Origin: Ruditapes philippinarum
Taxonomy: Eukaryota
Length of the DNA stretch: 64,000 nucleotides
Direction of reading: 5' to 3'
Assembly (NCBI RefSeq): GCF_026571515.1
Contig: NW_026855510.1
Location: 62,001 to 126,000 of the forward strand
Within the stretch, counting starts at the first letter, position 1. Every line of letters starts with the position of its first letter. The notes beneath the pieces are model-generated. The model searched no databases, was not told the origin of the DNA, and saw only the letters and a list, made by a program, of their open reading frames with translations. The translations under genes were made by a program, and so were the position numbers. This document shows, in pieces, positions 1 to 64,000 of this stretch.

Positions 1-194
1 AGTATACATGTAGAAGTCTTCTACAATAGTATGTCATATTCTGTTATATTATACGTGCGTTAATGAATCAAGTGCATAAAACTTTTAAAAAGCCAAACAA
101 TGACAATGGTTTTGATTTAATAAATACACATTATTATCAAAAAAATGATAAATCGATTTTTTGCAGTGGATGGGGTGACGTTAATATGAAATAT

Positions 195-429
195 AAGCCG
201 CGTCACGACAAAACCAACATAGTGCGTTTTCGACCAGCATGGATCCAGACCAGCCTGCGCATCCGCGCAGTCTGATCAGGATCCATGCTGTTCGCTATCA
301 GTTTCTCTACTTGTAATAGAGTTGGTAAGCGAACAGCATGGATCCTGATCAGACTGCGCGGAGGCTCAGGCTGGTCTGGATCCATGCTGGTCGCAAACGC
401 ACTATGTTGGTTTTGTCGTGACGCGGCTC
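195..429. mobile_element. Palindromic MITE, Sola-like non-autonomous DNA transposon (copy 1)
   Basis: Nearly whole-element inverted repeat, (G/A)AGCCGCGTCACGACAAAACC...GGTTTTGTCGTGACGCGGCTC, with internal GGATCC-containing sub-repeats. Five related copies occur in the window. Confidence 0.85.
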
Positions 430-1421
430 AATTATGTTATTATAGTGTAACACGTGTTGATTTCATACGGAGTCTTGATATTTGTCATTACACATAAAAC
501 CTGTCAAGTTAATACCAACTAATCTTACACAGCTTGAAATCTAGAATACAGTATGTAGAATTCTTATTGTAATAGGCCAGAGCAACATTTGGATCGGAGT
601 CATTTTTTTTACAAAATAAAATTACAAGTACAAATGAAATGCGCCATGTTTTGATAATAAAATTATGTGTAAGAAGAAGGTACTTTTAGTAACGTTGTTA
701 TTTAACTTATTAAAATAGCCCAAAAACTACTATCTTATACAAATGGTATTTTTTTAAACTGTTGATTTACTAGACTGATTTAATTCAGCCGATTTACAAA
801 AGTAAATGTTTGATGATTCATTGAAACACTAAATATCGTTTGTGTTAGATTGACATAAATTCTCTAAACATTGTTCGTCATTTTATTGGGTTTTCATTGT
901 GTGCCTTTTGCAGTCAAATAAAACATATGTCGATGAAGTTAAACATAATTTATTAGAATATTTTTGATCCTGTTGTTACCTATACTAAATATTTTTGTTT
1001 TGGTACTCTTCGTTCGCATGTTATTGCTTGATACATGTTAAATGTGTATTATGTAATCTGTGAAAATATGGAACAATAAAGTGAAATGATGTGAAAAAAA
1101 TGAAGTACAATATGCCAGTTCATGTACAAAGGTAAAATAAGAATTACTTTACATTTTGCCAAAATTGGTTTCAGTTTTATATTTTCATACGCAAAAATGA
1201 TAAAAATAACCAATAAAACCAAATAATATTTTATAAATAGACTTTATCGGTATAGACAATTTGATCTCTATTAAAACTAACCATTTTGCTTTTTTATTGT
1301 GAAACTGAATAGAGAATAGAAATATTTCATTTTATTTCATGTATATCTTATTATTTCATTAATACTTTTATATTTTGTTCATGGTTTCTTTACTTATGAC
1401 TTCAATACTTAAAGGACAATT

Positions 1422-1656
1422 GAGCCGTGTCATGACAAAACCAAGATAATGGGTTTGCGACCAGGATGGATCCAGACCAGCCTGCGCATTCGCGCAGTCT
1501 GATCAGGATCCATGCTGTTCGCTTACCAACCCTATTACAAGTAGAGAAACTGATAGCGAACAACATGGATCCTGATCAGACTGCGCGGATGCGCAGGCTG
1601 GTCTGGATCCATGCTGGTCGCAAACCCATTATTTTGGTTTTGTCGTGACGCGGCTT
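1422..1656. mobile_element. Palindromic MITE, Sola-like (copy 2)
   Basis: Termini GAGCC...GGCTT, flanked by a 4-bp direct repeat AATT (1418-1421 and 1657-1660). GRG termini with a 4-bp TSD are Sola hallmarks. Confidence 0.85.
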
Positions 1657-3009
1657 AATTATGTTACACATTATCTGACAAAAACAACAACTTATTCCTT
1701 GGCCTGAACAGAATTGTTATTATAAGGATCAACAAAATATACTAAAATATATTAATATTTAGCCAATTAAAAAATAAAGAATATTTTGTTATTGCATTAT
1801 TTAATGTTGTAATAGTGCATTATAGTTACAATGTATTCAATCTCGTATTCGTATTAACACCGGACAATTTATCACCAGATGCATTTCTTATATATGAGAC
1901 CCTTTGCTAAAAATGGCTGCTATTGTTATTTTAAGTAAAACAGCTTGACAAACAGAGGTTTCAAAAGTTATTGAATCAGATATTATAATTTCTATCAATG
2001 AATATAAATCTTGGCACAGGAAACATTCAATTGTATATACCGTCCTCAGAACAAGCGACAGAAAGAAAATTAATGATAGGCATTTTATTACTAGCGCAGA
2101 TATGGAAATAATTAAAAGATTTGGTGCAATATTAATGATACTAACACTATCGATGATGTCAATGTCATTTATGGCGTTTAAAGGTATTTGCAATTTTGTC
2201 TAGTATATTCATATAATAATTCTTTAGATCGTTTGTACATGTAACTATATGTCATAAGATGTTTTATAAGCGTGCTCAGGCACAGCTTATAAAGCAAGCG
2301 TCCAGCGAGCATGATAACTATTTCCTTTTACAAATTAAAACAACAATTTCCATGTGCAATAGCGAATGCCAATTTATTCTATCACAATATTAAAAATGAC
2401 AAGATAATGGTAATTTACATTGTTTATTAGACAATACAAAGCATTTACAAAATAAAAGAACGATATTATTTTGATAAGAAATATCAGGAATTAAAATTAG
2501 TTCTTCTTCTTCTTTGTTTCTTTTTTTTATTTTATTTTTATATTAACTTAAAAGTGTCAATTGTCTACACAACTCTTTAGTCTCTGTTATTATAACAATA
2601 AATTCACAGCCGACTTACTGATTTGCAAACAAGAGGTAGCACATTCTCTGAATGGAGCTCGGGAGTTATTTGAAATTACACGCATGTAAAATAAAGAAAT
2701 ATAAAAGTTTCTCAGGATAGACAATCAAGAAAATTGCTCTAATTCCGACTAAAAGTCTTGTTGCATAGAAGTTTATATGCTGATGTAATTTCATTATGGC
2801 CCCAAAATAGGTTTACATCCTTCGAATTCTTGACAAAATTAGCAAATACGTACGTTGTTAGTTTAAACATATTTCATTGCATCAAATACATGTCAAATAT
2901 TATACAAATTATGAGTATATGATAATAAAAAGCAAATGGGTTGGGCAACAATAAATGATTGTTGTCAGAAAAAAGTAGTTTTAACTTATCTTTGATCATC
3001 TGAAAGCAA

Positions 3010-3816
3010 TGTAGGAGCACATTTGTCTCGGAACACATTTATCTCACGAGGTGTGACCGATGTGTTCGAAAATATTCATATTTGCGACAGATTGGAAATG
3101 AGACTGATGTGTTCGACACACAATAGAAAGGACACTCGAAGCACATTTGTCTCACATTCTTCCATAAAATTCTACTTAAAAAAACTGTTCTGCTTAGTAC
3201 ATTGTAATTGATCGAAAAGGCGGATATAAAAATTGTTCTGGGTTTTCTGTATGTTCTGTTATACCGTTTTTATGTCACTTTCGGCCAATCAGAAACTTCC
3301 TGCCTCTGCATTGGTGTCATAAATTAACTTATGGAATATCCCTGTTCAGCATTTTACAGTGAAAGTTTCTACCAGTGCAGTATCCAGAACCCAAACACAT
3401 ATGCAGCATTTCCATTCTTATCGTTATTAATTTACGACGTTTCTTTCCGATGATTTAAGTTTTTTAAATGATTTAAAATATATTCTAAACAACAATGAGG
3501 TAGTATCTACGGTTGCATAAAGGTGATATATGATTTTCTTACTTATTTATTACGTGCGCACGCGATAGCTTTTACGTGGCCACGCGATACTCAAACGTAC
3601 GCACACGATAGCTATTACGTTCTAAAGGGATAGTTATTACGTGCGCACGCGATAACTATTATGTGCGCACGCGGATAGGTATTCCGCAGTTGGACCCTAA
3701 ACGGGCTTCCTCGCATGTATAGTTCGACGCCCCGAGTAATTGTTGAACCTACAGCGGTTAGGGACAAGTGAGGCCCCTAAATGAACTAAGGAAGAAAATG
3801 AGAAGACCATCCACGT
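3010..3816 (+). repeat. Interspersed repeat homologous to 16097-16475, with an extra internal segment and a short ACGTGCGCACGCGATA tandem array
   Basis: 3010-3210 and about 3640-3816 are nearly identical to 16097-16475. About five 22-23 bp tandem units lie at 3550-3675. Confidence 0.75.
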
Positions 3817-4197
3817 GTGTCAAATGTTTTTGAATGGCATTTGGAACGACAACCTGACTTTAAAAATAGCTCGAAATTTGTTTCAAAGGTTGAGCTAAAA
3901 TGATTAAATAAACAACAAAGCATGAATTTGTTTGGCTTTAAAAAAAACACCACAAAAAACAACAACAACAATATAAACAATAAAAAACAACAACAAAACA
4001 ATACCATTCATAGGAGTGATACAGTTTTTTTTAATAAAAGGCAACGTGTGTTGACAATAAGAAAGTGACAACCCAACAGGCAAAATGAATCCTCAAAAAA
4101 TCTCAAATACTAATATTGACATTTTTTTCTTGATAACGGCAATTACAAAAAATATCAAGTATATTGTTCTGAAAAGTTAATTAAAAGATTAGAGTCC

Positions 4198-7100
4198 TTA
4201 AATTGGTGGAGTTGGTGGGTTTCTACTTGACTCCTGGCTAACGTCTGCATCATCTTCAAATCCTCGTCTGTCCAACAACGTTGGTGCTTTAGGCGTGCAC
4301 AGGATATAAAAGCAGTTAGAGTACCAGCTACCCTGGCTGAATGGGTTTATGTTATTAGCAAATGTGTCTTTTAATGATTCGTTCGTGGTTTCTTCTCGGC
4401 AAACAAGACGTGCATGATAAACTACAAGACATAAAAGTCCGGTTAACAGTATTAGTAAGCAAAGGATTCCTTCAATAACACTGGGTATTGACTTCATAAA
4501 AGCTTCGTTGATTGGATATTCTTGTGCCCGGAAGGAGATAACTGCCACGTTACAGCCAATGACGTAACATGATAGCACGGTCGATATAATTAACAAAATA
4601 AAGTAATGTTTATAATTTCTTTTTCCGATGCAATTGGAGAGAAATGGGCAGTGGTGATCAAACCTTTCCACACAATTATCACAGACACTGCAATGGGATG
4701 ACCTGGGCGGTCTGTAGATCTTACACGTTCTGCAGTATTGCTGCTGGAATACTCTTCCTTTGATATCTGTTTCTGTGTAACGCGACCCGTTGTCGTCTGT
4801 TTTGTAGTTAATTTTTTCCTGTTTTTCAATATCGTAAGCGGTGGCTCGTGGTAAAATTCCGGGGTCAGTAAAAGCGGTCACGTTGAACAATACCAGCATA
4901 AGAAGAAAGATGGGCACCCCTAATGCTGGAACAACTGGGCTTACTCTTTTTGACAGATACACGCTGTCGAAGGCGAAAAACAGCCCTCCTAAAATAGAAA
5001 CAATTAAAAATCTTATTATCAAAATATGAACAGCAACGATGATATAGATTGATTTACGTTGAAAAATAAAATATACATATGACAAGTGAAAAACCCTGTC
5101 AGTCAAATGGAAATCTTTCTATATAGTCACACCGGTCATTTATGCACATTTTTACTGCTAAATTTATGTTGTTATTGTGACAGTTTACTTGTTTTTCTCC
5201 TATTAAATAAAATCATGCATCTAATAGACTAGTACATGTACCATCAAACAAAGATTATACTACATAACATAAAGGGTACGTATGTTTCGAGAAGTAGTGG
5301 TTAATTAAATCTGAACAGTAATAATACTGTCGAAATATAGTGCATTTTTAAAATCACGGTAAATAGTCGTTCAAAAACTAATTTGATGTTAGAAACCTTT
5401 AGTTAAGTGAATTATTTTGTGGGAATGAATATGCATTGATTTGAATTATTACTTTAAAAGTAATGCGTTAATTGATGTGAGGTTTCACTGCCCATGTTAG
5501 CCTTCAGTTATTTAAATGACAATTCACTGATAAAAGTTAAAATAAGGTAAAAAATCGATAATTAAGTAAATCACATGACATCACTAGTTATTAACGCAAT
5601 ATAACCATTATAAATGAGAACAAGAAAAGCATTGATGCAAAGCAGCAAAGGGCGTCCAGCAAGTGAAGATGAACTAGTAGACATATGATGACATAGAGGA
5701 TATTTGTTTAGTTCAGTGTAAGATCGGAATATATTTCACCGAGTGAGTACCAAAAGGTATATTTCACGAGTGGCGCAGCCACGAGTTAAAAATGAACTTT
5801 TGGTGTTCACATGGTGAAATATATTTTAATCTTACACTAAACTTAACAAATTTTCTTTTTATTACATGCAAAGAAACGTTTAAAAAGACTTTTTAACCTA
5901 GTACTAAATGAAAACCGCGCCAAATACTAATACAACGTGACGTCATTTATGGTTTCCAGTACTGTGCACGCTGGTATTTCACTAAAACAACGTAACGGGC
6001 TTAAATTCAAAACAGTGAAATTATCAAATTGGTAATTTCACTGTTTAAAACAGTGAAATTACCAGTTTTTATTTCGCTGATATATTTCTATAAACCACCG
6101 AAAAGCATGTTATAAAAGATATTCTTATAAACTTTTCAATGGTTAATTGGTTTTTACCAGAATTGTATATCACTTATGAATGAGCGGACGAAAGACATTG
6201 TTCATTATGAACTTTGGTAGGCATGCTAGAGATTAGAATATTACTTGTTTTTTTTTTCCACAGGAACTTGAAATTTTATCAATATTAACGATAATATCCA
6301 AAATATACAGGTCAATGATATTCAAAATATACTTTCCATATGGTATAAGTTTATTTATACTATATAGGGGGTATTTTTGGATATTATCATTAATATTGGT
6401 GATTTGATAGAATTTCAAGTTGATGTGGTATTTTCTTTGGAACATACAAAATAGTAGTCAAAATCAATAGTTCTTTTACATTTTTGAAATAATAAAATAC
6501 ATATATAATATTATAAATTATATTATAATTATTTTTTATGGTCATAAAATTTATGTTATATCGTGATTATTAATAGCAACGGATATATACAATCATTTTT
6601 AATCCATTTGTGTAAGGCATGGTCAACACCACACTTGTGTGTTGTCCCTTATTATGTTATCGCTGTTAGCGAAGACCCCCTCTTTATATCACCATGTTGA
6701 GCATAATTGTTTTATTATACAATAATTGTAATATTTATTTTAATTTTTTTTACATATTTCATGAATATTGTTTTCTTTTTCTTCCTTTTTTTGTGTTTTA
6801 TGTGTTATTTTAATACTGAGTTTTTACGTTTACTACTTTTTTATTATAATTGTAAAATAGATTTTAAGAATTCAATTGTCATATTTACCGACGATTATAA
6901 GTCAAAAATAAACTGGAAAAGTCAGTAAATTATGGTTAATATTTCAATACATTATATTGTTTATTCTTAAACAATGTACATGTACATTTGTATTTGTCTT
7001 TATCATTTTTTAAATTATCAATCAATTGAATAAAGCATAAAATTTAATTTGTAACTTAGAATAATTCCTCAGCATCTTTACTAAACACGAATTACAAATT

Positions 7101-8784
7101 AAATAAAATGTTTCAAAGTTGATGGTGTCATATTAATACCATAAAAATGTACCTTTTTACTCAATTATTGTATATACATATATGTATAATAATAATAATC
7201 AATTTTGAGAGTTGACCTGTGTTTATTAATTATTGTAACAAAACTAAGTGACAAACATTCATTTTGGAAAAAAAAATATTTATCTGTAATGATATCAAAC
7301 ATCTACTCCAAAACCGGGAGAGACCGGACAATAAACGTGTGGAACTATTCGCCGGTCTCTAGTAAATCCCGGTCAAAATAGACCGGGAGAGACCGGGAAT
7401 TACTGATAGGAGACGGGCGAATAGAACATCCCTCCATAAATAGATTTTCGGACTTTCACAATGTTAAGGTCATAATTCTATTTACAGATTACGGATACAT
7501 GTACAACAATAACAATCCATGTACTACAAAATGATTAATAAAAACCCCCGAAGAGCGCGATTAATTGACGGAAATGATTATTTCATTTGAATATATTTGC
7601 ATTGCGAAATTCTCCAGTTGCTACATTGTTCGCGACATTTCATTTTTGATAATCAAAAACCCTCATACCAATCGGAATGATCGGCTATTATGACCGACGA
7701 AAAGGCCCGAGGAGTTGCTGTCGCCCTTTCACAAAATCTGATTTCATTCCATAAGGGGCGTCGCGCTTCGGCGCGGACGCCAATAATATCGGCCTCAGGG
7801 CTATTTCACACCGGTTGTTAGTTTTAATGCGTAGAAATTGACCACGAAGGCCGCAATCCGTACTATTATAATGCAATAATACCTATGATCAAGATCAAGG
7901 CGAGAGTGATCAAGTATCCGGTGCTATCAGGTCCACGGATATATCTTCCTTTACAACAAAATTTATTCCCACCGGGGAACACCTCCCATTTTCTCAGACG
8001 TTTCGTTTTACCTGTAAAATGTTAAGAGATTACTAAAATAGTAATTGGAAACCGTCATATTACTGTAAGAAGTACAATAAGTTATTTTTATGAAAAACAG
8101 ATTCATTTTCAGCGGGATTTAGTAGCACACATTAAAGGGACTCCACACGTGACACGATTGGACTGGAAATAATTTTTCGAGATTAATGTTCCCTTTGATG
8201 GAGATCAAACTCCAAAAAGGAAAACATCGTAAGGCTTTTCACTCAAAGTGATAACAAGAATAACATAAAAATAGCATTTTCAATTTCTGTTTATGTTTCT
8301 TAATAATCAATTTGCATATCTTTCATTTTTAAGTGCCCTAGCTGGTCAATGAAAGAATTTTATTTTTTTTTTTATATTTTAGGCTTTTGTGCCTCATTTG
8401 AATTCCTTTAACTGAAATCATACCAATATTTGTGAAAATTGAAATTCTTTAACTCATGTGACTTTCTAATGAATAACATAAAATACAGGTTCTATGAATA
8501 AATTAAAGTTCCATACCTTTCGAATTTGTTTTACTTTGGCAATTGCTGGAGCTAATGGTGTCACAATCATTTCTGGGCAACATGGTCTCGTCTAAAATTT
8601 GAACGATTACATCCTTGGGTGTGACAATCCCCGCCTCAACTTGGTTATGAGAAGGCTTGCATTGGCACAAAGAAGACTTAAATTTATCTTGGCTATGGGA
8701 TGACTTTATCTCACCTTGGCCATGGACAAATTGTCCTGTCTTTCCTTGAGTTTTGGGAGACTTTGGCTCTTTAATTTCTTTCAT
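4198..8784 (-). CDS. DHHC palmitoyltransferase, ZDHHC9/14/18 (Erf2) subfamily; spliced model join(8784..8517, 8011..7883, 4988..4198), about 395 aa
   Basis: Exon 2 encodes RKWEVFPGGNKFCCKGR plus TM1. Exon 3 encodes GLFFAFD, DPG, the full cysteine-rich domain CRTCKIYRPPRSSHCSVCDNCVERFDHHCPF, TTNE and NPF. All junctions are GT-AG and phase 1 (AAAG|GTATGG, TTTACAG|, ATAG|GTATT, TTTCTATTTTAG|). An in-frame TGA lies just upstream of ATG 8784. Confidence 0.88.
5694..6117 (+). mobile_element. Hairpin/internal-complement element (Crypton-like non-autonomous), in ZDHHC intron
   Basis: Starts TAGAGGATATT. Palindrome of about 160 bp centred on CGAGTGGCGCAGCCACGAG (5767-5785). Internal TTTTATTACATGC (5857-5869) is complementary to the 3' end GCATGTTATAAAA. 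Confidence 0.65.
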
Positions 8785-10958
8785 TCGTAATTCGAGTCAT
8801 TTCTGTAAAAAAAAGAAAGAAAGTAAGACAAACTACAAGCTACTAGTATTGTAAAACAAAATTTAAAGTAACTTTTAAACGGAACAAGATATTAATAAGT
8901 CGGGGGGGGGGGGCAAACAAAATAAAGTAACTATGCAAGTGATATAAAAGAAAATTTGATATTTATTGTATTGTCGCAATGACCATTGGAATTTACAATG
9001 AGGAGTTAAATTTACCATTTACAGTTAATGAAATTCAGTCAGTTTTAAAGGCTTTAAAGAGCAACAAATCTGCATCACCAATGGATAATATCTTAAATGA
9101 ATATCTTAAGAATTTGCCCTGTTCAATGTTACCAGTTGTTTGCAAACTATTTAATATTATTTTTGATTCAGGTTTCTTCCCTGAAATTTGGAGTAAAGGG
9201 GTAATTCTTCCTTTATACAAGAATAAAGGTGATATTAATGATCCTGACAATTACAGGGGAATAACAATTTTGAGCTGTTTTGGTAAATTATTTACATCTG
9301 TTGTGAATAGTCGGTTGAATAAATTTTTAGAATCTGATAATATTCTTTGTGAAAAGCAAGCCGGGTTTAGAAAAAAAATACATTACAGTTGATCATATTT
9401 TTTCACTTAAATGTTTAATAGATTTGTACTTGGCTAACAAAAGAAAACTATTTTGTGCTTTTATTGATTATAGAAAAGCCTTTGATTCTGTAAATAGACT
9501 TGCTTTATGGAACAAGTTATTAAGTTCAAATATAGATGGTAAATGTTTTAAGATAATACACAATATGTATGAAAATATTAAGTCCTGTGTTAGAGTCAGT
9601 GACCATTTTTCTGACTTTTGGCGTCCGACAAGGAGAAAATTTATCCCCAGTTTTATTCTCTTTGTTTTTAAATGACTTGAACTCGTTCCTGTCTCAAAGA
9701 TTTGAAGGTTTAAATTTCCTGTCTAACAGTGTTAGTAACACTTTAAGCACAGATGATTTGAAGTTTATCTTAAATTGTTTATGTTGCTCTATGCTGACGA
9801 TACAGTTATTTTAGCTGAAAGTCCTAATGAGTTACAAAAAGCATTAAATGCAATGTCTGATTACTGTAATATTTGGGGTTTAAAGGTAAACACTGCCAAA
9901 ACAAAAATTGTTGTGTTCTGTAAAAGTAAAAGGGGGTGGAATAATATTAATCCTCTAGAATTTGAGGGTAACATACTTGAGATTGTAGATTGTTTTGATT
10001 ATCTTGGGGTTCAGTTTTCATTTAACGGAAAATTTTTAGGCACAAGAAAAAAACTGATTGATCAAGCTCGAAAAGCTATGTTTTCTGTGTTAACAAAGTC
10101 TCTCATTTGATATACAATTGAGTTTATTTGATGCAATGGTGGCTCCTATTATTTTATATGGATCCGAGGTCTTGGGCGTAGAAAATGTACAAATAATTGA
10201 TCGTTTCCAATTGAAATATATTAAATTAGTTTTCGGACTGAAGCAATCTACCCCATCATGTATGATTTATGGCGAGATAGGAATATTGCCTTTGTCTTTG
10301 CAAATTAAGTCAAGAGTTCTGAACTATTGGGGCAAATTGATTAATGATAAAAAGGATAAAATTTGTTTTATGCTGTATGTCAAAGAAACTTTACTCTGAT
10401 TTTGATGTGGATTTTCCTTGGTTGAAATTTGTGCATACTTCTTTAGATTCTCTCGGTCTGTCAAGTTATTGGATTTTTCAAACAGTTAGTTCTGTCCCAC
10501 ATTTTAAGAAAATTATTTCTGCTAGAATTAAGGATCAGTTTATTCAAGATTGGCAATCTTCTATTCATGAATCCAGTAAATGTCTGAATTATAGAATTTT
10601 TAAAACTCAATTTGGTTTTGAAAAATACTTTAACATTTTACCAACAGATTTAGCAATAGCGTTTTTCAAATTTAGATGTATGAACCACAAAATGCCAATT
10701 GAAACAGGTAGATTTTTTAATTTGGATAGAAGTCTAAGAGTGTGCTGTTTATGTTCTGATAATTTGTTAGGTAATGAATTTGATTATTTATTTCACTGTT
10801 CCTATTTTCAACACCTGAGAAAGACATATTTAGACAATTCATTTTTTCATAGACCTAACATTATTAATTTTTCAAATTTAATGAATAGTGAAAGCAAAAA
10901 TGTTTTATTCAATCTAGCAATATTCTGTAAGAAAATAATCTTTGTGCTTAATAATACA

Positions 10959-11333
10959 TAGAGGATATTGAATGAGTGTAGGTTTAATACTAAATTTATT
11001 GAACGAGTTGAATAAAATCATATTATGCGAGCCTCTGGCGAGCATAATATTCTTTTATTCAACGAGTTCAATAAATTTAGTATTGAATCTACACGAATAT
11101 AATATTCTATTTATCACATATATAAAATAAGAACGGTAAATTGTTAAAAAGAGTCATTTTTCTTTGACGCGCCTATAGTGTAACGCTAACATTAGCGCGC
11201 TTTAACGCTATGTTTATAGCGCAAATGACGTGACGTCAAAGTGTTATTACACTAGTGTAATATTGTCTAGTGTAATATCGTTTTTATTAAATGGCTTTAT
11301 TACACTCCTGTGCCGCGGTTTATGTGATAAATA
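10959..11333 (+). mobile_element. Hairpin/internal-complement element (Crypton-like), first of a head-to-tail pair
   Basis: TAGAGGATATT start and a palindrome of about 145 bp centred on GCGAGCCTCTGGCGAGC. Internal AATATTCTATTTATCACATA (11101-11120); end TATGTGATAAATA. Confidence 0.7.
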
Positions 11334-11731
11334 GAGGATATTCAAGTTTTTTCTATAAATACATGATTTATTTTCATCGAGTGGTATGAAAATAAATATT
11401 TCATGAGTGGCGGTAGCCACGAGTGAAATATGGTAATTTTCATGCCACAAGATGAAAATAAATCATGTATTTATAGAAAAAACTTGAATTTTCTGTTTAT
11501 TATGTACATTTTTCTCTTTTTTGCGATAAAATTTGAAAAACTTTCCCTTAAATTTTGTGTATTGGTAGAATTTAAAAGAAAGTAGCCCGCAAGACACCAG
11601 TGAAAATACGGAAAATATGTTGCATTGCAGTGAAAATTATTTTTTTTACGGTGAAAATGTGGAAAAATAAAAATACGCATTTTATTTCATCAATATTTCT
11701 CAATATTTCCTTTATAAGTATATAATAAATA
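11332..11731 (+). mobile_element. Hairpin/internal-complement element (Crypton-like), second of the pair
   Basis: TAGAGGATATT start and a palindrome centred on GAGTGGCGGTAGCCACGAG. Internal TGTTTATTATGTAC (about 11494-11507) is complementary to the end GTATATAATAAATA. Confidence 0.7.
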
Positions 11732-12602
11732 TTGATATTTTTTTTTTCATTTTGATCTCATTCTCCGATTCTAAATTGTTAAGTATAAATATGTTATATT
11801 TTTATTCTATTTTTTATTTCTATTTTGTTCTCTTTTTTTATGTACATAATTATGTTCATAACATTGCCATTTCAATTATGTATCACTTTACTTTGTTTTG
11901 TAAACATTTGTTATATTGTTGTTTTCTCACATGCCCAGTTGGGCCTTGAGATATCAATAAAAACTTGAAAACTTGAAAACTTGGTTTGCGGGACACAGAC
12001 ATTCATACAGCAGACATCATATACAACCATTGTGATAATTAAAATAAGAACAATATTCATTTTTTTGCAAATAATGTCATTAAATTTCTGTTTTAACTGA
12101 AAAAAGTCAGACTATGCATGCCATATATATTGTCATATATTTTTTCTTTTTTAAAATCAAATAAAGAAAATTAACAGAATAACATGAAAATTTGTCTTAA
12201 TTCAAGAAAAAACATGCATATTTGTACGAAATGAAAACCCTGGGCAAAATTGTTAGGACTGTAGTCGTTGCATATTACTCATTACTTGAACTCTTAACAA
12301 AGGCTACCCTATAATACAATGCTTGACTGATGATAAATTAAGATGTATATATCTAAATTCATGATCTATTTATCTCCGAATTTATGGGAATACAAACAAG
12401 TAATTCCAGGTATTTGTATTACGAATAAAATAAAAATACTCACTAAATATGTTTTCTTTTGGTAGCGTTTTCAGAAGCTATACTGATTCTGATTGACGTA
12501 AACGACGTCTCTAAGTAACGACGTCATGCGTGACAAGGGACGTCACTCTTTAAAATAATTGCGTTGCAGGGGACGTAATTTTGATCTATACTGCACAGTA
12601 TA

Positions 12603-14378
12603 TAGAGAATAACATGCTACTGTCTTTTGATATCAATTTTATCAGGCGAGGCTGATATGGGCTAGAAAGGGCGAGGCTTGCCGAGCCCTTTCTGCCCATA
12701 TCAGCCGAGCCTGATAAAATTGATATCAAAAGACAGTAGCATGTTTTTCTATTTATCATGTAACACATAATAACTGTCAAAATAACAAAATAATCTACTT
12801 TTAAATATCGAATTTCGTTAAAAAGGGGGATTTTTGTTTAAAGAAATAATTCTTGAAAATAAATTCCTCCGCCCCTGAAACTTTGAATTTATAAATGGCG
12901 GCCATTTTTTGTTTCGATTCGGATAAAAGATACAACAGAATGTAGGCCTTATACGATAAAATTCTTACCTTTAATTTAAACATCAAACCAAAAATCCACT
13001 TAGAATCACATAAACTAAACTTTACTGCAATTTTTGTCTTGAATTGTCAAATTCAAAAGTTCACGATAATTTCAATCAAAGAAAAGTCAAATCGGCAATC
13101 AAACACAAGCTACACAAACATGCGTCTTATTTTTTAAAGTTCACTTATTAAATAGTAATCCGGCGAAATAAAGTAAACATTTACAAGTTCTCAAAGAAAA
13201 TCGTCTAGCCTGTTTGTTATGAGTACTGGCATGCGAGCAGTTCCCGTACAAAAATCGTAGTGACTTAAACATTATTTTTTATTACGCTCACTCACCAAAA
13301 TTTGAACGTTACACATCAATATTCGGCTCGTCACACAAATCATGGAAATTCCATCATGTTCTAAACATAGAATAACCCTTAGTTATGAGGCCTCATATGG
13401 GGTACCGAAATTATCCATTATTTTGTATGAAGAGAAGTAGTTCCCGTACATAAAATTTAACCCATTATAATTATACAATTTTGTTATATCAGACCTATTT
13501 TTCATTTATAATTGTTGAACAGACCATTTTCTAAGAGATTAATAGATGTAATTCAGGAAATAGAAAGTAGACTAAACGCGTGTATCTATTACCCGGTACC
13601 GTTACCCCCAACGCATTCACATGCGATGGCATGCTTGTATGCATGATATTTTACGCATCAAAGCCATAAAATTATTTTATATAGTAATATTGGTCAAAAT
13701 TCTGATAATTAAACAAGTTTTCATCACATTGCCTTGTTATCTGTAAACAGGTGGTATAAGTGGAAAACCCTTTAACATGCCTCACGTGTAAGTATGTTTG
13801 CGCATGCGCGCAAGGACGGAATCCCCCAGATAAAACAAGGTCACGTTTTGACAACGCACAGGTGAAAGTGATTTAAAATGAGACTTTTTATACGTACTGC
13901 CGAACTGATACTAAGATTTTGTCTCGTTTATATATCTTCTTGATTTGAAATGAATTTTTGAAGAATGCATGTAAAAATCAAGCGTTTAAATGAAAAATAC
14001 GGGTACTGCTTCTGTACGGGAACTGCTCGCATGCCAGTACATGTATAGAATGACGTGAACATCGAATCGATGATGTCATTTGCAATATAAATTATGACGT
14101 CACTTCATTTAGTTGGTACTAAAACTATTCGCTATCTAATTTATTCGTAATTGAAATCGAAATTATAAATAAATATCACATCTTGATTCAAGACTTGTAA
14201 GGGTATTAGATTACATTGTAGAATTCACATGCTGGTGAAAATGAGAATATAACCAATTGAAAAAAGTCCGTTAAAATGGGCGGGGCTTATTTTTGATATC
14301 AGGTTACTGACCTGATATCAAAAATAATTATCAGGCAAGTGTTATCGGGCAGTTACCATAGCAGTTGCATGATAAATA
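12603..14378 (+). mobile_element. Long hairpin/internal-complement element (Crypton-like) carrying a nested TIR element
   Basis: TAGAGAATAACATG start and a near-perfect palindrome of about 145 bp centred on CGAGGCTTGCCGAG. Internal CTATTTATCATGTAAC (12749-12764) is complementary to the end GTTGCATGATAAATA. Confidence 0.65.
13226..14037. mobile_element. Non-autonomous TIR DNA transposon with TA target duplication (Tc1/mariner-type TSD)
   Basis: 25-bp perfect TIR CTGGCATGCGAGCAGTTCCCGTACA / TGTACGGGAACTGCTCGCATGCCAG, flanked by TA at 13224-13225 and 14038-14039. No transposase ORF. Confidence 0.8.
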
Positions 14379-14499
14379 TGCATGAGGGCTAATTGTATCT
14401 TAACTGAAAAGTATAACAAAAATTACCGGATCTTAATTTTTTTATTTCATTTTATGTATACTTTATAAAATGCGTGAAGATACAAAGCGTAAAATTGAA

Positions 14500-14715
14500 A
14501 TTGGGTTTTTCGTCGCACCAACACTGAAGAGGTCAATTGGTATCTTTCCACCTTAACTGGTGTCCCTCCATGTATCACGTGCACCTAAGTAGAAGCTCCA
14601 ACATTTCATAAGGTAATTGGATAGCTTCTACACACGAAGCTATCAAATGTCCCTAGCGGGATTCGGAACCAAAGTGATGAGGGGTACGTGGTTTGAAGAT
14701 AACGACCTAAACTTT
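14500..14715 (-). mobile_element. Degenerate tRNA-derived SINE, same family as 42270-42460
   Basis: Reverse complement of the GAAGCTATCCA...GGTTCTAC core, a CCCCTCA...GGTTC-GAATCC B-box-like head and a GTGCGACG tail. Confidence 0.55.
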
Positions 14716-14734
14716 CTTTGGTTACTGATAGTAC

Positions 14735-15753
14735 TATCATATAACAAATTCTGTTCATTAAGTGGACATGCATATAACAACTCAGAGGATTGAGGAGACC
14801 ACCGTGTAACAAATTGCCTTCATTGAGAGGACAACCGTCTAACAAACCCTGAGCATTGATTAGACATACCTATATTATATTAGAAATACCTATATTAATA
14901 TAACTCTATTCATAAACGTCGAGCATTGAGCCGTCAACCAAATAAAAAAACTCTGCTCATTAGGTAGACAACCGTGAACAAATTTAATTCATTGAGTTGA
15001 CAACCATAAAGCAAATTCTGATCATTGAGGTACCAATTTTGTCCATTGAGGTGACAATCATATAACGAATTCTGTTAACTGAGTTGACAACCATATAACA
15101 AATTCTGTTCATTGAGTTGACAACCATATAGCAAATTCTGTTAACTGAGTTGACAACCATATAACAAATTCGGTTCACTGAGTTGACAACCATAAAACAT
15201 ATTCTGTTCACTGAATTGACAACCATATAACAAAGTCTGTTCATTGAGTTGACAACCATATAGCAAATCTGTTAACTGAGTTGACAACCATATAACAAAT
15301 TCTGTTCATTGAGTTGACAACCATATAAAAAATTCTTTTCATTAAGTTGACAACCATATATATATATAACAAATTATGTTCATTATGACGACAACCATAT
15401 AGCAAATTCTGTTCATTGAGTTGACAACCATATAGCAAATTCTGTTCATTGAGTTGACAACCATATAGCAAATTCTGTTCATTGAGTCGACAACCATATA
15501 GAAAACTATGTTCATCGAGTTGACAACCATATAAAAATTGTTCATTGAGTTGACAACCATATAACAAATTCTGTTCATTGAGGTGACAACCATATTACAA
15601 AATCTGACAACCATATAGCAAATTTTGTTCACTGAGTTGACAACCATATAACAATGTTACAAAATTTTGTTCATTGAGATGACAACCATATAGCAAATTC
15701 TGTTCATTGATTTGACAACCATATCAACAAACTCCGGTAATTGAGTTGACAAC
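14735..15753. repeat. 33-bp minisatellite (CAACCATATAACAAATTCTGTTCATTGAGTTGA)n
   Basis: More than 20 head-to-tail units, degenerate at the left edge. It explains the spurious 11-aa-repeat ORFs. Confidence 0.92.
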
Positions 15754-16096
15754 TGTTTATGGAGCAGACAAGATGGTTAAATGTAAAGAAAGTTATAAGC
15801 GACAAATCATTAATTAATTTGACTTCTTACTTTTATTTGGTTTATCATTAGAGAGATTTAAAGATTTGTTTATTTCTTATTCTATAAGTCACTGAACACT
15901 GAACAAAAATAAAATATAAATTAATTACTGTCAGATCAGTATTTACTGAATGCAATAGGAAATAGGATAAGAGACCATTTCTTTTGTTATTTTCTTTTGT
16001 TTAATAGAGGGTCATGTGCCCCTTATTCTACTATTATGGAATATACTTATTCGGTTGTGCGTACAGACACCGGACGAAAAGCGATCACTATAGCTC

Positions 16097-17760
16097 TGTA
16101 GGAGCACATTTGTCTCAGAACACATTTGCCTTACTAGGTGTGACCGATGTGTTCGAAAATATTCATATTTGCGACAAATTGGAAATGAAACGGATGTGTT
16201 CGACACACAATAGAAAGGACACTCGAAGCACATTTGTCTCACATTCTTCCATAAAATTCTACTTAAAAAACTGTTCTGCTTAGTACATTGTAATTGTACG
16301 TGCGCACGCGATAACAATTATGTGCGCACGCGGATAGGTATTCCGCAGTTGGACACTTAACGGGCTTCCTCGCATGTATAGTTCGACGCCCCGAGTAAGT
16401 GTCGAACCTACAGCGGTTAGGGACAAGTGAGGCCCCTAAATGAACTAAGGAAGAAAATGTGAAGACCATCCACGTATTGTGTGTTCATCAGAATGTATAT
16501 ATAAAAATATCGCCGAGAATCCGAGAATTGCTGCTTTCAGACCCGCCATTGAAAAAGCACTAACAACATGCATGAGTTCCTTAATGAATCCGGGTAATGC
16601 CAAAATTATGATATCGGGCCTCGCAGAATCAGACGAGACGCGACATTCAGACGAGACACGAAGCGAGACACGAAATTATAACACGAGATCTCGCAATGTC
16701 AAAGTATCCCGTACCACAGGATTTCACAGTAGAATACCGTGCCTCCATTTCATGTTTTACCGGGATTTCGCTTTTCGTGTATCTCGTTTAAAGACGTCTA
16801 AATTTAAGCTGTTTTCTGTTTAAATTCCATCATGGATATGTTTTTGACATTTTGGTAGAAAAAATGCGGGCAAAGGTTGTATTTGATAAAGTGAATTTCA
16901 ATTTTAGAATGGGTGGTTCTTCCACATCACAGCAGTGTGATTTTAAAGTGATTTTACATCAGCAAATGTGACGCTAGCAACTTTTCTTATATGATAGATG
17001 ACACATATTTTTCTCATCATTTTATATCAGTTTATCATAACTCTTTAAAAAAGATAAGGATTTGATCGCTAAAATTGGACTAGCTATGTTTTTAGCACTT
17101 TTTATATAGAAAATAATGGGAATACTATTTAGCGGTATATGGCCTCAAAGGATTTTCTTGTCTCGCGTCGACGTACCGGATGCGAAGCGAGACGCGAGAT
17201 TCCGGCGAGATGCAATGGCAGATTTGTGAAATCACGATGATGCGTTAACACAATGGTGAAAATAATATCACGTTTTCATTATCATGCCATCGCAGTTTCA
17301 TTAACGATACATTGTATTTCCACCATCGTAACATTGTGTTTTCACCATCGTAACATAACGTTTTCATCATTGTGTCTTCGTTGTTTCACCATCGTACCAT
17401 CGTTGTTTCACGTTCATACCATCGTGTTTTTACAATCGTACCATTGCGCCATCGCGCTTTCACCATTGTACCATCGGGTACGTGAACGGGATTCCGCTTG
17501 TTTCATTGTACGCCTTCAGGTTTAGTCAATCAAATTTCTTGAATTAGAGATATTAGAATAAATAGTTCCACTGTAGTTTTTAGGTTAAAGATTTTATTTA
17601 AAAAAGCATTAGCAAACCTATTGATTATAACACAAAACGGCAAACCTTTAAAAAAATCTGCCTTGTGATAATATTATACAAATAATTCAAAAAAAATGAC
17701 ATGAGACAAATGTGCTTTTTGTCCCTTAAAAAGCACGAGACAAATGTGCTTTGTCCTACA
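16097..17760. mobile_element. Composite TIR element (TGTAGGA..GCACATTTGTCTC / GAGACAAATGTGC..TCCTACA)
   Basis: Left-end motif at 16097-16120 is repeated at about 16227. Its reverse complement occurs twice at 17703-17760. The element contains a CACCATCG 22-bp array at 17230-17480. No clear TSD. Confidence 0.55.
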
Positions 17761-18288
17761 AAGCAAACTCAATTGAACTGCAAGCCAGATACGTTTTTTT
17801 TAAATGGGCCACTGTATCGATTACAAGGCGAAATAAAACATAGAATATATTTTAAATATATACATCCCGTGTCATAAAAAGGCAATAGAGATGGAAGGAG
17901 TAGAATCTTTAACGCTAATTACAGTTTATTTTATCAGTGTATTTGTATATAGATTACTCGACATGCAATGTATATAAAGTGCAATTATAAAACTATCACG
18001 TGGCCTCTTTGATTTTCTCACTGTGTAACATGCCGGTTGCATAATCTCTTAATTTTCGTTTCACCGCTTGCATAATTTCTTAATCCAATATAATACATTG
18101 CTTATTACTTGTCCAACAAGAATTCTTAATCTGCTACACTGTATAGCATTGCAATATGTGATAATCAAGACTAGGTATTTATGATGTAACATATGTATTA
18201 AATATTAATCACTTTCATCATCAAAATATATTATTTTTCAATTAAGGAAACAGCTTATAATTGTATAATTCTCATATATTTTATTTAG

Positions 18289-19989
18289 ATTCGATGCACA
18301 AGACGAATAAAGAGCTTAAACCTCCGTCAGCTTACAATCCAGAATATAATTACACCCTTATCCAGGTACTTATCTGTCTGATATATATATCACTTGTGCT
18401 GTTACCTGTTAAGCAATTCACTGATAATTGCAATTTAAGTGAATATCAAAATTGTATAACTAGTATCAAAATTGTATCACTAGAATGCACTTAATCCGTC
18501 ATTGTACAAAGAATAATGTTAAAAAGAAATTGTAATTCAAACATTCCATGCGAATAATACTGTAATAGTCATAAATTATATCCGTCATTCCAATGGCTGT
18601 AGAGGAATTCAAATAACTAGTTTTGGCTCAAGTTGATAAAACTAAAGATGTAAAAGGTATAATTGCGTTAGATGTACCAGTTTCCATTTTCATTTATAGA
18701 TATACTCTTTCAAACATAGCCTGCATTTTTAAACAATTGTTTTGTTTTAAATACTTTCGGGGATTCTCATTTTAGAATTTTAAGACTTTTTTTTTCTAAT
18801 GTGAATGAATGAAATAAGTGTTGCTGTTTTTTTGCAGAGCAGAATGCATACTTTGTTGATTGAACGTAACAATTTGGAAAACAGACTTAAATTGAATAAA
18901 GCGTGTACAGATCAAAGTACGCCACAACATACCGCTTTAGATCCCGATAAAATACAGGACAAAGTTTGGATAGAAAGAAAGCACTCTATTCTCTTTTGCG
19001 GGTTACCAAAGGTAGGATCGACATTTTGGAAGAGAACATTAACAGTGTTAGCAAGTGGTACAAAGAAATCTCCGTTTCAGCTGACATTAGGAAGTGTGCA
19101 ACTTGTACATTTCGTTGATTTTAAAAGTCAAATGAGTAGAAAGAATTTAGAGGGATATCTAAAAAGTGTTAGCTCTTTTCTATTTGTCCGGGATCCCTAT
19201 AGTAGATTATTTTCAGGATATGAGCACAAGTTATACAATCCAAATTTAAGTTTTTGGAAGTCGTATGGAGTACCAATTGTGAAGACAATAAGAAAGAATC
19301 CATCAAAAGAGAGCCTGAAATTTGGTCATGATGTAACATTTGCTGAGTTTGTACAGTATATCTTGAAGCAAAATGATAATAATGAAAGAATAAATACTCA
19401 CTTTAAACCAATGTATCAGAAATGTGACCCTTGCGGACTTCCATATGACTTCATTGGACATCTAGAAACATTTAAACAAGACGCTGAGTATCTTTTTGAC
19501 AGATGGAGAAACCAGTTTTCAGACTTCAATATTCATTTTGGTGATTTTGAAAAGGAAACTGTATTAGATACTGCTAAAAGCCTTATTGGCCTATCATTTA
19601 GATCATATTCAGCCATTAAAAGTGATTTCAAATATCCATTTTATAACTTACTTCTAAGAGTATGGAGTGATCTCCAAATTCGAGGTTATTTATCTAAGGA
19701 TATTCCTTTTCCATATAATCAGCACGATGTAGAAAGTTTAACCACCTCAAAGATGCTGAAAACTGTATCTGATGCTTTGGAGATTAAAGTAAATAAAACT
19801 GCTGTTAAACTGCAGAGGCAAGAGTCATTGCAACAAGCATACAGTACTGTGTCTCTTGAAGACATGGAAAGACTTCGTAAATATGTTCTTAAAGATTGTC
19901 AACTGTTTAGTTATGATGATAGACCGAAACTACTTTTTGATAGGAAAAATATGTTGAACAATGAACATATTTACATGGCAGGCATTTAA
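18289..19989 (+). CDS. Carbohydrate sulfotransferase (Sulfotransfer_2, CHST11-like), array copy 1; exons 18289-18365 and 18838-19989; first (TM) exon not securely placed
   Basis: 5'-PSB motif FCGLPKVGSTFW, 3'-PB motif FLFVRDPYSRLFSGY, and CDPC..YDFIGHLETF. Splice sites TTTAG|AT, CAG|GTACT and TTTGCAG|AGC have the same phases as copies 3 and 4. A weak exon-1 candidate lies at 17891-17969. Confidence 0.88.
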
Positions 19990-20417
19990 GCTATATCAAA
20001 AGCTTTGTCATATGTAATTTTCTGAAAAGAAAATTAATCCAACTGACGGTGCAATGTTTACTCACCCATAATGTTTATATTCGGATACTCGAACTTCATG
20101 TCGAGATAATTTTGGAAATATTTCCCTATTGTATAGATATTATACGAACAACAGTTTTTATTTAAACCGTTGTATTTATATTTGATATGCATCAGTGATT
20201 ATTGATGTATTAATTCTTTTGTTTTGTCTTCCATTGACATGTGTATATTATACAATTGTTAATATAAGAGAGTGTATTATTTTTTTATATCTAATAAAGG
20301 GTTTTTAACGCAGAACATGTACCATTATCTGTTTCTATTTATTTTTGTGTACTAATCAACTTGCGTGGTACTGTATTAACCATCTTTCTGTTATCATTTT
20401 TATAGATGTTTTATGCA

Positions 20418-21480
20418 TAAGGGTTCAAAGGGAGGTAACTGTTCCACTAAAAAAAGAAAAAGAGTCGACTAGAGTGACCTCCCCTGATAACATTGCAAAA
20501 GGCGTAAGGGTTGTAAGGGAGGTAACTGTTCCGCTCAAAAAGAGTCGACTAGAATAGCCTCCCCTGATAACATTGCAAATGGCGTAAAAGTTCCAAGGGA
20601 GGTAACTTTTCCACTAAAAAACAGTCGCCTAGAGTGACCGCCCCTGATGACATTACACATGGATTTAACTCAATACAGGATTGGAGCAGTACCTCTAGAC
20701 GCTTGCAGAAATCATGATCACAAAATATACAATTATCGTTTTTTTCGCCGATTTTTATATTTTTTATTCATTATCGTACATAAATCGGTGTGAAAAGATG
20801 AATTATACCTATTAAAGTTCATTCCGTTGGGTTTAAAAAAGGCAAGATTTTAGCATTTTATGGTTCAAGCGCGTTGCCCGGTATATACCGGAATACGGTA
20901 TTTAGTGTGGTGCTCCAATCCTTTTTTTAGTCTCACTCATTACACATGGCGTAAGGGTTCCAAGGGAGGTAACTGTTCCACTAAAAACAGTCTCCTAGAG
21001 TGACCTCCCCTGATTACAATGCAAATGGCTTAAGGGTTCTAAGAGAGGTAACTGTTCCACTAAAACACAGTCGACAAGAGTGACCTCCCCTGATAACATT
21101 GCAAATGGCGTAAGGGTTCATAGGGAGGTAACTGTTGCACACAAAAAAGAGTCAATTAGAGTGATCTCCCCTTATTAAGAGTAGGTTAGAATGACTTCCC
21201 CTGAAAACAATGCAAATGGCGTAAGGATTCAATGGGAGGTGACTGTAACGTTAAAAAAAGAGTTGATTAGAGTGCTTCCCTGATACCATTGCAAATGGCA
21301 TAAGGGTTCAAAGGAGGTAACAGTTGCGCTCAAATAAGGAATTGATTAGACTGACCTCCCGTGATACCATTACAAATGGCGTAAGTATTCCAAAGGGAGG
21401 CTACTGTCGCGCTAAAAAAAGAATCGGTTCGATTGACCTCTTCTGATAACAATGTTAATGGTGTAAGGAATCCAAAGGGA
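20418..21480. repeat. About 80-bp tandem repeat (AAGGGTTCCAAGGGAGGTAACTGTT...GACCTCCCCTGATAACATTGCAAATGGCGT), interrupted at 20663-20937
   Basis: About 10 units, with divergence increasing rightwards. Each unit carries an internal GGGAGGT/ACCTCCC inverted pair. Confidence 0.88.
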
Positions 21481-22794
21481 GATCTTTTGCTATTTATAAG
21501 GGTTCAAAAAAACTTTGCAAAGAACATTGCATGGTTTGCATGTAAGAAGTTTTTAAAAACTTTTTATTCTGTATTTAGATTTTGAAGCTCCTTCTAAATA
21601 AGATTTAACTTCTCAACTCCTATTAATATTTTATTTCTCCTAATTAGGATTTTAAAATCAGGACCAAAACGCCTTTATAACGAGATTTTCGACCATGCGA
21701 CCACATACATGCATCGAGGACATGTTTAAAAGAAAGTGACCGTGCGACCACATACACGCATCACAAGATTCCCCTTCTCTTACGAGAAAGGGACAAAGGG
21801 TTGTCCGCCCTTTTATATAAGGCAGACTTAAAAATATGCCATTGCCTTATGTTATTGATAAGGAGGCTAATATTCGCAGATATGTCGTGAATTGATTAAT
21901 ATACAACAATAGTAACGCAAACCAAGCGGGTTATCAGTTAACGTCTTTTTAAGTCCGCTATGAAATTTTAAAAAGATAATATATAACTTCTTGGAAAATC
22001 TTAAGTTTCAAGTTTTTTCTTCTATGTATATAACAGAATTACTGTATAACAGGATTATTTTAATTTTGCAAAACATGAACGTTTCAAAAACGTTTTATAT
22101 GCATTAGATATTGGAGATATATTTCACACGTTGTTTTCAAATATTATCCTGGGGGCATTTTTGCCGAAGTACTGTCTCAGGCAACAGGACAACAATAACT
22201 TGAGCCTATGTTTACATGTTGATAAAATTGATGCGAAAACTAGATAAAGCAGACTGAAGCCTAATAAATGAAACACAAAGTAAAACGTCATATTTTCATG
22301 TGCCTTGATAGCGCAGTATGCAGAGCGCGTCCGTGTCTATGTTATTTCATGCATTTAGATGATCTTTCATAGTAAGGTACATTTGAGTGTTTTATGTATC
22401 TTTTTCTTATTTGACCAGTTTTGTTTCAAATACAAATGCATTAGATAGAATAATTTTGTACACAGGTTGATAATGTAGTTGTGTTAAGTTTGTGGAAAAC
22501 GTCAAACATCAGGAAAAAGCATTATCAGAAATGTAAGAAATATAATGAAATGAAGTGTGTTATATATTGATCCATCTATTCAAATTATTATTATTTCGTA
22601 ATCGTAGTGTGTTTAAAATTGTTTGATTTTTAAAATGTTAAAAATCACTAGAAATGTAGTTAGTTTCTTTACAAAGAGTGGGACAAAAATGAAATAAAAA
22701 AGAAACATAAAATAGAAGTAGAAATTTAAAAGAACCAAATACATGTATATTCAAATGATCATACAAAAGACAGACAAAATGAAAAAGGGAGAAA

Positions 22795-22833
22795 AACAAC
22801 AACAACAACAACAACAACATCATCATCATCATA
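22795..22833. repeat. (CAA)n(CAT)n microsatellite
   Basis: Seen directly in the sequence. Confidence 0.9.
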
Positions 22834-23744
22834 GTAACATGGCAGAGCGAAGTGTTCAAAATAATTCAAAGTTACTGTGACGTTGATTTACCAATTGAGC
22901 TTCTATACGACGGTACACATTTTTTTAGAATTAAACTACATGTATGTATAGCTGTTGACACTTTCAATCTCAAATAATATGCAGACTTACCCTATGGAAC
23001 TTTCCAAAGTACCGTTAAGTTAAGACCAAATTATTATCACAGGACATTATGGACAATATACATTTAATTTCTATATTCGTTTTATTCTATTTGAGACAGA
23101 AAAGTAATGTGATAAGCTGCAAGAAAAAATAAATAGATAGAACTTGAGCAGCACGCTAAAAATATGTTACTGGTAAGACTACATACATGTATTTGCAAGT
23201 CTTATCATACCTGCTGAATTTGATCGTTACTAAAGTATGAAGTAGGCCAAAAAGTTGCGATCATGCAGTCATGCAGACCTTCATCCGTGAGACGTCATTT
23301 TATGATCTCCTCGAGAAAGTTCCCTATCAAAAGAGATACCTTAATTTCAGCTACATCTACCCTAAGTTCTTACCGTAATCTAACGCTGCATACGTAGAGA
23401 CTTTTTTTCTTTCTTTTTTTTTAATTCGTTTTTTTTTCCTTCAGAAAATAGCTGTAGAGATCCTGTTGATAAATTAAAAGGATACAAGACTTTTAATCTA
23501 TTTTAACGCAAGATCAGGCCTTTTGCCTAAATTGAATTACGCCCCTGCCCGGGCAAGTTTTAATTTAATAGGGAAAACAGGGAAGATAAATTCCATGGGG
23601 CATTTAAAATGCAAAACATATAAAAAGTTAATAAAACGCAATTAGATGCGTTTTTAAAGGATGCCCAGTGAAAATTTTTAAGTAATAGCTTTTCATTAAA
23701 GATTTAAATTGAAGCTGGAATTTAAAAAGTTTTAACAAATAAAA

Positions 23745-24175
23745 ATGGTGCGATGGTACGAGGTGAAAAAAAAGGGTTGTACGAAAGGGGAAACCGATGT
23801 CATGGGACGGCACATTTTAAAGCACATGGGGACATGGTAAGCCCGATGGTTTTCTGGAAAAAAAAATTGTACGATGGTGAAAACGCGATGGTACGATGGT
23901 GAAAGCGCGATGACACGATGGTGAAAACGCGATGGCACAATGATGAAAACGCGATGGAACGATGATGAAAACACGATGTCGCGATGGTGCGATGGTACGA
24001 TGGTGAAAACGCGATGATACGATGGTGAAATCGCGATGGTCTGATGTTGAAATCGCGATGTCGCATCGCGTTTTCACCATCGTGTCATCGCGCTTTCACC
24101 ATCGTACTATCGCGTTTTCACCATCGTACCATCATGCCATCGCGTTTTCACCATCGTGCGATCGTGCATCGCGGG
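23745..24175. repeat. Inverted pair of 22-bp tandem arrays (ACGATGGTGAAAACGCGATGGT)n / reverse complement
   Basis: Forward units at about 23870-24060 switch to reverse-complement units at about 24063-24175. A related array lies at 17230-17480. Confidence 0.8.
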
Positions 24176-24403
24176 TACAGACTTAAACAAGTTAGATATT
24201 TATACGCCGGCAGTAGAATTTTTGTTAAAGTCAGTAATTGAAGTTACACAACTTGTAAAATATGTATACGGAAGGCCTATATCGAATGCAGGAAAAAAGG
24301 AATTCTAACTTCCTTTTATCTTGTATAGTTATGTGCTGTGGCGATCCTACATGAAAATTTTATGTACATGGGGTCACAAAAATTGCACTGTGTGTATATT
24401 ATG

Positions 24404-25480
24404 AACAAAAGTTCGTAGAACACTTAACATCCCCCCTTCACACATTCTGTTAGTGACCTTTGACCTCCTGATCTTAAAAACAATAGGGGTCATCTGTGAA
24501 TGATGATCAACTTCCCTACCAACTTTATTGATCATAGGACAAAACGTACTGAAGCTATCATTCAAAATGGTCTTACCATTTAAGGCCACTTGACCTTGAC
24601 CTACTAATCTCAAAATAAATAGGGGAAATATACCAGTGATGATTAAATGATTGATTCTGAGCAATGAATAAGCATTTCGGGTCACTGTGACCTTGACCTT
24701 TGACGTAATGACCTTAAAATGAATGGGGGTCATCTGCCAGAGGTTATCAACCCCATATCAACTTCCATAACCCAGGACAAAAAGCGTACTCAAGTTATCC
24801 TTCGGAAATTGTTTAAGCATTTTCGGTCACTTTGACCTTGATTTTTGACCTACTGAACCCAAAATCAATAGGTGTCATGTGCCAATGATGGATAACCTTC
24901 ATATAAACCTTCATGATCATAGGCCAAAGCGTTCTCGTTATTATCCCCAAAATGGTTTTACCATTTTGGGTAAGTGTGAGCCTGACTTTTGACCTACTGA
25001 TCTCAAAATCAATAAGGGTCATTTGTCAATTATAACGAACCACCATTTGATAATCCTAGGCCAAAGCATACTCAAGTTATTGTACGGAAACGGCCAAAGC
25101 ATACTCAAGTTATTGTCCTGAAATGGTTTAAGCATTTTGGGTCACTGTGTCCTTGACCTTTGAACTATTGACCCAAAATCATTAAGGGTCGTCTACCAAT
25201 GATGACCAACCTCCGTATCAGCATTCATGATCCTGGGCCAGTGTTCTCAATTGACCATCAGAAAAAGGTTTAACCATTTCGGCTCATTGAGAGCTTGACC
25301 TTTGACCTACTGACTTCAAAATCAATAACAGTCATCTGTCAGTGATGACCAACCTCCCTATCAACTTTCATGATCCTAGGCCGAAGCGTTAACAAGTTAT
25401 CATCGTGAAACGAAAAGGTTATAGACCGAGCGACCGACATCAGCGAAACAAAGTCCTTCTTCTTCGAAGGGGGCATAAAA
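24404..25480 (+). mobile_element. HINE/pearl-type (Helentron-associated) element with internal tandem repeats of about 155 bp
   Basis: Starts AACAAAAG. Sub-terminal CATCCCCCCTTC is inverted to the terminal GAAGGGGGCAT. It has repeated GACCTTGACCTTTGACC units, a GACC-type microsatellite remnant, and a terminal hairpin CCTTCTTCTTCGAAGG followed by an A-run. Confidence 0.75.
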
Positions 25481-26749
25481 ATGTAAGCTTGATAGGTCTG
25501 GAAACAGGCAAGGAATTGTTTTTACTCATGCGCAACTAGGTATTGATGCCATCATGGTAATCACCCATGATCCAGAAAATTTGAAGGGAATTGGGCGAGC
25601 AATGAATGAGGATTTCGTGGATTACTTGTTCCTTTCTTCCTTTTTTTACTTAGTAAAATATTGTTTTAACATAATGATAACCTATGCATTGACCATTTGG
25701 ATGAGCATAATTTCACTGTAATCTACGCAGAGATATCTAGTTTCAATAAACAACGGGCAAGTGTCATCAGTTGCATATACATTATACATTATTACAGTAA
25801 TACCTAAGCGATATACAACAAAAGTATTGACCGTTACGCAGTGTATATATGAATAGATACGTAGATAAATACTGACAATATAATTTTACGGAAAAAAATA
25901 TGAATTAGGTTCATCTGACGTTTATAAAGGTAGGAATCACAAACAACACAAAAAACCCAAATAAGTCCACAAAAAAAAAGAAAATAAATTAATTACGCAA
26001 AATCAATTTTGATTTGAGTTTTATGATTTTTTTATGATGTTATAAAATTATATAGATGTAGAAAGAAAGTTGGATTTTTAAAATTTAATATACTGTACAC
26101 TGACTTTGAGGTTTTCTTTCATCGCCATTAAACATCATTCACGTGGGATTAACGCGTGATTACTGTCACTTAAAGTGGATGCGAAAATGTTATGACAACA
26201 CGTGTTTGCACGTAAATAATCAAGCAAGATAATCTACATGGCTATACAATGTCAATGTTGTTGAATTGTGATAATATATTTTGAAATACTAGTATGTTTT
26301 TTTATCTGAAAATTGGGACATAATGATCTTTATGATACATTAAATATATAAATGTAACGTATTTATACTGTACTTTCTTCAAACTGCAATATTAATATTA
26401 AAGTCTATTTAAACTCTATATTTGATATTCAATACTACTTAAAGCATCAGCATATAATTTTGTTACGGAACATTCTTCCTGTTTACATGAACATTGTTTG
26501 TTAAATGACAGAGACATTCTATGTAACACAGAACATAGCGAGTCAGCCATAAGATTATTGAAAGAACATAATTTTACTGCTTATAACTTTAATAATTAAA
26601 TATTTATAAAATATAGCTTTATATTCTTAAAGGTATAATTAGATATATATGAAAATGTATTTACTTTCCATTTTATATTTCATCAGGTGATACATAAATA
26701 TACAGACTGTAATATCGCTGATTTAGGGAGCATGAAAATATGCAAAGAA

Positions 26750-27135
26750 ATTTAACAAGGGAAAGCAACGCACATACAACGATGCACCACCAGCCTCGCC
26801 CCTAGGGTATATAAGTATACATCGGTCACTGAAATGAAATGAAAACAATGGTACAAAAAGGCTAAGCATAGGAGATAATTAGTTTTTAAATTAATGCTAA
26901 ACCGCACCAACATCAGTTCAACCAAAAAGCTGAATAGGGAAAGTTCAAATAAGAAGTCAAAGGGAAATAATGAAGAGAGGAATGTAAAATTAAATAGAAC
27001 AGGAAACGAAGATAATAAATACATGCATACTACAGGCGACGGCATCATAGGACAAAACATGTACAAATGTTAGAATACAAATCATTATTCAAGGATGAGC
27101 ATGAAGGGGACACAGCCTTAGAACGGACAGTAGCA
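26750..27135 (-). repeat. Interspersed repeat related to 30457-30890 (class unknown)
   Basis: 27100-27135 is the reverse complement of a TGCTGCTGACCGTTCCAAGGCGG-like head. The 3' end resembles that of the 30.5-kb copy. Confidence 0.45.
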
Positions 27136-27794
27136 ATTCATAAAATTCTAGAATATACAGTTATTATATTGGAAACTATACACACATACTTAATATGTCT
27201 TTATATTAGAATAATAAGGGATTTGTTCATACCACAGGTGTTTGCACGTAACATATCTTCAATCCCTCAAATACCTCATTTGGAATGTTGCCATCATTAG
27301 GATTATTATCATATCTTATTTACGCAGCTGTTATTCCTGAATGAATGGACAAAATGGCAAAAAAGGGAAGGTACGGCACTTCTTGTCACATTGTTCGGTT
27401 ATAAAACATTGTACAGCTGCAGGTTGTTGTATTTTTAACTTGTATCAAAATATACTTGCTATAAAATTATTAGTGATGAAACTTGTACAAGACTGCCATC
27501 GAATTTCAAAACAAAAACTTTCTTATATTTGTAATGCTTTGTAAAAAAGAGTATTAGTTTTGGGAAAAAATGAATTTTCAAAATAAATTTTTAATGATTT
27601 CATCTCATTTTTTTTTTGTTTTAAGACCAAAGCGAAAGCTGCACATCAAAAGGTTTACTCCATGCATCTTATTTGGCAAGTATAATTGTAACATCTGTTT
27701 ATTAATCTTTATATATCTGGAATCATGTGAATGTTACATGATCATGTTAACATGAGCCTTGACTATAGGACACTAGAATACAAAATATATTATA

Positions 27795-28001
27795 GTGGGT
27801 TTGCGACCAGCATGGATCCAGACCAGCCTGCGCATCCGCGCAGTCTGATCAGGATCATGCTGTTCGCTTACAGACCCTATAACAAGTAAAGAAACTGATA
27901 GCGAACAGCATGGATCCTGATCAGACTGCGCGGATGCGCAGGCTGGTCTGGATCCATGCTGGTCGCAAACCCATTATGTTGGTTTTGTCGGGACGCGGCT
28001 C
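27795..28001. mobile_element. Palindromic Sola-like MITE (copy 3, left end damaged)
   Basis: Same core as 1422-1656; ends GCGGCTC. Confidence 0.85.
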
Positions 28002-28076
28002 AAATAGAAACTATACAAGTCAAGCTAGTTTTTCTAAATATACTCATCGGAACAAACGAAATTACATGTATAAGAT

Positions 28077-28301
28077 TGTTGCAGGCTCGGTTTGATTGAA
28101 CCTGTTCATGGACAGTGCTGGTATGTACAAACTACTGTTCTCGCCGTCCTAGCAGAGGTTTAAGCATAAATTCAATTCAACATTTAAACACGAAAATGGT
28201 GAAATTTTGAATTGAGAATGTTCATACGGCAGTTATCATGGAACCCTCAATGTGACACAGTAGTGCCATATCATGAAAAGCGGCATATGGTTCCTAAGTA
28301 A
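28077..28301 (+). repeat. Diverged fragment of the 641-bp unit at 52341-53707
   Basis: GTTGCAGGCTCGGTTTGATTGA...TGTGACACAGTAGTG...GAAAAGCGGC is collinear with 52397-52625. Confidence 0.8.
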
Positions 28302-30456
28302 TCCTATGGCTCATTTATTCAGATTATATAGCAAGCTTTAAAAGCGCAACATGGTTTCTCAGTTTTACCTACCTTAAAGCTTATAATATATTTAGTCTGG
28401 ACTACCCTGTATGTAGGAATAAGTCTGGCTCTATACTAGTGGCAATGGTCTAATATTGTCGCCGCTAACGCTTGTAAGCATTTACCATCTGACGATTTTC
28501 AAAGCCTTAACGTGGTAAATATGAGTAATGTATTTGGCCATATATGATTTTGGAATAAAGTTTAAAGTGATTTCAATAGCATAAAACATAAAAGCTTAGT
28601 TTACCAACAGTTTAAAGTCTGGCCGTGGAGGCTGGCGTGGCTCTTAACTTGTGGAAATGTCAATTACACCGCAGGTTAATGACTTACTTATTAAAAAGTG
28701 TCTCTCATAACTTGTATGTATTTACATCACTAGTCAAAGCAGCAAGGGAGCGGTCCCATATGGCCGCTGGGAATTACATTAACGCCACGCTGATTGATAT
28801 AAGTCTTAGATATTATTGTCATTTATTCCGTTTTACTACTTTGCTAAGTACGGGATTAATATACCTTAACGTTAAACCTGCGTTCTGAATATATGTCCAC
28901 ATTCATAATTAATCCGTAGTCAAAACATAATTTGCAAAATGTCACCCGCTTTGTATAAAGAATGCCTTTATCCATTTATTTCTCAAATGGTCATCAACAA
29001 AAGCAATAGGTTTCATGAACAGTTATTGTTTTATCTTTTAAAGTGACTAGATTAAATAAATCAATTGTTTTTATTTATCACATTGTTGATTTTAAAAAGA
29101 CACACGTGCAAGAATTACAGTCAAAAAGTTGCCAATAGTGTCATCTCGACTGAACAATGTAGGCGGAAGAAATCATTTTGCATCTCACGCCGTAAAGAAA
29201 CAGCTGTAGTTGAAGTAGTTTCTGTAGATCGAATTAACCTATGACGTGTGTTTAGCCATGGCATGCTTTTTCTATGAATTTTTCACACGGAAATATAGAA
29301 AAGTGGTCACTTAAATCATTTGCATTTTTTTAACATTATTCACTGACATTTTTACTAATGAACATTGCTTCTTAATTATATAAATAAGTTACTAATGTAT
29401 TATCTCCAACTTAGTATGTTATATGAATAAACTTTAACCTGTAAGGAAGGCTGGTTTATTTCTGATGTAGTTTAAAAGTAAAAAGCATGTGGAAATATAA
29501 GTGATAATTGAATATATTTTCTTTGATTGTTCTTTTATTTCAATAAACAGAGAAACTAATTAAAACATCCCGATTGAGACAATTGCACGAAGAAGTTTTT
29601 ATTGTTCTTAAGTACGTTTTTTTTATTAAAACGACAGTAGCATACATGGTGGACTTGTTATTCCTTCAGTTTTACTGAGTCCAATTATTTTAGTGTTGAT
29701 GATATACGGTGCTGTGGGCATGAGAGATTATACAATTTTAATTGTATCTCATGAACAGACTTAATAAAGCCGAGACAGTGGTTTTTAACTGTTGTTGTTT
29801 TCTTTGTTCTCGACCGGTCTTCTGTTCCTAGAATTGTTAACATATATCATATCATGATTAATATTATATGCAGGAGCGATAGGAGAAATAAGATAATTTA
29901 AAATAAATAAACAGTTGAAAAATGTCAAGTCGAATGACAGAATAAAGCTACACGCTTTTAATTATATTGCAATGAAAACAGTTGAGTTGCAATAATAAAA
30001 TTTAAACAACCTATTCTCCTTTTGTGACTCGGTCAATGACGAATAATGCAAATAAACTTTAATACAGATTGATAAAATCATTAACTTAAACAAAACTATG
30101 AAAACAATACATGTTTTTCTAGATGGCTGTTTCAATGTTTTGTCTAGACATGCTGGTACTTAAAGATGAATTGATAAAGCTTGAAAAAAATTATTCAAGA
30201 TTGATTAACCCGGTAATACGTAGTAATTCGTCGCAGCTTGCTTCTGCTTGTCTTAAGGCCATTCAAAATAAATCTGCAATTTTCTCCCTAATACGAAAAT
30301 ATGTGAAAGAGAAAGCAGTTCAATGAATGAGTTTAAAAATCTAAACATGTATATTAATATTCCGACGTGCATTAGAAAAATTCCAAATGATAAGTAATGT
30401 GTTTATACTTAATTTCGAATCTAGTTACTATGTTTGATAAGGTCACAAGGTGCTTA

Positions 30457-30890
30457 TGCTGCTGACCGTTCCAAGGCGGCACCCCTCTGTGTTCCTCAGA
30501 TGAATGTCTGTTGTTTCATGCTATTTTGGTGACGCTTTTGTGCTCCTTGTTGTTTTCTCGTCTACGGTAAGACGGTATCTTCCCCTTGCCCCTTGTTTTG
30601 TTTTTGTTTTTGCCCCCCCCCCTCCCTTCCCGACCTTCTATTCCCCTTCCCCTAATCCCCTTAACATTTGTAGGCCTATTAATTAATCGCCTCTTTGATT
30701 TCATTGTCGATTCCTATTATTTCATATTTTATATTACTATAGTAATCACCCCGTCCGTGCTTTTCCTTATGCCCTGTCCTGTTTTAATTTGGGTTCTGTT
30801 GGGCTCCTTGCCGGTATTCCTGTGTTGCTGGGTCGTGTGGGGGTTGCGTTCATTGAACGCCGCCCTTTCTTGTTGATCTTGTTTTTCATA
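30457..30890 (+). repeat. Interspersed repeat with CTGACCGTTCCAAGGCGG head (class unknown, SINE/PLE-like)
   Basis: The 3' half is homologous, in reverse, to 35150-35290. The interior is pyrimidine-rich. Confidence 0.55.
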
Positions 30891-31697
30891 TTTTGTTATT
30901 CATATTGCATGGCTAAGAGTTTTGTCTAAGATTAAATATGAGGTAAAAGATAAACAATAGACAGCAAAGTTACGGAACGCATCAAGCAATATCCTACAGC
31001 AACGACTCCCAAAGGAGAAGGTTATAAAACATATCCAAGCTGAATGCGGTGGCTAAACTATGCTTTGATAAATTCAAAATGTGGCTTACTGTCGTGATCC
31101 GGAGTGAAAACTACCAACACCACCACAATATCCACGCTTTTGTACTATAGAAGGGAATATCCGTCAGTTAATGTATTATGCCTACTTGATATTTCAACAT
31201 GAAAGTTCATACAACACGTGTTTTAGTATTATTATTAATCGCACATAACATGTAAAATATCACTTAAATCTTAAATATTTTTATTTTTCTTTAAGTCTTA
31301 GTACATTTCTCTCAGGTTTGATTTTATTGAAATATTTTGGCTCATCTGGAAGAACGCAGCTTTAAGCACACGAATAATTTGTGAATAAGTATGTGAAAAC
31401 AAACAGATATATATAATTTTAAGAATATTATTTGTATATCCACCATCAGTAATGATAATAATCTTTGGTTAGTGAATATAAAATGATTATACAAATTAAT
31501 TCAAAACAATATTAATAATATTATATAGTTTTATTTCATATTCATGTTTATGCCCCAACTATACTTACGGAAGGAGAGGGCATATAGATTTACTTTTGTT
31601 CTTTGTCCCGCTGTCACTTTATCAAGTTGTCCGTACGTAGATTGGCATAATAGTAAAATGTAAGGGCGTCCGTGACCTAGGAACACATTTCTAGTTT

Positions 31698-31885
31698 CAC
31701 AACAAAACCAACATAATGCATTTGCGACCAGCATGCATCCGCGCAGTCTGATCAGGATCCATGCTGTTCGCTTACAAACCCTATTACAAGTAGAGAAAGT
31801 GATAGCGAACAGCGCGGATGCGCAGCCTGGTCTGGATCCATGCTGGTCGCAAATGCATAACGTTGGTTTTGTCGTGACTTGGCTC
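31698..31885. mobile_element. Palindromic Sola-like MITE (copy 4, internally deleted, left end lost)
   Basis: Same core as the other copies, bracketed by a 16-bp direct repeat CATTTCTAGTTTCACA. Confidence 0.8.
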
Positions 31886-32302
31886 ATTTCTAGTTTCACA
31901 TACCGATTTATGTAGAAATAATAAACAAAATATATTAGATACAAGTATATGTAAAACATGCAGTAATTCATGTTCAATATGTACTGACATGCTAAAACAA
32001 AAGGTTTAATTTTTTCAACTTATTTGAGGACAGGAAACACATTTATTTATATTATATCCTTCTCCTCTTTTTTGTCAACACAAATACATACAGCTGGCAA
32101 ACCGTACTGAGCAACAATTTATTTACTTATCAAGTCATGGAATCATTTAAACATTATGGTGTTTTACTTACATTGGCTACAGTAACGACAATGTTATACA
32201 TTACGACAAAAGGTAATATCTCTTTATTGTATTTGTTTGTACTTAAATATGTCACATATTTTTCTAAATTGAAAATTGCACACTGACCTTTCAAATAAGC
32301 AA

Positions 32303-32535
32303 CTGACTGACTGACTGACTGACTGACTGGTTGATTGATTGATTGATTGATTGATTTTAAAGTCAAGCCGATAGTGCAAAGGCATGAGCATGTGCCTGAA
32401 AAGCACCACTTATGTTCCGTAAACTAGATGGATAGCTTCCTCACATGCAAGAAAATAAAACGCAATACCGACTTCAAACCAAGATCAGTAAAATACATGT
32501 GGTATAGGGTCAACATACTTAACCATGCGGTCATT
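32303..32535 (-). mobile_element. Degenerate SINE with (TGAC)n(TGAT)n tail
   Basis: GGATAGCTTCCTCACATG core, the reverse of the 42310 region, next to the tetranucleotide microsatellites at 32303-32355. Confidence 0.55.
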
Positions 32536-33427
32536 GACCTTTCAAATTAAAACCTTTAAACTCATTTTGAATGTTAATATAATTTTACTATGTGTCGAAT
32601 TTGAAATTGACTGGTATGGTCGAGCAAAAATGGTTCAGCATTTTTTACTATTTTGAATGAATAAAAATATATTGTTTGGCTATATATACGCTGTGTTACG
32701 TAGTTCCTACACTAACTACAGCGTCTGTCAACTCTTTATTCAAGCCTGACAGATTTCGTCGAAATTATCACTCAGGCTTGAATGTAAAGAAGATTATGTT
32801 CTTGCGTTATAACACTATTATGATTGGTTCTAAGTGTAATTAGGTTACAACATTATCGTAAGCTGCTTAATTCGTCAACGACACTTTTTCAAACTGGTTA
32901 CTTTAGAAACTAATATACATTATATATTCACTTCAAGTCTTTTCTTTAACGTTAGATATATTAAAAGGTCAGAGAGTTTGGTTAGTATGCTAATTTATAA
33001 TACCCAGGTGAAATATCTTAATAAATTAGAACAACAAAGATTGACAGGACAAGGCACCAAAACATATTACGAAGCCATACAAAGCTTGGGTTGACTTTCA
33101 TATTTTTCTACTTTGGTGAAAATGAAAATCAATTGTCTAGAAAAATATTTTTTTAATCAACATACAAAAGATATAGTTCATCTGCAATAACATTGATACA
33201 GAAGTTTTATTTTATTTTTTATCTTTTTTATATGATGCCTATCCAAGTACACTGTATATAATTAAAATATCAGAGAAGTTTCACACCAGAGATTTTTTCA
33301 GGTTGTATCTCATACATTGCGCAATAGTAAGGTAAACCTTTTTCATTTATTTGACGGGATTTATCAAATTTAGCTTTTTCATTTTTTAATTTTTTTATTT
33401 TTTCAATGTGTTTTTTTATGTTTTCAG

Positions 33428-34572
33428 GAAATAACCAACTGGAAGCAAATAGAATAAACCTTGACGGTTTAGAGGAGAACTAGGCCATGCAAAGAGGCTC
33501 TACTGAATACGACAAGCCATATACAATCCCGAGAAGCTTTTTTAATGGGCGACGGAACACTCTATTCTAATATTGGTGCTATAAAGTCCAAAGTAGCATC
33601 AGTTTGGAGGCGAATTTATCTATAATACTATCTGTCGATAAAAACATTAACTCACCATTTGAAATAACACAGAAAATGTTAAAACTAGAAGCTTTTTCAG
33701 ACCTTAAACGTGATATGATAGACCAAACTATGGATAATTTCCTGAAAAACGTCACGTCATTTATGTTTGTAAGGGATCCGTATGGTCGCTTGTTTTCAGG
33801 CTATGAACACAAGTTATATAATCCAAATTTATCATTTTGGAAATCGTATGGAATGAAAATCGTCAGATCACTGAGGACAAATCCATCTAATATGAGTCTA
33901 AAATTTGGACATGATGTAACCTTTGCGGAATTTGTGAAATATGTTTTATTACAGAAAGACAATAATCAGGTCATAAACAGACACTTCACACCCATGCATC
34001 AGAAATGTGATCCTTGTAAATTTCCATATGATTACATCGGACATCTTGAAACATTTAAAGACGATACTGAATACCTGTTTAATAAGTGGAGAAGAAAGTT
34101 TCCCGACTTTAACATTCACTTTAATAACTTTGAAAAGGAAACTGTTTTAGACACTGCCGGAAGTCTAATCCGAAGATTATTTAACACGTATAATAAAATC
34201 AAAAGCGAATTTGAATACCCATTGTATAATTTAGTTCTCAGAGTGTGGAGTGACCTTCAAATCCGAGGTTATCTATCTAAAGATATCTCCCTTCCATTTG
34301 AAAAGCAAGACATGGAAACAATAACTGCTGAAAGTATGCTGAAAGCTGTGTCGGATGCTTTGAAAATACAAGTGAATCATACTGCAGTAAAACTACAGCG
34401 ACAAGAATCATTGCAACAAGCTTACAGTACTGTGTCCCCAGAAGATATGGAACGACTGCATGAATACGTCCTGAAAGATTGTCAATTATTTGGTTACGAC
34501 GACAGACCAAAGTTGCTGTATGAGACAGGAGAGCTTTTAGAAAGTAAACATACATACCTTGCCGGTATTTAA
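33428..34572 (+). pseudogene. Carbohydrate sulfotransferase (CHST11-like), array copy 2; 5' part of catalytic exon frameshifted
   Basis: Open and highly similar to its paralogs from about 33616 to the stop (FVRDPYGRLFSGYEHK...). 33428-33615 retains recognisable HSIL/PKVAS/WRR nucleotide remnants, broken by several indels and stops. This could be an assembly error. Confidence 0.7.
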
Positions 34573-35149
34573 AGGAGCAATTTGATTTGACTTGATTTAT
34601 ACTTGTTCGTCGTATGCGATGTGAATTTATCCTGACATATATTATGTCTAATTCATGTAAACCATTTAATTCTCATATTGAGAACGATGTTGATTATGAT
34701 GAAAGGAACCTTTTCTTTTCATATTGAAATGGATGTTGGTCTTGCATTATGTTATTTATGACCCTTTGTTTTCATATTGAAAACACAATATCACAAAAAA
34801 GGTTATTTGTTCTTAATCGGTGAATACATAACACCGTTAATCATCAAGTCTTCTGAAAACAAAAAATAAAATGATTTCAATTGATAAAGCAACTTTTCTT
34901 GTGTTTTAAATTATGTTTCCCTTATAATGAATATACGAGATACTAAATAGGGTTACAAAATAAATTAGATGATATTCATGACCTTAATTAGCTTTATGAT
35001 GAGGTTAGAAATTATATAATTCCATACCCGATCGGATAAGTTTGAAAATGACAAAATAACTTAAAATTGTATTGACAACAAAAGCTTCGTATAAATTATA
35101 ATGGCAATGTACTGAATCGGTTACAAATGAGAAATCATTAAATATGATG

Positions 35150-35390
35150 AACAAGATCAACAAGGAAAATTGGTGTTAAATGATCGCAACCCCCACACGA
35201 TTTAGCAACAAAGACAAGCGGCAAGGAGCCCAGCAGGACATAAAACAAAATCAGGACAGAGCACAAGGAAAATCACAGACAGGATAATTACCCAAATGAT
35301 AAACAAAGGAAATAATACTAACCGACAAAAAAAACTAAAGAAGGCGATTCATCCACAAATCAAAGGGGAACAGTGTAAGGCCAAGTCGCG
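35150..35390 (-). repeat. Reverse copy of the 30457-30890 repeat family
   Basis: AACAAGATCAACAAG...GCAACCCCCACACGA...GGCAAGGAGCCCA is the reverse complement of 30750-30885. Confidence 0.65.
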
Positions 35391-37283
35391 CTATAAAGTT
35401 GATAATATTACAGTCTCGGTTTGATTGAGCTTATTCACTACAATTTGTATCAAGTGAACAAACACAATTTCTAATGTGTTCATTTATACCTGTATACAAT
35501 ATTAACAGTATGATAAAAATTGATATAGACAGTATTATCTCCAAGAGAAGAAAATGTATATAAATTTTCTAAAAAGCAAACAATAAAATAACCATAATAA
35601 GTTATAGCAAACAACAAAATAAGGAAATATGTGACAATTTATTTAAAGAAGGCAAATATTAAGAAGCCTTATGTAGATATGAACATAAGCCTTACACTAT
35701 GCTTATATAACCATTAAGACTTACAATTATATGTTCGTTAACGATATCCTAATAAATACCTTAAACATTAGGTTTCAGTTGTCAGGCTTGTAATCGTAAC
35801 AGTTAACATGAAGTCAAATATAAAGAAGCCATAATTATGTTGAAATGAACATAAGCCTTTGACTACGCTCGTATAACCATTAAAACTTAAATCATATTGT
35901 CATTAATATTATCCTACCAAAAACCTTACAATTAAGTTTTCGTTGTCTGGCTTGTAATCTTGAAACGTACGGCATCTAGACCATGCTTACCATGATAAAA
36001 TGAACAAACTTTATAACACTTTTGTTACCAAGGTTATATTTTTGGCTGTCCAGATTCCTTATATTCATAGTAGTATGCCTATACTTACCATTATATATCA
36101 GCTGCAGCAATGTAGCTGGACAAGTCTCATTAAGGACGCAAGTTTTGGATGAGATGCAATATTCCGCCATTCTTTTGCGAACTTAGCTGGAAAGAAAACT
36201 GATCTACTTACTTAATGCAAGTTTAAAGTAATGGTACGCTTTTCTGAAAAAAGAAGATTTTTTTGTTTGTTTGTTTCAGTTTACGCCTTTTCCCAACAGT
36301 ATTTCAGTCATATAGGCGGGTAGTTTCCTAAACATCGTTCCTGGAGAGTTAAAAAGAAGAAGAAAACAATATGAAATGGTATAAACAAAAACTTTTTCTT
36401 GTGTAACGAAGAAGACATTACACTTTTATTTACAAAACTCACAAAAATATCACATGTATTGATAAATGAATGATATATTTCGATCTTTATATTAAAGTTT
36501 AAAAAGGAAGTGTAAAACTAATGAAGCTTTTAGTTAAATAGAAATAAGCACTAGAAAACAAAACAAAAAATGAGAATAAAAATAAAACCACTTTTAGCGA
36601 AAACAGATTCAAATATGACAAATACATTTGTTGTCGAAATGCTATTTGTAATCATTTTACAGATAAATTGCCCGCTCTTTAAATGAAATTTGTTTTTCAT
36701 TTTATTTATCCAGTTTGAACATATTGTCTATTGTAGATACATGTATCCATTCCTCTAAGCATAGATAGTCAGTCATTTGATAATTAAAACATACCAGACT
36801 GAAATGACTGTGAAATTGTGAATCATCAAAAAATTTAGAATTAAGGAGCGTCAAAGAGGTTGTATAAGAAATAAACTGAAGGAAGAACCTTACCAAATAC
36901 TTTCTCTGCGAATGAATATTTTCCGAACAACTTTGCATTACTAAATGGATTACAAAATTATATATTTTTCTTCTTCTTTTCAAATTCGATAAAATAACAA
37001 TAATGTGTATGTTTAGAAGAAGAACACCAACACCGGGTAAAATATAATAAACAGATTTTCCATCAACAGAAAATTAAACATTATTATATTGAATTTCACT
37101 AAAATCCCTGCAAGGTAAGACCGATCAAAACATATCTCATATATACAATATGTCACCATGATTAGTATTTCTTTGAACTTTAAGACAGGATTGTGCATTT
37201 TGTATATCGTATATAACAAGAGGCAATTACCATATTTACCTTTGATTTTACTATTGTAATAATTGAGTTTTAGTGCAATATTT

Positions 37284-37675
37284 CTATTTTGCATCATAGA
37301 TTAGGGACCTTTCTGTTGAAAATGTGTCAGAGTTAAATCGTATACATATGCATGCACAGTGCGTTAACTGGAGAGCAGGTATTAGTTACCCGCACTCCAG
37401 AGCATGCCCATTGATTGGCTCATTTTTGCTGGGGTTTACTTATTGTGACGGCAGAGAAAAAGAAAGCGACAGAAATATCATATTCAGATGCTCGTTCATT
37501 GGTTCCTTTTTTATGGGGTTTTATTTTGTGACAACAGGCAACGTGTTTTTTATGTTTGACTATGATACAAAAGAGAAATAACATGAAAACACTCGGCAAT
37601 CTGATTAATACTCGGTGGCTACGCCCCCCCCCCCTCGTGCAAATCAGATAACCGCATGTTTCGATGCTATTTCTA
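37284..37675 (-). mobile_element. Hairpin/internal-complement element (Crypton-like), reverse orientation
   Basis: Palindrome at about 37573-37675 centred on GTGGCTACGCC..CTCG. The adjacent CTATGATACAAAAGAG (37560-37575) is inverted to the distal CTATTTTGCATCATAG (37284-37299). Confidence 0.6.
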
Positions 37676-38304
37676 TTACTAAAAGATTGACCACTAAATA
37701 AGATATTACGGAAAACTTCTTATTTAGATTCTTTTCTTGCTACGTTCCGCAAGAGGGAATAACTATAATTTTTTGGACGTAAAGGTAAAAGAATAGCCAA
37801 ATATTCAATCTATGCAATGGGAGTTGGTGGGTATGGAGGAAAGTGTATGGCCGGGGAGGAAAATAAATGGGATTTTAGAACAATCGATCGGAAACGTGAA
37901 CAATGACATATTCGAACAAGGAATATTCGAAAGTAAAGAATTTTAAAAATTCAAAATTTATGAAATGATAAAAAGTAGATTCCCATCCGTTATCAAAACA
38001 AGAATAATTTCAGAAATATGTTGAACTTTTTGAAAAACGACAATACTACTGCGTTCAGACGCAGCATTTGAGACGTTAACTGACTTACTACCATTCCAAT
38101 TTTACTTATTTAAAACGTGATGGTATCGATTGTTCAATTAGCGTCTGTGGAGATATTGTAGGCTCAATTAACGCGTCAATACCTTGTTATAAGGACATTG
38201 GACACAGCTTGCCACCAAATTTGTCTAATGTATAATTACGGAATTAAAATGGTTAGCCGTGTTATTATGTGTTATTATATAACAATCAGCAGTTTAAACA
38301 AGAT

Positions 38305-40888
38305 ATGGAGATGTTAAAGCATTGTGGTAGCGTACTAGTCATATTTAGTGTTACTATTTTAATATACATTCTTAGTCAAGGTAATACCAATTTTGTATTG
38401 ATTTGAATATTCAATAATAGTTAAGAATTTCATTAAAAACTATTTTATCGCTGATAAATCTTATGCATATATAGATTAGCATCAAATGATCATTTATATC
38501 AAAATTTATTCAGAACTCTTTTTAGTAAAATACTGACATACTTTTCTTATTTTCGTTTTAATTGACGAAATTGTAAGATAATATATATTCATCTTGATTT
38601 ATTTGTACCTTACCCAGATGTTACAACTGGGAATATGATGTTTGTGATTTCACAAGAAACAAGAAACTTGTCCGAGGATGATGAATTTCAGGTTTGGTTT
38701 TGGTTTTTTATTTTAATTTTTTTTTATTTCATATTTAAACTAGATTCTAGTAATAGAATTGAAATATTAATACCAAAAATGGTTCTTAACATGCATTAAA
38801 ATTGTCAAATGATGTTATTAGATTAAAGTATGAAATTTTGTAATAATTAAGGATGAAACTATATTTTCACATTTTATCTCACCTAAAAAAATCAAACACA
38901 TGTATTTATCTGTGAGATTATTATGCATTGTTGATTACGATACTGAATTCTATTGGACTAGCACACAGCTGTAAAACTATATAGGTCGAGGCCAAGTCTC
39001 CTCGTATTATGTCTTTAAGTTTCCTGTGTCTACTCGATCTATGAGACCATCGAGTCGTTGTTAAGCCTTACAAGGTCTAGATAGCTAAAAAATCGACGCT
39101 ATCGTTAGATGACCCGACTTAGTGTTTGATATGTTTGGGACAGAAACTAATGCAACTCCGAGTATTAATAGTGGTGGTTGATATTTCGGGGTTTGTTTAG
39201 GGTTGTTTTACTCTGAAAATGAAAAAGGCTACAATGAGTACAATAGTCATTTGATGTTAAATGTATGACTCGGAAAATAATAATGAGGATAATTTTATAA
39301 AATAAGTTCGATTTATGATTTATATTGGAAGAAAGCTTGAAGTTCTTTGGTTATATCTTATTAGATGTGAAATAAATATTTTTTTAAGAAATATTTAAAC
39401 GGTATCTTTGTAAATATAAAATAAACATGTTTTAACTTCACACAAAGTAGAAATGTTATGTTTAAACTGCTACACTGTATAGGTGGTCACAATATGAATA
39501 TGAACTCGTAGTCATTAACAAAACTGACAGTTTTTTTTTTTAAATAAAATACCAACTTTACTTTACCTGAAACAGGAAACGCAGCTTATACATAAATACA
39601 TGTAGTTTATTAATTCTTTTATTCAAATTAGACATATTCAATAAGAAATTTATAGACTTCAATAAATTGCTGTAATTATTATATATTATTCTCAAGAATG
39701 AGCATAGTATATCTTTAACAAAACCCACATTAAAAAATGTTTCAGGAACAGACACGACCGGTTGAAAGTTCAAACAGGAAACATAAACTCAAAATAGCAA
39801 AAGCGTGTGAGGATCAAGGCACTCCGCAAGCTACAGAATTAGAACAAATGAAAATTCCGGACTTTATTTGGGTAGAAAAGAAACACTCTCTTCTTTACTG
39901 TGCAATACCAAAGGTAGCATCGACCTTTTGGAGACGTACAGTGACCATCATGGGATCAAACGAAAACGTTAACTCTCCTTTTGAAAGCAAAAAAACTGAC
40001 CTGAGAAATTTTGGTAACTTAAAAAGAGACATTAATGAAAAGAGTGTAGATGATTTTCTGAAAAATGCAAGCTCGTTCTTGTTCGTACGTGATCCATATG
40101 GCCGGCTGTTCTCTGGGTATGAACATAAATTATATAATCCAAATTTATCATTTTGGAAGAATTATGGTATGAGAATCGCCAAAACAGTCCGGCAGAATCC
40201 CTCTAATGAAAGTCTCAGATATGGTCATGATATTACATTTGCAGAATTTGTAAAGTATATTCTGTTTCAAAAAGATAATCATTATAGAATTAATCGACAT
40301 TTTACACCAATGTACCAAAAATGTGATCCATGCAGAGTACCATATGACTACATTGGCCACTTAGAAACTTTTCGACAAGATGCTGAATATCTATTTGGTC
40401 TTTGGAGACGCAAATTTACGGACTTTCATATTCATTTTAATGACTTTGAAAAGGAGACAGTATTAGACACAGCTGGAAGTCTGATTAACAGGTTATTCAA
40501 TTCATATAATAAACTTAAACCTGATTTCAAATACCCTTTCTATAATTTAGTTCTTAGAGTATGGAGTGACCTTCAAATAAGAGGATATTTATCTAAAGAT
40601 ATACCACTACCATTTACAAAGGGAGATGTAGACACGTTAACCGCTGAAAATATGTTGAAAGCTGTATCTGACGCTTTGGAAACTAAAGTTAATTTAACCG
40701 CTGTTAAGCTACAGCGACGAGAATCTTTGCAACAGGCGTACAGCACAGTGCCACTTGAAGATATGGAACGACTACATGAATATGTTCTAAAGGATTGTCA
40801 ATTATTCGGTTACAATGACAGACCAAAGCTTCTCTACGAGAGAGGGCAGCTTCTAGAAAGCAATCATTTATATCTTGCAGGTCTATAA
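38305..40888 (+). CDS. Carbohydrate sulfotransferase (CHST11-like), array copy 3; join(38305..38380, 38618..38691, 39746..40888)
   Basis: Exon 1 encodes a type II signal-anchor, MEMLKHCGSVLVIFSVTILIYILSQ. Junctions are GT-AG, phase 1 then phase 0. Catalytic motifs YCAIPKVASTFW, FVRDPYGRLFSGY and CDPC are present. Confidence 0.92.
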
Positions 40889-42064
40889 GGCAATCAAATT
40901 GATGCAATGCTATATTACAGTGTAGAATATACTGAGTCATATATACACTTCTTGATATGTATTATTTCCTAAACTAGACATATTTAAAAAAAATCAACGA
41001 AAATATATTGCACTGCTTCTTTATCCGATTGACTCGAAGTATAAATTCTATTATACGAAAATTTGGTTTGTAATCCAACACACGTATAATATTTTTAGAA
41101 AATATATTGATAACGCAATTGATGTTTGAAAATAAATGTATTCTGTCTATTTTATTCTAGCATTCCTATTTTCACATTGAAAGCAATACTTGTATACACA
41201 TGTATGTGTTAATTTTTTTCTTTCTTTTGAAATTAGATTTAGCAATTTCTTCATAATGAAGAGTGTTCTTATGATCTGTTATATCATTTTTCGATATACA
41301 CGTATTGTTAATTTCTGACCTTGTATTTTCATATTGGAAACCGGGTCAATTTTGTAGAATTATTTTATATGTTGTAAAATAAAATGAGTGAGTTATACAG
41401 TTGGCCTGTGTTTCAGTCCATTTTTCTTGTGATTTGTCAAAGAATATATACAATCAAAATAATAAAAGAAACCAACATAATTTCCAAGGAATAGCCCGAG
41501 ATATACTTTGAATCGCAAAGAATACGACAGTGTTTGTCAAACAAATTGTGTAATATCTGTTAATGTGTTGTATAGGATGACAAAGGTGAGCTATTAAAGC
41601 CAATCAAGTTTGAGAGCTCTAGAAGGGTGTCACCTCTAACTAATGTGTATTAAAATAAAGTGGATTTTTATATAAAACGCAGCAAAAGTTAAAACTGTGG
41701 GTTATTTTCTTTTTTTCCACGGGAACAGATTCAACTCATGCATACAGTGCAGACCGAAATAAGTCAATACAATTTTATTTTTTTATTTTATTCATTTTTT
41801 ATTATTTATTTTTTTTATATTTTTTATTATTTTTTTGTTGTTGTTGTAAATATTGAAGGTTGTGTCTAGGCTAAAAGAAGAAAAAATGTTCATTTAATAT
41901 TTAGCAATTTAGCAAGGTAAAGGTGAGATAGAAGCAAAAGCCTTGCTTCCTCCTGTTATCGAGAATAATAATAAATAAAATACATAAATACAAAATATTT
42001 AAGAAATACATCAACAAAAAGAACAATATATTCAGAAACAATATGGTCACAATTAGTTTGTGTT

Positions 42065-42093
42065 TTGTTGTTGTTGTTGTTGTTGTTGTTGTT
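42065..42093. repeat. (GTT)n microsatellite
   Basis: Seen directly in the sequence. Confidence 0.9.
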
Positions 42094-42269
42094 TTGTGTT
42101 GTTTTTTTTTTTGTCTTTCGGTTTTGTTGCTTTTTTAACAAATGATTGCAATTTGGCCGACAATAATACAATAATCCGAAACCTACATATTAAAAATTTG
42201 ACGAAAGTTTAAACACGTTTATTTATTGCTTTGCGTACTTTTGCAAATTTATAACTGGACAAGTGTCTA

Positions 42270-42460
42270 TCTACTTACCCCTCACCGCGGTGGGTTAGAA
42301 TCCGCCATGCATGTGAGGAAGCTATACAGCTAGCTTAAGGAACGCCGGTGGTTCTGCTAAGGTTCCCGTTTGTGCACGGAGGGGCATTAGAGGTATTCCT
42401 CTACCAATAAAGCTAAAAAGTCGCTTGATGACCATACTGTGTTTGTGCGACGTTTAAATG
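42270..42460 (+). mobile_element. tRNA-derived SINE (partial)
   Basis: CCCCTCACC...GGGTTAGAATCC B-box-like head, conserved core GTGAGGAAGCTATACAGCTAGCTT..GGTGGTTCT, and GTGCGACGTT tail. Two reverse copies occur elsewhere in the window. Confidence 0.6.
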
Positions 42461-43269
42461 TCTAAAACCTAGTTAGGACTTTGCATAACTTTATTAAAAG
42501 TTAAAAAAAACATATAGGGAAAAATTAAAATTCTTATTTGCTCTTTTTATAAAAGCCTAATTAAAAGCAACAAGGTCCTAAATAAGATTTTATGTCTCAA
42601 CTCCTAAAAATACTTTTATTTCTCCCAAGTAGGCTTTTAAAACTCCCTTTTAAAAGAGTTATAAAGTTGTAATTATGGTTATTTCTCCTAATTGTGAGTA
42701 AAAAGTATGTTAATATTTCTTTACATGTATTTTCTTTTGCATATTTTTTCCGTTTTAACCGAACCACTTGATTAATATTAGAATACCAAACAGGGTTTTT
42801 AGGCATTTTTTGCCTTAGTTAAGCAATAAGAAAACTAAAGACCATGACCTCTTATTTATGTTTTGATGTTTGTTCTATGAAATCTCATTAAGGGCAATAA
42901 TGGCAAAACCTAGAAATACATATTAAAGTTTTGTTGACAAGTAATGAAATTTGAAACATGTGACAGAGACTTAAGCAGGTGCAGTCTTAATAATAAAATA
43001 AAGAGATTCCGAAAAAAATGTAATATTAAGTTATAAGTTGAAATGATGTCAAAGGAAGATGCATCGGCAGCAATAAAAAAACAAACAAAAAAAAAACAAG
43101 CAGCCCTCAGTAGAGCAGTAACTCCTATACAATAACATTTTCATTTCTTCCAAAAGTAAGACTTTACAATAAACCTTATCTCTCTATAGCAACACATCTC
43201 TGTAACAACCAATATGTTTGTCTCCCAAAGGGTATTACTCTACAGAGGTTGCACTGTAATAGCAAACAA

Positions 43270-43615
43270 TTGCAGACTCAGTTTTATTGCTTCTGTTCAT
43301 GAATGATTATGGAAATTGCGATATCTCTTCCACCCCCTAGCACCGCCTTTTATTCGGTTTAGGGCACATGCATTCTTTTACTTGGGCAACATATGCGGCT
43401 TTTTATGGAACTATGGCACTAACATGTCTGATTAAAATTTTTTATGATAACTGCCGACTAAATACATCTGTGCATGTTTCTGAATTCTAAAAGTCACCAT
43501 TATAATGTTTAAATGATAAATAATGCTTAGGCCGGTGCTGGGGGCAAAGTGTAACTTGCAATCTCCAGCACGGTTCATGACCAGGCTCAATCAAACCGAG
43601 CCTGGAACATTTTAA
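43270..43615. repeat. Inverted pair of diverged fragments of the 641-bp unit
   Basis: 43270-43346 is a forward copy (TTGCAGACTCAGTTT...CCCCCTAGCACCG) abutting a reverse copy at 43347-43615 (...GGCTCAATCAAACCGAGCCTG). Confidence 0.7.
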
Positions 43616-44602
43616 ATTTTATCGGTTTGGACGTTCTTTATGGATTTTATTTCTCTCTATTTCAACCATCTTCTCTAAAAGCACTGGAATCTTTTATCCT
43701 AAAAGACCAGTAAAATGTGCAAAACACTAAGATTAAGTACGAGAGCCAGTTTAAAATCACGCCATTTGACTTCCGGAATGTAGCATATTAGTGTTTTATT
43801 ACAGCACGGACTTGATTTGATATATGAATAACATAATCTGATTTGTATATTCTTGGAAGTGTATTGATGTATTTAATCTGGTATGCATATCCGCAATCGT
43901 TCATAATTAGCAAAAAGCAATAAGAAGTACATACTTAAACCGAAAATTGTGATCAACCATATGTCACCATTTTCTAAACTTCAGAAGGATTACATGCTCT
44001 GCTCAAAAGGTATCATTAATTGCAATTAACACGTCAGTATATCCGGCTACAGAACCACGCAATGCCACAGATAAAAATTATCGCATGTAATCGTTTTATA
44101 ATAAGTATAAATGTTCGCATACAATTACATTGTATATGATATCAAGTACAAAATAACATAATTTTAAGAAACATTATGAAGCATTTAGGAATGATTTGTC
44201 AATATCTAAAAATGATTTTATCCATTGGGCATTCTACTTTTGATCATGATTAACGAATTGGTTTCTGATGAAATTATATTGCATAGCAAAAACTAACATT
44301 ATACAATATGTCAGTTACAGCATTAAACCCATAAAAACTCCTGAATATTTTATGAAATAAGGGGCATACAAGTTTCAATTCGATTTAAAATATTACGATT
44401 ATAATTTTTAGATAATTCATTTCAATTAGCCAATTTCTTATGACAAACCCTTATGAACAATGCAATGCTATATAAAGCTAAATTGATGCATATTGCATTG
44501 AAGCAAGCATATTATTAACTTGTTAAATCATTGCACAGCTTGGATATATGACATAAGAAGATTTGGCACTCGGACTTCAGAAGATTTATATAACGAGATA
44601 AC

Positions 44603-47109
44603 ATGGAATGTCTTAAGTATTATGGTGTTCTATTGATGATATTAGTTGTTACAATGGTTTTGTATATTCTTCACAAAGGTAACACGTTTCTTCATTTTTG
44701 TTGATCTGTCTTTTAACTAATTTAAAATCTGTCTCTCTTGTTTGTAAGGAGAGACATGAAAGTGTTATTTTCATTGATGTTCGTGTCACGTGAATGGTTA
44801 TTATTGGTAATGAATCTAGGTGGGCTCAAATTTTTTACTTTTTACCCTGAATTGAGTTGCAGATATCTGACACAAAACGCCACCGCTCCATATTGTTTTA
44901 CTATTTTTGATAAAGTATGGGTTAAAGTTATTCTACATTGATTACATGTGTGCTACAATCTTGTTATCAAGCGAAAAAGTCAGCCGACCAAGCTGAGCAT
45001 CCGATTCTTTTTTTATTTTATTTTTTATTTTAAAATACATTCAAGGTCATTCAAACCAAGGTTTAAAATGAACATATGTCTTCGAAAACTCCAGTTCTAC
45101 AATGTCAAACTTTGTCACGTTTTATGCAATATATTATGCAATAAATGATTTAGTGAGGATTTCTAAATTTAGATATTTCTATTGTCATGCTAATTCTTAC
45201 TGAGAGTATGAAAATATTTGTACATGTGCAAACATGCATATACCCTGTTGATTTTGAACGGAATTTCGACATTTGTATAATTTTTAAGCTATCATTTACT
45301 TTGTATCATTTAGTTGTTGCAGAACGGTATGGTAGAACCATGAAATTGTAATACTTGTTTGGGCAGGTATTGGTTTACATGAAACTTGCACTTAAAGAGT
45401 TCGATATTTATTTTTTTTAAAATTCTTCTTTTTTTTCCTTGGTGTGAAAACAGACATCGGAGAAAATACATCGATGCTTGCAGCCGTCAAACCGCCTGAA
45501 TCTGCTAATTGTTCAAATGATCCAATCAATCAGGTTAGTTGTCTTTTCATTTGACTGAAATTATTGATATTTATATATAAAGAGATGATTAAGTTGTTTG
45601 ATATTTAAGTTAGACGACTCTATTTCCTCCAAGAAAGCATATAGCACTAGATCGTTTTGTATACCTTCCTTTCAAGTGAGTCTCTCGTACAGTTGATCAG
45701 CACTGGTGCCACATGGATAAACATGGTCATGACACTAATAAGTCCCAAACCCACGATCCCTGGGTTGAGAGACAGACATCTGAACCATAAGGCCACAGCC
45801 CCGCATGAGTGTATGATTGATTGGTTTCAGATTCATTCTTGTTAAGCGTTTTTGCCCTTTGTATACAGTCATCAATAAACTTAAAATAAATGTTATCAGT
45901 GTGTCGTCTTTGATTTTTTTTCAGAAACATAATCATGTTGATTAAATATTTCAGAAATATGTTAATACCTTATTGGTGGAACGGACCAACTTAGAACGTA
46001 GACTTAAACTAAATAAAGCATGTACTGATCAAGGCACACCACAGCATACCAATTTAGATCCGACGAAAATACAAGAAACAGTTTGGGTCGAGACTAAACA
46101 TTCAATATTCTATTGTGCTATAACAAAGGTCGGATCAGCGTTTTGGAGACGTACATTGTCAATTATGGCTTCAGAGAAGAATTTCAGCTCACCCTTTGAC
46201 ATATCACAAGGTTTCTTTAAACTAGAACAATTTATTAATATCAAAAATAGCTTTAATGAAAAGGAGTTAGAAAGTTTCTTGAAAGGTGTTACTTCATTCA
46301 TGTTTGTAAGAGATCCATATGGGCGATTATTCTCCGGTTATATTAACAAAATATATGACACTAATCCAGCTTTTTGGGGTAGGTACGGGACAAAAGCTGT
46401 TCAGTTGTTCAGGAAAAACCCTTCTGAAGTAAGTCTCAAGTATGGTCACGACGTAACATTTGCAGAATTTGTAAAATTCATTTTACTCAGGAAGGAACAA
46501 AATGAATCGATAGACAGACATTTCGCGCCAATGCACGAGAAATGTAACCCGTGTGGTCATCCTTACGACTACATTGGACATATTGAAACATTCCGGCAAG
46601 ATACCGAGTATCTCTTTGATCAGTGGAGAAACAAATTTACTGATTTTAAAATTCATTTTGATGATTTTGAAAAGGAAACTGTCTTGGATACGGCCGGGTT
46701 ACTTATTCGTCGAATGTTTAGTTTCTATACAAAAAACAAACGTAATTTCAAATATCCGTTGTATAATCTAGTTCTAAGAGCATGGTGTGATCTTCAAATT
46801 CGAGGTTATTTATCAAAAGACATTCCACTACCATATACTAAACATGATGTGGAAAATTTAACAGCGGCAAAAATGTTGGAAGCGGTATCTGCTGCTTTGG
46901 AGATTAAAGTCAATCAAACTGCTGTTAAACTCCAGCGACGAGAATCGTTGCAACAAGCATACAGTACTGTGTCCCTTGAAGACATGGAAAGACTTCGCGA
47001 ATACGTGCTCAAAGATTGCCAATTGTTTAGTTATGATGACAGACCAAAACTCCTTTTTGATAGAAGTAATATGTTAGAAACTAAACATTTTTACTTGGCA
47101 GGTATTTGA
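44603..47109 (+). CDS. Carbohydrate sulfotransferase (CHST11-like), array copy 4; join(44603..44678, 45454..45533, 45955..47109)
   Basis: Exon 1 is 76 nt, as in copy 3, and encodes the signal-anchor MECLKYYGVLLMILVVTMVLYILHK. GT-AG junctions have matching phases. Catalytic motifs YCAITKVGSAFW, FVRDPYGRLFSGY and CNPC are present. Confidence 0.92.
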
Positions 47110-48729
47110 AATATTTCAAATATATATTTTTGTGAACATAATAAAGCCTTCAAAGTAAACATAGAATGGGGATGTTTCCAGATAAAAGATTGACTGTACT
47201 GTTTCATATTGAAGCAATTTTTGTCTTTGTCATACTTACCTTGTACTCAGTTTATTTTCTGTATAATCAATATGTACACTAATTACAAGTAATTGTCATT
47301 TTCAGTACATATGCATGCATTAACATCAATTGTTTCTTTGTGTTTAATTAAAATATACATTTTAACGATAATCTACGTTTTGGACACCGTACATTGTTCT
47401 TACAATGACATGGTGTCAACAGGCAAGGAGCTCATACGTCTTAGCAAATTCATGTTTGTTTTCTAAACCAATACTTTCCAGACCTTTGTTAGTGATATTT
47501 GATTTCTAATTTTATGTATTGATAAATAAATAAACATTCAGATCAATCTAATCAAAATTAGCTCCTAAATTACGCTAAGCATAAGAATCTTACATTCAAC
47601 CATAAGTAGTCACCTTCGCGTGGTTTTTCAAAGAACAAATCATCGGCGAGCTTTCATTGTTTTGAAAGAGATGCAGTTTCTAATTCCAACCCTTGGAGAA
47701 GGTAATTTTCACGATTTCAAGAACAAACAATCATGACGTTGCCTATATAGCCGACAGGTAAACTGACAAAACAATCTTGCCCATTAAAAATTGACTGTAT
47801 TTTTTTAAGTTAATTTGTTAAAAATTACTTCAAACTTTTTTTTTAACAAAAATCAACAATTTGTTTAGCTTCCATGAATAACGGTATTTTGATGCTTCTT
47901 CTAATGCCTATCTGTAAAAATCGGTTTGATTGCATGGCTAAAAAATCCGTTTTGTGCCTAGAAAACGACCCATTTTCCTGAAAAGAAACGAATTATGAAA
48001 GTGCTTTTATAATTTACAGTTCCCACTGAAATAATAGTTATAAAGCGGAAAATAAGTTAAGTCATCTTTTTGCGTACATGACCATTTTCATAAAACAATC
48101 CATGTGCATTATGAGCTATGCATGTCCGCTCAATGCGATTAAGATTTGTTACAATTTCCTTAAAACCATTGAAAGAGTTACAGAGCAGGCATAAAAAAGT
48201 CAAAAAGGCATTGACCCATAATTGCGACTGTGGGCATAAAGTGAACCATGTAAATATTATGCAAGGACGTTCCTTGATGTGAAAAATGAATATGCAAAGT
48301 TTCTTTGATATTTTTGGAATAGTTTATCACTAACTTTCTTACAGCGTTATAACAAATTCAAACACGCTTTACATAGTTTATTTCAAACAATGATATAACA
48401 TGTTGTTAAAGTAGAAAGGATTAGAGTTGAAAGATTAGAGTTGAAAGTTATATATAAAGCTAATTTAAAGGTCTTCTCCTCTATATTTGTACAATGCAGG
48501 TAAATTATGACAGTATTTGCAATATTGAAACAATGAAGTTAATTTTTAACATATTTGGAACGACAAGAAAATCGAAGTTTAAGCTAGTGAAACTAGCTAT
48601 TGTTCAAAAGATCTTATTTTTAAGAATATAAATAATTGAATAGAATTAGAAAGAGGGTAAAGAAGATTCATTCGGATAGGTCAAGTTAGCAAAATATTTT
48701 GTGAAACTAAGCTCATGGAAATCGGTTAC

Positions 48730-51390
48730 TTTCACGTATATATACATGAACTGCTTGAACAGTTTTAGAATTAATAGCATGGCTAAGATTCTGGTCTCCG
48801 TTTAGTAAGGTATGAAGTGTTATAGTACATATGTTAGAAACAGCATCAAATAGTCTGAGTCTGATATCATTATAGAAGTGACACTCATAGAAGAAGTGGT
48901 GATAACTTTACAGGAGTCCACATTGACAATTTGGTGAGGGGGATATATATTTTCTGAATAAGTGATGGTTTATATAGCTACATTCTGTTCGGAGCCGTGT
49001 GTGCATGACTTGCCATTTCTTTCACCTATGTTATAATATTTGGGGCATTTTCTTATATTGCCTTAAAGGAGGACAAAGATGAGCCATACCATGACAAAAC
49101 CAACGTAATGGGTTTGCGACCAGCATGGATCCAGACCAGCCTGCGCATCCGCGCAGTCTGATCAGGATCCATGCTGTTCGCTATCAGTTATAGGGTTTTT
49201 AGCGAACAGCATGGATCCTGATCAGACTGCGCGGATGCGCAGGCTGGTCTGGATCCATGCTGGTCGCAAACCCATTTCGTTGGTTTTTTTCATGGCATGG
49301 CTCAGATATTGAGTTTTATATTTCTATTGAGAGTGAGTTCCAATCTCTCAAACTAGATGGCAGAAATGCATTATGGTAAAGAGAAGTTCGTGTGCATATT
49401 GTTTGCATACCAGAAGCATTTCGTAAATTGTACCTGGACGTTTCTCCAACTGATGGTGGAACTAAGGACGATAAATAATCTGGTGTGAGATAGTTTCTCA
49501 TTTTGTAAAACAAAATAAGTTTGTGATTCTGTCTTCGGCTTCCGAGGGATTCCCAAAATACTTCTTCTTGAAGTTCACGAAGAGATACTAGTTTAGTGGT
49601 CCCTGAAACTATACGGGTGGCTTCGTGTTGAATTTTATCAAGTTCAAGTTTTTCATATTGTGTTCAGTTGATCCAGATTACATCTGCATACTCAATGAGA
49701 AGTCTTATGAATGAAAGATATATAACTTTTAGTGATCTCCTGTCTAGTGTAAATTTAAATTTTCTCATGATATGAATTCTTTTCCAAGCCTTCTCTTTGA
49801 TAGAATTAATATGTATATGCCAAGAGCAATCAACCGAAAAGTAAAGACCAAGATGTTTATGACTATTTACTGAGGAGATAGGCTGATCATGCATTAGAAG
49901 TGGCAGATGATAAGGCTTAGTTGTTTTGCGTGACATGATCATAGTTTCCTATTTAGAAGGGTGAAATGTTACAAGCCATTTATCAGCCCAACTTAAAATT
50001 TTGTCGATATCAGATTGAAGAGTTGTCGCGGCAGCAATTGGATAGTCAACAATTATGTGCAAACTAGTATCATCGGCAAAGAGGTGTATGCTTGAGTTTA
50101 AATCTTCAACAATATCATTAATGTATACTAGGAACAACAGAGGCCCAAGAATAGATCCTTGAGGAACTCCTGCATTTACAGTTGACCAATCAGAATGAGC
50201 TCCAGGGAGAACGACACATTGACGTCTGTTAGAAAGATAATCAGAGAACCAGTTCAGCAATTTTCCATTTAATCCAGCATTTTTTAATTTATAGAGAAGA
50301 CCATTATGCCATACCTTGTCGAAAGCTTTACTTATATAAAAAAATACTGTTCTCACTTCTAATCTGTCGTCGAGAGCCTTACAAAAGGTATTGTATAAAC
50401 AAGTAAGCTGATTGACTGTTGAGTCTCCTGGTGTAAAGCCAGACTGTACAGAAGAAAGAAATTTGTTATCACGAAAAAAGTTAAAAACATATTTAAATAC
50501 AATACGCTCAAGTACCTTTTCTATACAACAAAATAAAGATGTTGGTCGATTATTGTTCAGTAATGAGGGATCACCTTTCTTAAAGACTGCACATACATTT
50601 GCATCTTTCCACATTAGGGGTACCGTACTGCATTGAAGAGATTGATTGAATAGAGAACAATGAGGGTATTTAAGAACAGATGCAGTTTCTCGTATTATTC
50701 TGTTATTTATTCCATCTGCTCCTGAAGCTTTGTTTGTTTTTAAAAATCTTAGAGCGTCTTCTACATCTTGAGGGATATGTAACACATTTCTAGTTTATTT
50801 CATGGAGACTGACAAAGGTTTCTAGGAAAGTCAGTGTTTTGGTTGTCAATTGAAGCTTGTGCAGAAAAGAATTCATTCAGAATATTTGCTTTTGAAAATG
50901 AATCATAAACAATTTCACAAGTAGCAGGATTGAATAGAGGAGGAATAGTTTGTTTATCAGCCGGAGAGATGAAATCTTTAAGATGAAATCTTTAAGGAGT
51001 TGCCACCAGTCTTTTGATGTTAGAGTTTCTGATTTTAGTGAATAGGCCATTTTTTGAAAATAGTTTTGTTTTGCAGTGCGAATCAGAGATACTGCTTCAT
51101 TTCTTAATGTTTTAAATTTATGCCAGTGAAGAGGATTTTGTATTAATTTAGCTCTATGGTAGTATTTTTTGCGTTTAGTAATTTTTCTTTTTTTATATGT
51201 GACGATATCCATGGTTTGTCATTTGGTTTTACATTTATGTTTCGTGTTGGCAGAGACCTAGATATCTATGTTTCTGGTGTTGGAATACACTGCTTTGCAA
51301 GTTTAAGCATATTGTTTGTAAATGAGGAAGCGTAGTTGTTGATATCGTTATCCTTAAATTGATCCCAATCTGTAGCAGAAATGTTTAATC
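48730..51390 (-). mobile_element. Decayed LINE (CR1-like non-LTR retrotransposon), 5'-truncated
   Basis: RT ORF 49949-50785 has KAFDKVWH, VPQGSILGPLLF and FADD. Downstream fragments include HKHLGL, FLPSSLRDWNSL and HTRLRTECS. Frameshifts and stops are present, and a MITE interrupts it at 49081. Confidence 0.9.
49081..49303. mobile_element. Palindromic Sola-like MITE (copy 5) inserted in LINE
   Basis: GAGCC...GGCTC termini with a 4-bp TSD AGAT (49077-49080 and 49304-49307). Confidence 0.88.
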
Positions 51391-52339
51391 AAAGCTTGAT
51401 TGTACTGCTACATAATTTCCTCAAGTGAAATGTCTTCAGATTGTTACTTTTATATTCTCGTTTATATATTTCTCAAATATTTGGAAAAGAATAGTATCAG
51501 TCGTTAATATGGTATATACAATAAGATATTATATTCTGTCGTTAATCCATTTATTTAAGTGTTTTGACAGATCTGTTTCATATACATATTTTACATGATG
51601 TTCTTTTATTTAAATCACATTAGGTTTTACTTATTTTGTAAAAAAAAATATAGCGTTTAAGCAATAAATGTCCTCTGTTTTTGAATTTATATTTTGTCAA
51701 ATGAGATCGTTCGATTCTCAAATTTCGTGGTATACCGGTATTTAGTTAATTATATCTGCAACAAGTTTTCATTGCATACTATCATGTTAAAGCTGCATTT
51801 TATAAATATATAAAACATATTTTTCTGTTGGCTTAAAAACCAAGCATTCTATAATTTCATTAACCTTTCTAACAGTAGTGTTAATCTCTTCAAATAGTGT
51901 TCATAAATAATTATTTTAAAAGGAAAACACCTAGGTAACAGTAAAGTCCGTATACGAATATTAATACATTTAGCATGCAAATGAGGACTATAATTAGCTC
52001 GTGTATTCTCTGCGTCACAGTGGTATTTTATGAAATTTATAAAATGCATAATTATCATACTCGCTAGTCAACAATATTTTCAATTAGTTTTCATCTACAT
52101 CTACATTATACTGCTTAACAATCAATTCTGATTATGACTAACAGGCGCGTTGTCAGGGAACTGTTAATAAAAGAAATTATTTATATGCAAATTAAAAAGT
52201 TAAAAGAATAAAAGTTCTACAAGACTATTAATTTAAAAGACATAGTGTGCGATTTAGAATTTATAGAATGGGTCAAGCCTCTCAGTAAAGATGTTTAAAC
52301 TGGGGCTAGACTTAACAGTTAGAGGAAGGCTATTCCAAA

Positions 52340-53707
52340 AAAAATAGAGTAAAGCAGAATCCCTAAAGAAAGCCCAACACAACAAAATTGAAAAATGTTG
52401 CAGGCTCGGTTTGATTGAGCCTGTTCATGGACGGTACTGGAAAGTGCAAGTTACCGTCCACGCCCCCTAGCACCGGCTTAAGCAGAATTCAACATTTAAA
52501 CACAGAAATGGTGAAATTTTGAATTTAGAAACATCCGCAGATGTGTTCATACGGCGGTCATCATGGAACCTTCAATGTGACACAGTAGTGTCATTCCATG
52601 AAAAGCGGCGTATGGTCCCCAAGTAAAAGAATGCGTGTGCCCTAAACGAGAAAACAATGGGCGGAACTAAATAAAATGGAATTTTGAAAGGGGATCTGAG
52701 GTTATGAAGCCTGCATATCACAGATAAGACGTCAAAAGACAAATTTAAAAAGCAGGCAACATATCCTAAGGGTGATTATACAGTATTCAAGTAGGAATAC
52801 TGGAACCACCCAAGTTGAAAATGGCCAAAAAGAAGAAACTAAAAGTACCACATAACATGTTTACACAACAATAATGTTGTGCTGAACGATCTTCAAGGAT
52901 CGAAAATATAACATCATTGATTAAATGTACGGGGAGACTTTTTACAGCCGCCACACGGCACAAATAACACGGATGTGACAATAAAATAGAGTAAAGCAGA
53001 ATCCCTAAAGAAAGCCCAACACAACAAAATTGAAAATGTTGCAGGCTCGGTTTGATTGAGCCTGTTCATGGACGGTACTGGAAAGTGCAAGTTACCGTCC
53101 ACGCCCCCTAGCACCGGCTTAAGCAGAATTCAACATTTAAACACAGAAATGGTGAAATTTTGAATTTAGAAACATCCGCAGATGTGTTCATACGGCGGTC
53201 ATCATGGAACCTTCAATGTGACACAGTAGTGTCATTCCATGAAAAGCGGCGTATGGTCCCCAAGTAAAAGAATGCGTGTGCCCTAAACGAGAAAACAATG
53301 GGCGGAACTAAATAAAATGGAATTTTGAAAGGGGATCTGAGGTTATGAAGCCTGCATATCACAGATAAAACGTCAAAAGACAAATTTAAAAAGCAGGCAA
53401 CATATCCTAAGGGTGATTATACAGTATTCAAGTAGGAATACTGGAACCACCCAAGTTGAAAATGGCCAAAAAGAAGAAACTAAAAGTACCACATAACATG
53501 TTTACACAACAATAATGTTGTGCTGAACGATCTTCAAGGATCGAAAATATAACATCATTGATTAAATGTACGGGGAGACTTTTTTCAGCCGCCACACGGC
53601 ACAAATAACACGGATGTGACAATAAAATAGAGTAAAGCAGAATCCCTAAAGAAAGCCCAACACAACAAAATTGAAAATGTTGCAGGCTCGGTTTGATTGA
53701 GCCTGTT
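52340..53707. repeat. Head-to-tail tandem of a 641-bp unit (about 2.1 copies), inserted in the LINE
   Basis: Unit starts at 52341, 52983 and 53624. The copies are nearly identical. Confidence 0.92.
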
Positions 53708-56467
53708 CAAAGACTTATTCTCCTAGGAAAGAAAGAATTTTGATGATATTGTGTCCTCGAGAAGGGTATCAGGTAGTTCAGATTTCTTGTTTGAGTAAGG
53801 TATTGGTGGTCAACAAAAACAATGTTGTTTTGGATTTTATACAAGTAGGTTACAGCACTGATGTTTCGACGCTGTTCAAGGGTTTGCAAATTAAGATCAT
53901 TTATCATTTTTGAGACACTTCTTGTATAGTCATAATCATTAAAAATGTATCTAGCAGCTGATCTTTGTACTTGCTCTGTCTTATAAATCAAGTATTTCTG
54001 CCAAGGATGCCAAACTATGGAGCAATATTCGATCTGAGGTCTAACATAGGTCTTATATGCAGTTTCCTTTATCTTTTTATTTGGGGTTTTAACATTTCCT
54101 CTAATGAATCTCAGGGAGTTATTTGCTTTAGATGTAATGTTGTTTATATGTTTGGTCCATGAAAGGTCTTGACTAATAGTGACTCCTAAGTATTTCGCTT
54201 CTTGAGCTGAGTTTAGTTGGATGTTATGGAGGGTATAAGGTAATATTACAGGGTTTCTTTTTCTTGTTATCCTGAGAACTTCACATTTGTCAGGGTTGAA
54301 CTCCATGGACCAGTCTTTTTCCCATGTTTCTAAAGCATGAAGGTCATCTTTGAGGGTTTGGGCATCTTGTTTAGATCTGATGGTTAGGTAGACAACAGTA
54401 TCATCTGCAAAGAGTCTAACCTTACCTTTGACACTATCCGGGAGGTCGTTTATGTAAGAAAGGAAAAGGCAGGGACCTAATACCGAGCCTTGGGGGACAC
54501 CTGAGAGGACTGGTAGAATTCCTGATTTTTGACCTTCAACTACAACTTGCTGGGAGCGTGACTTAAGGAAGGAATGGACCCAATTTGTAACCTCATAACT
54601 TATACCCAATCTTTCCAATTTACTCACAAGTTTGTGATGGTCCACCTTATCAAATGCCTTATTGAAATCTATGACTATGACATCAGTTTGTTGGCCACTT
54701 TCAAGATTGTCATGAATTTCCTGGGAGAAGCTTACTAGCTGGGACTCACAACTCCGTTTTGACCTGAAGCCATGTTGATATGGCTAAGAATGTTGTGTTT
54801 ATCATAAAAAGGACATAATATTTGACACTTAGATGTGCTCCATCAATTTGGACGCTATAGATGTGAGGGAGATTGGTCTATAACTGTGGGTTTGCATTTT
54901 GGGCCTTTTTTGTAAACTGGGGCAATTATTGCATGCTTCCAGTCTTCTGGGACAATACCTGTTTTAAGTAAGATTTGGAAGATTTGGGTCTGTATGGGAG
55001 TAACCTCTTGATGGAGCTCTTTTATTAACCTAGGGGATATTTGGTCAGGCCAGAAGCTTTATTTGGGTTTATCTATTTTAGGCCTTTTAAAAGTTTCTTC
55101 ACACCATCTTCCGATATAGATACTTCTGGCATAGATGGGTGGTGTTTTGGACTAAGCTTCTGTTTGCAAGCCTGGGATAAGGGGCTGAGGCCGAGAGAAG
55201 ACTCAAACTGGGAGTTATGGATATCTGCTTTTGCAACTGGATCAGTAAATGTTTGACCCTCTGATTTGAGGGGTGCCACACCACAGCTTTCAGTTTTGTT
55301 ACTTTGAACGTATTGGTAGAATTTTTTATTTTTCACATTCTGGGAGTCTTGACTAAAAATGACAGAGCCTATGTATTGCCAGTATGCTTTCCTAGTTTCT
55401 CTTTGGATTTCACTTTTAAGTACTTTGAGCTTTTTGGCCAAATCATTTGATGGGGACTTTGACCTTTTAATGTTTAAATAAGTTCTATCACGTTTCCTAA
55501 TTTTGCGAATAATGGACTTGTTTAACCATCGTAGATCTCGACGTGTTTCAGTGACTTTAGTTGGTATGTGAATAGAACAAAGGTGGTTTGGTTCGTCCTT
55601 TAAGGAAATCCAGGCTTTATTGGGATCAGTCTGGTGTGTTTCACTGTAGACCTTGGCGTATTTACTTACATCATTTCTAAAACAATTCTAGTTTGCATTA
55701 TTATAACATTGGATTTCCCTCTTTGATTGAAGTTGACGCCCTCTTGTTAATTTTGATTTCATGAAAGACTATGTCATGATCTGAGAAGTCTAAGGGAGGT
55801 AGGGTTTTTGTACTATGTACGTGGGAAGGCATGTTTGTGAGGAACAGGTCAAGGACGTTGTTAACTCTGGTAGGGATGTTGACCATTTGCTGTAGGTTTA
55901 AGTTAATGAGGTTTTCAAGGAAAGAAGTGTATATGTTTGGGAACTTACAACCTTCTATCAGGGATTCTGTTGACCAGTTGATGCTTGGCATATTGAAGTC
56001 CCCAAGCACCCAGACAATACTATTTTTGGGGATCTTTTTTATGGATGACCAAAGTTCATTGAGGGGTATCTCATCCTTCTCGTTAGGTTTATAGAAGAAA
56101 GAGATATAGATGTACTTAAAACCTTTAAGGGATATTTTGGCCCAAACTGAATTATATTTTGATTTCAGATCGGGTTGTTCCTGGCTTAGGATGGATTTCG
56201 ATATGACAATGAGGGTTCCCCCACCTTTGCCCTCTAGTCTATCATCCATATATACCTGGAAGTTTAAGAAGTCAGGAAAAATTTCAGCTGTTGATATTTC
56301 AGGTTTTAGCCGTGTCTCGGTGCAGCAATTAATGTCGGGTTTGACTTGAGATATTACCTGTTGTAAATCTGGTATTTTATTTTTAATAGAGCGGCAATTT
56401 ATGTTTAAGACGCACAACCTTTCACATTCTTCAAGTTTTTTTGTTTGCCTTTGGAGGATGACGCTTA

Positions 56468-57955
56468 TTTTTATCCCCCGCCGAAAAGGCGGCGGGGGAT
56501 ATAGAAATAGTCTCCGTCCGTCCGTCGACCTTCCGTCCGTCCTTCCGTCCGACATTTTTGTCCGGAGCATATCTCAAAAAGTATTTGAGTTATCAACTTG
56601 AAACTTCATAGGTGAATAGACCTCATTAAGGAGGAGTGCAGTGCACAAGAATGATAACTCTACCTTGCATGATTTTTGAGTTATTGCCCTTTGTTATTTT
56701 TCAAAATTGATTTTTGTCCAGAGCATAACTCCAAAAGCCTATGAGATATCAACATGAAACTTCATAGGTGCATAGATCTCACTCAGGAGGTGTGCAGTGC
56801 ACAAGAATGATAACTCTACCTTTCATAATTTTTGAGTTATTGCCCTTTGTTATTTTTCATACTTAATTTTTCACCTGAGTGGAGCATAGCTCAAAAAGTG
56901 TTTGAGATATCAACATGAAATGTCATAGGTAGATAGATCTTATTGAGGAGGAATGGTGTGCGCAAGAATGATAACTCTTCCCTATACATTTTTTGAGTTA
57001 TTGCCCTTTGTTCTTTTTCATGCTATTTTGTCCAGAGCTTATCTCAAAAAGTATTTGAGGTATCAACTTGAAACTTCAAAGGTGGATGAATCTCATTGAG
57101 GAGGAGTGCAGTGCTTAAGAATGATAACTCTACCCTGCATTATTTTTGAGTTATTGCCCTTTGTTATTTTTCAAAATTAATTTTTGTCCAGAGCATAACT
57201 CAAAAAGCCTTTGAGATATCAAAATAAACCTTCATAGGTGCATAGATCTCACTCAGGAGGTGTGCACTGCACAAGAATGATAACTTTACCTTTTATAAAT
57301 TTTGAGTTATTGCCCTTTGTTATTTTTCATACATAATTTTTCACCCGAGTGGAGCATAACTCAAAAGTGTTTGAGATGTCAACATGAAATGTCATAGGTG
57401 GATAGATTTTATTGAGGAGGAATGCTGTGCAAAAGAATGATAACTCTTCCCTGTACAATTTTTTAGTTATTGCCCTTTGTTCTTTTTCATACTATTTTGT
57501 CCGGAGCTTATCTCAAAAAGTATTTGAGGTATCAACTTGAAACTTCATAGGTGGATGGATCTCATTCAGGAAGAGTGCAGTGCACAAGAACGATAACTCT
57601 ACCCTGCATAATTGTTTAGTTATTGCCCTTTTTTTATTTTTCAAAATTAATTTTTGTCCAGAGCATAACTCAAAAGGCCTTTGAGATATCATTATGAAAC
57701 TTCAAAGGTGCATAGATCTAACTCAGGAGGTGTGCAGTGCACAAGAATGATAACTCTACCTTTTATAATTTTTGAGTTATTGCCCTTTGTTATTTTTCAT
57801 ACTTAATTTTTCAATTCAATTTTTTTCTCAAAAAGTATTTGAGGTATCAACTTGAAACTTCATAGGCGGATAGATTTTACTGAGGAGGGATGCAGCACAC
57901 AAGAATGACAACCTACCCTGCATTATTTTTCAGTTATTGCCCTTTGTTATTTTCA
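56468..57955 (-). mobile_element. HINE/pearl-type element with a satellite array of about 157 bp, inserted in the LINE
   Basis: T-run plus hairpin ATCCCCCGCCGAAAAGGCGGCGGGGGAT, a (CCGT)n microsatellite, then nine monomers marked by AAGAATGATAACTC. The distal end appears truncated. Confidence 0.8.
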
Positions 57956-58369
57956 GCCATCAGTATTCACATAGGTTTCAAATCTGTAATCACTATAGCC
58001 ATCAGTTTTCATTACCAAAAGACCTCTTTAAATGGAATTATTCTGCTCTACTACATATACATTCTTCCAATGAGCAAACACAATCGGCGGGGGATGGCCA
58101 TGTTGACATGGCTCTTGTTGGGATTAGGGGTGGAAGTAGCAATTGGTTGTGTGCCTGGACTGCTTGAACTAATGTGTGATCTATGGGGGGAGGAGAAATC
58201 AAGTGCTATCTTCACTCATGATGGAATTGTGAGGGGAGAATCTAGTATTTTCATACAGTGAATTTAGGGATTCAGACAGAGAGGTAAAATAATTTATATC
58301 TCCACATTTGGTGCAGTGCCACACAAATCTGGAATCTGATAGGCAGTCATATGTGGAGTTTCCTATACC

Positions 58370-59247
58370 TTGGTCAAAATTGGTCAATCCGGCCCCAAAG
58401 TATTTTTATTTGGTCAATGCGGCCCCAAAATTGGTCATTCCGTCCCCAAAATATATATTTTTCAAAGAAAACTATTTAAGTCATCTTGCTGTATGATGGA
58501 ATAAAAATGATTTATTATTAATTGAAGATTATTAACTATAGAACAATAGTAAAAAAAACATGAACTGGCATAAAAGTGTCGGTAAATTTAATTGCGCCGA
58601 TTAAGTCTTTAATACGGTGATAATGAATATAACATCAACAATTATATGTACATCAACATTAATCCAGATGTGGTAATCAAACAGTTTAAAGCAATCAATT
58701 AACAAAAATGGTATAGCAGTGAAAACAAGTCCTTTAAATAAGTTGGTAGTATATTTCATGTCTTTATTCGATGTAAATTAAAGATAGTTTCGTGAGTGTT
58801 AATGCGATAATTAGGAAGAAATGCATAGAATTTCTATTAATGTTTAAAAAAATCTTATTTATTGTTTAAGAAGGAACAAACCATCGCCGATTTTATAGTT
58901 ATTTCTGTTGTCACTAAGATGATAATAAAATAAATTATCCTTTGTTACGCAAATGCTCCTTTCATATCAGGCCATTCGACGTGGTCTTCAAGTTAGTCAG
59001 CTGGTGGAAGAAATTGTTTGTTAATATTGATAGTTTTTATATAAAATAAATAATAATAGATATCATCGTTGAAATTTTGTTTTTGTTGTTAATTTTTATT
59101 TTATTTCTTGATAAGTGTAAACTTACATTTTAAAGCAAAATAAATAATAAAAAAATGGGGCCGGGTTGACCAGAAATAACATTGGTTTTGGGCCGGGTTG
59201 ACCAATTTGGGGCCGGGTTGACTTGGGGCCGGGTTGACTTGTACCGT
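58370..59247. mobile_element. Non-autonomous DNA element with multiple sub-terminal inverted repeats
   Basis: Three GGTCAATCCGGCCCC-like motifs at the left versus four GGGCCGGGTTGAC at the right, with an AT-rich interior. Confidence 0.7.
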
Positions 59248-59570
59248 TCTGACATAATGATATATGACTGTATCATTCTGGTGAATTCAAAGTGTTTTAC
59301 TAAAGAATATGTAGATCTAATTATAAGCGAAAATATTTAGTACCATTCAGCCGTTTTAAATGGGCGCATCGTCTTTTAGATTTGTGAAGCCTGCTTTCTA
59401 TCAATTATCACATGAACTAAAAAAAATGACACATTGAAAACCAAGAAAAGAAATTATTTTGCAATATTCTACTTTCGCTGCCAATTGTGTTATTTAATTC
59501 TTTACAATGAAAATGCTAATAGATAATTTATTTCTTAGTAATTGCTTAGTTAACAGACGCTAACAAAGTT

Positions 59571-59990
59571 ATGGAGAACCGTCAATCGAAAGAGGAAGGC
59601 GAACTTTCAGATGAGGACGAAAACGGCAAAAGTAAACAAAATTTCAGCGTTTCAAAACTGACTGGTAATTCTAACTCACATTTAAATGGTGCTACGAACT
59701 TCAAACCAAATTCTGAATTTGGAAAGCTAAGTAGACCTGATCAATACCACAAATTTAAATCACATGTTCAACAAACACAGTCATCAACCCATGGCACTTT
59801 GCCAAATCCAAGGCAAATTTTACCACAACCATCTCCTCTACCTCACAGTCACAAGAAAAAAGAGCAGGAAAGAGCTTGCATTGTCATTAAGAATAATTCC
59901 GCAGTCAACTCCAATCGCAACAGAAGAGAATCAACAACAGATGCCTCGGAAATATCATTGAAATCTCCAACGTCCAAGAGTATCCTTTGA
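59571..59990 (+). CDS. Possible coding exon or short low-complexity protein with N-terminal acidic EEGELSD motif
   Basis: 139-aa ORF with ATG and protein-like composition, unusual in this AT-rich background. No recognisable domain and no splice partner found. Confidence 0.35.
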   Translation: MENRQSKEEGELSDEDENGKSKQNFSVSKLTGNSNSHLNGATNFKPNSEFGKLSRPDQYHKFKSHVQQTQSSTHGTLPNPRQILPQPSPLPHSHKKKEQERACIVIKNNSAVNSNRNRRESTTDASEISLKSPTSKSIL

Positions 59991-60096
59991 GTTTAAGTCA
60001 GTGTAAACTTGAACCTTGTTTTAAATGTGACAAAGAAAACCAAGGTTGTGTAGGTTCATCTCCATTTAATCAAACTTAAGATACATCAGTAGTATT

Positions 60097-61622
60097 CAGG
60101 GCTTATCCGGAAGGGCGATTCAGGCGAAAACTTCGCCATGTATATTTCCATTTCGCTCTCACAATTGATCAAAGAGAAGTCAACATCGCCGATAAAATCT
60201 TAATTCCCAAAGACTAATTACTTGGCGATGTAAAGAGCAGAGATTGTATCCGCCCATATGACGACTGCTAATTATCATTATCCAATCAGAGCGTCGCTTT
60301 ATACTACCCTTCTACCTGTATGCAAAGCGATAGACCGCCTACTCTAAACAGTAAATAGTGAGAGCATCAGCCCGAAACGGGTAGTTTTGCGAGTTTAATA
60401 CGGGATTAGGCGATAATTATAGATTGTTTTTACCCCGATCATCTAAACACGTGCATATCTTCCCTAATTAAACGCGGTGTTTAACCCGAGTAATGGCGAT
60501 GTGCAATGGGTTTTTCACGGCTATCTCAAAACTGTTAGTCAATTAAAAATAATCAATTTCATTAATGATCAGCGACCGGATTAAAAACTTAATCATAGTT
60601 TTGAATGATTTCAGTCCAATAACATCAATTTTTACTGTAAAATTGTTGTCGCTCACGTCATGGCTACAGGGCGAAATGCCCAAACCTAGCAGTAAAAGAA
60701 AGTTGCTGATTCTGATACACCTACGCGAAAATTTAAGAAAGCCAATTCGCAAAAATCTTACGATTGATATGTTGAAAACAGTGAGAGTGTTTGACATTGT
60801 TATCTTTGTAGAAATGCCAAATTTGACACAGCTTATGCACGTGGGCACGACATCCCGGAAAAACTACGAATCATGATCGGCATGCTACATATCGGTCGTA
60901 TATCATGTGTACATGTATATAACAACAAAATTTGTCAGGAAAGAAGTGTTCTTATAGTTTCAATATATATATTTGTTTTAATGTCATAAATATGACGCTC
61001 AGATTAAGATTTATCAATATTGTAAATTTCAAAAAGCATTATTTATAAAGATATTACGAGTTAAACATTTCATGAAAATAAAGGGAGGTAATTAGAAATT
61101 TATTTTCTATAATTTCTCAGTCAAATTTTTCAATAAGAAATGAATGTATATAATTTTAGTGATCAAATATAATGTGCACAAATGTTTGCAGTACATATTT
61201 TACATATTCTTCGATGTTTGAAAATTGTTTTATAAGCATAATTATATGCACATAAATGTGACATTACAACATACAAGATCATAAAAGAATTTCTGTAATC
61301 ATTCTAACAGAATAGACAGATATTGTTAAGCAATATCCAATGTAACTTTATCTTCTATTAAAAGTGAGGAAAGTAATAATATAAAATTAATTTATTCATC
61401 ATACTTTTTCTTACACATTATTATCAATAAATCTACATGAAAATATATAAACAAATATTTAGAGAAAGCTTATAAATAGCTGATAAATAGATTGTGTTTA
61501 TATTATAGTTAAAGGATTTATAGCCATGTATGTTAATGCATACACATTGAGTTGTTTCCCTTCTCCCTATTTTTCGCGAGGAAGTCACTTCTCCCTAAAA
61601 TTTCCCCCCAGGATGAGCCCTG
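60097..61622. mobile_element. Non-autonomous TIR transposon, CAGGGC termini
   Basis: CAGGGCTTATCC / GGATGAGCCCTG (11 of 12 match), flanked by the direct repeat AGTATT (60091-60096 and 61623-61628). Confidence 0.7.
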
Positions 61623-61692
61623 AGTATTGTAATGACAACCTTAAACATAGAATGTTAATAAGAAAAAGATTCAAACAAGTGAATTACATGAC

Positions 61693-61955
61693 AATGCATT
61701 TAATACATCATTCCAGTCTAATTCCAGCATTTAGATATGCAATAAATGCATTTAATACATCATTCCAGTCTAATTCCAGCATTTAGATATGCAATAAATG
61801 CATTTAATACATCATTCCAGTCTAATTCCAGCATTTAGATATGCAATAAATGCATTTAATACATCATTCCAGTCTAATTCCAGCATTTAGATATGCAATA
61901 AATGCATTTAATACATCATTCCAGTCTAATTCCAGCATTTAGATATGCAATAAAT
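61693..61955. repeat. 52-bp minisatellite, five identical copies
   Basis: TGCATTTAATACATCATTCCAGTCTAATTCCAGCATTTAGATATGCAATAAA at 61695, 61747, 61799, 61851 and 61903. Confidence 0.95.
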
Positions 61956-63219
61956 TCACATGACAGTAAATTCAGTGACATCTTAAAATAATGACCATCT
62001 TATGACAAACATAAATCAATACAATAGAATATAGACATACCAATATATGGTATTGACTCTTTCCCTCACATTACAACAAACCTCCTTTCACACGTGATAT
62101 TAGTCTAGATTGCTGCAAAGTTAAAATATCAATAAAGTGTACAGACAGAAATAATGTGCATATTATTTCAAGTTAATTAAATAAAGAGTTAATGAATATT
62201 ACCCAATGTCGCCATTCTAATTTTACATAACTCCACATAAGTAAATATCAAAATTTACAGTAAAGTATTGAAACAAATAATTTTATCAAAATGGCAACTT
62301 TTTTTTTATAAAGAGTAAACTGTAATTAATGCACAGTTCAACTAAGCAAGTATAAAAACAGAATAAAACCAAAAGTTACAAACTATCATAGAGTTCCATG
62401 GAGATCCACAATCCGAAGAAATAAACAGCTATACCATAACATTGATGTTCGCCCTCAGAACAACCGTGACCAAACTGAGGTATCTCAGAACTCCGGCTCA
62501 ACAGTAAAAAACAATTGTGTACAACAATACACAAACCATTTTTAACCAATGAAAGCAAAGCTTCTGGGATAAACAACTGAACACAATGAAACGTAAGGAA
62601 CAAACAAGAAACAATCCAAATAATGATTATTATCAACTTCCTGTATAGAACTTCCGGTAATCGGTATAGCTAAAGTCCGTCCAAAGTCGGTATGGTTAAA
62701 GTCAGTACACCCATAAACACTTCTGATATGAACTATGTAAATAACCGAGGTATATCAAGTAGAAAAAATACAAGTTGTTAACCTTATCTTCTAAAAAAAT
62801 CAATATCTCTTACGCTAAAACAAAATAAGCCGTTTTTAAACCGCTAGTTTGATGTGATTTAATGTCCTATTTTAAAATTTATTACACCAATCGAAAGCTT
62901 TTGATCTTAGCTTCGTGATAGTATGACTATATACTTCAACACATCTTTTGACATAAAAGTATTTATATAAACTGTTAAACCTACATAATTATGATTTATA
63001 CAGTGAGATAGGCAATTTTTTATGTTTACTGAAAAAACTACTGATAAGAATAGGTTCCGAAAGTGTTAATTTATATCGGTGTATAATGTATTATATTAAA
63101 TTTCAGTTGTTTAGTTTCCTGTGACACACCTTATATTGAATGGAGCTCTTTAATTTGCTTAGATATCATGTTGCTCTAAAACACAACTGATTAATGGTGA
63201 TATGGCAAAAAATATTTAA

Positions 63220-64000
63220 TTTGACAAAAGACCTCCCGTTAAAATGACTTGGCGGACAAAAGCCCTCGCGTGAAAATAATAGGGCGGACAAAAGCCCTCC
63301 AGCAGCAAATACATATATGTATAGTTTATATTTTCTTTTCAATGCACTTAAAAATGTAGTTACGAAAATTTTTGTTTTCCATTGGCATAAGCATGTTTGT
63401 ATGAGCTTGAACACATTCCTGAGAGACATCTGAATAATTTGTGCTAAAATCTGTAAGTTCATATTTATCCACGTAGATATGAAGGATTAGTTAAGATTAA
63501 TAGTAGAGTAATAAATGATGAAAAGAAGTTAAAATTATCTAACTTAAAAGTTATTTAGACATTTATAATGTGCCTTGTAATGAGTCAATTACTTTTAAAA
63601 GTGATCTTGTTTTTAACGACATTCATGTAAAAAGTTACCTCGTTAAACATTTCAGGAAGGTATATTCAGAATAAAAGGTGGTTCTAGCTCATACACATAC
63701 TTAGGCCAATTGAAAACAACAAGAAATATATGTAACAATTTTAATACGTTGAGTGCATTGAAAAAAACACAGGTATTCAACATACATACGATTTATTTAT
63801 TTTTGTTACGTAGGGTTTTTGTCCGCCTTGTTAATTTCACGGAAGGGCTTTTGCCCGCCCAGTCATTTTCATGGGAGGGCTTTTGTCCGCCCTGTTATTT
63901 TCACGGGAGGGCTTTTGTCCGCCCTGTCATTTTCACGGGAGGGCTTTTGTCCGCCCTGTCATTTTTTGACTGGAGGGCTTTTGTCCGGGAGGGTTTTTGT
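63220..64000. mobile_element. Non-autonomous DNA element with multiple sub-terminal inverted repeats, running off the window
   Basis: GGCGGACAAAAGCCCTC motifs at 63220-63300 versus GAGGGCTTTTGTCCGCC arrays of about 32 bp at 63810-64000. Confidence 0.75.

Follow-up and report, generated by a model that had tools for sequence, protein, structure and literature searches.

Five elements in a 64,000-nucleotide stretch of the Ruditapes philippinarum genome (the window) raise the question of how DNA with one particular arrangement of ends is cut out, closed and inserted. The layout A-hairpin-A'-B'...B, as read from the sequence, is common to all five (E1 to E5), each having a long terminal hairpin, B' directly after it and B at the far end, and so the sequence-only reading that had proposed five such elements here was right on this point. 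Folding of the E2 region gave z = −11.0 and folding of the E3 region z = −12.2, with 0 of 100 shuffles equally good in each case. All five are dispersed multi-copy families with sharp ends in their own genome, from which 140 distinct full copies were extracted (27, 32, 28, 27 and 26 for E1 to E5), being taken from the best 40 of 997–4373 candidates per own-genome query and so the top-scoring matches.

The copies fix the limits given in Table 1. The places first read for the elements stood, and four right ends had to be corrected, to 6116, 11331, 11729 and 14376; the invariant base 10958 is probably also part of E2. For E5, first read as 37284–37675 reversed, the strand was correct and the limits were not, the element running from 37679 to 37289, which is a start 4 nt earlier and an end about 5 nt sooner. 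E4 had been taken as one element of 12603–14378, and its layout holds, but 818 bp of that span is an unrelated nested element with terminal inverted repeats (TIRs), which from the pattern of its ends we take to be Tc1/mariner-like; its copies are 97–98% identical and it is also nested in another locus (L057). The head-to-tail fusion of E2 and E3 is real, although what it joins is two different families, the B of E2 to the A of E3. The end sub-type of E5 differs from that of the other window elements and resembles the recombinase family L158–L160. A stretch at window 1291–1364 weakly resembles the right end of an E3-like family (76%, E 4e-6), and is possibly a sixth, decayed member.

Table 1. 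The elements and their parts, in window positions
Feature	Positions	Strand	Remarks
E1	5694..6116	+	Non-autonomous; hairpin 5694–5857, B' from 5858, B end 6116
E2	10959..11331	+	Non-autonomous element
E2 A-stem-A' hairpin with tandem G.A blocks	10959..11109	+	A exceeds A' by 2 nt
E2 internal A'B' site	11101..11121	+	A'/B' boundary after 11109; mirrors the joined ends, 5-nt spacer
Head-to-tail B/A junction of E2 and E3	11320..11342	+	Boundary between 11331 and 11332; 7-nt spacer
E3	11332..11729	+	By sequence match, internal-deletion derivative of the L128/L216/L227 recombinase family; A'/B' boundary after 11495
E4	12603..14376	+	Non-autonomous; about 960 bp minus the nested insertion; A'/B' boundary after 12751
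Nested TIR element in E4	13223..14040	.	Unrelated, 818 bp; 28-bp inverted ends, TA on both sides; its own high-copy family
E5	37289..37679	-	Older copy of the fifth family; A'/B' boundary after 37571

What moves them is indicated by the longer elements that carry the same ends. A PF12012 (DUF3504) profile search of the clam's own genome gave 149 matches among 150 scored, and partner ends were examined in 30 recombinase loci and in 40 longer segments, some of them covering loci already among the 30. The A-hairpin-A'B'...B ends were found to flank elements of 2.2–4.3 kb that encode a DUF3504 tyrosine recombinase, both here and in metagenome contigs, so that the long recombinase-encoding members that had been anticipated do exist and have these very ends around the gene. 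The design flanks the recombinase in at least eight groups (L116/118, L114/117/119/122, L128/216/227, L147/148/224, L158-160/221, L143/144, L220 and L218) and, less surely, in L149/150 and L156; several of the own-genome groups examined have no such ends (L111/112, L139/140, L154/155, L120/121 and L127). Relative to the element as drawn, the gene is encoded by the other strand and is read towards the hairpin. The L116 element is 2167 bp long with one 495-aa frame, in which Pfam finds only DUF3504, Phage_integrase and a weak QRICH1; the 2.2–2.5 kb partners have the recombinase frame only, with no reverse transcriptase and no extra C-terminal domain, and nothing is repeated between the two ends of the partners except the short B. 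The L116 protein (P0001), which sits inside an element with E2-like ends, scores 100 bits with PF12012 and 31.5 bits with PF00589, and the putative catalytic set R-K-H-R-H-Y is intact in it and in P0002 (R264, K297, H-x-x-R, the second H and the Y), a third protein, P0003, being cut short before the catalytic residues. The predicted fold of P0001 is closest to QRICH1 and Cre, with the integron integrase at rank 35, and at residues 31–74, in front of the recombinase body, the model has a small domain of beta-strands that is predicted with confidence. Among named proteins, the homologues nearest to the recombinase are from bivalves, then gastropods, octopus and cnidarians, and carry KIAA1958/ZMYM-like annotations.

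Particular window elements can be tied to particular recombinase families. Bases 1–233 and 237–398 of E3 match the two ends of L128/L216/L227 at 85–89%, and E3 is, on the strength of these matches, a plain internal deletion of the L128 recombinase family. The first 162 bp of E2 are 85% identical to the left end of the L118 recombinase element, and E2 shares both ends, more weakly, with L117; E4 has no coding partner among the recombinase loci examined. The earlier suggestion that the five are non-autonomous substrates of a tyrosine recombinase is thus supported, by coding partners with the same ends and by E3 as a deletion derivative, and of the DIRS or Crypton kinship that went with it the Crypton part stands and the DIRS part falls, the partner being of the CryptonA type. 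The five elements are almost certainly recombinase-moved Crypton derivatives, probably of the CryptonA subgroup: they go with a DUF3504 recombinase, the residues for catalysis are intact, there is no TIR or target site duplication (TSD), and short derivatives share the ends. Different ends are seen near two further DUF3504 matches (L151:1622-5382 and L157:2221-5551), which have hairpins at both ends, and the ends of L151 are copies of one another in inverted orientation, with one and the same inner stretch next to each hairpin. In or beside four recombinase loci lies a palindromic repeat, at most about 250 bp long (L123:845-1091, L136:2482-2700, L146:2149-2387 and L155:1323-1468).

The internal A'B' had been read as the reverse complement of the joined B and A. 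The match does run for 15 nt, but it is not exact, since A then has 2 extra bases in all five window families, with boundaries set by 26–32 copies each. This offset of +2 of A over A' occurs in 21 of 23 elements as drawn, the exceptions being L149 (+3) and L245 (+1); a test on single-copy flanks scored +2 at 60 against 61 for −2, A resembling B at a shift of −2, and in single-copy elements the left boundary is one that we infer. B and B' co-vary base by base across families, as had been foreseen for the subfamilies. Over positions −14 to −6 of 18 distinct B sequences, the match to the family's own B' averages 7.83 of 9, against 3.22 to the B' of other families, and in 0 of 10,000 permutations was the observed match reached, a certainty that is overstated given that the families are related. 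All four types of Watson-Crick pair are found at columns −10, −9 and −6.

The flanks of the 140 copies bear out the lack of conventional TIRs and long TSDs, there being no target duplication past one shared base. Comparison with empty sites agrees: a scan found a match for 20 of the 140 copies, about half of these being self or tandem artefacts, and the roughly ten genuine empty sites have a gap of 0 with no bases gained or lost, as for the E1 site that occurs in its empty form in L162. Among 114 E1–E4 sites the target has T at −4 in 89, A at −3 in 98, T at +7 in 87 and A at +8 in 70, and is thus two short, degenerate boxes 6 nt apart. Base −1 is A in 113 left ends and in 109 right ends of these copies. 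We read the left A as the first base of the element itself and the right A as the first spacer base of the target, and therefore the target spacer as 6 nt; on the same reading the B/A junction has a spacer of 7 nt and the internal A'B' one of 5 nt.

The hairpins, with stems of about 45–80 bp, seem built to fold on one strand. A loop of CGAG-like sequence had been proposed, and this did not survive: the motif belongs to the stem, where the two CGAG copies stand opposite one another so that consecutive G and A bases are opposed (tandem G.A), and inside them are a stem of 2–5 bp and then a loop of a few bases. The arrangement C-G, G.A, A.G, G-C is known as the CGAG block from NMR structures of DNA hairpins, where its G.A pairs are sheared, according to the available text of PMC10085684. 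The complementary strand of such a block would give T.C and C.T, so that the G.A pairs are confined to one of the two strands. Of 29 chosen hairpins (17 own-genome and 12 outside), 28 have tandem GA/GA and 1 has tandem TC/TC; among 28 unselected outside hairpins downstream of a gene, GA alone is seen in 20, TC alone in 3, both in 1 and neither in 4, and in four outside hairpins (L253, L278, L291 and L306) all or part of the G.A pattern falls on the opposite strand. None of the 12 copies tested from a control family has the blocks; this family, unrelated and with 27 members, is also one of long hairpins and occurs at window 182–442, 1418–1660, 27762–28006, 31735–31896 and 49073–49307. The top strand is the more stable in 26 of the 29 hairpins. 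A bias in G.T wobbles looked promising in the majority stems of E1–E4 (11 G.T against 1 A.C, foot included) and was gone over the 29 hairpins, in which the wobbles taken together favour neither strand (39 G.T against 31 A.C, p = 0.40). Many of the tips, judged by eye, are C-GNA-G loops, which the accessible part of PMC3201870 gives as a stable DNA loop, and these point to the folding of DNA rather than RNA, the folding strand being in addition different from the mRNA strand of the recombinase gene.

How such ends might be used is suggested by the one-strand hairpin and the internal mirror of the joined ends: we propose that the elements circularise as a folded single strand and integrate by one strand exchange, a chemistry known from integrons, and would put the probability at roughly 55%. 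Once free, at a replication fork or in a cruciform, the top strand would fold into the long stem, stiffened by its tandem G.A blocks, and at the foot of it A would pair with A' and the left flank (later B) with B'. That pairing would build a two-box recombinase site with a spacer of 7 nt over 5 nt, at which the recombinase would cut the top strand one base before the drawn start of A and one before the drawn end of B. A single exchange would then join B to A in a single-stranded circle, its junction splinted by A'B', and the folded junction could recombine with double-stranded DNA at a target whose two short boxes are separated by 6 nt. Integration would need about one base of identity and no second exchange, replication or repair resolving the junction. 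On balance, animal CryptonA may therewith be a eukaryotic single-strand recombination system, having a bulged 7-over-5 site, dif-like double-stranded targets and a single exchange. Counting against the folded strand are the lack of a G.T bias, the opposite-strand G.A pattern in four hairpins, the exceptions to the offset, the recombinase groups and outside contigs without the ends and the enzyme fold nearer to Cre. Since the families are related to one another, counts taken across them lack independence.

The main support for a single exchange, which is indirect, comes from what insertion leaves behind: no duplication, a left end with the spacer of the element and a right end with the spacer of the target. 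The element spacer is at the left in 113 of the 114 E1–E4 copies, the remaining copy having a mutated start, and the seven copies with a spacer-like run at the right all retain the left spacer, five of them being tandems. Two exchanges across a non-homologous spacer should leave swapped copies after replication, as with the coupling sequences of Tn916-type elements. Swapped copies would then be expected in about half of cases if the mobile form were a double-stranded circle, excised and reintegrated by two exchanges, with A'B' as an accessory or decoy site and the hairpin a cruciform or regulatory structure. There are none among the 114 E1–E4 copies, which are top-scoring ones, and none in the E2 set of 32, E2 having the only queries neutral to the swapped product; a query in the swapped form gave, besides the window, three matches that reach its end, of which the two examined are tandems. 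Only the product that a single strand exchange would give has been found. A double-stranded circle is nevertheless the published proposal for Cryptons (in the accessible portions of PMC3212892 and PMC13565253), and it goes well with the predicted Cre-like fold of the enzyme and a target that looks like an ordinary two-box site, while two sites bound by one protein would co-vary too. It leaves unexplained the one-strand G.A blocks, and likewise the pair of 7- and 5-nt spacers that brackets the 6-nt target spacer, and so we hold it unlikely, if the best of the alternatives.

Less probable again is a circle completed by the host, for which A'B' would be a splint like that of DIRS elements, host enzymes extending and ligating B to A on a displaced strand that is then made double-stranded, with the recombinase used only to integrate. 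The order A...A'B'...B is indeed that of the ICR (internal complementary region) in DIRS, which in the available text of PMC7192593 is essential for DIRS-1 mobility, and complementarity to both ends is conserved here. As in DIRS-1, the internal stretch has complements of the two termini side by side, their order unchanged, and insertion into own copies occurs (same source). A splint should be perfect at the nick, yet the 2-nt offset adjoins the nick in 21 of 23; the 2.2-kb partners with their one long frame encode neither a reverse transcriptase nor a Rep by which the strand might be made; and integration of a double-stranded circle meets the problem of the swapped product once more. DIRS elements have RT/RNase H, gag, long ITRs and an 88-bp exact ICR, as that paper's relevant sections have it (PMC7192593), whereas RT is wanting here, the match on B is about 11–16 bp, A has its 2-nt offset and a hairpin stands between A and A'. 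Rolling-hairpin or Helentron-type mobility by an HUH Rep, to which the layout read backwards pointed at first (asymmetric inverted repeats like the ATIRs of Helitron2 and the subTIRs of HINE, a terminal hairpin and no TSD, in the parts of PMC3627910 and PMC4067079 at hand), was dropped once recombinase partners appeared in place of an HUH Rep-helicase and is very improbable, the stems being about 45–80 bp against the short 5–10 bp palindromes that the available text gives for mite HINEs, the target not TT-specific, and the tip unflipped in all 140 own-genome copies.

Single-strand exchange into a two-box site would leave both element ends as targets, and the outcome, head-to-tail arrays, is shown in the genome. 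Exact head-to-tail neighbours make up 11 of the 140 copies and 12 more touch or sit inside a family member, 23 of 140 with tandem pairs counted twice, against a background family cover of 1.3% in 200.7 kb of distal flank and 0 in 66.7 kb around an unrelated element, so that the proposed preference for own sequences is upheld. One E1 copy lies within the internal site of another E1 (L183) and one E2 copy lies opposite an inverted B with a short spacer between (L006). Both cases fit the two-box target, and therefore better site quality may explain the self-preference with no special mechanism. In contigs from four public runs at L118, a form of data that loses rare species, no B-to-A circle joint was among the joints listed, and tandem copies would in any case give the same B-A junction as a circle. 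One contig of run X10 joins 543 to 2695, which is the L118 locus minus the element, with an A-run that masks the footprint. The inner hairpin is inverted relative to sister copies in two metagenome loci (L253:1089-1224 and L306:4670-4819), by a real flip or through short-read assembly; these partly flipped hairpins may be assembly artefacts.

Relatives outside this genome were sought with an alignment of 30 homologues, which found 80 metagenome loci and 5 genome-bin loci, 83 of them scanned. The metagenome recombinases have about 40–56% protein identity. Most contigs are short, and 25 have room for the ends (450 bp or more upstream and 650 bp or more downstream): the hairpin is downstream of the gene in 16 of these, with the full design in 8 and a truncated B in one more, and 9 of the 25 show no such ends. 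Two shorter contigs (L232 and L264) also have the full design. The viral contigs searched held no relative. Among prokaryote genome bins there were 5 matches, three strong and two weak, the weak ones being excluded from the scan; the strong ones (L311, L312 and L313), in bacterial bins, are genes for Crypton-like recombinases, of which L311 has the complete end design and L313 belongs to a 439-kb contig, and are probably, we infer, animal DNA in the bins.

Several known systems share parts of this picture. CTX phage has a dif-like target with a 6-nt spacer and integrates in tandem, borrowing host enzymes and taking its single strand from rolling-circle replication, unlike the elements here, which encode their own recombinase and no Rep. 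Its attP, used by XerC/D, is like the site proposed here in that a recombination site arises from single-strand fold-back (PMC4792948, in its available part). The attC x attI reaction of integrons is alike in its tyrosine recombinase, in the favouring of one strand as a folded site with unpaired bases and, as we would have it here too, in a single exchange with a double-stranded partner that replication then resolves, going by the excerpts of the same review (PMC4792948). Integron cassettes as described there have two hairpin sites and a fixed attI; here one hairpin plus splint would serve both ends and the targets are degenerate, and the enzyme is predicted to be closer in fold to Cre. To CryptonA, in the accessible text of PMC3212892 and for Glomhopper of PMC13465315, the likeness is one DUF3504-type recombinase, a length of about 2 kb, no TIR or TSD and abundant short derivatives that share the ends, and the difference from CryptonA as those texts describe it is the terminal hairpin, the internal mirror of the junction and the defined target. 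Kojima and Jurka in 2011 reported no terminal repeats for animal Cryptons, and the two CryptonA rows shown of their supplement have "n.d." (PMC3212892, in part); the available text of the 2026 Glomhopper paper calls the repeats variable or poorly conserved and does not use the word hairpin (PMC13465315), and a 2026 review, in its available part, has the Crypton transposition mechanism as undemonstrated and assumes a double-stranded circle (PMC13565253). No account of these ends turned up in the Crypton literature searched, and one may exist in Repbase Reports, Dfam, Goodwin 2003 or subscription reviews.

With exact ends, a target profile, an enzyme that by its sequence looks intact and cis elements that can be mutated, the Crypton mechanism becomes directly testable. 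If the folded-strand reading is true, integron- or CTX-like chemistry would extend across molluscs and other marine animals and would supplant the double-stranded-circle model, and as a tool, a small eukaryotic recombinase able to insert folded single-stranded DNA with no double-strand break would be of interest. The end design also supplies a rule by which many hairpin repeats still unassigned in the genomes of molluscs and other invertebrates can be classified.

The window itself is AT-rich, in an assembly of 1.4 Gb, and also has a piece of a DHHC gene, a sulfotransferase cluster and LINE fragments. A broken LINE reverse-transcriptase frame (8943–10961) ends where E2 starts. Four tandem paralogous long frames lie at 18805–19989, 33571–34572, 39734–40888 and 45946–47109, and the two that were scanned match Sulfotransfer_2. 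At 56513–57953 a tetranucleotide microsatellite is followed by about nine units of 156 bp, a pattern that we presume to be that of bivalve HINE/pearl-type elements.
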